A stretch of DNA of 64,000 nucleotides from positions 768,001 through 832,000 of the forward strand of contig CAVVJT010000010.1 of the NCBI GenBank assembly GCA_963748625.1, read 5' to 3'. Shown one piece after another: positions 1-64,000 of this stretch; position 1 is the stretch's first letter; each line of letters opens with the position of its first letter. This DNA is from an uncultured Chloroflexia bacterium (GTDB lineage Bacteria > Chloroflexota > Limnocylindria > Limnocylindrales > CSP1-4). The notes beneath the pieces are model-generated. The model saw nothing but the letters and a program-made list of their open reading frames with translations. It ran no database searches and was not told where the DNA came from. A program made the position numbers and the translations under genes.

Positions 1-1545
1 CCCTTGGTCAGCGCCTTGGTGGTGTTGCCGACCGCGTCGAGGCGGTCGGTGATCTCGCGGGCGCCGGCCTCGGCGCGGGAGAACTCGGCGACGCCACCGG
101 CGTTGTCGGTGATCGGGCCGAACGTGTCCATCGCCAGGATGTAGGCAGTGGTCATGAGCATGCCCATGGTGGCGACGGCGGTGCCGAAGATGCCGCCCAC
201 ATTGGAGGTCGTGCCGTCGGCATTCACTCGCAGGAGACCGGCCTGTTCACCGAGCCAGTGGCTGGCGATGAGCGCGATGCCGATCGTGATGGCGGTGACG
301 GCGGTGGTCTCATAGCCGACTGCGGTGCCGCTGATGATGTTGGTGGCGGGGCCGGTCTTGGACGCCTCCGCGATCTCGCGGACCGGGCGGAAGCCGCCTG
401 CCGTGTAGAACTGCGTGATGTAGACGAACGCGACGGAGGTCAGGAGGCCCACGATGCCGGCGAGGAAGAACCAGATCCAGGCCGGGATGTCGCTCGTGCC
501 GGTCTCGGTGCCCGTCTGCATCATCACGTAGGTGGTGATACCGAGACCGATCACCGAGAGGCCCGCGGTGACCCAGTACCCGCGGTTGAGGATGTTCATC
601 GGGTCCTCATCCTCCCTGCCGCGGATGAAGAACGCGACGGCCACGATGGTGGCCAGGAGGCCGAAGGCGCGCACGACGAGCGGGAAGAAGATCCAGGCTT
701 CAGGGTTGGCCCAGCCTGCCGACACGGCGATCTGGTAGACCGCGACGCCGAGGATCATGGCGCCGATGTTCTCGGCGGCGGTGGACTCGAACAGGTCCGC
801 ACCACGGCCGGCGCAGTCGCCGACGTTGTCGCCCACGAGGTCCGCGATCACGCCTGCATTGCGGGGGTCGTCCTCGGGGATGCCCTTCTCCACCTTGCCG
901 ACGAGGTCGGCAGCCGACGTCCGCGGCCTTGGTGTAGATGCCGCCGCCCAGCTGGGCGAACAGGGCCACGAACGAGGCGCCGAAGCCGAAGCCGACGATG
1001 AGGAACGGCGCCTCCTCGATGCCGATGTCCGCGAACAGCGCCTGGTAGAGCGTGAAGATGCCCCACACGCCGAGCAGCGAGAGCGCCACGACGAGGAAGC
1101 CGGAGACCGCGCCGCCACGCATGGCGACCTGGACGGCCTCGACCAGGCTGCGGCGGGCGGCGGCCGCGGTACGCACGTTGGAGCGCACGGAGACCGTCAT
1201 GCCGATGATGCCCGACGCCATCGAGCACGCCGCGCCGACGAGGAAGGCGAACGCCGTCAGGGCGCCGATCGGGATGCCGGCCAGGGCCGGCACATCGGCC
1301 ACCTCCTTCGACTCGACGAGGGCGATGACGATGCCGATGATCACCGACGCGACCACGGCGAGAACGGCGATCGTCGTGTACTGGCGCTTGACGAAGGCGT
1401 CCGCACCCTCACGGATGATGTCGCCCACGTCCTGCATGGCCTGCGGGCCCTTGTCCCGGCTCAGGACATCACGCGCGAGATACAACGCGAACAGGATCGC
1501 GATGATTCCCGCGATCGGTACGAGCAACTGGAGCGTTTGGGCCAT
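1..1545 (-). CDS. hppA: Membrane-bound H+-translocating pyrophosphatase, K+-independent type (3' end outside the window; 1-bp insertion near 912)
   Basis: GGGIYTKAADVG|ADLVGKVEKGIPEDDPRNAGVIADLVGDNVGDCAG signature joined across an extra T; LDAVGNTTKALTKG at positions 1-40. Confidence 0.95.
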
Positions 1546-1711
1546 CGGGTTCTGCAGAGCCTCCTACGCAGGGTTCATGCCGCTGTCCGTGGGCTCACGA
1601 CACGTGTCGTGGCCTCCCGGGTCCCTCCCGGACCGGGTCCTTCTCGGGTCGGCGTGGGGCGATTCCTGACGGGCGTTCGGAACGCTTGGGAAGCGCCGCG
1701 TCGGTGGCAAG

Positions 1712-1741
1712 AGTCTATGGGTGTGCGCGGACACGGGTCAA
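1712..1741 (-). promoter_or_regulatory. Sigma70-type promoter for hppA
   Basis: TTGACC-N18-TAGACT on the minus strand, ~165 nt upstream of the ATG; AGGAGG at 1565-1560. Confidence 0.65.
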
Positions 1742-1906
1742 ACCGGATACGGGCCCGGACGGATCGCTTCCACCCGGCGACCGGTCCTATGCATTGCATC
1801 CCCGATGGGCCGCGGGGGGTCCGAACGGCCCTATTGGTCGACACCTGCCAGTCGCCGGGGACACCCGTCGGCCGCGAGCGAGTCCCGCCCCCTATACTCC
1901 CCGCTC

Positions 1907-2500
1907 GTGGACCGACGCTCGTCTTTCGGGTGTCTCGTCGAAATCGTCGAGACCCTCGTCCTCACCCTTGTCATCTTCTTCGTCATCCAGAACTTCATCG
2001 CGCAGCCGTTCCAAGTGCAGCAGCAGTCGATGGAGCAGACCCTGGAGCCGGGGCAGTACGTGCTTGTCGACAAGCTGACGCCCCGCTGGGACGAGTACAG
2101 CCGGGGCGACGTCATCGTCTTCAACCCGCCCGAGTCCTGGACGCCCGACCCAACGCCGTTCATCAAGCGCGTGATCGGCGAACCCGGCGACACGGTGGAG
2201 GTCCGTGACGACGGCTTTGTCTACGTGAACGGCGTCCAGCTCGATGAGCCGTACACGTACACGAACGACGAGGGCGTCAACGAGCCCACCCTGGTGTCGC
2301 CCGACCAGACGCGCTGGGTGATCCCCGAGGGCCAGCTGTTCGTGATGGGCGACCACCGGATGAAGTCGGCCGATTCACGGGTCTTCGGGCCGATCGAGAT
2401 CGACAACGTCGTCGGGCGGGCCTTCCTGCGCTACTGGCCCATCAGCACCTTCGGCTTCCTCGAGACGCCCACTTACCCGGACATCCCGGACGGCCAGTAG
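1907..2500 (+). CDS. lepB: Signal peptidase I
   Basis: N-terminal TM, SMEQTL catalytic Ser box, FIKRVIGEPGD Lys box, MGDHRMKSADSRVFG; GTG start 8 nt after TATACT. Confidence 0.95.
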   Translation: MDRRSSFGCLVEIVETLVLTLVIFFVIQNFIAQPFQVQQQSMEQTLEPGQYVLVDKLTPRWDEYSRGDVIVFNPPESWTPDPTPFIKRVIGEPGDTVEVRDDGFVYVNGVQLDEPYTYTNDEGVNEPTLVSPDQTRWVIPEGQLFVMGDHRMKSADSRVFGPIEIDNVVGRAFLRYWPISTFGFLETPTYPDIPDGQ

Positions 2501-2515
2501 CAGCCGCCCTCCGCC

Positions 2516-3247
2516 ATGACCGTCGCCCTGGTCCTGCTGGCACTCCTGGTGACCGCGGGTGCCGTGGTCGCCGTCGGAGCTGCCACGCCGCGTCTCGCCG
2601 CCCTGGGCATGTTCGTCGCCATGGTCGGATCGGCCTACGTCGCCGATCCCCTGCCGACGACGCTCGCGCTCGCGGCACGTCTCGTCGGCTCGACGCTGGG
2701 GGCCTACCTCGTCTGGATCGCCCTCCGACGCGCCCCGACGCAGATCCCGGGCATTGCCGTCGCCTGGACCGGCGCCGCGGTCGTCGCGGGGGCGGCATTC
2801 CTGATCGGCTGGCTCGCGGCGGGCTCCCTGGGTACCGCCCTCGCTGCGGGCTCCGGGGACGGCCCGGGCCTCAGCTCGGTCGGCGCGGCCCTGGCCGAGG
2901 GATCCCCGGTCGCGCGGGCCGCGCTGGGTGCCTCGCTCGCCCTGGCCGCTGTGGCCATCGCACCGGTGGTGATCGCGCGCGACCTCCTGCGGACCGGGCT
3001 CGGCCTGCTCCTGCTGCTCGCGTCCGCGACGCTCCTGCGCAATGCTCTCGGCACCTCTGCCGACCCGGTGTTCGAGTTCGCCGTGGCCGTCCTCACCGCG
3101 GCGGCCGGCGCCGCGATCGGGGCGGTCATCGCGAGCGCCCTGCGCCGGACCGGCGACCTCGTCCTGCGTGACAGCTTCCGGCGGGATGCGGCCGTGCGCC
3201 ACCGTGCCGCCGACGACGCGCATCTCGACGTGGACGGCGCCCGATGA
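2516..3247 (+). CDS. Hypothetical polytopic membrane protein
   Basis: 243 aa with ~7 hydrophobic segments; ATGA overlap with the next gene. Confidence 0.75.
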   Translation: MTVALVLLALLVTAGAVVAVGAATPRLAALGMFVAMVGSAYVADPLPTTLALAARLVGSTLGAYLVWIALRRAPTQIPGIAVAWTGAAVVAGAAFLIGWLAAGSLGTALAAGSGDGPGLSSVGAALAEGSPVARAALGASLALAAVAIAPVVIARDLLRTGLGLLLLLASATLLRNALGTSADPVFEFAVAVLTAAAGAAIGAVIASALRRTGDLVLRDSFRRDAAVRHRAADDAHLDVDGAR

Positions 3248-5086
3248 TCCTGCCCACCATCGTCGCCGTTGCGGCACTCGGGGCGGCCGGCTCGGCCTGG
3301 GGCCTGCCACGGACCGGCCGCCAGGCGCGGGTCGGCCTCTGGGCGGGTGTGCTGGCGCTGCTGGCGGTCCTGGTCCTGACCCTCATGCTGACGCCGGCAC
3401 CGCTTGGGCCTGGCGGCACGCCAACTGCCTCGCCGAGCGATCCGTTCGGCGGCTACCTGGTCCCGACCTCCTACCTGCGGATGGTCGTCGGGCTCGAGGC
3501 TCTCATGGCGGTGGTGATCGTCCTGACCGCGTGGCTGCTCGCCGGCTTGCGGGTCCTCCGTGGTCTCCTGCCGGCCACACTCGCAGCGATCGGGGGGACG
3601 ACCGTCGCACTGGCCTCAGCCGACCTCGGACTCTCCGTGGCGGCCGCCGTGGCGGTGGGCCTGGCGGCCCTCGCCATCGTGCTCCTCGACGTGGAGGGAC
3701 CGCGGGCCATCGCACCCGCCACCCGCGAGCTCCGGGTGACGCTGGTCGGCGGTGCCGTGCTGCTGGCCGTGGTGGAGGCGCTGCCGCATCCTCGCCGACC
3801 TCGTCCTGCGCAGCCTCGGCTCGGGCGAGGGCACGGCCGGAAGCGGTGAGATCGGCGCGGCGGTGGGCCTGCTGACGCTCGCGGGCACCGGCGCGATCGC
3901 CGTGCGCTACGGCGTGCTGCCGTTCCACCTCCGGATCCCGCGCCTCACCGACGTCGTGCCCCCGATCACCCTGCCACTCCTGCTGGCCTGGATCCCACTG
4001 CCGCTCGCCGTGGCCGGGATCGCCGCCGTGGACAACCTCGTGGCGCCGCTCGCCCTGCCGCTCGACGGGGAACGGGCGATCGTGATCCTGGTCGCAGCGG
4101 CCACGCTGCTCGGTGCGTCGCTTGCCGCCTTCACCCAGGACGACCTGCGCCACACGACGGGCTACCTCGTCATCGCGGATGCTGGAATCCTGGTGCTCGC
4201 CGCGGCCGCCCTCGACCCCGCAGCCTGGGGTCCCACCCGCACGTGGGTTGTCGTGCTCGCCGCCTCGAAGACAGCGCTCGGCGCCTGGGCGGCCGTGACG
4301 GAGGAGCGGTTCCAGACCCGGAGCATCCCCGATCTCCGCGGCTGGATGCGCCGCTCCCCGCTGCTCGCGGCAGGTCTCCTCGTAACCATCGTGGCCACGT
4401 TCGGGCTGCCAGGCTGGGTCGCGTTCAACGCCCGCGAGCAGATCGCAGGCCTCGCCGCGGACGGTGCAGGCGTGGTGGTGCTGACGCTGTTGGGCTGGCT
4501 GGCACTCCCGGCATACCTGCGGCTGGTGGTGGTGGGTGCCGGCCGCGTGACGAGCAAGGTTGACGGCGCGGCGCCGGAGCGGTTCGTGCGCGGCGCCCGG
4601 CGGTCCCGCCGACGGGAGGAGCGGCTGCCCGTGGAGCCCGATACGGCCAAGGCGGCCACGGTGACGGATGCGGCCCAGGCGGCATCGGCCTCAGCAACCC
4701 CGACCGCGGTGACGGATGCGGCCCAGGCGACCGGGGAGGTGTCCCTCCCCGTCGTCCCCGTCGTGCCCGCGACCACCGGAGGCTCCAGGCTGGGCAGCTG
4801 TGCGCGGGAAGGCCAGTGCCGCTGTGGCGATGGCGGGGAGCTCGGCCAGCTCCGCCGCGCAGTCCGGGCGACGCGCCGTGGTGGCGCGTCGGACGCCGCA
4901 CGCAGACCCGGAACCGCTGCATGAACGCGCCGCCGGGGCGCTCCGGCGCGATCGGGCGGAGCTGCTGGCGGGCGCGGTGCTCGCGCTCTCGCGCTGCTCG
5001 CGGCGCTGACCTCATGGGGCGCGCTCGACATCGTCGGGGCGGCTGCCCAGCCGGCCCCTGAGGTGGTCACGACCCTGGGGGACTGA
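3244..5086 (+). CDS. Proton-conducting transporter membrane subunit (NuoN/MrpD/HyfB-like), degenerate; frameshifts near 3785, 4800 and 4990
   Basis: [50 protein letters not shown] resemble Proton_antipo_M motifs; joined from ORFs 3244-3849 and 3752-4924 plus a tail. Confidence 0.65.
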
Positions 5087-5155
5087 CCGTCGGAATCGCG
5101 AAGGCCACGCGGCCTGGTGGCAGCGCGGCCTCCTCGCTGTGCGGTGCGGAGCGGG

Positions 5156-5624
5156 CTACTCCTCCGGAGCGAGCACCCAGCGATCGATCTCGCGCTCGTA
5201 GTTGAGCAGCTCCTCGGGCTTGAACCACAGGGCGAGCTCGGCGGCGGCGTTCTCGGGGCTGTCGGACGCGTGGACCAGGTTCTGCGCGGTCTCGACGGCG
5301 AAGTCCCCCCGGATGGAGCCCGGAGCGGCCTCGTGCGGGCGCGTCGCGCCGTTCATCGCGCGGACGATCGCGATCGCGTTGGGGCCTTCGAGCGCCGCGG
5401 CCACGAGCGGGCCGGAGGTGATGAAGTCCACGAGGCCCTTGAAGAACGGCTTCTCGCTGTGGACGGCGTAGTGCTGCTCGGCCAGGGCGCGGTCCACGTG
5501 CGACGAGCTTGAGACCGACAAGCTTGAGGCCGCGCTCCTCGAACCGGGTGATGACCCGGCCGACGAGCTGGCGCTGGACGCCGTCGGGCTTCACGAGGAG
5601 AAGGGTTCGCTGGAGCTCTGCCAT
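5156..5624 (-). CDS. ndk: Nucleoside diphosphate kinase (frameshift near 5500)
   Basis: [18 protein letters not shown]...ITSGP...PGSIRGDF...NLVHASDS with the catalytic His. Confidence 0.96.
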
Positions 5625-5797
5625 GGGTGCTGCACGCCTCGCTGGTTCGCGGAGCCGGCGGGCCGGTCCGCGGTTCGGTTTGTGGTGGCGCGACTCCGTG
5701 CACATCCTTGCGGACGGACGGCGCGACGCGGGAGGGACAGGGTAGCGCGGCTCGGAGCGGGCCGTGCGCCGCCTGCCGGCCGCCTGACTCGCCCAGA

Positions 5798-6864
5798 TCA
5801 GCGGAGGTCGTCGCACCTCGTCGGATCGCCGTACGCTGACGCGCTGACGCGCCCGCGGCCTGGTCGTACGCCTCGAGCGCCTCGTCCTCCCGGCCGAGCA
5901 GCCGGAGGGCGTCGCCGGCGACGAGGGCCAGGAGGGGCGCCTCGGTCCGGTCCTCCACGACGTCGAGGACGCCGCGGGCGAACCCGGGATCCAGGCGCAG
6001 CGCGATCCCGAGCCGGATCGCGGCGGTCGTGCTGTCGCCCCGGTTCATCGCAGCCCGCCCGCCAGCGAACGCCTCGGCGGCAGCGGCACTCGCGACGACG
6101 GCTGCGCCACCCGCGACGGCGCGCGCCCGGTCGGTGCCGGCGTCCGGGACGGCCCGCGTCGAGCATGTGGTCGCCCGGCCAGATCGCGCTTCGTGGCATG
6201 CCGGCGAAGATCGGGTCGAGCGGTGCCTCGATGGCGCCCGAGCGCACGGGCGGCGAGGCGACGGGCCTCGCTGGGGCGTCCCACCGCGGCGATCGCCTCG
6301 GCTGGCGATCACCAGCGCGATGCCGTCACGGCGACCACGCGCGATGGCGGCATTCGCGGCCTCGCCCGCTCCCGCGAGGTCGCCGGTCCGCCAGCGGATC
6401 TCGGCGAGATCGACCAGGGCCTCCTCGTCGAGCGCGCCTCGACCGGCGAGGGCCTCGAGCTCGGCGCGGCGAGGGCGAGCGCGCCCGGTGCGCAGGTGGA
6501 GGCGGGCAAGGCGCAGCGAGAGCGGGCGGCCGCCGAGGGGCGGATCGGCGGGCTCGGGGTCGGGCTCGGGCAGGGGCAGGACGAACGCGGGCTCGGGGTC
6601 GGGCTCGACGGGGGCTGCGGGCTCGGGGTCGGGCTCGGGCAGGGGCAGGACGAACGCGGGCTCGGGGTCGGGCTCGACGGGGGCTGCGGGCTCGGGGTCG
6701 GGCTCGGGCAGGGGCAGGACGCGTCGGGCGGGCTCGGGGTCGGGCTCGACGGGGGCTGCGGGCTCGGGGTCGGGCTCGACGGGGGCTGCGGGCTCGGGGT
6801 CGGGCTCGGGCGTCGCGGCTCGCCGGCGCAGACGCGCCAGCCCCCTCGGCGGCTCTCCGGTCAT
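5798..6864 (-). CDS. TPR-like helical protein with an N-terminal Pro/Glu/Asp repeat; several frameshifts, 3' end uncertain
   Basis: ATGA overlap with the peptidase stop; [18 protein letters not shown] and [21 protein letters not shown] resemble TPR helices. Confidence 0.6.
6549..6810. repeat. Coding tandem repeat of 30- and 39-bp modules ([12 protein letters not shown] / [13 protein letters not shown])
   Basis: Core gggctcggggtcgggctcg recurs about 8 times. Confidence 0.92.
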
Positions 6865-8133
6865 CGGGGCAGCCGCAGGTGCTTGTCGATCCCACGCAGG
6901 TGTCGCCCACTGTGCGACGACGGCCATGCGCAGCCGGTCATCGTGGAACAGCTCGTCAGCGACGCGCAGGATGTCCGTCGGGGGTCACCGCCTCCACGGC
7001 CTCCAGCGCCTGGTCGAGCGTGAGCACCCGCTCGTGGAGCGCCTCCTGGCCGCCGATCCACGACGCCAGGTGGCGCGAGTCGTCCATGCGCAGCTCGAGA
7101 CCGCCCGCGAGGTACGCCTTGGCCTTGGCCAGCTCCTCGGCCGGGACGGGCTCCTCGGCAAGGCGGACCAGCTCGTCCATGATCGCCGCGATCGCCGCGG
7201 GCAGGCGGTCCGGATCCACGCCCGCCGACACCTCCAGGGCGCCCGCGTCGGCGTACTCCACGATCGCCTGACGACACGTCGTACGCGAGGCCCTTCTCCT
7301 CGCGCACATTCAGGAACAGGCGACTCGACATCCCGTCGCCGAGCACCCCGTTGAGCACGGCCAGGCTCCAGGCGTCGGGATGGTCGCGCCGGAGCGCGGG
7401 GACGGCGATCGAGAGCTGGGCCTGGGTCGTGTCGCGACGGCCCGTGAGCACGCGTGGGCCGGCGGGCAGTCATCGGCGCGGGCTCGAACGCGGGAGCCCG
7501 GCCGGAGCCGGAACCGAACGCCTTCGCCACAAGCTCGACCGCCTCGTCGTGGCCGATGTCGCCCGCGACCGCCACGACGGTGTTCGCCGGGCGGTACATG
7601 GCGCTCCAGAACTCCCGGATCGGCGCTGCGGGCAGCGCCCGGATACCAGCTTCCTCGCCGCAGATCTCGCGGCCGAGCGGCCCGTCGCCGAAGAGCGCCT
7701 GCCCGATCAGGATCTGGCAGTACTCGGCCGGATCGTCGAGGTAGGAGCGGATCTCCTCGACGATCACCGTCCGCTCCTGGTCGATGTCGGCCTCGGCCAG
7801 CGTGGGCCGCACGACCAGCTCGCCCATGACGTCGATCGCCTTGGCTGCCTGGCGGCGCGGGACACGCGCCCAGTAGACCGTGGACTCGCGATCCGTGGCC
7901 GCGTTGGCGGAGCCGCCGACACCCTCGACCGCCTCGCTGATCGCCCGGCTCGACGGATAGCCGGCCGTCCCCTTGAACGTGAGGTGCTCCATGAAGTGCG
8001 CGACGCCGGCCTCGGCGGGCGATTCCAGGCGGGAGCCGGCCAGCACGTACGCAGCCACCGACACGCTGCGCGACCCGGGCAGGCGGGCGGAGATGACACG
8101 CGGCCCATCGGGCAGTTCGGTGCGTTGGAACAT
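6861..8133 (-). CDS. M16 (pitrilysin/MPP-like) zinc peptidase; frameshifts near 7465, 7270 and 6980
   Basis: Inverted zincin GVAHFMEHLTFKGT, ANAAT, ERTVIVEE, GDGMSSRLF..VREEKGLAY. Confidence 0.92.
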
Positions 8134-8293
8134 CGCCCGATGGTAGCCCGTCCGGACGTCGGGCCGCGCCGCCCGGGTCCGATGCAAGGCCTGCCCGCGT
8201 ACCGGGCCCACCGGCGTCGCGCCTCCCGCGTACCGGGCACTGCGTGCAGGATCCTGCGTGACCTGCCCCCCACCGTCCCGGGCCGCTGAGCCG

Positions 8294-8508
8294 GGGCCGG
8301 ATCCCATTCCTGGGCGGATGGAATCGCCGATCTATCCGCGGAGGGATGGAATCCGTGGAGTCCGTGCAGGGCCCGGAGCCTGAACCCGGGGTTCGGTGCG
8401 TGAGCTCTGCACGGCCGGGGCGGATCTCATCCTCACGGGGATTGTTGGCCGAACCCATTCGCGCAGGGATGAATCCAGGGAACTATCCGCGTGGAGATGA
8501 CACCGGCC
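8294..8508. repeat. Palindromic dispersed element, copy 1 (MITE/REP-like)
   Basis: Reverse complement is colinear with 29790-29978; ends ggccggatcccat...atgacaccggcc; internal stem ccgtgcagggc...gctctgcacgg. Confidence 0.8.
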
Positions 8509-8529
8509 GGCCGCTGGGCGGCACGGCGC

Positions 8530-8616
8530 GGGGACCAGGGGTGTGAGGGGCCAAGGGCGCTGGGGCCAGAAGGACGAGGAGGGCGGGGACCAGGGGTGTC
8601 AAGGGCCAAGGGCGCG
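8530..8616. repeat. ~30-bp imperfect direct repeat upstream of the ABC operon
   Basis: gggaccaggggtgtgaggggccaagggcgc vs gggaccaggggtgtcaagggccaagggcgc. Confidence 0.7.
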
Positions 8617-8817
8617 ATGGCCCCCGTTCCGCCCCCCAACTGCCCCCATTTCGAACCCGGACGCCCCCGATTCGACCCCCGGCGCGTGCGCGCGCGACCC
8701 GTTGGGACACCCCTGCGCGCCCTAGAATGACGGCCTCACCACGATGGTCGGCGCCGGTCCGTGACTGCCAGCCTGACGTGGGCGATATCGCGTCCCGCGC
8801 AAGGAGGAGCTCTATCG

Positions 8818-10080
8818 ATGGTAGGTCGGACTGGTCGGATCCTGGCGTTGCTGACGGCCGGGACGTGGTGCTTGCGGGCTGCGGCGGGGCGGCATCGAGC
8901 CCGGTGGCCTCGGCGCCCGCTCGGCATCCGCCTCGGGCTGCACGACGGGTGCTGCGTCGGGGACGGAGATCCCGGAGATCGAGGAGGGCAAGTTCAACGT
9001 CGCCATGGTCCTCATCGGACCCCATGACGACGGCGGCTGGAGCCAGGCCCACTACGAGGGCCTCCAGTACGTGTGCGAGAACGTCGATGGCACGCACGTC
9101 GCGTACATCGAGAACGTCCCCGAGGGCGCCGACTCCGAGCAGACCTTCCGGTCGCTCGCGCGCAAGGGCTTCGACTTCATCGTCGGCACCTCGTTCGGCT
9201 ACATGGACCCGATGGAGACGGTCGCCGGGAGTTCCCGGACACGACCTTCCTGCACCTGACCGGGTACAAGAGCAACGGCAAGAACTTCGGCAACTTCTTC
9301 GGCGCGATCGAGACCATGAAGTACCTCGCCGGCATGGTCGCCGGCTCGCGCGCGAAGGCCGACGGCAACCCGAAGATCGGGTACATGGCGACCTTCCCGA
9401 TCCCGGAGGAGCTCCGCCTGGGCAACGCGATCATGCGCGGCGTCCAGGTGACCTGCCCCGAGTGCACGATGGACGTCGTGTTCATCAACACCTGGCACGA
9501 CCCGATCAAGGAGAAGGCCGGCGCCACCGCCCTGTTCGACAACGGCGCGCAGGTCGTCTTCACCGGCGCTGACACCGGTGCTGTCGCCGACGTCGCCCAG
9601 GAGAAGGGCAAGTGGGGCATCACGTACGACCACCCGGCCTCCTGCAAGGTGGACGCCTGCCTGACCGCCCCCTACTGGATCTGGGGCCCGGAGTACGCCA
9701 GGATCGCCGAGAAGGTCAAGGCCGGCACCTACACCGCCGGCTACGAGTACTTCGACGCCGATGCCGGCGCCATGGGCCTGCTGGGCTTCATGGACGGCGA
9801 GACGCTGCGCAAGGGCGTGGCCAGCCTGCCGGAGGCCGACCTGAAGCTGGTGAAGGACACGCTCGCGACGATGCTCAAGAGCGGCACCGGGCGATTCGAC
9901 ATCGTGTTCCCCGGGCCGATCGTGGACAACACCGGCAAGACCCTGCTCGCCGCCGGCGAGAAGCTCAAGCAGTCGGACCTCGACCAGTTCCCGCCCGGCG
10001 CCCCCGGCGCCGAGTGCACCACCTGCATGTACTGGTGGAACGACGGCATCACCGCCGAGCTGCCGGCACTCGGCAACTAG
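8818..10080 (+). CDS. BMP/PnrA-family ABC substrate-binding lipoprotein (several frameshifts in the 5' part)
   Basis: AAGGAGG RBS; LAGC lipobox; IGPHDDGGWSQAHYEGL, GTSFGYMD, YLAGMVAG, NTWHDP. Confidence 0.88.
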
Positions 10081-10116
10081 GCCCAGCCCACGACGATGCC
10101 GGAGGGTGACGAGCAC

Positions 10117-11735
10117 ATGGCTGCCGCGCCCTCCGACCTCGACACCGACCACGTGAACGACAGCGGACGGCCGGCCCTCGACGAGGTGCCGGCCGTCGAG
10201 CTGCGCGGGATCGTCAAGCGGTTCCCGGGCGTCGTCGCCAATGACGACGTCGACTTCCGCCTCAACCGGGGCGAGGTGCATGCGCTCCTCGGCGAGAACG
10301 GCGCCGGGAAGAGCACCCTCATGAACATCCTCGATGGGCTCTACCAGCCCGATGCCGGGGAGATCCTGATCGACGGCGTGCCCGTCGCCTTCCGCTCCCC
10401 GCGCGACGCGATCGCCGCGGGTCTGGGCATGGTCCACCAGCACTTCACGCTGGTCGAGTCGATGACCGTCACCGAGAACATCCTCATCGGTCTCGACAAG
10501 CCCCGGCTCCGGCTGGACCTGAAGCGCAAGGAGGCCGGAGATCGCCGCGCTGGCCGAGGCCAACGGCCTGCATGTCCAGCCGGGCGCCAAGATCTGGCAG
10601 CTGTCGGTGGGCGAGCGCCAGCGGGTGGAGATCCTCAAGGTCCTCTACCGCGGGGCCCGCGTCCTGATCATGGACGAGCCCACCGCGGTCCTGGCGCCCC
10701 AGGAGATCGACGACCTGTTCCGGACCATGCGCTCGATGACGGCCTGCCGGCCGCAGCATCGTGTTCATCAGCCACAAGCTGGGCGAGGTGCTCGCGATCG
10801 CCGACACCGTCACGGTCATGCGCCGCGGACGGTGACGGCCAAGGGCCTGCCCGCTGCCGGGATGACGAAGCCCCAGCTCGCGCAGCTGATGGTCGGACGC
10901 GAGGTGCTCGGCAGCCACGAGCGGACCTGGCTGCCGCCGGGTGAGGTGGTCCTCTCCCTGGAGAACGTGCGAGGCGGACGGCGACAAGGGCGTGCCCGCC
11001 CTGCGGGGCGTGTCACTGGAGGTCCGCTCGGGCGAGATCCTGGGTATCGCGGCGGTCGCCGGCAACGGCCAGAGCGAGCTGGCCGAGGTGATCTGCGGTC
11101 TTCGGCCCTGCCGGGGTCGGATCATGGTGAGCGGCGACGATCTCGCGAACCGGCCCGTCCGCAAGGTGATCCAGCACGGCGTGGCACATGTCCCGGAGGA
11201 CCGGACCGGCGTTGGCACGGCGCCCAACCTCTCGCTCGTGGACAACCTGATCATGAAGCGCTACCGGCAGAAGCCGATCGCGCACGGATGGTCGATCGAC
11301 ATGGGTGCGGCCCGCGCCACCGCCACGGACCTCAAGGCCAGCTACGAGATCAGCGCCCCGTCCATCGACACCGAGGCCCGCCTGCTCTCGGGCGGCAACA
11401 TCCAGCGCCTGATCCTGGCCCGCGAGATCGAGTCCGAGCCGCGGCTGATGATCGCGGTCCAACCGACGCGGGGCCTGGACGTCGGCGCGGTCGAGTCCGC
11501 GCACCGCCTCCTCATGGAGCGCCGCTCAGCGGGCGCCGCCATCCTGCTGATCTCCGAGGACCTCGACGAGGTGCTGGCCATGGCCGACCGGGTCGCCGTC
11601 ATGTTCGAGGGGCGGATCGTCGGCATCGAGGATGCCGCAGCTGCCGACATCGGCCGCATCGGCCTGCTGATGACCGGCGGAACACCCGATGACCGGCCCG
11701 CCGGTGACGACGCGGGCGCAGGAGGCGGGGCGTGA
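10117..11735 (+). CDS. CUT2-type ABC ATPase with two domains (nucleoside/sugar import); frameshifts
   Basis: [55 protein letters not shown]. Confidence 0.92.
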
Positions 11736-12940
11736 GCGCGAGTCCGGTCCGGCCGTCCCGCCGCGGGCTCCCCTGGACCCTGCGCCTGGAGCCACGGCTG
11801 GAGACACCGCCGCTGGCTGTCGCCTGCGCTCACGATCGGCGCGCTCGTCGTGGCGCTCCTGATCTCGGCCCTGATCCTGGCCATCGTCGGCGCCAACCCG
11901 GTCAAGGTCTACCTGCACATCGTCGAGCTCATCGCTCGGCAGCCCCGGCGCCATCAGCGACACGCTCGTCAAGGCAACGCCGCTCATCCTGACGGGCCTC
12001 GCCTGTGCGCTCGCGTTCCGCATGCGGCTGTGGAACATCGGCGCAGAGGGCCAGCTCCTCCTGGGCGCCTGGGCGGCGAGCACCGTGGTCCTCGTGCCGC
12101 TGCTGCCGGTCGGCACCCCGGCCGTGATCGTCCTCCCGGTGATGCTCGTGGCGGGCTTCCTGGGCGGCGCCTTCTGGGGCCTGATCCCGGGCTTCCTGCG
12201 CAGCCGGTTCGGGGTCAACGAGATCATCGCCACGCTGATGCTCAACAGCATCGCGTTCGCCTGGATCCAGTACTGGGTCTTCGGCCCGTGGACCGAGGGT
12301 GGCTTCCAGATGTCCGCCCAGTTCCCGCCCGAGGCCTGGCTGCCCCGCCTCTCCGACCTCGCCGAGGCCGCCCCGGTGTTCCGTGGCCTTACCGTCCATG
12401 CCGGGTTCCTGGTCGCCGTGGCCGCGGCCGTCGTCGTCTGGTTCATCGTCGAGCGCAGCGCGTGGGGCTACGAGATCCGGCTGATCGGCGACAACCCGCG
12501 GGCGGCCCGCTACGCCGGCGTCCGGATCGCGCGCAACATCCTGCTCGTGTTCGCGGTCTCGGGCGGCCTCGCGGGTATCGCCGGCATGACCGAGGTCGCA
12601 GGCGTCGTGCACCGCCTCCAGGACAACTTCTCGCCGGGCTACGGGTATACCGCGATCATCGTCGCGTACCTCGCCAAGTTCCATCCGCTGCGGGTGGTGC
12701 CGGTGGCGATCCTGTTCGGGGCGCTGCATCCTGGCCGGGCGCGAGATCCAGCCCTCGGGCGTCCCCGCGATGATCCAGGGGATCATCCTGTTCTGCCTGA
12801 TCGCGAGCGAGGTCTTCCTGCGCTACCGCGTCGGCATCGTGCGCCGCCTGCCCGTCGGCCGTGCCTCCAGCACCCCCACGGGCACCCCCGGCTCCCCGGC
12901 CGCTCCCAGCGCTCCCAGCGCCCCCGGCGGGGAGGGCTAG
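11732..12940 (+). CDS. ABC permease 1 (BPD_transp_2); frameshifts
   Basis: LWNIGAEGQ, VNEIIATLMLN, GDNPRAARYAG, GYGYTAIIVA. Confidence 0.88.
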
Positions 12941-12943
12941 CGC

Positions 12944-13913
12944 GTGGACCTGCAGCTGATCATGGCGGCCGGCATCGCGGTGGGCACGATCCTGCTGTTC
13001 GCCGCCCTGGGTGAGATCCTGGCCGAGCGGTCCGGCGTCCTCAACCTCGGCGTCGAGGGCATGATGCTGATCGGCGCGGTCGTCGGCTACGCGACCGCGG
13101 TGTCCACCGGCAACGCGTGGCTGGGCGTTGTCCTGGCGATGCTGGCCGGCGGTGCACTGAGCCTCCTGCACGCGCTCGTGACGATCACCTTCCGCGCCGA
13201 CCAGGTGGTGTCGGGCCTGGCGCTGACGTTCCTGGGCACGGGCCTCGCGCGCGTCCTCGGGCGAGGGCCTGAGCAACGCCGGCTCGATCGCGCTGCTGCC
13301 GCGCTTCTCGATCCCGGGCCTGTCCGCGATCCCGGTGCTGGGGCCGATCGCGTTCACCGAGCAGAGCATCCTGGTCTACGTTGGCTACCTGCTGGTGCCG
13401 GCGGTCTGGTACTGGATCAACCACACGCGCCCGGGGCTCAACCTGCGGGCGGTGGGCGAGGAGCCCGCGGCGGCCGACGCGCTGGGCGTGAACGTGTACG
13501 CGACGCGCTATCGCTACGTCTTCGTGGGCGGGCTGCTGGCAGGCCTCGCGGGGGCCACCATCACGCTGGCGATCCAGCCCGGCTGGTTCGGCGACCTCAC
13601 GGTCAACGAGCGCGGCTGGATCGCGATCGGCCTCGTGATCTTCGCCCAGTGGTCGCCGTTCCGGGCGGCGTTCGGGGCGTTCCTGTTCGGCTCCGTCGTG
13701 CAGCTCACCCTGTCGATGCAGCTGCCGCCCACGATCCTGGGTTTCGCGAACCCATTCTTCCAATACCACGCGAACACGTTCTTCCTGGAGATGCTCCCGT
13801 ACGCGCTGGTGCTGCTGGCACTCGTGCTGGGCTCGCGTGAGGCGATGCGCAAGCGTCTCGGTGCGCCGGCGGCACTGGGCATCCCGTACGTCCGGGGCGA
13901 GCGCGGGCGGTAG
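12944..13913 (+). CDS. ABC permease 2 (BPD_transp_2); frameshift near 13265
   Basis: ERSGVLNLGVEGMM, ADQVVSG, GEEPAAADALG, RGWIAIGLVIF, APAALGIPY. Confidence 0.9.
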
Positions 13914-14035
13914 GCGCCCGTCGACGCGACGGACGGCAGCACCGAGCGCCGGCCCGTCGGCGTGCGCGACCCGGTCCGCGACCGGTGGTGGCGCGACGCG
14001 ATCGGCCTGCGCTCCACGCGGCCGACGGGTTGCGC

Positions 14036-14473
14036 CTACTCCTCGGCAGGCTCGTCGGTCAGCAGCTCCATCTGGACGAAGCCCATCGCGAGCTCCAGCC
14101 GCCGTGGCGTCACCCGGCCTGCCGCGCCGTCGGCGTCGTCGCCGGTGCCCGGCACGTACTCCAGCACCACCCGCTCGTCGGCCTGGACGAGCGTGTAGAC
14201 GAGGAGCTGGTCAGGCCGCGTCTCGAACTCCAGGTGCTCGAAGGAGTCCACGTTGATCGTGATCGCGATCGGCGTGAAGTAGGTGGACATCTCGGGCTCG
14301 TCGGCCACGATCCGCTCCACCCAGCCACTGCCCGACGAGATGAGCTCGCGACCACGGTAGAAGCTGTACGCGACGGTCTGGTGCACGACCGGGCGCAGCA
14401 GATGCTGCATGTCGGTCGAACTGGTCACGAGACCCTGGTTGACGAAGAACTTGGCCGGCGGATCGGTCGCCAC
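14036..14473 (-). CDS. Hypothetical cytoplasmic protein (145 aa)
   Basis: Balanced, non-shadow composition; TACGAT -10-like element upstream. Confidence 0.75.
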   Translation of the reverse strand: MATDPPAKFFVNQGLVTSSTDMQHLLRPVVHQTVAYSFYRGRELISSGSGWVERIVADEPEMSTYFTPIAITINVDSFEHLEFETRPDQLLVYTLVQADERVVLEYVPGTGDDADGAAGRVTPRRLELAMGFVQMELLTDEPAEE

Positions 14474-14604
14474 GGAGTACGGCTGCCTCTGGATCGACGG
14501 GCGGGTGGGGGCGGGGTGCGATCGTAGCGGACCCTGGCCTTGACGCGTGCCCGGCTGACGCGGAGTATGGCGTCCGAGCAGCCACCATTCCGAGGAGGGC
14601 CGGC

Positions 14605-15045
14605 ATGCGCCGACAGGTCATCGTGGCCGTCACGGCCGTCGTGCTGCTCTGTGCCTGCTCGGCTCCGGTCGCCACACCGGCTGCCTCCATCGCGCCGAGC
14701 AACCCGGCGCCGACCCCTGGCGGTCCCCCACCCCAGGTGACGGGCTCGGTCACGGCGGGACCGGTCTGTCCGGTCGAGCAGAACCCGCCGGACCCGGCCT
14801 GCGCACCGCGACCGGTCGAGGGAGCCGTGATCGTCGCAACCGGCGGCGACGGCGCTGAGGTGGCCCGCGCCACGAGCGATGCCGATGGTGCCTACGTCAT
14901 GGACATCGGCCAGACCGGCACCATCCTGCTGACGGCCCAACCGGTCGAGGGGTTGATGGGCGTGCCCGAGCCGGTGACCGTCGAGCTGACCGAGCCGGGC
15001 CAGGTGGTCCGAGTCGACCTGGGGTACGACACCGGCATCCGCTGA
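14605..15045 (+). CDS. Lipoprotein with a carboxypeptidase-regulatory-like beta domain
   Basis: GAGGAGG RBS; lipobox-like LCAC; GPVCPVE..DPAC..RPV; SDADGAY. Confidence 0.78.
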   Translation: MRRQVIVAVTAVVLLCACSAPVATPAASIAPSNPAPTPGGPPPQVTGSVTAGPVCPVEQNPPDPACAPRPVEGAVIVATGGDGAEVARATSDADGAYVMDIGQTGTILLTAQPVEGLMGVPEPVTVELTEPGQVVRVDLGYDTGIR

Positions 15046-15122
15046 ACGGGCTCGACGGCCCTCCACGCGCCCGCGAACACCCAAGCATCTGCTGCGCGCG
15101 CCCGCCCGCGTAGACTTGGCCC

Positions 15123-15932
15123 ATGCTGCTCGCGATCGATATCGGCAACACCAACGTCACCCTCGGCCTCGTCGAGGACGGGGTCATCACCGGCACCCGC
15201 CGCCACGGCACACATGGCGCGTCCACCACTGATGAGCTTGAGCTCCTGCTCGACGGCCTCCTGGGCCTGGACGGGCGGAGCCTGGACGCCGTGGACGCGA
15301 TGGCTCTCGTCTCGGTCGTCCCCGGCCAGACCGCCATGTTCGAGCAGGTCGCAGACCGACGCGGCATCCCCATCGTCGTCGCGGGCGCGGGCACGGTGCC
15401 GATCGCCATCCGCATCGACCGCCCCGGCGAGGCCGGCCCCGACCGCCTGGTCAACGCCCTCGCGGCCAAGCGCCTCTACGGCGCGCCGGCCGTCGTCGTG
15501 GACATGGGCACGGCGACCACGTTCGACTGCGTCGGCCCCGATGGCGCGTTCCTCGGCGGCGCGATCGCCCCGGGCCTCAAGCTGGGTCTCGAGGCGCTCG
15601 CCGGGAACACGGCCCGGCTGCCCCGGATCGAGCTGCGCACTCCAGACCGCGCGATCGGCCGCGACACCGTCAGCGCCATGCAGAGCGGCACCGTCTTCGG
15701 CTACCAGGGCCTGGTCAATGGACTCCTCCAGCGGATCCGCCGCGAGCTCGCCGAGATGACGGGCGCGGCACCGGACACCGTCCACGGCATCCTCACCGGC
15801 GGCCTCGCCAACGAGCCATGGGCGCGCGACATCGAGGGCGTGTCCGTCATCGACCCGGACCTCACGCTCAAGGGCCTCGCCATCCTCTACGCCGAGGTTG
15901 CAGGCGGGCAGCCGCTGGCGGGAACACGATGA
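15123..15932 (+). CDS. coaX: Type III pantothenate kinase
   Basis: IDIGNTN, SVVP, GPDR, DMGTATTFD, GGAIAPG, TGG. Confidence 0.96.
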   Translation: MLLAIDIGNTNVTLGLVEDGVITGTRRHGTHGASTTDELELLLDGLLGLDGRSLDAVDAMALVSVVPGQTAMFEQVADRRGIPIVVAGAGTVPIAIRIDRPGEAGPDRLVNALAAKRLYGAPAVVVDMGTATTFDCVGPDGAFLGGAIAPGLKLGLEALAGNTARLPRIELRTPDRAIGRDTVSAMQSGTVFGYQGLVNGLLQRIRRELAEMTGAAPDTVHGILTGGLANEPWARDIEGVSVIDPDLTLKGLAILYAEVAGGQPLAGTR

Positions 15933-17278
15933 GCGGCCCGGACAGCACACCCGGGAGCGGCCGCCTCCAGGGCCGCCTCATCGGCCTCGGCGTGTGCGGC
16001 TCCATCGCCGCCTACAAGGCCGTCGAGCTGCTGCGCCTCCTGCGCATGGAAGGCGCCGACGTCGTTGCGATGCTCACGCCGGCCGCCGCCACTTTCGTCG
16101 GACCCCTCACGTTCGGCGCCCTGTCCCGCCATCCCGTCGAGACGGACGTCCTGGGCCTCCTGCCGGACCAGCGCATCGGCCACATCGTCGTCGCCGACGC
16201 CGCCGACGCGATCGTCATCGCCCCGGCCACCGCCCGCTGGCTGGGCGCGATGGCCAACGGCATCGCCAACGACGTGGTCACCGCCACCTGTCTCGCCTCA
16301 TCCGCCCCGATCGTCTTCTGTCCGGCCATGGACGGCGACATGTGGACCCACCGCGCCACCCAGGACAACGCCACCCGCCTCCAGCGCGACTTCGGCTACC
16401 GCATGGTCCCGCCCGAGCTCGGGTCGCTCGCCAGCGGCCAGGAGGGTATCGGCCGACTCGCGGACCTGGGCGTGATCGTGGACGCCATCGTCGAGGCCAT
16501 CGGCGACAGCCCCGTCCGCCAGCCCGACGCCGCCGCCCGGCCACCCCTCGCTGCCCCGCACGTGGAGCAGGACCTCGCGGGTCGCCAGATCGTCGTGAGT
16601 GCCGGCGGCACCGCGGAGGCCATCGATCCAGTCCGCTTCATCGGCAACCGCAGCACCGGCAGGATGGGCGCCGCCATCGCCGAGGCCGCCATCGCCCGGG
16701 GCGCCCGCGTCACCATTGTGGCCGGCCGCACGGAGGTCCCGCTGCCGGCCGCCGCCCGCATCATCCCGGCCGAGTCGACCGCGGCCATGCGCGACGCGGT
16801 CTTCGCCACAGTCATCGAGTCACCTGCCGACGTCCTCGTCATGGCCGCCGCCGTCGCGGACTTCCGGCCGCGCCAGGCCGCCGGCACCAAGCTCACCCGC
16901 GACGCCGGCATGACCCTGGAGTTGGAGCCCACCGAGGACATCCTGGCCGAGGTCGGAGTCCGCGCCCGGGAACTTGATCCGCGCCCCGTCATCGTCGGCT
17001 TCGCCGCGGAGACCGGCTCCCTGGACCGCGCACCGGACAAGCTCCGCCGGAAGGGCGCCGACCTCCTCGTCGCCAACGACGTCGCCGAGGCAGGCTCGGG
17101 GTTCGGCACCGACACCAATCGCGTCGTGATCCTTGGCGCGGATGGGTCGCGCGACGACCTGCCGCTCATGAGCAAGCGAGCGGTGGCCGACCACCTGCTC
17201 GACCGGGTGGTCGCACTGTTGGACGTACGCGACGGCCGGGCGCACACTGGCGGTCCCATGCACGAGAACGATCGATGA
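15929..17278 (+). CDS. coaBC: Bifunctional phosphopantothenoylcysteine decarboxylase/synthetase
   Basis: GSIAAYK, IAPATA, PAM, AGGTAEAIDPVRFIGNRSTGRMG, AAVADF, GFAAET, VANDV. Confidence 0.96.
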   Translation: MSGPDSTPGSGRLQGRLIGLGVCGSIAAYKAVELLRLLRMEGADVVAMLTPAAATFVGPLTFGALSRHPVETDVLGLLPDQRIGHIVVADAADAIVIAPATARWLGAMANGIANDVVTATCLASSAPIVFCPAMDGDMWTHRATQDNATRLQRDFGYRMVPPELGSLASGQEGIGRLADLGVIVDAIVEAIGDSPVRQPDAAARPPLAAPHVEQDLAGRQIVVSAGGTAEAIDPVRFIGNRSTGRMGAAIAEAAIARGARVTIVAGRTEVPLPAAARIIPAESTAAMRDAVFATVIESPADVLVMAAAVADFRPRQAAGTKLTRDAGMTLELEPTEDILAEVGVRARELDPRPVIVGFAAETGSLDRAPDKLRRKGADLLVANDVAEAGSGFGTDTNRVVILGADGSRDDLPLMSKRAVADHLLDRVVALLDVRDGRAHTGGPMHENDR

Positions 17279-18192
17279 GCGCCCAGAACGAGACCGTCCG
17301 CCGCCTGTCCGTGGTGGACATCGCCAGGCTCTACGGCGACGGCGCCCGGATCGCGACGATCACGGCCTACGACTACCCGACCGCCATGCTGGTGGACGAG
17401 GCCGGCATCCCGCTCATCCTGGTCGGCGACTCGCTGGGCCAGGTGATGTTGGGCTACGACACCACCGTCCGCGTCTCGATGGACGAGATGCTCCACCACA
17501 CGAAGGCGGTGGTGCGCGGATCGAAGCGTGCGCTGGTCGTCGCGGACATGCCCTTCCTGACCTACACGAACCCGGACGAGGCGATCCACAACGCAGGCCG
17601 CTTCCTGCGCGACGCGGGCGCCCAGGCGGTCAAGGTCGAGGGCGGCGTGCGCTCCGCCAGGACGATCGAGGCGCTGGTCAAGGCCGGCATCCCCGTGATG
17701 GGGCACATCGGCCTGACGCCCCAGGCGATCAATGCGATCGGCCGGGTCCGGGTGCAGGGCAAGAACCGCGAGCAGGCACGCTCGCTGCTCGGCGATGCGC
17801 TGGCGGTCCAGGAGGCTGGTGCGTTCTCCGTCGTGCTGGAGCTGGTGCCCGGGCAGCTCGCCCAGGCGATCACGGACCGCCTGCACATCCCGACGATCGG
17901 GATCGGGGCGGGCGCCGGATGCTCCGGGCAGATCCAGGTCATCACCGACATCCTCGGTTTGACGGACTGGACGCCGAAGCACGCCCGCAAGTACGCGGAC
18001 CTGCGCGGGACGATCCTCGGGGCACTGGGCGGCTACAAGGCCGACGTCGAGACGGGCGCCTTCCCGGGCGCGGCCGAGACCGTGCTGATGGAGGCCACCG
18101 TGCTCGACGAGGTGCTGGGCCGGACCCCCGAGGACCAGGCGGGCGACTTCATCGCAGGCCTCGGCGGCATCCCGCTCGACCGCGACCTCTAG
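17275..18192 (+). CDS. panB: 3-methyl-2-oxobutanoate hydroxymethyltransferase
   Basis: TAYDY, LVGDSLG, ADMPF, VKVEGG, GHIGLTPQ, TIGIGAG. Confidence 0.97.
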   Translation: MSAQNETVRRLSVVDIARLYGDGARIATITAYDYPTAMLVDEAGIPLILVGDSLGQVMLGYDTTVRVSMDEMLHHTKAVVRGSKRALVVADMPFLTYTNPDEAIHNAGRFLRDAGAQAVKVEGGVRSARTIEALVKAGIPVMGHIGLTPQAINAIGRVRVQGKNREQARSLLGDALAVQEAGAFSVVLELVPGQLAQAITDRLHIPTIGIGAGAGCSGQIQVITDILGLTDWTPKHARKYADLRGTILGALGGYKADVETGAFPGAAETVLMEATVLDEVLGRTPEDQAGDFIAGLGGIPLDRDL

Positions 18193-18229
18193 GCCGGACC
18201 GCCCGCGAGGCCTGGGACCGACGCCGCCG

Positions 18230-19063
18230 ATGCTCGTCGTCCGCACCCGCGCCGCCCTGCGCGCTGCGCTCGCCGCCGCGCCCCGTCCGGTCGGCCTCGT
18301 CCCCACGATGGGCTGGCTGCACGCGGGCCACGTCTCGCTGGTTGCACAGGCCCGGACCGAGAACGCCACGGTCGTGATGTCGATCTTCGTGAACCCCAAG
18401 CAGTTCGGAGAGTCGACGGACTTCGAGAAGTACCCGCGCAACGAGGCGCGGGACTTCGCCAAGGCCGAGGCCGCGGGGGTGGACATCATGTTCGCCCCCA
18501 CGGTCGGCGAGGTGTACCCGCCGGGCTTCGACACCCTCGTCTCCGTCGGCGCGATCGCCCACCCGCTCGAGGGCAGCGCCCGGCCCGGCCACTTCGACGG
18601 GGTCGCCACCGTGGTCGCGCTCCTGTTCGGCCTGGTGGGGGCGGATAAGGCCTACTTCGGCCTCAAGGACTACCAGCAGGTCCAGGTGATCCGGCGCATG
18701 ACACTCGACCTTGCCCTGGCCACCGAGGTGGTCCCCTGCCCTACCGTCCGCGAGCCCGACGGGCTGGCGATGTCCTCGCGCAACGCCCGCCTGTCACCGG
18801 CCGGGCGGGTGGTCGCACCCGTCATCCACCAGGCGCTGGTGGCAGGCGCCGATCATGTCCGACGCGGGGTGCGCGAGGCGGCCTCGGTCCGGGGCGCCAT
18901 CCTTGCCGTGCTGGCGACGGAGCCGTCCGTGGTGGTCGACTACGTCTCGGTGGCAGACCCGGACACCCTCAGGGAGCTGGTCGAGGTGGATGGCCGCGCG
19001 CTGCTCTCGCTGGCCGTCCGCGTGGACGACGTCCGCCTGATCGACAACGAGCTGGTCGCCTAG
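18230..19063 (+). CDS. panC: Pantoate--beta-alanine ligase
   Basis: PTMGWLHAGH, SIFVNPKQF, RPGHFDGV, KDYQQ, DGLAMSSRN, RLIDN. Confidence 0.97.
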   Translation: MLVVRTRAALRAALAAAPRPVGLVPTMGWLHAGHVSLVAQARTENATVVMSIFVNPKQFGESTDFEKYPRNEARDFAKAEAAGVDIMFAPTVGEVYPPGFDTLVSVGAIAHPLEGSARPGHFDGVATVVALLFGLVGADKAYFGLKDYQQVQVIRRMTLDLALATEVVPCPTVREPDGLAMSSRNARLSPAGRVVAPVIHQALVAGADHVRRGVREAASVRGAILAVLATEPSVVVDYVSVADPDTLRELVEVDGRALLSLAVRVDDVRLIDNELVA

Positions 19064-20340
19064 GCGTCGGCGGGCCCGCCCGCCTCGCGTCCGCGGGCGA
19101 CCGCGTCGGGCTGCTCCCTGCGGGCGACCGCGATCCAGACGATGGCGGCGCCCGCTGCACAGCCCACCGCGCTGACGGGGTACACCGCGCCGATGCCCGC
19201 CTGCTGCGCCACAAGCCCTGCCAGCACGGCCCCCGCGATGTAGCCGATGGACGACACGGTGCCGCCGAAGAGCGCCTGCGCCGTCCCCTGGAGCCTGGCG
19301 GGAAACCGTGCAGCCACGTACGTCGTGGTGCCGACGAGCAGGAACGTGAATCCGATGCCGCTGATCCCGGCCACGACCACGAACGCGGCCGGGTCCAGCG
19401 CGACGCCCCAGAGGGCGGAGCGCACGGCGTACGCCACGATGCCCGCCACGATCAGCCGCTCCACGCGGACCCGCCGGGCCAGCAGGGGGAAGAGCAGCAT
19501 CATCGGGATCTCCAGGGCAGCGTTCACCGCCCAGCCGACACCCACCAGTGCCGTCCCGCCGCCCAGCTCCACGATGCGCAGCGAGAGCAGCGTGAGGACC
19601 ATCCCGTTCGCGGTCCAGGCCACCGCCGTCCCGACGAAGAACAGGGCCATCCCGGGGGCCCGCAGGAGGCCCAGGGCCGCCCCGGGACCCACGCCGCCCA
19701 CGTGGATGCCCCGTTCCGGGCGGCCCAGCAGCGCGTACGCCGCCACGGCCGACGCGACCAGCGCCGCCGAGTAGACGAGGAAGACCGCGCGCAGGCCCAT
19801 GCCGGCCACCAGGGCGCCCACGGCGATCCCGGTCACCATGAACGAGACCGAGCCCCAGACGCGGGCCTGGCCGAACCGCTCGCGGTGGCTTCCCAGCCGC
19901 TGCACGGTGCGCGCATCGACCAGCGGCGTCAGCCCGGATGTGCCAATCGCCACGGCTACGACGATGAGGGCCAGCCAGGGCATCGACGGGCCGAGCACGA
20001 GCAGCAGGGCCGCCAGCGCCGCCCACAGCGCGCCCGCAAGGTACGGCGGCCGCATGTCGCCCATGCGGTCCGCGAGCATGCCCCAGGCCGGCGCCGCCAC
20101 GATGGCAACGAGGGCCGGAACCGCGGCCAGCACCCCGATCGCCGAGAGGTCCACGCCCTGTTCCGCGAAGTAGACGGTCGCGAACGCCACCCATACGGCC
20201 ACCGCGGCGAACTGGAAGGCATAGACGATCGCCGGGGGAACGATCGACCGCTGCCGGTCGTCGCGACGGGCGGACCTCGATGGTTCGGCGACGGGATCGG
20301 CGACGGCGGCGGGGCCGTCGGCGGGGTCGATCGCGCTCAG
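19060..20340 (-). CDS. MFS transporter (MFS_1_like); start approximate
   Basis: 12 hydrophobic segments; WGMLADR, RVWGSVSF, LEIPMM; abuts the DRTGG gene stop. Confidence 0.85.
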   Translation of the reverse strand: MSAIDPADGPAAVADPVAEPSRSARRDDRQRSIVPPAIVYAFQFAAVAVWVAFATVYFAEQGVDLSAIGVLAAVPALVAIVAAPAWGMLADRMGDMRPPYLAGALWAALAALLLVLGPSMPWLALIVVAVAIGTSGLTPLVDARTVQRLGSHRERFGQARVWGSVSFMVTGIAVGALVAGMGLRAVFLVYSAALVASAVAAYALLGRPERGIHVGGVGPGAALGLLRAPGMALFFVGTAVAWTANGMVLTLLSLRIVELGGGTALVGVGWAVNAALEIPMMLLFPLLARRVRVERLIVAGIVAYAVRSALWGVALDPAAFVVVAGISGIGFTFLLVGTTTYVAARFPARLQGTAQALFGGTVSSIGYIAGAVLAGLVAQQAGIGAVYPVSAVGCAAGAAIVWIAVARREQPDAVARGREAGGPADA

Positions 20341-21512
20341 GCGAACGTCGCTTCCGCGGCCACTTCGAGGAACCGGTCCATCTGCAGGTGCTCCCACACG
20401 AGCGCCTTGATGAGCTCGATCTTGCCCTTGTCGGCGGCGTGGGTCTTGACCAGCAGGTCGTGAACCTCCGACGCCACCGTGTAGGTGTCGTCCGGGAGGG
20501 CGGCGCAGAACATGCCCGCCTGGTTGACGAGCTCGAGGACCTCGGGGCGGGGCTGGTAGCCACCGGTGAGCAGGATGCCCAACGCCTTCGCCTCGGGGCC
20601 GGCGTCGATGGCGCCCGGGGTCTCCTCCACCAGCGCGTCGATCTGCTCCACCGTTGCGGGCAGGCTGTGGAAGCGGTCCGCGACGTGCGCCGACGCGAGG
20701 GTCAGGATCACGTCTTCGCGATCACCGGGCACGATGACCAGCGTGCTCGGGGTGACGCGCTCGAGCATGTGCGCGGGCTCCATCGCCCCGATCGCGATCC
20801 CGTCGATCACGCGGTCGAGGTCGCCGCCGGGGTGGATCACGCGCGCGCCGGTGCCCTCGAGGATCATCTCGAGCGTCGGGTGCGACAGCATCGGGCGGTA
20901 GGGCAGGATGCCCAGCAGCGGGATCCCGTGGAGCGCCAGGCCGCGCTCGAGGGTCTTCGCGATGCCCGGCTGCCCGTCGATCCGGACCTTGTTGACGATC
21001 GCGCCGGCCACCGGCACGCCGTGGGCCTCGAAGTGCGAGGCATTGAGCACGATCTCGTCGATGGGCCGGCCCACGCCGCCCTCGCTGATGATGACCGCCG
21101 GTGCCCCGAGCAGGGCCGCGACCCGTGCGTTGGACAGGCCGACGACCGCGCCCACGCCCGCGTGCCCCGTGCCCTCGATGAGGAGGATGTCGTGACCGGC
21201 GAACGCCTGATGGGCGGCCACGATCCGCGCCCCCAGGTCCTCGACGACCTCGCCCGCGATGTAGCGCTTGGTGAACCCGCGCGGGATATGCACCGGGCTC
21301 ATGACAGAGATCGGCTCGGGCAGGTCGAAGACGGACCGCATCAGGAAGGAATCGTCGTCGATGGGTTCGCCGTCGATGTCGATGGTGCGCTGGCCGACCG
21401 GCTTGGTGAAGCCGGTGCGGTAGCCGCGACGCCGGAAGCCGTCGAGCAGGCCCAGGCTGGCTGTCGTCTTGCCGCGGTTCTGGCCGGTGGCGGCGAGGTA
21501 CAGCTGGCGCAC
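20337..21512 (-). CDS. AAA_26/BioD-like + DRTGG domain protein (stand-alone phosphotransacetylase N-terminal homolog)
   Basis: P-loop TGQNRGKT, KPVG, IEGTGH, IVPGDRED, LLTGG. Confidence 0.88.
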   Translation of the reverse strand: MRQLYLAATGQNRGKTTASLGLLDGFRRRGYRTGFTKPVGQRTIDIDGEPIDDDSFLMRSVFDLPEPISVMSPVHIPRGFTKRYIAGEVVEDLGARIVAAHQAFAGHDILLIEGTGHAGVGAVVGLSNARVAALLGAPAVIISEGGVGRPIDEIVLNASHFEAHGVPVAGAIVNKVRIDGQPGIAKTLERGLALHGIPLLGILPYRPMLSHPTLEMILEGTGARVIHPGGDLDRVIDGIAIGAMEPAHMLERVTPSTLVIVPGDREDVILTLASAHVADRFHSLPATVEQIDALVEETPGAIDAGPEAKALGILLTGGYQPRPEVLELVNQAGMFCAALPDDTYTVASEVHDLLVKTHAADKGKIELIKALVWEHLQMDRFLEVAAEATFA

Positions 21513-21577
21513 GTCGGTTCCCTCGGTGGGCTGGGCGGCTGGGCGGGTTGGCGGGTCGGGCGGCTGGGCGGGTTGCG

Positions 21578-22183
21578 CTAGCCGCGCGCCGCGGTCTTGC
21601 GCTCGATGAGCTGGAGCGCCTCGCGCAGGCGGACCATGGACTCCTCGTCCACGCTGTCGGACTCGAGGTACGGTCCCAGCCGCTCCATGATGTCGGTCAC
21701 GAGACCCAGGAAGACGGCAGCGTCGGCCACGAAGAACTGCGGTTCGTTGTTGTAGCGGACCATCGTGAGCCGGCCCTGGAGGACGCGGCGATCCTCCACG
21801 TGGGCGATCTGGGTGCTGAAGTTGTGGCCCTGGATGCCGTCGGGGTTGTTGAGGAAGTTGAGGGCGTTGTCGATGGCCAGCCCGAACCGGGCCCGCCAGG
21901 CGACCAGCCGCTCGTAGACCTCGGGCGGGATCCGGACCTCGCCCACATCATCGAAGACCTCGGGAGCCACGGTGAGCAGGCCGACCAGCGTGGTGCCCGC
22001 CCGCGCACCGAGCATCACCTGGAGGCTGCGCTCGAGGGTGAAGACCTCGGAGTCGAACCGGGGACTGGTGATGACGTCGGTCAGGAGGTCCTCGACGTTG
22101 TCGAGGCTGCCCGGGTCGTTGACGGCGTTGGCGAGGTGGAGGATCTCCTCCTTGAAGAGGAACTTCTCCTCGTGATCAAGCAT
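21578..22183 (-). CDS. Hypothetical protein (201 aa, acidic)
   Basis: MLDHEEKFLFKEEILHLANAV...; strong coding composition; TACCAT 6 nt before the ATG. Confidence 0.8.
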   Translation of the reverse strand: MLDHEEKFLFKEEILHLANAVNDPGSLDNVEDLLTDVITSPRFDSEVFTLERSLQVMLGARAGTTLVGLLTVAPEVFDDVGEVRIPPEVYERLVAWRARFGLAIDNALNFLNNPDGIQGHNFSTQIAHVEDRRVLQGRLTMVRYNNEPQFFVADAAVFLGLVTDIMERLGPYLESDSVDEESMVRLREALQLIERKTAARG

Positions 22184-22575
22184 GGCGCGATGGTAACAGG
22201 GGGCGTGTCGGGTCCCTGCCCTGTGCGCGCTGGCCCCCCGACGTGTGCGCGCCGCTCCGCCGGCCCCACGCGCGCCCGCCGTCCAGGGCCACCTCGCCGG
22301 CCCGGGCGCGGCCGTGCACGCGGAGCAATACTCCTGGCCCGCGCTGTCGCGCCACTGCTCACGGAGCACAGGAATAACGGCCGCCCGGCCGATTCGGGGC
22401 CGAAACCGGTCGTCGCCGTGCGTGGCGGGCACCACGACGACCTGTGGGGCCGGAACAATTGCCCGGCGCGCACGCGGCGCAACGGGCGCGCGGGGAACCA
22501 GCACGGAATCGTTCGGCCCGGGACGAGCCCGGGCCGATCGACGTTCGAAGCGCGGCAGCGGATGCCGCAGGTGGC

Positions 22576-23841
22576 TTACGGGTAGAGGCCGCGCAGGGCG
22601 GTCGCGTCGGCGACACGCTGGACGGCGTTGAGGTAGGCGCCGGTCCGCATGTTGACGCCGTGCTTCTCGCTCTGGGCCAGGACCTCGGCGAACGCCTTGT
22701 CCATGATGACCTTGAGCTTGGCGTTGACCTCGGTCTCGGTCCAGTGGTCGCGGTTGAGGTCCTGGACCCACTCGAAGTAGGAGACGGTCACGCCGCCGGC
22801 ATTCGCGAGAATGTCGGGGATCATGAAGACGCCCTTCTTCCAGAGCACCTCGTCGGCCTCGGGGGTCGTGGGGCCGTTGGCGGCCTCGGCGACGATCTTG
22901 GCCTTGACGTTGTCCACGTTCGCGGCCGTGATCTGGTTCTCGTAGGCGGCCGGGATGAGGACGTCGCACTCGAGCTCGAGGAGCTCGCCGTTGGTGATGG
23001 TCTTGCTGCCCGGGAAGCCGACGACGGTGCCGTGCTCCTTCTTCCACGCGAGGACGCGCGGAACGTCGAGCCCGTCCTGCTTCCAGATCGCGCCGCCCGT
23101 GTCGGACACGGCGATGACCGTCGAGCCCTCGTCGGACATGAGCTGGGCAGCGATGTTGCCGGCGTTGCCGAAGCCCTGCACCGCGACCGTGGACTTGGTC
23201 AGGTCCATGCCCAGGTGCTTGGCGGCCTGGACGATCGTGAACACGCAGCCACGCGCCGTGGCCTCGTTGCGGCCCTCGGAGCCGCCGATGCTGATCGGCT
23301 TGCCGGTGACGACGCCCGGGACGGTGTAGCCCGCGTGCATGGAGTACGTGTCCATGAACCAGGCCATGATCTGCGGGGTGGTGTTGACGTCCGGCGCCGG
23401 AATGTCGCGCTCGGGGCCGACCAGGACCGAGATCTCCGAGAAGAAGCGGCGGGAGAGATGCTCCAGCTCCTTCATCGAGAGCTGCTTGGGGTCGACGGAC
23501 ACGCCGCCCTTGCCGCCGCCGTACGGGATGCCGACGACCGCGCACTTCCAGGTCATCCACATCGCGAGGGCCTTGACCTCGTCGAGGGTGACGTCCTGGT
23601 GGTAGCGGATGCCGCCCTTGGCCGGCCCGCGGCTGAGGTTGTGCTGCACGCGATAGCCCGTGTAGACCTGGACCGAGCCGTCGTCCATCTGCACGGGGAA
23701 GTGGACGGTGAGCTCGCGGCGCGGCTCGCGCAGGACGCGGCGCAGGCCGGGATCCAGGTTGAGCATCTCGGCCGCCAGGTCGAACTGGCTCTGGGCCACC
23801 TTCCAGGCGTTGATCGGCGGCGCCATGTTCTCCGTCGTCAT
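22576..23841 (-). CDS. gdhA: Glu/Leu/Phe/Val dehydrogenase (glutamate dehydrogenase)
   Basis: GPAKGGIRY, MTWKC, GGGKGG, PAPDVNT, VTGKP, QGFGNAG, EAANGP, NAGGVTVSYFEW. Confidence 0.95.
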   Translation of the reverse strand: MTTENMAPPINAWKVAQSQFDLAAEMLNLDPGLRRVLREPRRELTVHFPVQMDDGSVQVYTGYRVQHNLSRGPAKGGIRYHQDVTLDEVKALAMWMTWKCAVVGIPYGGGKGGVSVDPKQLSMKELEHLSRRFFSEISVLVGPERDIPAPDVNTTPQIMAWFMDTYSMHAGYTVPGVVTGKPISIGGSEGRNEATARGCVFTIVQAAKHLGMDLTKSTVAVQGFGNAGNIAAQLMSDEGSTVIAVSDTGGAIWKQDGLDVPRVLAWKKEHGTVVGFPGSKTITNGELLELECDVLIPAAYENQITAANVDNVKAKIVAEAANGPTTPEADEVLWKKGVFMIPDILANAGGVTVSYFEWVQDLNRDHWTETEVNAKLKVIMDKAFAEVLAQSEKHGVNMRTGAYLNAVQRVADATALRGLYP

Positions 23842-24143
23842 AGAGCGGATGATCCTCGTGGTGGGATGGGGACCGCCACCCCGTAGCGTTTGGCCGTCTT
23901 CCGGGCGACCACACGGGGGTGTTCGAGCCGATCGGCCGTGGCATGACCAGACGGCGGTCGAACACCGCCTCTGAGGGCCGAGTATAGCCACGGAGCGCTC
24001 CCGCGACCGTGCCGCTCGGCACCCGGCCGCAACCAATCCGTCACCCTGTCGCACCTGTCACGTGGCAGGGGTCAGCACGCCTCCCGGGATCGCCGCGTGT
24101 GCCGGCGGGGCACGGTCGGGTGCCCTCGCCGGCCGGGCCCGGA

Positions 24144-24989
24144 TCAGCCCTTGCGGACGAACACGCCCCCGAGGCACCCGGGGCCGATGTGCGGTCCCAC
24201 CGACGGCCCGACAACCATCGTCTGGACCCTCTCGGCGGCGAGTCCCGAGCGGGCGAGGAACTCCTCGCGGAATCCGTCCACGTCGGCGCCCGGCGTATGG
24301 AGCACCGTCGCCTCATCGAGGGGCTGCTCCGTGAGCAGCTCGAGCACCCGCTCGCGGGCCTTCGAGCGCGTCCGCACCCGGTCCGCATTCTCGACGACGC
24401 CCTCGATCACCGTGATGATCGGCTTGATCGACAGCATGGATCCGACCGCCGCCCGCGTACCGCTGATCCGGCCACCTCGCTTGAGGTACTCGAGCGTGTC
24501 GAGCGCGACGTACAGCCCCACGTCCTTCTTGCGCGCCTCGAGGGCCGCCGCGACCTCGGCTCCGGATGCCCCAGCGGCCGCCAGGCGGGTGCCGTGCTGG
24601 GTCAGCATGGCCTGCCCGGCGGACACCGTGCGCGAGTCCACGATGTGCACGTCACGGTCCGGCATGCCTGCGGCCGCGATCTGGACCGACTTGAGCGTCC
24701 CGGACAGGTCGCCCGACACCGTCACGCACACGATCGAGTCAGCTCCCGCGGCAAAGGCGGCCTCGAAGGCGGTGGCGAACTCCCCGGGCGAAGCGGCCGC
24801 CGTGGTGGGGAACGGCGCGTTCGGGGCAAGCATCCGCTGCCAGAACTCGTCCGTTGTCAGCGTTGCGTTGGCCAGGAAGACCTCGTCGCCGAAGCTGACC
24901 TGGAGCGGCACCACGGTGATCCCGGACTCGGCCGCGACGGCGGGCTGGAGGTCGCTGGCGGAGTCGGTGATGAGCGCGACACGGGTCAC
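24144..24989 (-). CDS. DegV/FakB family fatty-acid-binding protein
   Basis: ITDSASD, SGDLSGT, VDSRTVS, LEYLKRGGRI, VGPHIGPG; GGAGGG RBS. Confidence 0.93.
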   Translation of the reverse strand: MTRVALITDSASDLQPAVAAESGITVVPLQVSFGDEVFLANATLTTDEFWQRMLAPNAPFPTTAAASPGEFATAFEAAFAAGADSIVCVTVSGDLSGTLKSVQIAAAGMPDRDVHIVDSRTVSAGQAMLTQHGTRLAAAGASGAEVAAALEARKKDVGLYVALDTLEYLKRGGRISGTRAAVGSMLSIKPIITVIEGVVENADRVRTRSKARERVLELLTEQPLDEATVLHTPGADVDGFREEFLARSGLAAERVQTMVVGPSVGPHIGPGCLGGVFVRKG

Positions 24990-25170
24990 GATGGATCTCC
25001 CTCCAGGCACTGTGAAGGCCAAGCGGCCGGCTGCCCCCTCCGATCCGCGGATGATACGGACCCGACCGGGCCCACGTGGACCGTTCGGGCTCGCCCCGCT
25101 CAGGCCCTCCCCGACGGCGTGCCCCGAGCGGGACCTCCCGATGTGGCGCATCACCGGCTACCCTTCCCCG

Positions 25171-26460
25171 ATGGCGCGATCCGTCCTGGCCGTGATCTTC
25201 GGCACCTTCACCCTGCGGCTCGCGACGGGCCTGACGGGCGGCGCCCTCGTGTACTACCTCGCCGTGCTGGAGGACTACGGCGGACCCAAGGTGGACGCCA
25301 TCACCCTGGGCTGGTTCGTCGCCCTCTTCTACGCGGCCGAGCTCATCGGCTCGCCACTGTTCGGCGTGCTGTCCGACCGGCTCGGCCACCGGCGGGTCAT
25401 GCTGTTCGGCCCCGGCTTCGGGGCGGTCGCCGTGATCATCACCGCCGTCACCACGAGCATCCCCGTCCTCATGGGCACCCGCCTGCTCGAGGGCGCGTCG
25501 ACGGCTGCCTCGATCCCGTCGATCCTCGGGTTCATCGCCTTCGCCACCGCCGGCGACGAGGCGCTCCGGGGTCGGGCGACGGCACGGTTCGAGGCCGCGA
25601 CCCTGGCCGGCCTCCTGGGCGGCCTGGTCCTGGCGGGCCCCTTGTTCACGCTCATGGGCCCGGGTGTCTTCCTGTTCAACGCCCTGCTCTACGGACTCTC
25701 CTTCGCCATCTACAAGTTCGGCGTGCCAGCCCACGCCGAGCCGCCGCCCCACCCCGAGCGCGGCGTGCGCGGCGCGAGCGCCCTGAAGCGCTACGGGGCG
25801 ATTCTCACCGGCACCCACGTCTGGCTGCTGGCCCCTACGTGGATCGCCATCAATGCGGTGCTGGGCCTGTTCACCACGCAGACCCTGTTCCAGCTGGTCA
25901 GCAAGCCCAGCCCCGGGTTCTCCGACCAGATGCTCATGGGCGGCGTCGATCGCAACGTCGTGAGCGCGGTCCTGGGGATCGGCGGACTCCTGTTCTTCGT
26001 GGGCATCTTCTGGTGGGGCCGCCGCTTCGCGAAGATGCGCCGCACGACCATCATCTTCTACGGGATCCTCGGCGGCGGCGCCGTGCTCGCGGCGGCCTTC
26101 GGCGTCAACCACTCGGCCGATCTGCCCATCGTGGTCCCGCTCGCCCTCGCGGTGCTCGCGATCGGCGGCCTCTTCGTGCTCGCGGGTGCGACCCCGGCCG
26201 CGATCGGCCTCCTCGCCGACGTGACCGAGGCCTACCCCAACGATCGGGGCGCGATCATGGGCCTCTACTCCGTGTTCCTGGCCCTCGGCCAGATCACGGG
26301 CAGCCTGCTCGGCGGGGCGTCCGCCCAGCGGTGGGGCCTCGATGGAATCTTCATCGTCGCCCTGGTGCTCCTGGGCGTGGCGCTGCTGCCGCTGAGCCAT
26401 CTCCGCCGCTACGAGCACTTCATGGGCCCGTCGGCGGCCGAGACGTTCGGGCCGGCGTGA
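25171..26460 (+). CDS. MFS transporter
   Basis: Motif A FGVLSDRLGHRR, RLLEG, 12 TMs; TACCCT 6 nt before the ATG. Confidence 0.9.
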   Translation: MARSVLAVIFGTFTLRLATGLTGGALVYYLAVLEDYGGPKVDAITLGWFVALFYAAELIGSPLFGVLSDRLGHRRVMLFGPGFGAVAVIITAVTTSIPVLMGTRLLEGASTAASIPSILGFIAFATAGDEALRGRATARFEAATLAGLLGGLVLAGPLFTLMGPGVFLFNALLYGLSFAIYKFGVPAHAEPPPHPERGVRGASALKRYGAILTGTHVWLLAPTWIAINAVLGLFTTQTLFQLVSKPSPGFSDQMLMGGVDRNVVSAVLGIGGLLFFVGIFWWGRRFAKMRRTTIIFYGILGGGAVLAAAFGVNHSADLPIVVPLALAVLAIGGLFVLAGATPAAIGLLADVTEAYPNDRGAIMGLYSVFLALGQITGSLLGGASAQRWGLDGIFIVALVLLGVALLPLSHLRRYEHFMGPSAAETFGPA

Positions 26461-26493
26461 TGACGGTGCGATGCCGCTGATGGAGCGATACCG

Positions 26494-28155
26494 ATGACCG
26501 ATCTCAAGCCCCTCGTCCCTGCCCGGGCCGCGCGCGGCGCCCGAGGCGCAGTCGTGGCACCGCACCACCTCGCCACGACCGCCGGCCTGGCCGTGCTGGC
26601 CGCCGGCGGCCACGCTGTCGACGCGGCGATCGCCACCAACGCCGTGCTGGGCGTCGTGATGCCCAACGGGTGCGGCATCGGCGGCGATGCGTTCTGGCTC
26701 GTCTGGGACGACGGTGCCGGTGAGCAGGTGGCGCTCAACGGGTCCGGGCGAGCGCCCGCCGCAGCCACTGCCGGGCTCCTGCGCTCACGCGGGTTGGAGC
26801 GCATCCCGCTCCGCGGCCCGTATGGCATCACCGTTCCGGGTGCCGTCCGCTCCTGGGCCGATGCCCACGCCCGCTGGGGCCGCCTGTCCCGGGACGTGAT
26901 CCTCGCCGCCGCCATCGAGCACGCCGGGGCCGGGTTCCCCGCATGGGAGGGCCTCGTCGACGCGGTCGAGGCGACCGACGCAAGCCTGGGCGACGCAGCC
27001 TGGGCCGAAGGGTTCCGGCGGGTCTGGCGGCCTGCCGCGAGGCCCTGGCGCCCGGGCGAGATGATCCGGCTTCCGGCCCTTTCGGCAACCCTGCGCACCT
27101 TGGCCGACGAAGGGTTCGACGCCTTCTACGACGGCTCGCTGGGTGAGCGGCTGGCTCGCAACCTGGCCGCCTCGGGCGCCCTGCACACCGCCGCCGACCT
27201 CCACGCTCATCGCAGCACGTGGGGGACCCCGATCGCGACCGAGTACCGGGGTGTCCGCGTCACCACCCATCCGCCCAACAGCAGCGGGCTGCTCGCGCTC
27301 GAGATCCTCAACATCCTCGCGGAGTTCGAGCCACCGCCCGCCGCCGCCTTCGGGCCGCGGGGCTGGACCGATGCGGCGTGGCCGCACCTCTGGCTCGAGG
27401 CTGCCAAGCTCGTCTACGCCGATCGCGACGCGACCCTCACCGATCCGGCCTTCCGCGATGTGCCCGTGGACGTGCTGCTCTCGCGGCAGCGCGCGACGAC
27501 GCTCGCCGGGCTGATCGACCCCCGCCGGGCCGACCCCTCCCCTGCCCCGGTCCGGACGCTCGTGGGCGGGACGATCTACCTCGCGGTGGTGGATGCGCAG
27601 GGCAATGCCGTGAGCCTGATCCAGTCGAATGCGGCAGGCTTCGGCTCAGGGGTCGTGGATGCCGAGACGGGCGTCCACTACCAGAACCGGGGAGCGTCGT
27701 TCTCGCTGGACCCCACTCACCCAAACGTGATCGAGCCGCGCAAGCGGACGGCGCACACGCTGCTGCCCGGGATGCTGTTCAGGGTGGGCCAGCGACGGCC
27801 GTGGATCGTGGGTGGCTCCATGGGCGGCGACATCCAGCCCCAGGTGCACGCCCAGCTGGTGTCCGCACTGGTCGACGGGAGCGCGGACCTGGCGACGGCC
27901 GTCGCGGCGCCGCGGATCACGGTTGAGCCCGCGGGCTGGCTCGCACCACCGACGGCCGTCTTCGCTGACGGCACCTTGTCGGACGGTGTCCCCGACGGGC
28001 TTCGCGAGCGAGGCCACGATCTCGGGCTGGAGCCGTACAACGGCGCCCTGGGCCACGAGCACGCGATCGAGCTGGTCGATGGCGGACCTGCCCAAGGTGG
28101 CAGCCTGCTGGCGATGACCGATCCGCGCAGCGCGGGGCTGCCTGCGGTCCGGTAG
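26494..28155 (+). CDS. Gamma-glutamyltransferase family Ntn hydrolase (YwrD-like)
   Basis: GGHAVDAAIA, GIGGDAF, TVPG, PPNSSG, autoproteolytic Thr in GGTIYLAVVD, QNRG, MGG..QPQ, DPR. Confidence 0.93.
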   Translation: MTDLKPLVPARAARGARGAVVAPHHLATTAGLAVLAAGGHAVDAAIATNAVLGVVMPNGCGIGGDAFWLVWDDGAGEQVALNGSGRAPAAATAGLLRSRGLERIPLRGPYGITVPGAVRSWADAHARWGRLSRDVILAAAIEHAGAGFPAWEGLVDAVEATDASLGDAAWAEGFRRVWRPAARPWRPGEMIRLPALSATLRTLADEGFDAFYDGSLGERLARNLAASGALHTAADLHAHRSTWGTPIATEYRGVRVTTHPPNSSGLLALEILNILAEFEPPPAAAFGPRGWTDAAWPHLWLEAAKLVYADRDATLTDPAFRDVPVDVLLSRQRATTLAGLIDPRRADPSPAPVRTLVGGTIYLAVVDAQGNAVSLIQSNAAGFGSGVVDAETGVHYQNRGASFSLDPTHPNVIEPRKRTAHTLLPGMLFRVGQRRPWIVGGSMGGDIQPQVHAQLVSALVDGSADLATAVAAPRITVEPAGWLAPPTAVFADGTLSDGVPDGLRERGHDLGLEPYNGALGHEHAIELVDGGPAQGGSLLAMTDPRSAGLPAVR

Positions 28156-28277
28156 GGCTCGGGCCGACCGGGAGGCAGCCCCGAGCGGTCGGCGCCCGAT
28201 GGTATCCTCGGCCGGCTGGTGGCAGCCGCGCTCGCACACGACCTGCCGCCGGAATCGTGTGGAGAGCGGAGGCACAG

Positions 28278-28550
28278 GTGACCTCGAACGTCGGGCAGAG
28301 CTACCCCTACAGCAGCGAGTCGGAGGCGGAGCGCGCCGCCGTGATCGCGGCGCTCGTCGAAGCGCGCGAGGGCCTGGCCGACAAGCTCAAGGCCGAGACC
28401 AACCCGCTCGACCAGGCCGAGCGCCGGTGGGTGTACAAGTGCCCCACCAAGGGCTGCACGGGCCTGCTCCACGCGGCGGGGTACGCGGTCGAGAAGCACG
28501 CCGTCTTCGTCGTCTGCGACGGGACCTGCGCCAAAACCTTCCTGCGCTAG
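28278..28550 (+). CDS. Small Cys-rich putative metal-binding protein (90 aa)
   Basis: GGAGG RBS then GTG; CPTKGC...CDGTC. Confidence 0.72.
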   Translation: MTSNVGQSYPYSSESEAERAAVIAALVEAREGLADKLKAETNPLDQAERRWVYKCPTKGCTGLLHAAGYAVEKHAVFVVCDGTCAKTFLR

Positions 28551-28584
28551 CCGCCTGCGCGAACCGCACGGTCCGCGCGACCCC

Positions 28585-29433
28585 ATGACCACGCCCCCGG
28601 GGCCCGATCCCAGCCTGCGCGCGGCCCGCCGCCAGCTCCTGCTCGACACGGCCGGGATCGTCGCGTCGATCGTCGCCTTCGGCTTCGTCTTCGGTCTCGC
28701 CGCCAAGGAGGCCGGCCTCTCGCCCATCGAGGCGAGCGCGATGAGCCTCTTGTGCTTCGCCGGGGCGGCGCAGTTCGCGGCGGTGGGCTATGTCGCGGCC
28801 GGGCTGCCGTGGCTGCCGATCGTCGTCCTCACGGCGGCCCTCAACGCCCGCCATCTCCTCTACAGCGCGAGCCTTGCGCCGGGTCTCCGACGCGTCGCCT
28901 CCCGTCCGCACCGCGCGTTCATGGCCCACTTCCTGACCGACGAGGCATTCGCGCTGACCGCGGCGCACTTCCACCGGCTCGGCGCACCGGATGCGCTCGG
29001 CTACTGGATCGCGGCGGTGGTGGGCGTCTTCATCCCCTGGAACCTCGCGACGATCGCCGGGGTGCTGCTCGGCGGCGCCATCCTGGAACCACGGCAGCTC
29101 GGCCTGGACATCGTGTTCCCGGCGGCGATGGCGGGGCTGGCCGTCGGCCTGGTCACGGGCCGGCGGGAGCTGGTTGCGGCGGGCGCGGGCGGGGCGCTGG
29201 GCGTCGTGGCCTCGCTGGTCCTCGGGCCTGGCGTCGGGATCGTCGTCGGCGGGCTGTTGGGGCCGCTGGCCGGGATGGCGGTGCCGGAAGGGCGAGTGCA
29301 CCTGTCGCCTGAGTCCGACGTGAGCGGGCAACCCGTGGACATCGACCTCGCGGTGGCCGAGGCCGGATCGCTCGATGCTGCTGGGACCGTGGCACCACAG
29401 GCTGCCGAAGCGTCGCCGGAGCGGCCATCGTGA
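28585..29433 (+). CDS. azlC: AzlC family branched-chain amino acid exporter, large subunit
   Basis: FAGAAQF, NARHLLYS, LTDEAFA. Confidence 0.9.
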   Translation: MTTPPGPDPSLRAARRQLLLDTAGIVASIVAFGFVFGLAAKEAGLSPIEASAMSLLCFAGAAQFAAVGYVAAGLPWLPIVVLTAALNARHLLYSASLAPGLRRVASRPHRAFMAHFLTDEAFALTAAHFHRLGAPDALGYWIAAVVGVFIPWNLATIAGVLLGGAILEPRQLGLDIVFPAAMAGLAVGLVTGRRELVAAGAGGALGVVASLVLGPGVGIVVGGLLGPLAGMAVPEGRVHLSPESDVSGQPVDIDLAVAEAGSLDAAGTVAPQAAEASPERPS

Positions 29434-29762
29434 GCACGGAGCTCGTGGCCCTCGCCGCGCTGATGATGGTCGTGACGTACCCGTCGCGCGCCCTGCCCCT
29501 CCTGGCGCCCGGCATCGAACGGTTGCCGCCGAAGGCCCTGCTCTACCTGCGCCTCGTAGGTCCTGCCGTGCTGGCGTCCCTCGCGGCGGCGAACACGCTG
29601 GTGGCCCCGACGGCGGAAGGCGGATACTCCATGCACGTCGGCGTGGACGCGCTCGGAGTGCTGCTGTGTGTCGTCCTTGTCGCGTGGCGGCGCAACCTGT
29701 TCCTGGGGCTCTTCGCGGGGGTGCTGCTCGTGGCCGTCCTTCGGGTGCTCGGCGCGGCCTGA
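29430..29762 (+). CDS. azlD: AzlD family small subunit
   Basis: TYPSRALP, GPAVLASL; GTGA overlap with azlC. Confidence 0.85.
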   Translation: MSTELVALAALMMVVTYPSRALPLLAPGIERLPPKALLYLRLVGPAVLASLAAANTLVAPTAEGGYSMHVGVDALGVLLCVVLVAWRRNLFLGLFAGVLLVAVLRVLGAA

Positions 29763-29789
29763 TGGGCCGTGGGCATGGCAGGCGCGCTG

Positions 29790-29978
29790 GCCCCGGATCT
29801 CATTCCTCTGCGGATCGAATCGGCCAACGATCCCCGTGGGGATGAGATCCGCCCCGGCCGTGCGGAGGTCGCGCACCGAACCCCAGGTTCAGGGTCCGAA
29901 CCCTGCACGGACCGCCGCGATTCGATCCCTGCGGGGATTAGTCGGCGATTCCATCCGTGTGCGGATGAGATCCGGCCT
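29790..29978. repeat. Palindromic dispersed element, copy 2
   Basis: Terminal inverted repeat CCGGATCTCAT...ATGAGATCCGG; homologous and inverted relative to 8294-8470. Confidence 0.82.
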
Positions 29979-30056
29979 CGAGTGCGAGGATCAGGGCCGA
30001 ACCCGACGTTGGCGGCCGGACGCGTCGCCGGGCGCCGGACCTCAGATCGGGCGTGG

Positions 30057-30443
30057 TCAGGCGCGGCGCGCCTCTGCCTCGATCTCCACCAGCAGTGTCG
30101 GCTCGATCAGGCGGGCCACCACGACCAGCGTGGCCGCCGGCCGGACATGCCTGAACACCTCGCCATGGACCGCCACCACGGCGTCGGCGTCGGCCGGATC
30201 AACGATGTACATCCGGGTGCGCACGACCTCCTCGAGCGCGAAGCCGGCCTGACCAAGCGCACCTTCGATGATGGCGAGTGCCGCCCGGGCCTGCGCGGCG
30301 GCATCACCCGGATGCAGCGAGCCGCCGCCGGGACCCGCGTCCGTCGTGCCTGCGACGAAGCAGGCGTCGCCCACCGCAACCGCGCGCGAGTAGCCGCCTG
30401 CGGCCTCCCACGGGCCGCCCGAGGTGACGTGCCGGCGGCTCAC
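30057..30443 (-). CDS. RidA/YjgF family protein (Rid7-like)
   Basis: SGGPWE...GYSRAV, VAGTT, VVRTRMY, RPAAT, LVEIEAEA. Confidence 0.9.
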   Translation of the reverse strand: MSRRHVTSGGPWEAAGGYSRAVAVGDACFVAGTTDAGPGGGSLHPGDAAAQARAALAIIEGALGQAGFALEEVVRTRMYIVDPADADAVVAVHGEVFRHVRPAATLVVVARLIEPTLLVEIEAEARRA

Positions 30444-31729
30444 CGTGCACCCGCCGCGCCCGTTGCGCCCGTTGCGCTCGCGGCACCCGCCGTCCGCGCC
30501 TCGCGCTCCGCACGCCAGCCGGCAATCTCCGGGTCGCGTCCGATCGTCGCGATCAGGCCGGCGAGCAGCACCGTCCGCGGCACGATCGAGGCGACCTCCA
30601 GGTACTCCTGGGGCGAGTGGTCCATCCCGCCGATCGGTCCGAGCCCGTCGATCGTGGGCACGCCCATGCCCGCCGTCGTGTTCGCATCCGAGGCCCCGCC
30701 GGTCGCGGCGTCGCGCAGGTCGATGCCCAACGCCGCCGCGAGCCCGATCGCATGATCCACCAGCCTGCCCGAGCGCTCCAGCTTCTCCATCGGCCAGTGT
30801 CGCCCAGTCTGCTCGGCCGCCACGGTCACGTCGGGCACCAGGCGCGGCACGAGGATCTCGGCAATCGCGGCCTCGACCGCCTCGAGCCCTTCGCGGGTGA
30901 CCGCCCGCACATCCACCTCCAGCGAGCAGCGCTCGGCGACGACGTTCGGGCGCGTGCCGCCCTCGATCACGCCCACGTTCACCGTCACGCCCGCCCACCG
31001 CCCGTTCAGGGCATGCAGGTCCAGCGTGATCCGGGCCGCCTCGAGCACAGCGCTGCGGCCTTTCTCCGGCTCCACGCCCGCATGTGCGGCGCGCCCGTTG
31101 ACCGACACGATGAGATCGAGCGTGCCCTTGCGCGAGGACACGATGTCGCCGTTGGCCCGCGCGCACTCGAAGACCAGGCACGCGTCGGCATCCTTGGCCA
31201 GGCGCCGGATGTGGGGCGTTGACACCGGCGAGCCGATCTCCTCGTCAGGGTTGGCCACGAAGACGAGACGCGCCAGCGGCAGCCCGCCAAGTGCCTCGCG
31301 GACCGCCGAGATCGCGTAGAGGCCGGTCAGCAGGCCGGACTTCATGTCGGTGACGCCGGGTCCGGTGGCGATGCCACCCTGGATCGAGAACGGCCGCTCC
31401 AGGACGGTCCCTGGATCGAAGACGGTATCCATGTGCCCGATGCACAGGAGCGTCGGGCCGTCCGGCTGCGTGCCCCGGAACTCCGCCACGACCGTCTCGC
31501 CGAGGTCCTGGTCGTTGGCGTAGCCGCACACCGAGGACGCACCCATCGCGCGCAGGTGCTCCATCGTCCAGCGGCCGATGATGTCCACGCCCGACTTCGT
31601 GTACGAGCCGCAGTCGGTGTTGACCAGCCGCTCGAGGTCGGCCATGTAGGCGTCGTGAGTGCGCTCGACGACCTCGCGCAGGGCGGCGATCTCCTCGAGC
31701 GTGACAAGCGTGGGGTCGAAGGCTGGCAT
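30440..31729 (-). CDS. M20 family metallopeptidase (glutamate carboxypeptidase-like)
   Basis: GHMDTV, GPGVTDMKSG, DEEIGS, AHAG, GGASDAN, DGLG..G..HS. Confidence 0.92.
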   Translation of the reverse strand: MPAFDPTLVTLEEIAALREVVERTHDAYMADLERLVNTDCGSYTKSGVDIIGRWTMEHLRAMGASSVCGYANDQDLGETVVAEFRGTQPDGPTLLCIGHMDTVFDPGTVLERPFSIQGGIATGPGVTDMKSGLLTGLYAISAVREALGGLPLARLVFVANPDEEIGSPVSTPHIRRLAKDADACLVFECARANGDIVSSRKGTLDLIVSVNGRAAHAGVEPEKGRSAVLEAARITLDLHALNGRWAGVTVNVGVIEGGTRPNVVAERCSLEVDVRAVTREGLEAVEAAIAEILVPRLVPDVTVAAEQTGRHWPMEKLERSGRLVDHAIGLAAALGIDLRDAATGGASDANTTAGMGVPTIDGLGPIGGMDHSPQEYLEVASIVPRTVLLAGLIATIGRDPEIAGWRAEREARTAGAASATGATGAAGAR

Positions 31730-31892
31730 GCGGGAGAGGGTACCGCGCGCGGGTCTGCACAGCCCGAGCGCATCGGGGAGCCGCTGCGCAGCCCGAGCGC
31801 ATCGTGGGCCGGTTGCACCGACCGAACCCGCCGCCGATCCGCTGCGCAACCCCCCGACGGGCCGGTCCGTCGCTCGGTAGAGTGTCCGGACC

Positions 31893-33607
31893 GTGCGACT
31901 CGTCGAGATTCGGCTCCTGGAGGGTCCCAACGTCTACCGGCTCATGCCGGTGGTCAAGGTTGAGGTTGCCGTCGGGCGGGCGCGGGTCTGGAAGGGGTCG
32001 CGCGACGGGGGCGACGGGGCGCTCGTGCACATCGGCCGGACGGTCCCGGCACGCGAATGGCCGGACGCCGTGACCGATCTCGTCGCCTGGATCCGGCGGC
32101 TCCGGGCCGACCATGACGAGCACCCCGGACCGGTGCAGGTCCATCGCGGCACCGATGCCGGGCGATGGGTGGCCACGTGGCCCTGGGCCGGCGCGGGGCG
32201 TGCCCGCGAGATCGCCGAGGCGGCGGTGGACCTCGCCGGGCGCCCGGTCTCGCCGGCCAGGAAGGTCCGCCTGACAGGCACGCAGGCGCGCCTGGTTGCG
32301 GGGTGGCAGGAGCGGATCGCGGCGGCGTCCACCGTGCCGCCGTCCTGGATCCGGGACGAGGAGCGCCGCCAGCCGGTGGTCAGCATCACCGGCACCAACG
32401 GCAAGTCGACCGTGACCCGGCTGATCACGCACATCCTCCTGGGCGCCGGGCACCACGTCGGCACCACCACCTCGGACGGGATCCTCGTGGACGAGCGGAT
32501 GGTGGAGGCGGGCGACTGGACCGGACCCGGCGGAGCCGTCGCGATCCTGCTCCGCGACGACGTGGACATCGCCGTGCTCGAGACCGCGCGCGGCGGACTG
32601 GTCCTGCGCGGCATGGGGTACGAATCCAACGACGCGAGCGTGTTCACCAACCTCTCCTCGGACCACCTGGACCTGCAGGGCATCCACACGCTCCCCCAGC
32701 TGGCCGAAGTCAAGGCGACGGTCTGCCGCATCACGCGCCCGGACGGCGCGACGGTGCTCAACGCCGATGATCCGCTCGTCGCCGGGGTCGCGCGCCGGGT
32801 TCGCTGCACGGTGGGCTACTTCAGCATGGCGCCCGACGGGTCCCGCCTGCTCGCCCGGCACCGGCGGAGCGGCGGCCGCGCGTGGGTGCTCCGCGACGAG
32901 ACCCTGTGGGAGTGGGACGGACCCGCCGAGCCACCGGCTCCTGGCGGTGGCCGACCTGCCCGTGGCGCTCGACGGTCTGGCCCGCCACAACATCGCGAAC
33001 GCGCTCGCTGCGGCCGGAGGCGCCCGAGCCCTGGGCGCGACGCGCGAGCAGGTGGTCGAGGGCCTGCGTGCCTTCCGCCCCTCAGCCGAGCTGTCCCCTG
33101 GGCGCTGCAACCTGTTCCGGCTCGGGCAGCAGATCGTGATCGTGGACTTCGCCCACAACGAGGCGGGCACCGAGGCGATCCTGGACGTGGCCCGCGGGAT
33201 CTCGCGGCGCGAGGTGGCGCCGGCGGTGCACCGTCAGGCAAGCCCCCCGCCCGTCACGGCCATCATCGGCACGGCCGGCGACCGCCCGGACGAGACCATC
33301 AGCGGGGTGGGCAGGATCGCGGCCACCCTGGCCGACCGGATCGTGATCAAGGAGACGCCGCACTACACCCGGGGCCGGACCCGCGAGGAGGTGGTGGAGC
33401 TCCTGCGGGCGGGCATCGCGGAGGGCGGGGCCGATCCTGCAGCGGCGGCCGTCCACCCGTCCGAGACGCTCGCGCTGGCCGCGGTCCTCGACGCCACCGA
33501 CGAGACCCGGCGTCGTCGTCCTGTTCTGCCACGAGGAGCGTGACGCCGTGTTCGCGTTGCTCGAGCAGCGCGGGGCCGTCGCGCTCGATCTCACCGCCGA
33601 GGGCTGA
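31893..33607 (+). CDS. Cyanophycin-synthetase-like protein: short CphA-type N-terminus plus Mur-like (M) domain, no ATP-grasp domain; frameshifts near 32925 and 33505
   Basis: MRLVEIRLLEGPNVY, then after ~160 aa ITGTNGKST, ETARGG, SDHL, LNADD, GRCN, DFAHN, GDR, IKE..RGR. Confidence 0.8.
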
Positions 33608-33671
33608 CGAGCCCAGGCTCCGGGGGTGAAGGCGCGCCAGACCTGGCCACAGCCGAAGGCGTCGCCGGGCA

Positions 33672-33687
33672 CCGGGGTTCGCCCCGG
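33672..33687. terminator. GC hairpin between the convergent cph genes
   Basis: ccgggg-ttcg-ccccgg; no U-tract. Confidence 0.35.
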
Positions 33688-33705
33688 GTCGGCCGAGGGG
33701 CCTCG

Positions 33706-36591
33706 TCAGCCCTCGGGAGCCTCCCACTCACCCGGGTCCGCGAACGCGGTGCCGCCCTGGCTGCCGGCGCCGAGCGCCATGGCCTCCCGGTAGACGTTGA
33801 AGGCGTCGTCGGCGCACACGACAACCAGATCACCGGGTGACGCGCGCCGGAGCGCAAGCCGGACCGCCGCCTCCTCCTCGAGCACCTTGTCGACCTTGTG
33901 CACGCGGCCGGTGCCATCGCCCTTGGCCGCCCTCGCGCCTGCGGCGACGTTGGCCGCCGACTCGCCGGGAGGCCGCCCGCGCAGGTGCTTGTCCTCGCGG
34001 ATCACGATCTCGTCGAAGGCGCTCGCTGCCAGATAGCCGTAGTCGTGCTGGTCCTGGTCGCGCCGGTCACCGGGGATCCCGATGACGCCGATCGCGCGAC
34101 CCGTGCGCGGCCGGGTTGCCGGCCCGTGACCGCCGCCGAGGATGCCTGGCCGGGTCACCGGCTCCGTCATCATGCGGTTCACGAAGTCGGCAAGATTGCG
34201 CATTCCGTCCACGTTGTGGCAGTAGTCGATGACCACGCGCGTGCCTGCGACCTCGACCAGGTTCAGGCGGCCCGGCGCCTGGAAGAAGGACGTCGTGAAC
34301 GTCCGCAGGCCCTGGCGGATGTCGTGGAGGTGGGCTCCCGCTGCCCACGCGGCGGCGGCCGCGGCGAGCGCGTTGGCGACGTTCATCCGGGCCCGGCCCT
34401 GGAACGTGGACGGCATGAGGTGCGTGTACAGGACCGGCATCTTGCGCGGCCCGTGCTTGAGCACGATCAGCTCACCCTGCGGGGTGTCCTCCAGGCAGAA
34501 CGCGGCGTTGCCGCGGTTCGTATGCCCGTCCACCCGGTCGTAGCCGTCCTCGCCCTTGTGCTTGGCCATCGTGAACAGCACGACGCGCCCGGCGCAGTGG
34601 CGGCCCATGCGGTACACGTGCGGGTCGTCCGCGTTGAGCACGGCCGTCCCCGAGCGCGGGACCGCCTCCACCAGGACGCCCTTGACGCCCGCCAGCTGGC
34701 CGAGGGTGTCGATGCCGCCGAGCCCGAGGTGGTCGCCGGTCACGTTGGTGACCACGGCGACGTCGTTGCGGTCGTAGCCGAGGCCCTCGCGCAGGATGCC
34801 GCCACGCGCGACCTCGAACACGGCGGTGTCCACGGTGGGGTTCTGGAGCACCATCTGCGCCGACTTGGGGCCGCTCATGTCGCCGCGCTTCATGAGGCGG
34901 CCGTCGATCACGATGCCGTCGGTCGAGGTCATCCCGATCCGCCGGCCCATGAGCTTGAGGATGTGGGCGATCATCCGGACGGTGGTCGTCTTGCCGTTCG
35001 TGCCGGTGACCGCGATGATCGGGATCCGGGCAGGGGCGCCGGCCGGGAACAGCAGGTCGATCACCGGCTTGGCCACGTACTGGGGCTCACCCTCGGTGGG
35101 GTGCGTGTGCATCCGGAACCCGGGTGCTGCGTTCACCTCGACGATGCCGCCGCCGGTCTCGCGGACGGGCTCGGTGATGTCGGGGCAGATGAAGTCGATG
35201 CCCGCGATGTCGAGACCGACCATTCGCGCCGCGGTCTCCGCGATCTCAACGTTGTCGGGGTGGGCCTCGAACGTGCGGTCGATCGAGGTGCCGCCGGTGC
35301 TCATGTTGCCGGTCAGCGCCAGCTTCACGAACGCACCTTCGTCCGGGATGCTGTCGGGCGTGTAGCCCTGGCCCGCCAGGACCTCGTCGGCGGTGGCGTC
35401 GAGGCGGATCCGGGTCAGGACCTTCTCGTGGCCGATGCCGCGGCGCGGATCCTGGTTCGTCTCCTCGACGAGGTCGCGCACGGTCCTGCGCCCGTCGCCG
35501 GTGACGCTGGCCGGGACGCGCTCGGCGATGGCCGCGACCTGACCACCGATCACCAGGCAGCGATAGTCGCGACCGGTGAGGTACGTCTCCACCACGACGT
35601 CGCCGCGGCGGCTCTGCCGCACGGTCTCCGGCCAGGCCGCGCGGACGGCAGCCTCGTCCTTGAGGTCCAGGGCGACGCCGCGACCGTGATTGCCGTCGAG
35701 CGGCTTGATGACGCACGGGAAACCGAGGCGGCGGGCGGCCCGGGCGGCGTCGTCCTCCGTGTCCACCACCTCGCTGCGGGGCACGGGGAGCCCGGCCGAG
35801 TCGAGCAGGCGGTTGGTCAGCTTCTTGTCGGACGCGATGTCCACCGCGATCCCGCTCGTGCGGCTGGTCATCGTGGCCCGGATGCGCTGCTGGTGGACAC
35901 CCTGGCCCAGCTGGACGAGGCTGTAGCGGTCCAGGCGCATGAAGGGGATGTCGCGGATGGCGGCCTCGTCGAGGAGCGCCTGGGTGGACGGGCCGAAGGC
36001 GAGCCGCTCCGCCTGGCGGATGAGGTCCTCGAGCTCGGCCTGGTAGTCGAAGGCGTGCGCGGGATCGTCGGGGGCGACGAGGTGGTTGACGAGCCGGACG
36101 GCCTTGTTGCCCGCCTCGATGCCGATGTGCTCCTCGCGGTACTCGAAGATCACGTGGTAGCGGCCGTGCTCCCCGGTGCCGCGGGTCTTGCCATGGCGGA
36201 CAAGGGTCCCGGCGAGGTTCTGCAGCTCGAGTGCGACGTGCTCGGCCACGTGGCCCACCCAAGTGCCGTCGCGCAGCCTGCTGATGAAGCCGCCGCGGCG
36301 GCCCAGGGAACACGCGTGATCGTCGAGGCTGGGGATCAGCGCGATGAGCGAGTCGGCGAAGCCCGGCAGCGTGGCGGTGTTCCACGCCTCGAGCACGCCG
36401 AGGTCCACGGTCATCTTGATCGACGGCTCCTTGGCCCAGTAGTTGGGACCGCGGAGGACGCGGGTCTCGAGGATGCGCAGCTCCGGCGCGGGGGCGGGGG
36501 GCGCCGGATCGGCGATGGGGGCAGGGCTCACCGCCGGTGCCGCCTTGTCCTTGCGCGGCCGCTTCGGAGAAGCGGGATCCTTCTGCGCCAC
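33706..36591 (-). CDS. cphA: Cyanophycin synthetase (full N-G-M architecture)
   Basis: LRGPNYW, HACS..RGGF..R..GT..GHVAEH, GPST, KPLDGNHGRGV, GHEK.LT, EVNAAPGFRMH, GTNGKTT, EVARGG; GAGGAGG RBS before the GTG. Confidence 0.96.
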   Translation of the reverse strand: MAQKDPASPKRPRKDKAAPAVSPAPIADPAPPAPAPELRILETRVLRGPNYWAKEPSIKMTVDLGVLEAWNTATLPGFADSLIALIPSLDDHACSLGRRGGFISRLRDGTWVGHVAEHVALELQNLAGTLVRHGKTRGTGEHGRYHVIFEYREEHIGIEAGNKAVRLVNHLVAPDDPAHAFDYQAELEDLIRQAERLAFGPSTQALLDEAAIRDIPFMRLDRYSLVQLGQGVHQQRIRATMTSRTSGIAVDIASDKKLTNRLLDSAGLPVPRSEVVDTEDDAARAARRLGFPCVIKPLDGNHGRGVALDLKDEAAVRAAWPETVRQSRRGDVVVETYLTGRDYRCLVIGGQVAAIAERVPASVTGDGRRTVRDLVEETNQDPRRGIGHEKVLTRIRLDATADEVLAGQGYTPDSIPDEGAFVKLALTGNMSTGGTSIDRTFEAHPDNVEIAETAARMVGLDIAGIDFICPDITEPVRETGGGIVEVNAAPGFRMHTHPTEGEPQYVAKPVIDLLFPAGAPARIPIIAVTGTNGKTTTVRMIAHILKLMGRRIGMTSTDGIVIDGRLMKRGDMSGPKSAQMVLQNPTVDTAVFEVARGGILREGLGYDRNDVAVVTNVTGDHLGLGGIDTLGQLAGVKGVLVEAVPRSGTAVLNADDPHVYRMGRHCAGRVVLFTMAKHKGEDGYDRVDGHTNRGNAAFCLEDTPQGELIVLKHGPRKMPVLYTHLMPSTFQGRARMNVANALAAAAAAWAAGAHLHDIRQGLRTFTTSFFQAPGRLNLVEVAGTRVVIDYCHNVDGMRNLADFVNRMMTEPVTRPGILGGGHGPATRPRTGRAIGVIGIPGDRRDQDQHDYGYLAASAFDEIVIREDKHLRGRPPGESAANVAAGARAAKGDGTGRVHKVDKVLEEEAAVRLALRRASPGDLVVVCADDAFNVYREAMALGAGSQGGTAFADPGEWEAPEG

Positions 36592-36805
36592 GGGCTCCCT
36601 CCTCGATATGCGTGGGACCGGAGTGTAGGGTCTGGCGGGTCGTGCGGCTACGCGATTCCCGGCGCGGCCCGGCCGCTCCCCCCAACGATGTGGCGTCCGG
36701 GCCGCGTCCGTGCAGGGCTCGACCACCCGTCTGTCGATCCGGAGGTCGAACCTCGAGGGCCTGCCGGCCAAGCGCCCCATGTCTGGGGAAATCTCTTGCC
36801 GAGGG

Positions 36806-37636
36806 TCAGACAGCCGCGTCGCCCAGGGCGTCGGTCACCGTACTGTCGGCCACGCGCGTGCGGCGCCGGAGGTCGAAGCGGTAGCCCGCGGGCAGGCTGT
36901 GGAGCACCACGCCGCTGATCATCAGCGGGCGGTGGCCGCGGATCTCCCAGGCGTCGGTCTCGGAGGCCGCTCCGTCGACAACAGTGATCGAGCCGCGCCC
37001 GATGACCTCCATCACCTGGTCCGGGCCCACGACGCCGGCCGTGTCCTCGTCCACGCCGAGACCCAGCAGGCTGGGGTTCTGGGCGATCAGGCTCAGGAGC
37101 CGGCCGAGGCGGTTCCGCTGCTGGAAGTGCTGGTCCACGATGACACCTGGCAGCAGGCCGAGTCCGGCGGCGATCTGGGCCATCCGGTGCTTGGGCGTGG
37201 CCCCCGACGCGCCGAAGGCGATCATGTGGCTGGACACGGCGCTCGCGCCCGCGGAGGTTCCGGCCACAACGGCTCCCCTGCGGAAGCTCTCCACCATGGC
37301 ACCGGCTACCCGCGTGCCGCCGAGCATGGACGAGAGCCGCAACTGGTTGCCGCCCGTCATGAAGACGCCGCTGCTCTCGGCGATGACCTTGGCTGCATGC
37401 TCGTCGTTGGCCTGCGCCCGGGTGGTGGTGTTCAGCGGGGTCACGCTGGCCGCGCCGAGCTCGGTGAAGATCGCCTTGTACCGCTCCCCGGCCTCAAGAC
37501 CGAAGGAGCTGGCCGTGGCGATCACGGCGATCCGGGCATCCGGACCACCGGCGAGCTGCGCGAAGCGGGCGAGGATGACGCGGTCGCGGACCTTGTCCTC
37601 CGCCCCGCCAATGACAATCACGGTTCCGTGCGGCAT
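36806..37636 (-). CDS. cphB: Cyanophycinase (peptidase S51)
   Basis: IGGAEDK, TGGNQ, GTSAG nucleophile, DQHFQQRNRLGRL, GVDEDT, LH. Confidence 0.95.
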   Translation of the reverse strand: MPHGTVIVIGGAEDKVRDRVILARFAQLAGGPDARIAVIATASSFGLEAGERYKAIFTELGAASVTPLNTTTRAQANDEHAAKVIAESSGVFMTGGNQLRLSSMLGGTRVAGAMVESFRRGAVVAGTSAGASAVSSHMIAFGASGATPKHRMAQIAAGLGLLPGVIVDQHFQQRNRLGRLLSLIAQNPSLLGLGVDEDTAGVVGPDQVMEVIGRGSITVVDGAASETDAWEIRGHRPLMISGVVLHSLPAGYRFDLRRRTRVADSTVTDALGDAAV

Positions 37637-37911
37637 GGTCGCAGGAGTCTACCAGCGGTCCTGTTCGGCACCAGCGGTCCTCTTCGGCACCAGCACCGTG
37701 GCCCACTCCGTGGTTGCATCCTGCCCCTTGTGTGGGGCATTTCGGCGGGTCGTGAGCGTGCCGTGGGAGCGAACGTCGAGGTTTCCGACGCAGACCGTGC
37801 GTGCGAGGAGCGGAATCGCCCCCCTGGTGGGGCGCGGCGCAGGCATTGGCCCGCTCGGGCGCAGTCGCCGCGACGCCACGTGTACCCCTTCACGAGCGAG
37901 AATGCACGTGC

Positions 37912-38916
37912 ATGGACGTGAACGCCGCTCCCCGGGCGCGCCCCGCCCGCAGGGCAGGGGTGGTCCGGCGCGCGCTCCGCCGTGAGACCGTCCGCATCCG
38001 GTCGCCCCAGCGCGCGCTGGCCATGGTGCTGCTCGCGGCCTGGTTCGGCTTCGTGCTCGCCGGGATGATCGCCCGCGGCGACAATGCGGCCGCCGACGCC
38101 CAAGCCTATTGGGCGGCCGTGAGGATCTGGCTGGAGGGCGGCGACCCGTACCACCCCACGGGGCCGTTCCTGCCCTACGTCTACGCCCCCTGGATGCTGC
38201 CCCTGTTCGCGCCGTGGGCGATGCTCCCGTGGAACGTCGCGTGGTTCGTGTGGCGGGGCGCCTCGCTGCTGCTCTGGCTCTGGACGGTGCGCTGGGCGTA
38301 CGCACGCCGGCCGCTGGCCACCGCGATCCTGGTCTGGCTGCTGCTCATCCCGATGCTCAGCAGCATCGACACCGGGAACATCAACCTCCTGCTCGCGCTG
38401 GCGCTGTTCGGCGCGCACTTCATGGGGCCGCGGGCGGGCGGCCTGATCTGGGGTCTCGCGACGTGGATGAAGTGGGTACCCGCCGTCATCTGGTTCTTCC
38501 TCCCGCCGCGGACCCGGTCCTGGGGCCTCATCTTCCTCGCGCTCTCGGGCGTGCTGTCGCTCCTGATGCTGCCGCTGACCATCGTCCAGCTCCAGGCGCT
38601 GTTCGGCTTCGGGACGCGGCCGTTCCGCGCGGACTTCTTCGTGTTCGTCTGGGCGGTGGTGCCATGGTGGTGGCAGCTGCATCACCCGTTCGCGTTCCTC
38701 CAGCCGCGGGCCTGGCGGGCAGCAATCGCGAAGCAGTGGGCGCGGGTCCGCCGCTGGGCAACGGGCTTCCGGACCCGGCCGCGGGCGACCGCTGAGCTCG
38801 CACGGATCAAGACCAGGGCGTTCCTGCGCGCCTACCTGGGGCTGGACCGGCAAGCTCCGTCCAGGCGGGCGCGCAAGGTCGAGGTCGTGCACGTGGCCGC
38901 CGACATCGGCGACTGA
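37912..38916 (+). CDS. GT87/DUF2029-like membrane glycosyltransferase (GT-C fold)
   Basis: DAQAYWAA...GGDPY...PYVYAPW, GNIN, K.VP; multiple TMs. Confidence 0.75.
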   Translation: MDVNAAPRARPARRAGVVRRALRRETVRIRSPQRALAMVLLAAWFGFVLAGMIARGDNAAADAQAYWAAVRIWLEGGDPYHPTGPFLPYVYAPWMLPLFAPWAMLPWNVAWFVWRGASLLLWLWTVRWAYARRPLATAILVWLLLIPMLSSIDTGNINLLLALALFGAHFMGPRAGGLIWGLATWMKWVPAVIWFFLPPRTRSWGLIFLALSGVLSLLMLPLTIVQLQALFGFGTRPFRADFFVFVWAVVPWWWQLHHPFAFLQPRAWRAAIAKQWARVRRWATGFRTRPRATAELARIKTRAFLRAYLGLDRQAPSRRARKVEVVHVAADIGD

Positions 38917-39026
38917 CGGCAGGTCCATGGGCCCCGGCCGTGGTCCCGGGTCAGCCGGGGAGACCGCGGGAATCGGAAGGCCCGGCCGAAGGGCGACCGG
39001 GCCTTGTCGAACCAGGAGCGGACCGG

Positions 39027-40385
39027 TCAGGCTGCGGCTGCCCCCACCGCCGGAATGCGGCTGCGACGCGGCTCCACCACCGGCCGCAGGGTGACGGCGG
39101 CGAGGGCGAACCCCGCGACCGCGAGCATGAACACGACACGCGGGCTGAGGGGCTCATAGCCGGCACCGGTAACCATGTCCAGCACGAGACCGCCGATCGC
39201 GATCGACAGCGGCGCCGCCGACCCCGTCGCGACGTTGCTCATGCCCATGTACCGGCCCGCCGAAGCCCGCGGGATGATGTCCGTCATGAGCGCCCAGTCC
39301 ACGGCGAGGAACGTCCCGTTGGCGGCCCCGAACAGGGCGGCGCCTGCGATCGCCAGCGGGATCGACGGCGTCAGCGCGATGATCCCGGACCCGATGGCAC
39401 CGAAGGCGCAGGCGCCGAAGATGACCGCCTTGCGTCCGATCCGGTCGGACAGCTTGGAGGCCGGCAGGATGGCGATCGCGCTGGCGAGGATCACGGCGAC
39501 CAGGATCACGACGTACATCCCGTTCGCCTCGACCTTGTCCATGCTGAACGCCCGGCTCAGGTAGATCACGACGAAGTTCACGAGCAGCGAGCCCGCGGTC
39601 AGGAACAGCAGCCGGGAGAACAGCAGCCAGACATAGGAGCGCTCGTGCAGGATGTCGGTCGCCCACGCCTCGCGGGCGATCCGCGGCCAGGAGCGGCCCT
39701 CGCGGTCCTTGGGCGGCATCCCCTTGCCCACCTTGAGCACCACCGAGAGCATGGTGACCAGCTCCACGATGGCGATCGCGACAAGCGACAGGTGCATCGC
39801 CCCGAAGGCGACCGACAGCGAGACCAGCAGGAACCCGGTCACGTTGCCGGCGACCTGCATCAGGCCGACCATGCCGCTGGCCATGCCCACCTGGGGTTCG
39901 GCGACGAGGTCCGGCACGTAGCCCTGGAACGGGCCGCGCGCGATGTTGGTGCTGACCGAGAGCAGCAGCATGAACACGGCAAGCGAGAGCACCGTGTTGC
40001 CGTTGGCGATCGCCAGCAGGAAGACGACGTCCAGCAGCGAGCCGAACACGATGTACGGCTTGCGGCGGCCCCAGCGGCTCACGGTGAAGTCGCTGATGTA
40101 GCCGACCGTCGGCTGGATCAGGATGCCGATGATGGCGGCGAAGATGCCGATGAAGAACATCGACTGGCCGACGCGTTCGACAGGAACCAGCCCGTCGAAC
40201 TCGAGACGGTTGGTGATGAACAGGCCGACGGCGGCATCGATGGCGGTCAGGCCCAGCCAGTAGGCGGAGATCCTGAGCAGCTGGGTCAGCGGCAGCAGCG
40301 CCGTGGGGCGTGCGCCCTCCTCGGCTGGGTCGCCGGTCGCGATGGTGGCGGTGGTGGCGGTGTCGTCCACGGTCCGAGCTCCCAT
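39027..40385 (-). CDS. MFS transporter (SLC45/GPH-like)
   Basis: QPTVGYISD..SRWGRRKPY, PFQGYVPDLV, SDRIGRK, VDWAL..D. Confidence 0.9.
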   Translation of the reverse strand: MGARTVDDTATTATIATGDPAEEGARPTALLPLTQLLRISAYWLGLTAIDAAVGLFITNRLEFDGLVPVERVGQSMFFIGIFAAIIGILIQPTVGYISDFTVSRWGRRKPYIVFGSLLDVVFLLAIANGNTVLSLAVFMLLLSVSTNIARGPFQGYVPDLVAEPQVGMASGMVGLMQVAGNVTGFLLVSLSVAFGAMHLSLVAIAIVELVTMLSVVLKVGKGMPPKDREGRSWPRIAREAWATDILHERSYVWLLFSRLLFLTAGSLLVNFVVIYLSRAFSMDKVEANGMYVVILVAVILASAIAILPASKLSDRIGRKAVIFGACAFGAIGSGIIALTPSIPLAIAGAALFGAANGTFLAVDWALMTDIIPRASAGRYMGMSNVATGSAAPLSIAIGGLVLDMVTGAGYEPLSPRVVFMLAVAGFALAAVTLRPVVEPRRSRIPAVGAAAA

Positions 40386-40420
40386 CCCGCTTGGAACCCC
40401 TCGGGTTCGGTTCCGCCGGT

Positions 40421-41140
40421 CTAGGCTGTGCCGGCGTCCTTGGGCTGGCCGCGCTCATCGAGCGCGATCGTGTGGTGGAGACGCACGAGATGCCGGTCCG
40501 TTGCGCCCTCCGCCGCGAAGCGGAAGAGCGAGCGGTCGATCGAGTACAGGGCGGTCGAGGCGAGGCCGATCGACCCCAGCCGGTAGGCGAACACCGGGTT
40601 CTCCGGGTTGCCGGCGTAGTGGTGCGACGAGCCGCCGGCCGCAAGCGTGGCGAGATTGGCGACGCCGCCGAACTGCGCGTGGAGGCCCGCGAGGAGGGCC
40701 GGGGCCTCGCCGTCCGCCCAGGCGTCCTCCAGCCAGCGCGCGCCCGCCTCGGTGTCGGCACGGCCGTGGATGCGGCCCTGGTCCTGGTAGCGGCTGCGCG
40801 CCGCCTGGTAGTCCGCGAGCTCGCCGTTGTGGCAGAACGCGAAGCGTCCCGCCGGGTCCGCGAAGGGCTGGGTGTCGGCCAGCTGGATCGTTGAGAGCTT
40901 CGAGGGGCGGCGCAGGTGGACGAGCAGGCTCGTGGTCTCGGTCGCGCCGACCACGTCCCGTGCCGGGTCGTCGCGGAAGGCGGCGGTGGTCCGGTGGGTC
41001 TCGAGGGTTCCCGCGGGCGTCACCCAGGCCGCGCCCCAGCCGAAGCCGGCGAGACCCCAGCGCTCCATCCGCTCCACGAGGTCCCACAGGGCATCCAGGC
41101 GGAACGGGGAGGCGGCACGGGCAACGAGCTGCTCACACAT
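40421..41140 (-). CDS. Class II glutamine amidotransferase-like Ntn hydrolase (YafJ/EgtC-like)
   Basis: Cys2 (MCEQL), GWG, HLRRPS, TQPF, HNG, DTE; TATGAT 8 nt before the ATG. Confidence 0.82.
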   Translation of the reverse strand: MCEQLVARAASPFRLDALWDLVERMERWGLAGFGWGAAWVTPAGTLETHRTTAAFRDDPARDVVGATETTSLLVHLRRPSKLSTIQLADTQPFADPAGRFAFCHNGELADYQAARSRYQDQGRIHGRADTEAGARWLEDAWADGEAPALLAGLHAQFGGVANLATLAAGGSSHHYAGNPENPVFAYRLGSIGLASTALYSIDRSLFRFAAEGATDRHLVRLHHTIALDERGQPKDAGTA

Positions 41141-41161
41141 CCGGCCGGATCATAGGCGTCC

Positions 41162-41548
41162 GGGCGTACCCTCGTGAACGATTCGTGCCCTCCGGTCCTG
41201 CGGCGCGCCCGTCGGGCCTGGTGAGGTTCGAGCTCCCGCCTGGCGGGCCGTGCGTGCAGAACTTGGCACGTCCGTGCCGCTCCGGGGGCAGGAACCCGCC
41301 CTTGCGGTGGTTCCGGGGCCGATCCTCCCGCCCGGCGGGCCATCTGCGCTGAAGCCTGCACGTAGGGCCCGCCCAGCGGGAGGCATTCGCCCGGTGCGCG
41401 GTCGCGGCCTGGTGCGTGGTCGCGGCCCGGTGCGTGGTCGCGGCCCGGTGCGTGGTCGCGGCCCGGTGCGTGGTCGCGGCCCGGTGCGTGGTCGCGGCCC
41501 GTCCAGTTCGACCGTGGGCGTACGCTCGTGAACGATTCGTGCCCTCCG
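41162..41548. repeat. 33-bp direct repeat (41162-41194 and 41516-41548) enclosing an 18-bp x6 tandem array (41389-41501)
   Basis: gggcgtac(c/g)ctcgtgaacgattcgtgccctccg, 32/33 identical; unit gcccggtgcgtggtcgcg. Confidence 0.92.
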
Positions 41549-41555
41549 CGACGTC
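41529..41555 (+). promoter_or_regulatory. Putative ECF-type autoregulatory promoter
   Basis: TGAAC...CGTC about 25 nt upstream of the sigma ATG. Confidence 0.45.
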
Positions 41556-41578
41556 AGGTCGGATGAACGGAGGGACGC

Positions 41579-42148
41579 ATGCTGGGGAGCCTCGTGGGGG
41601 AGCCGACGCGGGAACGGGACGGACGAGCGTCCCTGCGCGTCCTCGACGAGCGGGAGGCGGCGTTCCGGCACCTCTGCGACCGCAACCTGGACGGCGCCTA
41701 CCGGCTGGCTGGGGTGATCCTCGGCGACCGCGTGGAGGCGGAGGATGCGGTCCACGACGCGGCTGTCGCGGCCTGGCGGTCCTTCGCAAGCCTGCGCGAC
41801 CTCGAACGGTTCGAGCCGTGGTTTCGGCGCATCGTGGTGAACGGCTGCCGGGACCGGTTGCGGGCGCGGGCGCGCCATCGCGTGGTCGATCTCGGCCGGG
41901 AGCTTGCCGAACGGGAGCACCCCGTGGTGTCCGATGCCTCCGCCGCCGCCGCGGACCGGCTTGCCGTCGAGGACGCCCTCGACGCGCTCGATCCCGATCA
42001 CCGGATCGTCGTTGTGCTCCGGTTCCATACCGACCTCACCGTTCCGGCGATCGCCGCGACCCTCGGCATCCCCGAGGGGACGGTGAAGTCGCGGCTGCAC
42101 CACGCGCTCGGCCGCCTCCGCGCGGCGATGGAGGAGGCGGACCGATGA
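41579..42148 (+). CDS. ECF RNA polymerase sigma-70 factor
   Basis: Region 2 AEDAVHD..FEPWFRRIVVN.CRD; region 4 IAATLGIPEGTVKSRLH; GGAGG RBS. Confidence 0.93.
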   Translation: MLGSLVGEPTRERDGRASLRVLDEREAAFRHLCDRNLDGAYRLAGVILGDRVEAEDAVHDAAVAAWRSFASLRDLERFEPWFRRIVVNGCRDRLRARARHRVVDLGRELAEREHPVVSDASAAAADRLAVEDALDALDPDHRIVVVLRFHTDLTVPAIAATLGIPEGTVKSRLHHALGRLRAAMEEADR

Positions 42149-44704
42149 GCGGACGCCACGACGACGACATGAACGACCTCGATCCGCGCCTGGAGCGTGC
42201 GCTGCACGACGTGCTCGGCGCCCGCGACCCCGGGTCCGCGTCGCGGACGCTGCGCGAGCGGGTGGACCGGGTCCCGGAGCAGGACGCAGCCGGACGTGAG
42301 CGGCGGTCCCGGGCGAACTCCGCGCTGCTGGCCGTCGTAGGACTGGCCGCCACGCTCCTGCTGGTGGCCGTGCTCGGCCCGATGCTCGCGGCACGGCCAC
42401 AGGGCCCGGCGACGAGCGCGGACCCGTCGGGCGTGATCGGGACGCCGCTCCCGACCACCCCGCCCGACGTCCCGTACGACTACCCGGAGATGGCGCCCTA
42501 CGTCATCGACTCCGGCGGGCCCTCCCCGCTGATCGACCCCGTGCTCGCGCTGCCCGTGGTCCTGGTCGGTGCGGCAGCAATCGTGCTCGCCGTTGCCACC
42601 GGGCGGCGGATCCGGCGGCGGCGCTCCGGGTCCATCGAGAACCGGCACGGCCGCCTCGCCCGCCTCTCGGACCGCCAGCTCGGTCTCGCCTGGGTCGGCG
42701 TCATCGTCGCCGCCGTTGTGCTGGTCGCCGTTCCGCAGCCGTTGACCGCGTCCGTCAACGGGACTGGCGGCCCGTTCCTGGTGACCGTCGAGGGCATCAC
42801 CCCCAGTGACGTCTTCGAAGGCCAGACGACCGCACCCCACCCGGGCCAGGTCAGCTTCCAGGAGCTCACGATCACGAACCGCGGCCTGCTTCCGGCGACG
42901 GTTGGGCAACCGCAGCCCTGGAGCCTCGACGGCCTGCCGATCCAGCCCGGGCGCTTTGCCACCGTCCGCCTGACCTACGAGGAGGCGCTGGCGATCCCCG
43001 AGCCCGAGCCCGTGCTGCTGTGGCCGGGCCAGTCCACCTACGTCCGCCTCCTCTATTCGCACCTCCCCTGCGAGGCCTGGGGAGTCCCGGCCAGCCCGAC
43101 CAGCACCCCGTGGCCGACGTTCCGCCCTGACGGGGAGGCGCCGGTCGTGCCGCCGGACACGGAGGTCGTGGTGCGGACCGACCTCCCGGTGGCAGGCTCG
43201 GTGCTCGGCCTGCCGCGGACGCTCGTCGTGGACACCGGCTATCCCTTCGGCATGGTGGTGCCAACTGCCTGCCCGCCCAGCGAACCGATTGCGGTCGCCG
43301 ACCCCTCGCGTGTGCCGGCCGACCTCGCGATGGGCAACGGAGCGGGCGTCTACACGCCAGGAGACGGCGCCCGGAACGGGCCAGACGTGGATCATCCTGG
43401 TGGACGTCGCGCTCATCGTGACGGCTGTCGGCATCGCGTGGGCCCTGCGCCGGCGCCGGGCCCTGGCGGTGCTCGTGGTCGGCCTGGCGCTCGCGACGGC
43501 CTGGTGGACGGTCCAGCCGGCGTCGCTCTCCTCCGACCCGACGGACCTCGTGGGGCAGGGGCAGGTGTCGGGCGGCGAGGAGGGTGTCCCGACCACGTTC
43601 GACGTCGGCAGCGGCGGCGTGCTGACCTTCGGCTTCACGCTGCACAACGACGACCCGGTCCCGGTCACCCTGCTCGGTGTCGAAGTCGGCAGCCGGCCAA
43701 CTGCGGCTCACCGGGCTCGGGCGGCCCTGGGGGACGCCGTCGGCGATGCCGTCGGACAACGCTGCCTTCTTCGTGCCGGTGCAGCGTCGACGGCGGCGCG
43801 ACGCTCCAGGTGCTCGGCCAGGCCACGGCCGGCTCCTGCGCACGCACGCTTGCGCAGCCGCACGACGCCTGGATCCACCTGCGCGCGATCCCGTTCACCT
43901 ATGAACGGCTGGGTTTGCGCCAGACGACCCTGGTGCCGCTGGCGAGCTCGATCCGGGTACCCGGCGACGCCGCGTGCCTGGCGTCGGCGGCAGTGGCCCC
44001 CGACGGACGCGAGGCATGGTTCCCGGTTCGGGCGCCGGTCGCCGCCGACCCCGTGTTCCTCGGCGGCATCGCGGCATGGCTGCTGGCCGGGATGGCCGTC
44101 CTGGTGACGGTCGCGTTCTTCCGCCGACGCGACCGGCGGAGGGCCGCGGTCGCGCTGGCGGCGCCGTCCTTCTTGGTGGCTGGTTCGCATTCGGCTACCT
44201 GGTGCCGGTCGAACTGGTCGTGTACGGCACCCAAGCGGACATCGGCACCGTGGACAACCCGAACGACAACGAGACGAACAGCCTCTTCGTGAACGCAGCT
44301 CCGGGGGAGGCAGTTCGCCTTCGGGATTGTGCCGAGCGGAGACCGCGTGATCCCGGTCACGATCACGGGCCTCGCAGCCGGCGAGGGGCAGGGACCATGG
44401 ACGAGTCTCTGGTCCAGCACGGCCGTGTCCGATGACGCCTGGACGCGCCCAACCAGCCGGTCGGCCCGGACGCGGCTGCCCGCTGGTCCGAGCTCGGGCT
44501 CTGGGTCACGGCGAACCGCCGACGAGTGCGCCGTTCCGAGGCCCGACCCGGCGCAGCCACCTCCGTTGGCCTCGACTACGTGCAGTTGCGGGTGACGGTG
44601 AGGATCGAGGTGCTCGGCATCCCGCGGACGGTGGAGCTCGACGAGATGGCGTGGCCCCTGGCGCCGCTCTCCGGCCGACGTGTCTCCAGGCGGGCGGCGG
44701 CTAG
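42145..44704 (+). CDS. Large membrane protein, probable anti-sigma/sensor with three TM + Ig-like modules; several frameshifts, end approximate
   Basis: ATGA coupling to the sigma gene; N-terminal LERALHD..P..SRTLRERV; repeated T.TN.G..P.T and LG..RT motifs. Confidence 0.6.
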
Positions 44705-44707
44705 GCG

Positions 44708-44998
44708 TCAGCCACGGCGGATCGTCGTCTCGTACTCGGGGAAGTAGCGGCCGATCACGGGCAGGTCGAACCGGCGCAGGATCGACTCCTTCGGCTCACG
44801 CCGCAGCAGGAACGCGAACGAGCGCTCGACGAGGTCGTCGGGCTGGTCGGCGCCCGGGGCGAAGCGGGCCAGGTCCTCGCGCGACACCGCCACCTCGTGC
44901 TCGGTCTGGCGGCCGCTGGCCGGGTCGCCCACCGTGACGCGGCAGGTCCAGCCGGCGGGACCGGGCTCGCAGGTGACGGCGACGGGCTCAGGGCTCAT
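44708..44998 (-). CDS. Small hypothetical protein (96 aa)
   Basis: SFAFLLRREPKESILRRFDLPVIGRYFPEYE; ATGA overlap with the nei stop. Confidence 0.78.
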   Translation of the reverse strand: MSPEPVAVTCEPGPAGWTCRVTVGDPASGRQTEHEVAVSREDLARFAPGADQPDDLVERSFAFLLRREPKESILRRFDLPVIGRYFPEYETTIRRG

Positions 44999-45779
44999 GG
45001 GGCACTCCGGGGATCGGGCTGGCAGGTAGGGCACCAGAAGGTCAGCCTCGGCAGGTCGATGCCCTGGTGCTCGACCGCGGATGATCGCACCGCAGCGGGG
45101 ACACGGCCGGGCGGCCCGCCGGTAGACGTGGCGGGGCCGACGGCCGGTGGCCACGCCCTCACGGAGGACCACGATCGCGCGGTCGACCAGGTCGCGCAGG
45201 AGCAGCGTCGTCCACGTCGGCGACCCGGCGCCACGGCGACACGCCCGCCTGCCAGAGCACCTCGTTCTTGACCTCGTTGCCGATGCCCGCGAGCGCGCGC
45301 TGGTCCAGCAGCGCGGGCCCGATCTCAATCGCCGCCCGCGACGGCTCCCGCAGGCGGCGGATCGCCTCGTCCACGTCCACCGGCGGCTTGAGCAGGTCCG
45401 GCCCGAGGCGGGAGAGCGACGGGTGCAACGCCTCGGCCCGCTGCTCGAACAGCTCGACCACGGGCGCGTCGAAGCACACGCAGACCGACCCGGGCACCTC
45501 CAGCACGAGGCAGGCCCGAGACGGGGCCAGGCGCCACCGCTCGCCCGGCCGGTACCGGTGCCAGGAGCCGTGCATTCGCAGGTGCGTCCTGATCTCCAGC
45601 CCGTTCGAGAACCGGATCAGCAGGTTCTTGCCCTGCGCCTCGACCACGGTCACCTCCGCGCCGACAGCCTTCTCGACGCGCGGACCCGGCTGGCGCGCGC
45701 TCGCGGCGGTCACCACCTGCCCCACGAGCCAGGGCCGCAGGCCGTTCGCCGTGCGGACGAGGGTGTCGCCCTCGGGCAC
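44995..45779 (-). CDS. nei: Fpg/Nei family DNA glycosylase (Nei2-like); frameshifts near 45205 and 45070
   Basis: MPEGD, GKNL, HLRMHG, LGPD, LLDQ..AGIGN, zinc finger CPRC...CPTCQ. Confidence 0.9.
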
Positions 45780-45941
45780 CTACCCAGCCTCGGGCACGGC
45801 GAGCGGATCGTCGCCGTCGGGAACCAGGACTGCGGACTGCTGGGCCACCTCCGAACGATAGCCGAGGCCAATCCCACCGCGGCTCTGGTGCGAAGAGAGA
45901 GGTACCGGCCGCACCGAGTGGGCCGGACCGACGAGGGAGTC

Positions 45942-46967
45942 ATGCTCGAGCACGCCATCATCGCCGAAGGCCTTCGCAAGTCGTACCGGGACGTCCACGC
46001 TCTCCGTGGGGTCGACCTGCTGGTGCCCTCGGGCACGATCCTCGGCCTCCTTGGCCCCAACGGGGCCGGCAAGACGACCGCCGTGCGCATCCTCTCCACG
46101 CTGCTCCGTCCCGATGAAGGACGGGCGACGGTGGCAGGCCACGACGTCGTCCGCGAGCCCGATGCCGTGCGGGCCTCGATCGGCCTGACCGGCCAGTACG
46201 CGGCCGTCGACGAGAACCTCACCGGACGCGAGAACCTGGAGCTGGTAGGACGGCTGCTGCACATCGGACGGCCTGCGGCACGCACCCGGGCCGACGAACT
46301 GCTCGAGACGTTCGACCTGACCAACGCCGGCGGCCGCCCCGCCCGCACCTATTCCGGTGGCATGCGCCGCCGCCTCGACCTCGCGGCGAGCCTCGTGGGC
46401 AGGCCGTCGGTCCTCTTCCTCGACGAGCCGACCACTGGTCTCGACCCTGCCAGCCGCCTCGGGCTCTGGGAGGTCATCGAAGGCCTCGTGGCCGACGGGA
46501 CGACCATCCTGCTGACGACCCAGTACCTCGACGAGGCCGATCGACTCGCCGACCGGATCGCTGTCATCGACGGCGGCCTGGTGATCGCGGAGGGGACCGC
46601 CGGAGAGCTCAAGGACCGCCTCGGCGAGGACGTCGTCGACCTCCGGGTCGCGGTCGCCACCCGCACGGCCGAGGCCGGCGAGCTGCTCCGTCCGCTCGCC
46701 GCGGCGGAGCCGCGCATCGACGTCGAGACCGGGCGGATCAGCCTGCCCGTGCACCACGGGGCGGGCACGCTCCCCGAAGTCGTCCGCCGCATCGACGGCG
46801 CGGGAATCGAGGTGGCCGAGCTCTCGCTCCACCGGCCGAGCCTGGACGACGTCTTCCTGGCCCTCACCGGCCGTCGCGCCGAGGAGGGCGACAGCGACCG
46901 GGAGGCCACCGAAACCCCCACTCCCCGGCGCCGCTTCGGCCGCCCGGCCCGGAGGAATGCCGCATGA
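45942..46967 (+). CDS. DrrA-type ABC-2 exporter ATPase
   Basis: GPNGAGKTT, TGQYAAVDE, YSGGMRRR, LDEPTTGLD, TTQYLDEAD, PSLDDVFL. Confidence 0.93.
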   Translation: MLEHAIIAEGLRKSYRDVHALRGVDLLVPSGTILGLLGPNGAGKTTAVRILSTLLRPDEGRATVAGHDVVREPDAVRASIGLTGQYAAVDENLTGRENLELVGRLLHIGRPAARTRADELLETFDLTNAGGRPARTYSGGMRRRLDLAASLVGRPSVLFLDEPTTGLDPASRLGLWEVIEGLVADGTTILLTTQYLDEADRLADRIAVIDGGLVIAEGTAGELKDRLGEDVVDLRVAVATRTAEAGELLRPLAAAEPRIDVETGRISLPVHHGAGTLPEVVRRIDGAGIEVAELSLHRPSLDDVFLALTGRRAEEGDSDREATETPTPRRRFGRPARRNAA

Positions 46968-47789
46968 CCGCTGTCAGCACGACCACCACCGCCGCCGCGA
47001 GCCGGCCGCCGTGGCCACATCCACCGTTCGCCGTGGTGGATCGTCACCGACTCGGTCACGATCGCCTGGCGCAACATGCTGGCCGTCGTCCGGAACCCGC
47101 AGCTCCTCGTCGTGGACACGATCACACCGATCATGTTCGTGCTGCTGTTCGCGGTCGTGTTCGGCGGCGCCATCAACACACCAGGCCTCGACTACATCAC
47201 GTTCCTGATGCCCGGCATCTTCGTCCAGACGGTTGTCTTCGGCGGGACCGGCACCGCGGTGGGCCTCTCCGAGGACCTCCAGAAGGGAATCATCGACCGC
47301 TTCCGCTCCCTCCCGATGGCCCCCTCGGCGGTGCTGATCGGCAAGACGTTCGCCGACCTGCTCCGCAACGCGTACACCGTCGTGGTGATGACGGCTGTCG
47401 GCTTCCTCATCGGCTTCCGCTTCACCGGCTCGGTGGCCGAGTTCCTCCTGGCGCTCGTGATCATCACGCTCTTCGGGTACGCGATCAGCTGGCTCTCGGC
47501 GAACATCGGCCTCCGTGCCAAGTCGTCACAGGCGGCGCAGGGGGCGATCTTCATCGCCGTCTTCCCCCTCACCTTCCTGTCGTCCGCCTTCGTCCCGGTG
47601 GCAACGATGCCGGAGTGGCTCCAGCCGATCGCGGAAGCGAACCCGGTGACGGTGGTGGTGAACGCGGCGCGCGGCCTGATCATCGGGCTGCCGCAGACCG
47701 ACACCATCCTGCTGGCCGGCGCCTGGATCGTCGGGATGGTCGCGGTCTTCGCCCCGATGGCGGTCTGGAGCTATCGCCGCCGCGGGTAG
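46964..47789 (+). CDS. DrrB-type ABC-2 permease (frameshift near 47015)
   Basis: PIMFVLLF..VFGG, GIIDRFRSLPM, SSAFVP..MP.WLQ...NP. Confidence 0.9.
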
Positions 47790-47813
47790 CGTCGAGGCCC
47801 AGCAGCAGCGGAT

Positions 47814-50800
47814 CTATCTCGACGGACGAACAGGTCGCGGCCGTGGGTACGTCCGCTCGGTGCGACGCGGCGGGCCCGGCCCGCAGCGCGTACCCCCGGT
47901 AGCCGGCCACGAATCCGGCGGCCAGCAGCGCGTCCTTGAACGGCGACGAGCCCGACCGCCTCGCCATCCACCTTGCCGATCACCAATTCGCGCACACGCC
48001 CGTCGGCCACGAGATCGCCCAAGGCCCGCAGCGCCGCCGCCGAGCACGGCGGGCGCATCGGCAGCCGCCAGCACCTGGAGCGACGACCCGCCGCGGTCCA
48101 CGTACAGCGCCGCGGCCCCGTCCACCAGCACCACGTAGGCCCCGGCGGCCCGCTGGAAGACCCGCTTGTCACCCTCGCCCCGGCGCGGCCAGGGCAGCGC
48201 GGCCCCGTACGGGTTCGCAGGATCGGCGGCGGCCAGCAGGTGCACCACATGGCCGTGCTCACCCGCCACCTCGCCCGGCAGGTCCCGCATCGCCCGGAGC
48301 CTGTCAACGGCCCCCGGGAGCGCGAACTGCGCCGCGCCCAGCCCGTCCACGAAGTAGCCGCGCCGGATCCGACCGCCCTCCTCGAGCAGCTTGAACACGG
48401 GGTACACGGCGCTGAACCCACCGTCCACGGCCTCGCTGCCCACCGCCTCACGGGTGACCACGCCGTGGCGTTCGAGCAGCACCATGGCCTGCGCATGGAG
48501 GCGCTCGGTGCGCGAGGGCCCAGACGAGCCGCCCGCATCGTCGTCCCCTGGATCCCAGGCCAGCGACCAGCGGCCCGCGGCCTCCGGCGGCCCCAGCGAT
48601 GTCAGCCGGCCAGGTCGCGGCCGGTGGTCCTTCGCCGGCCGCTTCCAGCGCAATGCCCGGAGCGGCGCGAAGGTGTCGTTGGTGACCTCGCCCGCCCAGA
48701 CGAGGTCCCAGAGCACGTCGAGCACCTCCCGGTCCGACCGCGCGCCCGATGCCGTGAACAGCTCCCGGTAGAAGCAGGCACCGCGACGGCGAAGGTGGGC
48801 TCGCAGCCGCTCGTGGATGTCGCTCGACGGGCGCTCGACGCCGTCGGGCGGGCCGACCGGGCGCAGCACCTCGCGGCCGGGCCGGTACAGCACGATACGC
48901 CCGTCGTCGCGCCCGAGGCTCCCCCGCCCCACCCAGGCGACCTCGCCCATCGCACCCAGCTCGTCGAGGAGACGCGGCTGGTAGCCGGGGACACGTGCCG
49001 GGAGCACGTCCCGTTCCAGGACCGACGCCGGGATCGGGAGGCCCGCGAGCTGGTCCACGGCCTGGGCGAGGCGCTCGAGCGCCGCATCGCCCCGGAGCGG
49101 ATGCACGACAGCGCCCGACGCGGCGGCCCCTGCCGACGGCGACGGGGCCACCCCCTGCCATGCCGCCAGGAAGCGCGCAAGCACGACGGGATCCACCGGC
49201 TCCACCTCGCGGCGCAGCCGTGCGAGCGAGCGTCGGCGAAGCAGTCGCAGCACCTCGGGATCGCAGTACTCGCGCTCGGCGCCACCCGGCCGGAACTCAC
49301 CGGCCAGCAGCGTCCCGGCGGCGACCAGGCGGTGCAGCGCGTCCTCGACGACCCCGGCGGGAAGCCCCCAGCGTCGCGCGGGCCCGGCGCCGGTGAATGG
49401 ACCGTGGCTCCGGGCGTACCGGGCGAGCAGGCCGTCGAGGGCGCCGACGACCGGCGCGAGGAACGCGGCCGGCACGCCGGGCGGCGCGGCCACCCCCACC
49501 CCGTCCCGGTACCTCGCCACGTCCTCCATCGCGATCCAGCGCTCCTCGCCGGCGATCCGGGCCCGGACCGCACGCCGGGTGGACGCCAGCTCCGCGAGGT
49601 GCAGCAGCGCCTCGACCCTCCCGCCGGCCGTCCGTGCCCCCGCCTCGTCCGGGGAGAGATCGCCCAGGCGCCTGAGCTGGTCGTGGACCTGGTCCGCGGT
49701 CCTCGCCAGGCGATCGTCCGAGAGGGCCTGCAGGCTCAGCTCCAGGTCCGCGAGGGCGTCGGGATCGAGGAGCTCGCGCAGCTCCTCCTGGCCGAGCAGC
49801 TCGCGGAGGAGGTCCCGGTCCAGGGTGAGTGCCTGGGCGCGGCGCTCGGCGAGCGGCGCGTCGCCCTCGTACATGTACGCCGCGACGTAGTCGAACAGGA
49901 GCGACGAGGCGAACGGGGAGGCGGAAGCGGTCTCCACGCCGTGGACGAGAATCTCCCGGCGCTGCACGCCGCCGAGGAGGTCGCGGAGCGCCGGGAGGTC
50001 GAACACGTCGGCCAGGCACTCGCGATACGTCTCCACGAGGATCGGGAACGAGCCGTAGCGCGAGGCGACTGCGAGCAGGTCGGCGGCCCGCTGGCGCTGC
50101 TGCCAGAGCGGTGTGCGGGTTCCGGGCCGCCGCCTCGGCAGCAGCAGGGCGCGCGCAGCGTTCTCACGGAACCGTGAGGCGAAGAGGGACGACTGACCGA
50201 CCCTCCCGACGACCAGGTCCTCGACCTCGTCCGGGTCCGGGAACAGCAGCTCCTCCACCCCGTCGAGCGTGCCGTCGCTCTCCGGCAGCCGGATCGCGAT
50301 GCCGTCGTCGGAGTAGATCGTCTGCACCTCGAGGCCCAGGCGCTCCTGCAGCCGCGCCTCGATGGCCAGCGTCCACGGCGCGTGCACCCGGCCACCGAAC
50401 GGGGTCAGGATCACGAGGCGCCAGTCGCCCAGCTCGTCGCGGAAGCGCTCGATGACGATCCGCCGGTCGGTGGGCAGGACGCCGGTCGCCGCCCGCTCGT
50501 CGTCGAGGTAGGCAAGCAGGTTCTCGGCCGCGAGCTCGTCGAGGTCGTGATCGCGCTGGAGGCGATCGGCGGCCCGCGCCCGGCCCTTCGATCCCTTGGC
50601 GAGATCGGCCTCCGTCTCGCGCACGAAGGCGCCGATCTCCCGCCCCAGCTCCACCGGCCGCCCGACCGCGTCCCCGTGCCAGAACGGCAGCTTGCCCGGG
50701 ATCCCTGGGGCGGGCAGCACCGTGACCCGGTTGGGCGAGATGTCCATCACCCGCCAGGAGGACGCTCCAAGCACCACGACATCGCCGTGCATGCCCGCGC

Positions 50801-52469
50801 GCAGCTCGTAGACCATCTCCTCGTCGAGCTCGCCGACGCGCCGCCCGGGCTGACCCGCCTCGCCCTCCATGAACACCGGGTACAGGCCGCGGTCCGGGAT
50901 CGTGCCACCACTGGTAACGGCGACCACCCGTGCATCCCTGCGCCCCTCCACCACGTCGGTGAGGCGATCCCAGGTGACGCGCGGCTTGAGCTCCGCGAAC
51001 TCGTCCGACGGGTAGGCCCCGGAGAGCATGCCGAGCACGCCCTCGAGCGCCTCGCGCGTGAGCGTCTCGAACGGCGCGGCGCGGCGGACCGCCTCGAGCA
51101 GCGCGTCCACCGTGAACGGCTCGGCCAGCGTCATCGCGACGATCTGCTGCGCGAGCACGTCGAGCGGGTTGCGCGGGATCACGGTGGGCTCGATGCGGCC
51201 CAGGTGCATGCCCCGGACTACGACTGCCGTCTCGAGCAGGTCGCCGCGGTACTTCGGGAAGATGACGCCCTTCGACGGCTCGCCGACCTGGTGGCCGGCG
51301 CGGCCAACGCGCTGGAGTCCGCGCGAGACCGATGTCGGGCTCTCGACCTGGATGACGAGATCGACGGCGCCCATGTCGATGCCGAGCTCCAGGGAACTCG
51401 TGGCCACCAGCGCGGGCAGGCGTCCGGCCTTGAGCTCCTCCTCGATCTGCAGGCGCTGCTCACGGGCGATCGATCCGTGGTGGGCGCGGACCAGCTCCTC
51501 GCCTGCGAGCTCGTTGAGGCGTTGGGCCAGGCGCTCGGCGAGGCGGCGGCTGTTCGTGAAGACGATGGTGGAGCGATGCTCGCGGATGAGCTCCAGGATC
51601 CGCGGGTGGATGGCCGGCCAGATCGAGCTCCTCGTCTCGCCACCGAGCACCGGGCCGCCAGGCTGCTCGTCCATCGGCAGGACCTCGCCCAGGCGGGCCA
51701 TGTCCTCAACGGGGACGATCACCTGCAGCTCGAGGTTCTTGCGCGTGCCCGCGTCCACGATCGCCACCTCGCGGCCGTCGCCGGCCCCGCCGAGGTAGCG
51801 CGCGATCGTCTCCAGCGGGCGCTGGGTGGCCGACAGGCCGATGCGCTGGACGGGTGTTGCGTCCGCCGGCCGCAGCCGCTCAAGACGCTCCAGGCTCAGG
51901 GCGAGGTGCGCGCCCCGCTTGGTCCCGGCGATCGCGTGGATCTCGTCAACGATGACGTGCTCGACGCCCCGGAGGATCTCCCGCGCCTGGCTTGTAAGCA
52001 ACAGGTAGAGGCTCTCGGGCGTGGTCACGAGGATGTCCGGCGGCCGGCGGACGAGGTTGCGGCGCTCGTCGGCGGGTGTGTCGCCGGTTCGCGAGGAGAT
52101 GGAGATGCGCGGTGGCTCGAGGCCGAGGCGTTGCGCGGCGAGCGCGATGCCCGCGAGCGGTGCCCGCAGGTTCCGCTCCACGTCGTAGGCCAGCGCCTTC
52201 AACGGCGACACGTAGAGCACGCGCACCGTTCCCGGCTGCGTGCGCGTGGGTGGCGGGCTGGGGCGCTCCACCAGCCGGTCGAGACACCACAGGAACGCGG
52301 CCAGGGTCTTGCCACTGCCGGTGGGGGCGTGGATCAGGGTGTGGCGACCCTCGCTGATCGCCCGCCAGCCATCGGCCTGCGCCGGCGTGGGGGCCTCGAA
52401 CGTCGCCTCGAACCAGGCCCGGACGGCGGGCCCGAAGGGTGCCAGGGGATCACGGATCGGCGTGGCCAC
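47814..52469 (-). CDS. lhr: Long-form Lhr DEAD/H helicase with C-terminal winged-helix/glycosylase-like region; 3' end frameshifted and approximate
   Basis: APTGSGKT, SPLKAL, TTPESL, DEIH, SAT, HHGS, LELGID, QRVGRAGH, RRGYFV.GLGAAQF, DPANPYG. Confidence 0.95.
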   Translation of the reverse strand: MATPIRDPLAPFGPAVRAWFEATFEAPTPAQADGWRAISEGRHTLIHAPTGSGKTLAAFLWCLDRLVERPSPPPTRTQPGTVRVLYVSPLKALAYDVERNLRAPLAGIALAAQRLGLEPPRISISSRTGDTPADERRNLVRRPPDILVTTPESLYLLLTSQAREILRGVEHVIVDEIHAIAGTKRGAHLALSLERLERLRPADATPVQRIGLSATQRPLETIARYLGGAGDGREVAIVDAGTRKNLELQVIVPVEDMARLGEVLPMDEQPGGPVLGGETRSSIWPAIHPRILELIREHRSTIVFTNSRRLAERLAQRLNELAGEELVRAHHGSIAREQRLQIEEELKAGRLPALVATSSLELGIDMGAVDLVIQVESPTSVSRGLQRVGRAGHQVGEPSKGVIFPKYRGDLLETAVVVRGMHLGRIEPTVIPRNPLDVLAQQIVAMTLAEPFTVDALLEAVRRAAPFETLTREALEGVLGMLSGAYPSDEFAELKPRVTWDRLTDVVEGRRDARVVAVTSGGTIPDRGLYPVFMEGEAGQPGRRVGELDEEMVYELRAGMHGDVVVLGASSWRVMDISPNRVTVLPAPGIPGKLPFWHGDAVGRPVELGREIGAFVRETEADLAKGSKGRARAADRLQRDHDLDELAAENLLAYLDDERAATGVLPTDRRIVIERFRDELGDWRLVILTPFGGRVHAPWTLAIEARLQERLGLEVQTIYSDDGIAIRLPESDGTLDGVEELLFPDPDEVEDLVVGRVGQSSLFASRFRENAARALLLPRRRPGTRTPLWQQRQRAADLLAVASRYGSFPILVETYRECLADVFDLPALRDLLGGVQRREILVHGVETASASPFASSLLFDYVAAYMYEGDAPLAERRAQALTLDRDLLRELLGQEELRELLDPDALADLELSLQALSDDRLARTADQVHDQLRRLGDLSPDEAGARTAGGRVEALLHLAELASTRRAVRARIAGEERWIAMEDVARYRDGVGVAAPPGVPAAFLAPVVGALDGLLARYARSHGPFTGAGPARRWGLPAGVVEDALHRLVAAGTLLAGEFRPGGAEREYCDPEVLRLLRRRSLARLRREVEPVDPVVLARFLAAWQGVAPSPSAGAAASGAVVHPLRGDAALERLAQAVDQLAGLPIPASVLERDVLPARVPGYQPRLLDELGAMGEVAWVGRGSLGRDDGRIVLYRPGREVLRPVGPPDGVERPSSDIHERLRAHLRRRGACFYRELFTASGARSDREVLDVLWDLVWAGEVTNDTFAPLRALRWKRPAKDHRPRPGRLTSLGPPEAAGRWSLAWDPGDDDAGGSSGPSRTERLHAQAMVLLERHGVVTREAVGSEAVDGGFSAVYPVFKLLEEGGRIRRGYFVDGLGAAQFALPGAVDRLRAMRDLPGEVAGEHGHVVHLLAAADPANPYGAALPWPRRGEGDKRVFQRAAGAYVVLVDGAAALYVDRGGSSLQVLAAADAPAVLGGGAAGLGRSRGRRACARIGDRQGGWRGGRARRRSRTRCWPPDSWPATGGTRCGPGPPRRTERTYPRPRPVRPSR

Positions 52470-52478
52470 GGGATCGCG

Positions 52479-52484
52479 AGTATA
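52479..52484 (-). promoter_or_regulatory. -10 element of a probably leaderless lhr transcript
   Basis: TATACT 9 nt before the GTG. Confidence 0.6.
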
Positions 52485-52501
52485 GGCCCGGTCCTGCGAT
52501 T

Positions 52502-52515
52502 GGTACAGATGTTCT
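52502..52515 (-). promoter_or_regulatory. Putative LexA (SOS) box
   Basis: AGAAC-ATCT-GTACC, 1 mismatch to GAAC-N4-GTTC, overlapping the -35 position of the lhr promoter. Confidence 0.65.
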
Positions 52516-52517
52516 AG

Positions 52518-52661
52518 ATCGCCCAGCCGGGGGCGATCCTGCCCGATCCCCCAGCCGGGGGGCGAGTCTGCAGCCTGTGTTCGTGGCTCAACCGCCGAAT
52601 CGCCCAGCCGGGCGCCCGATCCCTGCAGGCCAGGCCCCAGATGCCCCCCTGGCTGGGCGAT
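52518..52661. repeat. Small inverted-repeat element with internal direct repeats
   Basis: atcgcccagccggggg ... cccctggctgggcgat ends; cccagccggg occurs three times in direct orientation. Confidence 0.7.
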
Positions 52662-52962
52662 GGCCGGGAGCCGGGGATGGCCGGCGCGCCTCCGGAATCA
52701 GAACGACGGGCCCGAAGGCCCGCCGTCCCAAGTCCTGTCGATCACGCGGTGGAGGGGGAGGAGGGTTCCGCGCGACCGGCTGTGTGTCGTTTCCTGGAGC
52801 GGTCCCGGCCCTCCCGAGCGCCGCTGCCGAGAGGAATCCTCGCCGATGGACCTGTCGGAGCGCCGGTGCCGGGCGGCCCGTCAATCCGGGACGGTGTGGG
52901 ACCAGTGGCACGGGACCCAGGGGGTGAACGTCCCGGTTCGTCCGGCTCCCCGGTTCGGGACC

Positions 52963-54741
52963 TCAGCGTCCGGGAAGGCGCGCGACAACCGTCGACGGAT
53001 CATCACGGACAACATCGGGGCCGGCAGGCCGCAGCTCGAAGCCAGCGCCGGCCAGCAGCCTGCGGGCGACCTCGAGGCGCCGGTCGATGGGCCCCGGATC
53101 GACGACGTCCCGCTCTGCGGCGCCCACGCGGGCCTCCATCGGGGTTCGCGCCGGTCGGCCGTCCGCGAGCGCCCGGAGCAGGGCGCCGCCGAGCCCGCGA
53201 CCACGGAACGCCGGAGCGACGCCCACGACGAGCAGGGACTCCACCGCCGCCTCGGTCATCGACGGCGCCGCGACCGCGACCCCCACGAGCACGCCATCCG
53301 ACACCGCACCGACGGCGCGCGCGTCATCGACCAGCGCAGCAACCAGGAGCGCGCGCGCATCCTCCGTGTCGAAGGGCGCAATGGTGCGCGGGGCAAGCGC
53401 GAGCGCGGTCACCCCGGCCGCCGTGAGAGGGTGCAGGGTCGGCTCGAGGGCGGCCTCCGCAACAGGCACACGCCCGGCGTCGTGGGACGCGAGCGGCGGT
53501 GCGGCGACGCCAGCCAGCACCGGCAGCCCCGCCCACGCCAGCGACGGCCGCCACCAGCCGCGGTCCTCGGCCTCGCGCACCAGGCGCGGCAGGGCGACGG
53601 CACGCACGCGGGCGAGGGTCGCAAGCGAGGTCTGCTCCGCCCCCTCCTGGGTCCCGCTCACCGGGCGCCCCGCGTTGGGCGGGTCGAGGAACACGTCGGG
53701 CATGCCCGGGGTGCCGAAGGCCGCCGCATCGAGCGCCCACCGGTCGCGCCACGCCGGCGGCGTCGCCGCCTCCGGCGCACGGTGGGCGCCGGCGAGCCAG
53801 GTCAAGGCCCAGGCCCTCGGTACAACCCGGTACGCGTCGTACCCGCCCCCGCCGGTGGCCAGCCAGCGCCCGCCGGCCCAGCGGTGCGCGACCGCATCGA
53901 CCAGTCGTGCCGCCTCGGCCATGCCGGTCGTGGTCACGCGCAGGTGCGCGAGGGGGTCCAGCACGTGTGCGTCGGCCCCGTGCTGGCTGACGATCACGTC
54001 GGGTCCGAAGACCGCCGCCAGCGCCGGCAGCAGGGCGCGCACAGCCGGGAGCCACGCGGTGTCGCCCGTGAAGGGCTCGAAGGGCATGTTGACCGAGCTC
54101 CCGGCTCCCTCCCCCTCCCCCAGCTCGTCGGGGAAGCCGGTCTCCGGGAACAGGTACCGGCCGCTCTCGTGGAACGAAAGGGTCAGCACGCCCGGATCGC
54201 CGTAGGTCATCGCCTGCACCCCGTCGCCGTGGTGCACGTCCAGGTCCACGTAGAGCACGCGGTGCCCCTCGGCCCGGGCCCGGACCACCGCAAGGGCCGG
54301 GTCGTTGTAGACGCAGAAGCCCCAGGCCTTCGCCGGCATCGCGTGGTGCAGGCCGCCACCCGGATGGAAGGCGTGCTCCACGCGCCCCGCCAGCACGCCT
54401 CGATCGCCCCGACCGCCCCGCCGACGATCGCCGCAGACGCCTCGTGCATACCTGAGAACGCCGGGTTGTCGGACAGGCCGATGCCCAGCTCGCCGCGCAA
54501 GGTGCGGGTCCGCAGAGAACCGGCGCACGGCCGCCAGGTACTCGGGCAGGTGGACGCGCAGCAGGACCTCGTCGTCCACGGGCTCCGGGGCCAGCCCGGG
54601 TTCGGCGCCCACGTGGTGCAGCAGGTCGATGCCGGGCCCGAAGCGCAATGGCGTCAGCGGGTGCTGGGACCCGAAGTCATATGCCAGCGAGCGGGGTCCG
54701 AAGACGAGGAGCGGGCCGTCGATCGTGGACACGCCCGTCAC
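52963..54741 (-). CDS. AcuC/HDAC-family Zn-dependent deacetylase fused to a C-terminal GNAT domain (compensating indels near 54400-54500)
   Basis: HPLTPLR, GGGLHHA, GFCVYND, DLDVHHGDG, HGADAH..DPL, GGGGY; then VGVAPAFRGRGLGGALL and LAGAGF. Confidence 0.88.
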   Translation of the reverse strand: MTGVSTIDGPLLVFGPRSLAYDFGSQHPLTPLRFGPGIDLLHHVGAEPGLAPEPVDDEVLLRVHLPEYLAAVRRFSADPHLARRAGHRPVRQPGVLRYARGVCGDRRRGGRGDRGVLAGRVEHAFHPGGGLHHAMPAKAWGFCVYNDPALAVVRARAEGHRVLYVDLDVHHGDGVQAMTYGDPGVLTLSFHESGRYLFPETGFPDELGEGEGAGSSVNMPFEPFTGDTAWLPAVRALLPALAAVFGPDVIVSQHGADAHVLDPLAHLRVTTTGMAEAARLVDAVAHRWAGGRWLATGGGGYDAYRVVPRAWALTWLAGAHRAPEAATPPAWRDRWALDAAAFGTPGMPDVFLDPPNAGRPVSGTQEGAEQTSLATLARVRAVALPRLVREAEDRGWWRPSLAWAGLPVLAGVAAPPLASHDAGRVPVAEAALEPTLHPLTAAGVTALALAPRTIAPFDTEDARALLVAALVDDARAVGAVSDGVLVGVAVAAPSMTEAAVESLLVVGVAPAFRGRGLGGALLRALADGRPARTPMEARVGAAERDVVDPGPIDRRLEVARRLLAGAGFELRPAGPDVVRDDPSTVVARLPGR

Positions 54742-54792
54742 CTTATCGCGCAGGTGGCGTCACGGCGCGTGTCCGCTGCTACCATCCGCGCC

Positions 54793-54966
54793 ATGGACAT
54801 CCTGATCGTCCTCGTCATCGTCCTGGTCATCGTGCTGATGTGGCGCGGCCCCAAGACCCTGCCCCTGATCGGCAAGGCCTTCGGCCAGGGCGTCAAGGAA
54901 GCACGCAAGGAGATCGACGACATCAAGTCCGACGTCTCCTCGAAGGACGACACGCCGCCCTCCTGA
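54793..54966 (+). CDS. tatA: Twin-arginine translocase TatA/E subunit
   Basis: N-terminal TM, GPKTLP.IGKAFGQGVKE amphipathic helix; TACCAT 7 nt before the ATG. Confidence 0.82.
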   Translation: MDILIVLVIVLVIVLMWRGPKTLPLIGKAFGQGVKEARKEIDDIKSDVSSKDDTPPS

Positions 54967-55011
54967 GCGTGAGCCGGCCGCAGCCGAACGGGACCTCGCC
55001 GGGGGACCGCG

Positions 55012-57115
55012 TCATCCGCCGGCCAGCAGCGCCTCGAGGGCCTCGGGCTCGGTCACCGGCTGTCGGCAGGCGAAGTCGCGGCAGACGTACGCGGTCGCCC
55101 GTCCCTGCAACCGGAACCGGTGCGGCAGCAGCGGGATCGCACTCGCGTCAGGGTCGGCGGCCAGCGCCCTGACCGCGAACGGCCGGTACACGGCGTCGAT
55201 CGTGCGGATGAGCGCGGCCGTATCGGCAGCACCCAGGTCAGCCGCCATGGCGACCTCGAGGTAGCCCGCGTGGGCGGCCTCGAGTGCAGCCAGCCACTGC
55301 GCGAAGGCGTTGGGGTACCGCGCAAGGAACGGGCCGACCGTGGCCAGCGCCTCCTCGGCGGCGGACCGGTAGCGATCCTCGCCGGTGAGGGCGGCGAGGC
55401 GCAGCAGCACGGTGACCGCCATCGCGCCACCGGACGGCGTGGCGTTGTCCTGCTGGCTGCGGGGCCGCACGACGAGGGCCTCGCCGTCATCGGGCGTGTC
55501 GAAGAAGGCGCCGGCCGGGTCGGCGAAGTGGTCCAGCATCCGGTCCGCGAGACCCCTGGCGGTGGCGAACCAGCGCTCGTCGAAGGTGGCCTCGTAGAGG
55601 GCGAGCAGACCCTCGGCAAGGTCCGCGTAGTCCTCGAGCGTGCCGTCAGCTGTCGCGCGCCCGTCCTTCCATGATCGGCGCAGGCGGCCGTCCGGAGCGA
55701 GGAGGCCCGTGACGACGACGTCGGCAGCCTCGACGGCCGCACTGCGGTAGCGAGCTGCGTCGGTCGAGGGTCCAGGCCCGGGGCCGGCCACGTCGAGGGC
55801 GCGGGCAGCGTCGGCCAGCGCGGCGATCGCGAGGCCGTTCCAGGCCGCGAGCACCTTGTCGTCGCGGGCGGGCTGGGGTCGCTGCGCACGCCGGACGAGC
55901 AGGGTGCTCCGGGCATGGGCCAGGCGGTCCGCCACGACGCCCTGCGCCAGCCCAAACCGCTCGCCAAGCTCCGCGTCGCCGCGGACGCGGGAGAGGATCG
56001 TGCGCCCCTCCCAGTTCCCGGCGTCGGTGACGCCGTAGGCCGCAGCGAACAGGGGCGCATCGTCGCCCAGGATCTCGCGCACCTCCGCCGCCGACCACGT
56101 GAACGTGGCGCCCTCGACGCCGTCCGTGTCGGCGTCCTGGCTTGCCGCGAACCCGCCCCCGTCCACGCGCAGCTCCCGCAGCAGGTAGTCGAGCGTGGCG
56201 GTGGCAACGTCCCGGTAGGCGGGGTCGCCCGTGAGCTGCCACGCGTGCACGTAGACCCGCGCAAGCTGGGCGTTGTCGTAGAGCATCTGCTCGAAATGCG
56301 GCACCAGCCAGTGCGCATCGGTGCTGTAGCGATGGAACCCGCCGCCCAGCTGGTCCCGCACGCCACCGGCCGCCATGGCGTCCAGGCTCCTGCACGCCGT
56401 CGCCAGCCAGCGGGGGTCACCAGTCACGACGTGATGCCGGAGCAGCAGCTCGATCGCCATCGGCTGGGGGAACTTGGGGGCCTGGCCCCAGCCGCCGTGC
56501 TCCCGGTCGAACGCGGCCTCGAGCGCCGCTGCGGCCTCGGCAAGCACCGCTCGGGGTGGCAGCCCCGGAGGACGGCGACGCCGACCGCTGCTGCTCGGCG
56601 ATAGCGCGGACCAGCGTGTCGGCCGCCTCACCGAGCCCGGCACGCTGCGAGTCCCAGGCCAGTCGCACGCCCTCGAGCACCTGGCGGAACGAGGGCATGC
56701 CGTGGCGCGGGGTGTCCGGGTAGTACGTGCCGCCGAAGAACGGGCGGCCGGCGGTGTCCAGGAACACGCTCATCGGCCAGCCGCCGCCACCGGTGAGCGC
56801 CTGGACCGCGCCCATGTACAGGGCGTCGATGTCGGGGCGCTCCTCGCGGTCGACCTTGATCGCGACGTAGTGCTCGTTGAGCAGGGCCGCGGTCCGCTCG
56901 TCCTCGAACGACTCACGCTCCATGACGTGGCACCAGTGGCAGGCCGCATAGCCGATGGAGAGGAAGACCGGCCGGTCGAGGGCGCGCGCGCGCTCGAGGG
57001 CCTCGGCGCCCCACGGGTACCAGTCCACCGGGTTGTGGGCGTGCTGGAGCAGATACGGGCTGGTCTCGCCGGCGAGCCGGTTCGCGGGCCGCCGGGCCGG
57101 ATCGACATCAGGCAT
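55012..57115 (-). CDS. YyaL/SSP411 family thioredoxin-domain + six-hairpin glycosidase-like protein (frameshift near 56570)
   Basis: [68 protein letters not shown]. Confidence 0.92.
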
Positions 57116-57302
57116 GGCCACGATGGTACGCGGCACGGCCCATCCCCCACCGGCAGGCACCGGTCCTGCAGGGTGGCGTCCCGATGATTCGTGCCGAACG
57201 GCCTGTCACCAAAATGTCCGCCACCCCTCTAGCACTGATGGCCCGACAGTCGTAGGCTACGCACAGCGCCGAATCGTACCGTGCCTCGTCCCAGGAGCTG
57301 GA

Positions 57303-59157
57303 TTGCTGAACCGCATCCCGCGCGCACTGATCCTCGCTATAACGATCACCGCCCTCGCCGCGACGGCGCTTGCCGCGCCTGCCGCGGCAGCGTCGCGCGT
57401 CGCGCGAGTCGCGCTGATCGTGGGCCCGGCGGGCGACGTCACCGCGCGCTACCGGGCGCTCGCGGAAGACGCGGCGGACGTCGCGCGCAAGGCCGGCGCC
57501 CAGGTTGTCACCGTGTACTCGCCCGATGCCACCTGGCCCGCCGTGAAGCGCGCCGTGGAGGGCGCCTCCATCGTCGTCTACCTCGGCCACGGCAACGGCT
57601 GGCCGTCCCCGTACCGGGACTCGCTGTACCCCCGCTCCCAGAACGGGTTCGGGCTCAATCCCGTCGCCGGCCGCAACGATCGTGACCACCAGTACTTCGG
57701 TGAGGCGTCGATCGAGAACCTCCAGCTCGCGTCCAACGCGGTCGTGGTGTTCAGCCACCTCTGCTACGCCAGCGGCAACTCGGAGCCGGGCATCGCGGAG
57801 GGCTCAGTTGACGACGCCGTCCAGCGCGTGGACAACTACGCGTCGGGCTTCATCCGGGCAGGTGCCCGTGCCGTGGTCGCCGAGGCGTACCTTGGTCCCG
57901 CCTACTACGTGAACGCGATCCTCAAGGGCCGAGGCACCATCGAGGCCATCTGGGATGGCGCGCCCACGGCCAACGGCCACACGTTCGCTGTCGCGAGCAC
58001 CCGGACACCCGGCTACGCACTCCAGCTTGATCCCAACCGCCGTTCCAGCGGCTTCGTCCGCTCACTGGTCTCCCGTGGGGTCACGGCGGCCCAGGTGCGG
58101 GCCGGTGCGGCCGGCATCCCGGGCATCTCGGGGCCGCCGCCGCTGCCCTCCCTGACGAAGCAGGGGATCCGCTTCAGCGAGGCGGCGTTCGCCGCGCTGC
58201 CGATCGCCACCACGACGACCACCCTCACGCTCCCGGTCAGCAAAGGGTCGCGTGGACCGCATCCCTGCCGGCACGGAGGTCAGCGTCCGCTGGGATCCGA
58301 TCGTCCTCGACACGCCCGAGCCCACCGCGACGCCGGCGCCCGAGCCGACAAAGGGTCCGGTCTCGAACTGGGCGATCGCCACGCCCACGCCGCTGCCGGC
58401 GGCTCCCGAGGTGGACCTCGTCGTGCCCGAGGCCGCCGGGTCCGTGGTGGAGCCCGTCGCGGTCATCAGGGATGCGGCCGGCCTGCGACTCACGGTCAGC
58501 TACCCCAAGGCGCCCGGGCTCTACCGCCTGACGGCGATGCTCCACACGGCCGAGGGCGTCGCGTACGACACAGAGACCCAGTCGCTGCTGACACCGGTCC
58601 TTGTGAAGGTGGGCGGGGCCATCGCCGCCGCCTACGGCGTGCCATCCTCGCTCGATCTGGAGGCTGGCGACAGCGTGAAGCTCCCGGTCCGGGTGATGAA
58701 CGCGGGCTCCCAGCGCTGGGATCTCGAGACCACGGCACCCCGGACCATGGTTGCGGGCGAGCCGCAGCTGCCCGGTCGTGTCAGCACCGTCCCGGCCAGG
58801 CTCGTCGCAACATGGGTCTCAACGTCGGGTCACCCGGTCCCGGCGCCTGCGACCGTCCCGCTCGCGAACGCCGTTGCCACCCCTGGCGGGGTGGCCGAGG
58901 CGGAGATCGCGCTGACGGTGCCCGCTGAGGCCGGCGACTACCTGCTGCTGCTCGACGTGGTCTCGCCTGCGAGTGGATCCCTCTCCGCGCTGGGGTCGGA
59001 GCCGGCCATCGTGCGCGTGACGGTCACCGGCAGCCTCGTGGTCGCGGCACCGTCGCCGGCCGTCCCCGCGTCGCCGGCCGTCCCCGCGTCCCCTGCGGTT
59101 CCCGCGTCCCCTGCGGTTCCCGTTTCGGCGGACCCGTCCGCGGCACCGGGCTCCTGA
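57303..59157 (+). CDS. Secreted protein with a putative caspase/gingipain-like (clan CD) domain and C-terminal Ig-like domains; frameshift near 58245
   Basis: AGGAG + TTG start; signal peptide ending AAAA; VVYLGHGNG and VFSHLCYASG; Pro-rich linkers and a PASPAV x4 tail. Confidence 0.65.
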
Positions 59158-59213
59158 CCGCGGCCAGCACGCCGCCGGACGACGTTCCTGCCCGAGGCAT
59201 CCGCGCCGGAACG

Positions 59214-59912
59214 GTGCCGGCCTTCCTGCCCTCCGTCCACGGGCTCCACTTCGCCAACCGGTTCCCGCCGGGCCCCACCCTGACCCTCGGCCCGTTCGAC
59301 CCGCGCATGGTGGGCTTCGGGGATGCGTCGACGGGCCTGTGCGGGGGCATGGCCCTCACGGCCCGGGATCTCTGGGAGGCTGGCGTCCCTGCACCCCTCG
59401 ACACGGCACCTCCGGACAACGGGAGCCGCCGCTTCCGCTCCCTGGTCCGTCGCCAGGTCGAGTCACTCGACTGGCTGCGCGTCCCCCTGCGCTACTTCGA
59501 CCTGCAGGCCATGCGTCCGGACCCGCCGACGCTGCTGTCAAGCGCGGTGGGGCGTCTGCCCGCCCGTGTGCCTGCCATCCGCGACGAGTGGCCCCACATC
59601 CGGCGCGGGCTGGCGGCAGGACATCCGGTGGTCGTCGGCCTGGTCCGCGCGGCAGGATCCTCACCCTGGCGGCTGACGCAGAACCACCAGGTTCTCGCGT
59701 GGGCGTGGGAGGAGACCCCGGTGTCGATCACCATCCGCATCTACGACCCCAACCACCCGTGCCGGGACGACGTGGTGCTCCTGGTGGACATCGAGCCCGG
59801 ACCAGGGCTGTGGCACGAGCGGCTCAGCCTCAGCCAGTCCACCGGCGAGCCGCTGCTTGGCTTCTTCCGCCAGCCCTACCCCGGACCGCGACCGGTGCGC
59901 GCCTGGCGGTGA
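59214..59912 (+). CDS. Hypothetical protein with a papain-like Cys-His-Asp motif set
   Basis: GLCGGM, NHQVLAW, IYDPN. Confidence 0.65.
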   Translation: MPAFLPSVHGLHFANRFPPGPTLTLGPFDPRMVGFGDASTGLCGGMALTARDLWEAGVPAPLDTAPPDNGSRRFRSLVRRQVESLDWLRVPLRYFDLQAMRPDPPTLLSSAVGRLPARVPAIRDEWPHIRRGLAAGHPVVVGLVRAAGSSPWRLTQNHQVLAWAWEETPVSITIRIYDPNHPCRDDVVLLVDIEPGPGLWHERLSLSQSTGEPLLGFFRQPYPGPRPVRAWR

Positions 59913-59961
59913 TCCAGGCGACGGACGGGCGCCGCCTGACCCACCAGGGCCTGTCGGGCGC

Positions 59962-62700
59962 TCAGAGAGCCGGCAGGGACTGCGCGTCGTCCGGCAGGCG
60001 GGCCCACGGGTCGCCGATGGCCGCGGCACGTGTCGGGAGGGAGCGCACCGTCCACCGGTCGGGGGCCAGCGAGGGATCGTCGAGCTCGTCCCAGGTGATG
60101 GGCGCGGATACCGGTGCCCCGGGCCGCGGACGGACCGCGTAGGGGGCGACCAGCGTCTTGATCGGCTGGTTCTGGGTGTAGTCGAGCCGCGCACGTCCAG
60201 CCCGGTCGGCCTTGGCCCACTCCCAGGAGACGAGATCGGGCACGGTTGCGCCGACCGCCCTCGACAGGCGCTCCACCCAGGCCGACGTCTCGTCGAAGCT
60301 GTACCGGCCACGCTCGAGCGGGATCCAGGCCTGGATGCCGCGGCTGCCCGTCAGCTTGGGGTAGGCGCGGACGCCCAGGTGCTCGAGCGCAGTGCGGAAG
60401 AGGCGCGCGAGGAGCAGCGTCTGCTCCCACGTGGTGGCGGTCCCGGGGTCGATGTCGATGAGGGCGTACGTCGGGCGCCACGGATCGTCCATGGTGGACG
60501 TCCAGGCGTGGAACTCGAAGGCCGCCTGGTTGCCCAGCCAGCACAGGGCCGCGACGGAGTCGGCCACGAGATGGTCATTAGCGGCCCGGTCCTCGCGCTC
60601 GCGGAAGCCCTGCTCATGCCAGATCGTCAGCCAGCGGGGCGCACTTGCCGGGATGTCCTTCTGCCAGAACCCGGGCGCTGCCGCCCCGTTGGGGAAACGG
60701 TGCAGGTTGAGCGGGCGGCGCGAGAGATGGGGCAGCACGAGCGGCGCGACGCGGGCGAGGTAGCCGATGAGGTCACGCTTGGTCACCGGCTGCTCATCGA
60801 CGCCGTCACGGGGGACGAAGAGGACCTTGTCCAGGTTCGTGAGCTTGAGATCCCGTCCGCCGACGCTCCAGACGGCATCGCCCCCGAGTGCCACGAGCGC
60901 GTCGAGTTCGGCATCGGTGGCGACGGCAAACGCGACCGGGGTGGCGCCGGGGGCCGGGGCGGGGGCGGCGGCTGGAGCGGGGGCGGCGGCCTCGGTGGCC
61001 ACCTCGCGCTCGGCACGGACAGGATCCACCGGCTGCTCGCGCACCACCTCGCGCGGGTCCCGCCTGGGCTCGATCCCCTTGTAGGACGCCTGGCGGATGT
61101 GGCCGTCCCGTGACCACCCGCCCAGCTCCACCCGCACGACCAGCTCCGGGCGGACCCAGCGGACCCCGGCGAGATCGCCGCCCCAGCGTCCCTTGTAGTC
61201 GGGCGGAGGGGCGGGATCGAACGCCGGCGCCTCGATCTCGAGTCCACCGAGGCGGGCGAGGAGGTCGGCGCGCGTCCGTGCGGTGAACCCGGAGCCGACC
61301 TTGCCCACGAACTGGAGCGTCTCGCCCTCGTACACCCCCAGCACCAGCGCTCCGAGATCCTTCGCGCTCCCCTCCCCCGGCGTCCAACCGCCGACGACCA
61401 CCTCCTGCTCGGGACGGACCTTGAGCTTGAGCCACGCCGGCGAACGGCGGCCGGGCTCATACCGGGAGCGGCGCTGCTTGGCCACGACACCCTCGAGGCC
61501 CTGGGCGGCGGCGGCCTCGAAGAAGGCGATGCCCTCGGTCGCGATGTGCTTCGCGTACTGGACCCGGGGTGTCGGGCGCAGCACCAGCTCCAGCAGGCGC
61601 TTGCGCTCCTCGAGCGGCACGTCGAGCAACGAGCGCCCGTCGAGGTGCAGCAGGTCGAACGCCTGGAAGACAAGACCCGATGGTGTCCCGGCCCGCGCCG
61701 CCGAGATGCGCTCCTGGAGCAGCGAGAAGTCCGGGCGGCCGTGCTCGTCGAGCGCGACAACCTCCCCGTCCACGATGGCCTCGCGGGCGGCGATCCACCC
61801 GGGCGGCTCCAGCAGGCGGCCGAAGTAGCCGGCCGCGTCGTGGCCGTTGCGGGTGTAGAGGCGGACGGCGCCGGCCTCCACGACCGCTTCGACCCGATAC
61901 CCGTCCCACTTGATCTCGAACAGCCAGTCCTCGTCGCTGAACGGGCGGCTCGCCAGCGTCGCCCGCATGGGCTCGAGGTAGCGCGGCATCGGCGCCGGTC
62001 GTGCAGCGGAGAGGTCGATGCGGGCCGTCGCAGCGGGCATCTCGGACACCCAGATCACCGGTGCGTCTGTCTTCACCTGGTCGTTGGTGCGGCCGGACTT
62101 CACGCTTTGCGGGTGATCCTCCGCGTCCCAGCCGGCGACCGCGTGCTCGTCGCGCTTCTTGATCAGCAGCCACTGCTCGCCCTCGTCGTCCTCGAAGGCG
62201 GTCCGGGGCACCGCACCCGGCCGACGGCTGGTGCGGACGATGGTGAACCGGCCGACCAGCTTCTCGCCGCGGGCGCGGAACTTGAGCTCGCCATCCACGA
62301 TGGCCTGCACCGGATCGGGGGTCTCGGGCTCCGGCTCCCAGGTGCCCCAGTCCCACACGATGACGTCGCCGGCGCCGTACTGCCTGGGCGGGATGACCCC
62401 TTCGAAGTCGAAGTACTCGACCGGATGGTCCTCCACGTGGACCGCCATGCGCCGGGCGTCGGGGTCCAGCGTGGGGCCCTTGGGGACGGCCCACGACACG
62501 AGGACGCCGTCGATCTCGAGCCGCACGTCGTAGTGGAGGCGCGACGCGCGGTGGCGCTGGACCACGAAGCGGCCGCGAACCGGGAGTCCGTCGGCCGACG
62601 CTGCGCGTGCCGAGGCGACCGGTGCCGGGGCGACCGGTCCCGGGGCGGGCTCGGGCGTCTTCGCGAAGTCGCGCTTGCGCCGGTAGTCGTCGAGCGGCAT
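59962..62700 (-). CDS. ligD: NHEJ DNA ligase D (phosphoesterase-ligase-polymerase order)
   Basis: YRRKRDF..TPEP, HYDVRLE, SWAVPKGP; EIKWDGYR, EGVVAK, WLKLK; LTNLDK, RFPNG, DIDP, LDYTQN, APYAVR. Confidence 0.96.
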   Translation of the reverse strand: MPLDDYRRKRDFAKTPEPAPGPVAPAPVASARAASADGLPVRGRFVVQRHRASRLHYDVRLEIDGVLVSWAVPKGPTLDPDARRMAVHVEDHPVEYFDFEGVIPPRQYGAGDVIVWDWGTWEPEPETPDPVQAIVDGELKFRARGEKLVGRFTIVRTSRRPGAVPRTAFEDDEGEQWLLIKKRDEHAVAGWDAEDHPQSVKSGRTNDQVKTDAPVIWVSEMPAATARIDLSAARPAPMPRYLEPMRATLASRPFSDEDWLFEIKWDGYRVEAVVEAGAVRLYTRNGHDAAGYFGRLLEPPGWIAAREAIVDGEVVALDEHGRPDFSLLQERISAARAGTPSGLVFQAFDLLHLDGRSLLDVPLEERKRLLELVLRPTPRVQYAKHIATEGIAFFEAAAAQGLEGVVAKQRRSRYEPGRRSPAWLKLKVRPEQEVVVGGWTPGEGSAKDLGALVLGVYEGETLQFVGKVGSGFTARTRADLLARLGGLEIEAPAFDPAPPPDYKGRWGGDLAGVRWVRPELVVRVELGGWSRDGHIRQASYKGIEPRRDPREVVREQPVDPVRAEREVATEAAAPAPAAAPAPAPGATPVAFAVATDAELDALVALGGDAVWSVGGRDLKLTNLDKVLFVPRDGVDEQPVTKRDLIGYLARVAPLVLPHLSRRPLNLHRFPNGAAAPGFWQKDIPASAPRWLTIWHEQGFREREDRAANDHLVADSVAALCWLGNQAAFEFHAWTSTMDDPWRPTYALIDIDPGTATTWEQTLLLARLFRTALEHLGVRAYPKLTGSRGIQAWIPLERGRYSFDETSAWVERLSRAVGATVPDLVSWEWAKADRAGRARLDYTQNQPIKTLVAPYAVRPRPGAPVSAPITWDELDDPSLAPDRWTVRSLPTRAAAIGDPWARLPDDAQSLPAL

Positions 62701-62709
62701 TCGCCCTGG

Positions 62710-63678
62710 CTACGCGCTCTTGCGCCGACGGGCGGGACGGACCGCCTCGGAACCGGCGTCGGCATCCGCGTCGGCCGTCGTCTCGGGCTCTGCCGCGGTC
62801 GCGGCAGCCGCCTTCGGCGCGGACTTGCGGCTCGAGCGCTGCTCCTTGGCCTCGTCGACGGACACCGGGGCCACCGACGCCTTCGCGCGCGTGTCGGCCG
62901 CGGCCTTCACGCTGGCCTCGAGCAGCTTCATGAGATCAACGATATTGGAGGTCTCCTCGACGGGCTCGGGCTGGGCGACCTCGACGCCCTCGATCTTGGC
63001 CTCGATGACCTTGAGCAACGCCTCGCGGTACTCGTCCTTGTACCGGGCGGGGTCGAACTCCTCGGTCATCGCCTCCACGAGCTGCTCGGCCATCCTGATC
63101 TCGGCGGGCTTGAACTCCTGCTCCTCGGCGGGCAGGTCCAGCTCCTTGCTGGACCGGATCTCATCAGGCCAGTGGAGCGTGGTGAGGAGCATCGTGTCCT
63201 CGTAGGGGTCGATGACGGCCAGCGCCTCGCGATCCCGGATGACGACCTTGCAGATGGCCGTGAGGTCCTTCGCCGCCAGGACGGAGCGCAGCAGGTAGAA
63301 GGCCTTGCGCCCGATCTTGTCGGGCTCGATCAGGTAGGCCTGCTTGGTGAAGCGGGCGTGCTCCTCGACGGTCTTCGCGCGGGGGGCGAACTGCTCGATC
63401 TCGATGGCGCGAACCGTCTTGAGCGGGACCTTGTCGAGGTCCTCGTCGGTGATGACCACGTACTGGTCCGGGGCGTACTCGTACCCCTTGACCGTGTCGG
63501 AGCGGGAGATGACCTCCTCGTCCGTGGGACACCAGACCTTCATCTGGATGCGGGTGTTGTCCTTCGCGTGGAGCATGTTGAAGCGGATGGCGTAGTCGGA
63601 CTCGGTGGCGGTGTAGAGCTTGACCGGGATGGTCACCAGCCCGAACTGGATGGCGCCCTTCCACATCGAGCGAGGCAC
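62710..63678 (-). CDS. ku: NHEJ Ku protein
   Basis: WKGAIQFGLVTIPVKLY, KGYEY, LHWPDEIR, YKDEY, VDLM.LLEAS, basic C-terminal tail. Confidence 0.96.
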   Translation of the reverse strand: MPRSMWKGAIQFGLVTIPVKLYTATESDYAIRFNMLHAKDNTRIQMKVWCPTDEEVISRSDTVKGYEYAPDQYVVITDEDLDKVPLKTVRAIEIEQFAPRAKTVEEHARFTKQAYLIEPDKIGRKAFYLLRSVLAAKDLTAICKVVIRDREALAVIDPYEDTMLLTTLHWPDEIRSSKELDLPAEEQEFKPAEIRMAEQLVEAMTEEFDPARYKDEYREALLKVIEAKIEGVEVAQPEPVEETSNIVDLMKLLEASVKAAADTRAKASVAPVSVDEAKEQRSSRKSAPKAAAATAAEPETTADADADAGSEAVRPARRRKSA

Positions 63679-63799
63679 GGTGCCGTCACGTCCTCCCGCG
63701 CCCGGTCCTGCGGGCGGCTCCCGGCGCCGCCCGGCCCTGCCGGGACGCAGACTCTACCACCGCGAGGCAAGGACGATGCCCGTGGGGACGGGACGCTGG

Positions 63800-64000
63800 C
63801 TAACGGATGACGACGAAGGCGTCGAGGTCCACGCGCGGGTGCCCGTCCGTGCCCGCGACCACGATCTTGATCATGTGCGGGCCGGCCGAGGCCCAGGTCT
63901 TGGTGAACAGCACGCGGCGCGACGTGAGGGTCTTGGCATAGAGGCCGACGCTGCCCACACGGGTCCCGTCGATCCAGATCGCGGCCCTGCCGCGGCCCGG
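63800..64000 (-). CDS. 3' end of a probable secreted protein (beta-sandwich C-terminal domain); partial
   Basis: GPGRGRAAIWIDGTRVGSVGLYA...HMIKIVVAGT.GHPRVDLDAFVVIR-stop. Confidence 0.7.
   Translation of the reverse strand, partial: PGRGRAAIWIDGTRVGSVGLYAKTLTSRRVLFTKTWASAGPHMIKIVVAGTDGHPRVDLDAFVVIR

Follow-up and report, generated by a model that had tools for sequence, protein, structure and literature searches.

A CphA1-like protein family without the ATP-grasp domain, encoded beside cphA1-cphB: putative accessory side-chain ligases of cyanophycin

Cyanophycin synthesis has so far been ascribed to CphA1 alone, or to CphA2 for the repolymerisation of dipeptides. CphA1 (TIGR02068; PDB 7LG5/7LGJ/7LGQ and 7WAC–7WAE) comprises N, G (ATP-grasp), and M domains. 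Within the available parts of the reports, the residues K499, T500, T522, E558, R731, and H748 (PMC9427784) and the DH pair D585/H586 (PMC9262961) are described in the M domain. CphA2 is described, in the accessible portions of PMC10273328 and PMC9427784, as combining a functional G domain with an M domain that is truncated and inactive, lacking the P-loop and the Mlid. Farmer et al. 2023 reported two adjoining cphA copies with cphB nearby in MAGs of Tetrasphaera (Dermatophilaceae), the shorter copy being transcribed less (PMC10687191); in the portion of that paper at hand, both genes are treated as cphA, without domain analysis.

We analysed a stretch of 64,000 nucleotides from an uncultured Chloroflexia bacterium (contig CAVVJT010000010.1), hereafter the window. 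It carries a cyanophycin locus that contains, in addition to the usual genes, a CphA-like gene referred to as the paralog. The features are as follows.

30440–31729, minus strand: M20 metallopeptidase gene, divergent from the paralog
31730–31892, no strand: intergenic region flanked by the divergent M20 and paralog genes, with a 29-nt direct repeat at 31755–31811
31893–32930, plus strand: paralog piece 1, frame 0, CphA-like; Mur_ligase_M 65 bits (cut-off 24)
About 31893–32384, plus strand: probable degenerate CphA N domain in piece 1, from profile-profile comparison
32391, 32580, 32658, and 32760, plus strand: P-loop, ETARGG, DHL, and NADD of piece 1, respectively, from motif reading
32931–32932, plus strand: frameshift site 1, where the CC dinucleotide of gag-CC-acc holds one base too many; one base at 32931 is missing in a contig of run X8
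32932–33501, plus strand: paralog piece 2, frame +1, end of Mcore and Mlid; Mur_ligase_C 32.9 bits (cut-off 28.4)
33502–33508, plus strand: frameshift site 2, with one base too many in GAGACCC; contigs of runs X3 and X8 lack one base at 33504
33509–33607, plus strand: paralog piece 3, frame +2, encoding the C-terminal GVVVLFCHEERDAVFALLEQRG... and ending in a stop codon (33605–33607), from frame reading
33706–36780 (maximal ORF), minus strand: cphA1, canonical cyanophycin synthetase 1 (N+G+M); TIGR02068 1117.7 bits (cut-off 850)
36806–37636, minus strand: cphB, cyanophycinase (Peptidase_S51); Pfam S51 83.1 bits

A sequence-only reading of this DNA had proposed a canonical cphB-cphA pair and a convergent CphA-like gene, and both are found. 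CphA1 of the window exceeds the TIGR02068 cut-off and contains the Cyanophycin_syn, ATP-grasp, Mur_M, and Mur_C domains of Pfam, and CphB is an S51 peptidase. The true start of cphA1 is probably further downstream, since the conserved N domain begins at residue 101 of the ORF. The paralog starts with GTG at 31893 on the plus strand. Synteny of the M20 metallopeptidase gene with the paralog is seen only in Limnocylindria-type loci, and a motif scan of 31600–33800 gave no sigma-70 promoter and no intrinsic terminator.

The reading frames of the paralog should be noted. The CphA-like gene of ~570 aa described in the earlier reading does exist, with 569 aa once rejoined and read with X at the breaks, but not as a single ORF: it lies in three frames separated by two extra bases. 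The protein begins MRLVEIRLLEGPNVY, and GTNGKST occurs at residue 167, so the short distance to the P-loop stands. Frame 0 encodes GPNVY, GTNGKST, ETARGG, DHL, and NADD. Frame 1 encodes DFAHN, GDRPD, and KE..RGR, piece 2 containing PGRCN, DFAHN, GDRPD, and KETPHYTRGR; the C-terminal FCHEE falls in frame 2. All the M-domain motifs named earlier are thus present, spread over the frames. The three pieces have no internal stops, and the reconstructed protein is 80.8% identical over 558 columns to an intact homolog (P0002). The 578-aa ORF at 31893–33629 is a run-on of frame 0, which is out-of-frame junk past about residue 345. The two frameshifts had escaped the earlier reading.

The domain composition shows that the paralog family is in effect CphA1 minus the ATP-grasp G domain, with what appears to be a degenerate CphA N domain fused directly to a complete CphA-type M domain (Mcore and Mlid). 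Intact homologs of about 560–600 aa are numerous, and Pfam gives the same Mur_ligase_M (PF08245) and Mur_ligase_C (PF02875) domains in them as in the pieces from the window. No ATP-grasp family matched either the pieces or the intact homologs, the Pfam outcome that had been predicted. The spacing from GPN to the P-loop is 117–157 residues in the paralogs versus 479–489 in CphA1. The TIGR02068 scores (382.5 bits for P0036, 390.1 for P0002, and 226.8 for piece 1 of the window) are all under the cut-off of 850, and the matches of the paralogs are limited to about positions 471–858 of the 862 in the profile. Against the PDB, the family profile matches the CphA1 M domain with 390 bits (E 1.5e-115) and MurE with about 100 bits or less. 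The M domain of the paralog is 40–44% identical to CphA1 structures, and its Mcore is 43% identical to that of the CphA1 encoded in the window. The N-to-P-loop junction at 32300–32400 is spanned by contigs from public runs without added sequence; therefore, the lack of a G domain does not stem from a deletion in the assembly, the possibility for which a coverage check of this junction had been advised.

The N domain of the paralog is remote from that of CphA1 in sequence. In hhalign, the probability of a match to CphA1 N domains is 93% for global alignment (E 4.6e-8) and 87% for local alignment; a deletion of 17 residues removes the Cys loop region, and HxxEH is replaced. The Cys/HxxEH peptidase site is thus absent, as had been read from the letters. 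A profile of the paralog N domains (A2), when run on genomes, also picks up the N domains of CphA1 (E 5e-8). Pfam PF18921 gave no match to the N domain of the window's paralog at E ≤ 10 and matched none of 26 paralog N domains at E ≤ 1. When 1.84 billion representatives were searched by phmmer with the paralog N domain, 130 matches were obtained, none of which is CphA1 and many of which are fragments or wrong-frame ORFs.

The AlphaFold2 model of the paralog (pLDDT 94.1, pTM 0.92) superimposes on TeCphA1 (7wae_A) with a Z score of 40.3 and an rmsd of 2.6 Å for 508 residues, residues 1–550 of the model being aligned with 1–877 of the chain. The model matches the N and M domains of CphA1 as one body, and the alignment passes over the G domain. 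Within this whole-body alignment, the N domain of the paralog overlays that of CphA1. Mur ligases (MurE, MurC/D/F, and the pseudomurein enzyme pMur) share the central ATPase, the C-terminal fold and motifs, and acyl-phosphate ligase chemistry with the paralog, at Z scores of about 24–26. The paralog resembles CphA1 in the M domain, in the modelled fold and placement of the N domain, and in its linkage to cphB, whereas it lacks the ATP-grasp domain and the Cys and HxxEH of the N domain and is not matched by PF18921. The tetramerisation Trp (W672 in SuCphA1) is not conserved in the paralog, judging from hand mapping of a profile-PDB alignment. CphA2 is likewise a reduced relative with an N domain and one catalytic activity, according to the accessible part of PMC10273328. 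However, the reduction is the opposite one, as had been suggested: the paralog lacks the G domain and has a complete M domain with the P-loop and the Mlid. CphA2 is also described as cyanobacterial in the text available, whereas the paralog family is seen in Chloroflexota, Thermomicrobia, and Actinomycetota, including Dermatophilaceae from wastewater.

The residues of the M site are well conserved. Among 117 paralog sequences (counted without the L021 rows, which were dropped for very long branches), G167–T173 including K171, E230, D257-H258, K274, D292, and R404 are invariant, and conservation is 90% or more at S194, N290, and H421. The active-site residues were mapped by hand, through the profile-PDB alignment, onto K499, T500, T522, E558, R731, H748, D585, and H586 of CphA1. 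Like the M domain of CphA1, that of the paralogs has the P-loop Lys, Mg ligands, a DH pair, and Arg/His in the Mlid. Loss of the G domain with retention of the M-site residues, as first proposed, is therefore borne out by Pfam, by conservation, and by the structural alignment. The region around LRGR, which we take to be the counterpart of the amino-acid-selecting DNPR region of MurE, differs between the two groups, being FD..II.RED.N-LRGR in CphA1 and A.RV.IKE...YLRGR, with a one-residue insertion, in the paralogs. Because of this difference, the incoming amino acid may not be Arg; the family-specific changes are compatible with a side-chain specificity of its own.

Homologs of the same architecture beside cphA1/cphB, which the earlier reading had asked for, occur in several lineages. 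In a survey of 401 genomes of the host's phylum, the paralog was found in 36 and cphA1 in 50, with 35 genomes carrying both; in 32 of these 35, the two genes are adjacent and convergent. In the host's own taxonomic family, all 12 genomes without the paralog are also without cphA1. Both cphA1 and cphB are present at 33 of the 43 loci at which a paralog ORF was recognised. The paralog adjoins cphA1 in Dermatophilaceae too, and also on a Thermomicrobiaceae contig, where the order is co-directional. The linkage is not without exceptions. Four Thermomicrobiales loci have no cphA1 within 10 kb of the paralog. Two MAG contigs (L013 and L019) carry an intact paralog without cphA1 downstream, and no CphA1 G domain was found in their MAGs (G406, 1.5 Mb, and G407, 2.6 Mb, for which completeness is not given). 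Much of this adjacency reflects synteny between related genomes and so does not count as independent evidence.

In a tree of the M domains of 49 paralogs and 39 CphA1s, one branch separates the two groups (SH-aLRT 100). The root is undefined because no outgroup was recovered (no Mur-ligase ORF with a P-loop was found near the weak C4 match, the outgroup candidate), and "clade" here means one side of a branch. In this sense, sequence comparison shows the family as a clade of its own next to the M domains of CphA1, and its members nearly always adjoin cphA1-cphB convergently. A further 22 loci (L055–L076, 23–27% identity) with Clostridia-type Mur ligases were left out of the family. Loci assigned to Verrucomicrobiia (L029), Acidobacteriota (L040), and Pseudomonadota (L043) are not counted as extra phyla, since these MAGs may be mis-binned; L040 and L043 are placed inside Chloroflexota clades of the tree, and L029 shares about 68% identity with the query. 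With intact homologs numerous and the family conserved, a one-off deletion or pseudogene, which would have undone the proposal, is excluded for the family. Three Dermatophilaceae loci (L045, L048, and L051) have a shorter CphA-like gene beside cphA1-cphB, like the shorter cphA copy of Tetrasphaera, and we infer that this copy is a member of the N+M family.

The two frameshifts in the window are most likely assembly errors, and the organism's own gene is most likely intact. This reading rests on the housekeeping genes of the window that are split likewise, on contigs from public runs that lack one base at both sites, and on an intact copy of 587 aa in the same bin (contig C6). A scan for same-strand frame switches gave 368 candidates genome-wide and 12 within the window. 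Five of these 12 fall in four genes (H+-PPase, M16 peptidase, ABC ATPase, and permease) whose Pfam matches are spread over more than one frame, and the NDK gene is likewise split at a site shorter than the length filter of the scan. Public runs match the window with word shares of ≤0.21, and no RNA run is among those listed. At site 2, the extra base at 33504 is missing in a 151-nt contig of run X3 with one mismatch. A contig of run X8, about 93% identical, lacks one base at both 32931 and 33504. Another, near-identical X3 read is silent on site 1, its alignment beginning just past that site. The sole contig reported without the extra base at site 1 comes from the ~93%-identical relative and not from a near-identical strain. 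This last point would suit a real pseudogene in the host, with both 1-nt insertions present in the DNA and the family functional elsewhere. Such decay is also favoured by the occurrence of two frameshifts within the 1.7 kb of the paralog and none in the adjoining 3-kb cphA1, and by a decayed copy in a congeneric genome (G306), in which cphA1-cphB is deleted and the paralog is 5'-truncated and frame-shifted. However, the frame switches throughout the assembly, the 151-nt contig at site 2, and the stop-free pieces with their high identity to an intact homolog argue against it, and we regard a host pseudogene as improbable. Programmed frameshifting was rejected: the two sites have no common motif, intact homologs are uninterrupted, and frameshifts are frequent assembly-wide.

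From the conserved residues and the model, the paralog is most likely an ATP-dependent accessory side-chain ligase of cyanophycin. Cyanophycin is reportedly bound at the M site of CphA1. By analogy, the polymer would be held in the groove that separates the paralog's N domain from its Mcore, a free β-carboxyl of Asp in the polymer would be phosphorylated, and an amino acid, most likely Arg or Lys, would be ligated to the activated group. The paralog cannot elongate the backbone since it has no ATP-grasp domain, and it would hence act in trans on chains built by the adjoining CphA1. The explanation as a whole, namely a conserved G-less CphA1 family, artefactual frameshifts in this assembly, and an accessory side-chain ligase, seems to us about evenly poised between right and wrong. 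A variant in which the paralog is a free-standing second ligase with its own specificity, for a residue other than Arg or for Asp residues out of reach of the CphA1 M site, is rather unlikely; if true, these bacteria would divide the synthesis of a mixed-side-chain, cyanophycin-like polymer between two enzymes, an arrangement not described before. As candidate activities, the earlier reading had suggested attachment of another amino acid, filling of residues left unmodified, formation of β-Asp-X units, or co-assembly with CphA1. The adjoining CphA1 has its own, apparently complete M domain, which speaks against a need for a second side-chain ligase.

The retained M-type chemistry would also serve a primer or dipeptide synthetase, forming β-Asp-Arg from free Asp and Arg or completing short intermediates such as (β-Asp-Arg)-Asp. 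The product would then feed priming or repolymerisation by CphA1, and long chains would not be decorated. The unprimed first steps are very slow in all CphA1s, the minimal primer being (β-Asp-Arg)-Asp, according to the accessible text of PMC9262961, and cphA1 accompanies the paralog in 35 of the 36 genomes. On the other hand, help in priming seems unnecessary because CphA1 of the window keeps its C...HxxEH primer-generating site, and the CphA N-domain fold appears to be kept in a CphA1-like position, where it binds polymer in CphA1, which is odd for an enzyme of free amino acids; we consider such a synthetase doubtful. The N+M body is the portion of CphA1 that holds the polymer, and a non-catalytic partner, attached to cyanophycin or to CphA1 and serving as a scaffold or as a factor for chain length or granules, would agree with this, as would the lower transcription of the shorter Tetrasphaera copy (PMC10687191, available part) if that copy belongs to the family. 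However, the P-loop, Mg ligands, DH pair, Lys, and Mlid Arg/His are conserved across distant lineages as in an active ligase, which makes a purely regulatory role very unlikely.

An ordinary Mur-family ligase for peptidoglycan, poly-γ-glutamate, or folate, lying near cph genes by chance, would explain why Pfam finds only Mur_ligase_M and Mur_ligase_C and why NCBI labels relatives 'Mur ligase family protein'. The profile scores argue otherwise: 382–390 bits on the CphA model versus at most 119 on MurE models (TIGR01085, 113.6 against a cut-off of 257.3; NF001126, 118.7 against 373) and at most 29 on PgsB/CapB (TIGR04012, cut-off 222.7; P0036 28.7, P0002 24.3, and piece 1 26.5, with matches confined to the P-loop stretch), and the NCBIfam murC, murD, and murF models also score under their cut-offs. 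PDB and fold searches group the paralog with CphA1, an apparently CphA-type N domain stands where Mur ligases have the UDP-MurNAc-binding domain, the genomic context is cyanophycin and not the dcw cluster, and co-occurrence with cphA1 is tight. A place among MurC–F or CapB, which had been named as a possible refutation, is thus excluded, and an ordinary Mur ligase is hardly credible.

A search of the literature gave no published characterisation of the N+M family, in line with the earlier remark that no characterised example was known. A conserved M-only relative with intact catalytic residues, travelling with cphA1-cphB, points to an unrecognised step in cyanophycin synthesis: completion of side chains, a different side chain, or priming. 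Should the paralog attach other residues, it would lend itself naturally to the tailoring of an industrially interesting polymer. Since the assembly is full of 1-nt indels, gene calls from the window need frameshift-aware reading. Members of the family are labelled "cyanophycin synthetase" or "Mur ligase family protein" in databases, and counts of cphA can be inflated by the former label.

Sequence comparison and structure modeling indicate that the paralog beside cphA1 has a CphA1-like N + M body, retains a predicted intact ligase site, and travels with cphA1 and cphB. In the window, whose G+C content is about 72%, the three genes are arranged as follows.

31893–33607, plus strand, convergent with cphA1: paralog, start GTG at 31893 and stop at 33605–33607, located by tblastn of intact homologs
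33706–36780, minus strand: cphA1, with Cyanophycin_syn, ATP-grasp, Mur_ligase_M, and Mur_ligase_C domains
36806–37636, minus strand: cphB, Peptidase_S51 (83 bits)

The cphA1 product scores 1117.7 bits against TIGR02068 (cut-off, 850), and all the canonical motifs quoted for it in the sequence-only reading are present, including C...HxxEH in the N domain. The paralog starts with MRLVEIRLLEGPNVY and has GTNGKST at residue 167. The cluster is flanked by GGT, AzlC-like, RidA-like, and M20 peptidase genes on one side (26494–31729) and by a membrane protein of unknown function, an MFS transporter, and a GATase-like gene on the other (37960–41134). Both orders are kept in Limnocylindria-type loci. 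These flanking names come mostly from reading the translations, the family-library scan covering the M20 gene only.

The paralog had been described as a single ORF of about 570 residues. Both the gene and its architecture hold up, but the assembly spreads the coding sequence over three frames. Alignment of intact homologs by tblastn moves the coding to frame +1 from 32932 and to frame +2 from 33509, with one extra base in CC at 32931/32932 (site 1) and another within GAGACCC at 33502–33508 (site 2). The motifs quoted for the paralog are likewise all found, though across frames rather than in one ORF: GPNVY, GTNGKST, ETARGG, DHL, and NADD in frame 0, and DFAHN, GDRPD, and KE..RGR in frame 1. 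The 578-residue ORF at 31893–33629 in the mechanical ORF list was rejected as the gene, being an out-of-frame run-on past approximately residue 345.

Such splits are common in this assembly. Scanning all 10 contigs (4.63 Mb) with a Viterbi method based on codon usage, and counting same-strand frame switches with the outgoing frame stop-free within 75 nt, gave 368 candidates, 12 of them in the window. Five of the 12 lie in four genes that Pfam splits across frames, namely an H+-PPase (profile positions 1–176 and 177–441), an M16 peptidase (three pieces), an ABC ATPase, and a BPD_transp_2 permease. NDK is split similarly (1–37 and 39–134), at a site under the length filter of the scan. Indels of 1 nt abound throughout the genome assembly, and gene calls from GCA_963748625.1 need a frameshift-aware reading. 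Affected stretches of the window include 1–1557, 5159–5618, 6977–8160, 10096–11678, and 12944–13907, among others. In contigs from public metagenome runs, one base fewer is found at 32931 in an 827-nt contig of run X8 (approximately 93% identical), and at 33504 in the same contig and in a contig of run X3 (151 nt, one mismatch). No near-identical read deciding the matter at site 1 was found among these contigs. The three correct-frame pieces of the paralog are stop-free and, with X at the breaks, give 569 residues that are 80.8% identical to the intact homolog P0002. The two frameshifts are most likely assembly errors, judging from the frame-split genes across the assembly, the public-run contigs lacking the bases, and the stop-free pieces. 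The same observations, together with the identity to P0002, make a true pseudogene in the genome of the window unlikely.

The absence of the ATP-grasp G domain, the central point of the sequence-only reading, is genuine: three public-run contigs span 32300–32400 without additional sequence. The Pfam scan finds only Mur_ligase_M and Mur_ligase_C in the paralog, as had been expected. The best 120 database matches are 70–86% identical, and 104 of these are 545–660 residues long with GPN near the start. The distance from GPN to the P-loop is 117–157 residues in the paralogs versus 479–489 in CphA1.

NCBIfam has no model for the paralog family. Its top match there is TIGR02068 at 382–390 bits, below the cut-off of 850 and covering only profile positions of about 475–858, while MurE and PgsB models reach at most 119 and 29 bits, respectively. 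A family profile built from 117 sequences matches CphA1 chains in the PDB at 390 bits (E = 1.5e-115) and MurE at about 100 bits or less. In Foldseek, the AlphaFold2 model of P0002 (pLDDT 94.1, pTM 0.92) aligns with the M domain of CphA1 over approximately 395–403 columns at 38–40% identity (full-length CphA1 chains). In VIA-align, residues 1–550 of the model overlay residues 1–877 of TeCphA1 (7wae_A) over 508 residues with a Z score of 40.3 and an rmsd of 2.6 Å, skipping the G domain; Mur ligases give Z scores of about 24–26. By this overlay of all but the G domain, the model has a CphA1-like N-domain fold, positioned relative to M as in CphA1. An unrelated Mur ligase was rejected on the low MurE and PgsB scores, CphA1 being closest by both profile and fold, and is scarcely credible.

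At the sequence level, the N domain of the paralog is very diverged from that of CphA1. None of 26 paralog N domains matches PF18921, and phmmer with the paralog N domain finds no CphA1. Against 36 CphA1 N domains, hhalign gives probabilities of 93% (global) and 87% (local); the paralogs lack 17 residues across the Cys loop and have HxxEH replaced. The paralog N-domain profile also matches CphA1 N domains in genome searches. Members from Dermatophilaceae (L045:7835–10024, L048:5588–7777, L051, and L047) carry an additional C-terminal extension of about 170–190 residues, which in L045 has weak TPR-type matches (residues 586–706 to PrsT, and also a SycD-like family). TPR_5 occurs in 12% of the members of one Atlas cluster. 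Atlas clusters of 573–608 residues from Chloroflexota and Actinomycetota are named "hypothetical", "Mur ligase family protein", or "putative cyanophycin synthetase".

The predicted ligase site is well conserved. In the 117-sequence alignment, G167–T173 (with K171), E230–G235, D257–H258, K274, D292, and R404 are invariant, and conservation reaches 90% or more at S194, N290, H421, and D454. Mapping by hand from the profile-to-7lg5 alignment places conserved residues at CphA1 Lys499, Thr500, Thr522, Glu558, Arg731, and His748, which contact ATP/Mg in TeCphA1 according to the available part of PMC9427784, and at Asp585/His586, whose mutation inactivates the M domain according to that of PMC9262961. 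Across 38 CphA1 M domains, 89 columns show conservation of 95% or more. The paralogs share 51 of these (threshold, 90%) and carry a switched residue in three (G for S, L for R, and F for the Y of DYxHN). The other 35 are below 90%, though in many the same residue is still found in 75–90% of sequences. Unlike CphA1, the paralogs have a different segment before LRGR, with a one-residue insertion.

In an unrooted M-domain tree of 88 rows without outgroup, a single branch parts 49 paralogs from 39 CphA1s (SH-aLRT 100), and the groupings within the two halves are similar. Homologs of the same architecture beside cphAB, anticipated from the window alone, do occur: 33 of 43 loci with a recognized paralog ORF also hold cphA1 and cphB. 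Elsewhere, the contig ends at the paralog (L024 and L028), about 360 nt past it (L047), or within cphA1 (L030), or cphA1 lies elsewhere in the genome (L042, L044, L049, and L052, Thermomicrobiales). L013 and L019 are informative negatives: the paralog is intact, the contig continues past it with other genes, and searches of these MAGs (2.6 and 1.5 Mb, completeness not given) gave no CphA1 G domain. In both (L013, 3700–5687; L019, 9800–16348), the paralog follows the M20 gene; a minus-strand ORF (L013) or a PotA-type ABC transporter operon (L019) stands downstream in place of cphA1-cphB. The paralog and cphA1 are convergent in Limnocylindria-type and Dermatophilaceae loci, whereas on a Thermomicrobiaceae contig paralog, cphB, and cphA1 follow in this order, all co-directional.

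Among 401 genomes of the phylum, the paralog occurs in 36 and cphA1 in 50 (both in 35, cphA1 only in 15, paralog only in one), as tallied by hand over mutually related genomes, so that the counts are not independent events. In 32 of the 35 genomes with both, they lie on the same contig about 5 kb or less apart, facing each other. In the family of the window, cphA1 is likewise absent from all 12 genomes that have no paralog. The paralog-only genome, G306, belongs to the same genus as the window. At its locus (L095, G306:C24:176000–186000, approximately 3700–7800), cphB is gone, cphA1 is reduced to its last 59 codons, the first 81 codons of the paralog are absent, and its reading frame shifts around codon 465, which suggests that the genes of the cluster have decayed together. 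A second cphA1 + paralog cluster lies on contig C6 of the bin of the window (50434–55415). Its paralog is a single intact 587-residue ORF only 72% identical to that of the window, and its CphA1 G domain is 88% identical. C6 may be another organism's contig, since bin contamination is 7.74% and the bin (4.63 Mb) is larger than three other searched genomes of the genus (3.1–3.6 Mb).

The proposal of a stand-alone side-chain ligase is supported in part, by the architecture, the ligase-site residues, and the linkage; the paralog-alone contigs L013 and L019 and the complete M domain of the neighboring CphA1 itself speak against it. Cyanophycin would be held by the paralog between its N domain and Mcore, as it is at the M site of CphA1 (available part of PMC9427784), and the paralog would ligate an amino acid in trans to a free Asp β-carboxyl. 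We hold this in-trans ligase role with middling confidence. A primer or dipeptide synthetase seems rather unlikely, and a non-catalytic partner quite improbable.

The sequence-only reading knew of no characterized example, and the cyanophycin literature searched (full text, bioRxiv, and, for 2024 onward, titles and abstract openings of a portion of the papers) likewise describes no CphA relative with N + M only. The available parts of PMC10273328 and PMC9262961 describe only CphA1 and CphA2, and that of PMC10206079 does not mention truncated CphA forms. Within the cyanophycin synthetase family, the paralogs form a new, uncharacterized variant in architecture. The available part of PMC10687191 describes, in Tetrasphaera MAGs, a longer cphA copy with a shorter neighbor of lower expression; this shorter copy probably belongs to the paralog family.

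Several repeats lie in or near the cluster. Between the paralog and the M20 peptidase gene, which are divergent and 163 nt apart, a 29-nt direct repeat at 31755–31811 (two copies with 89% match and a weaker third) is a candidate regulator site. A 19-nt repeat (2.3 copies) occupies 37651–37694, immediately upstream of the cphB start, and an 18-nt tandem repeat (6.3 copies, 96% matches) is found at 41389–41501. Farther away, on the minus strand at 59965–63687, a gene pair resembles Ku and LigD of non-homologous end joining, judging from the translations.
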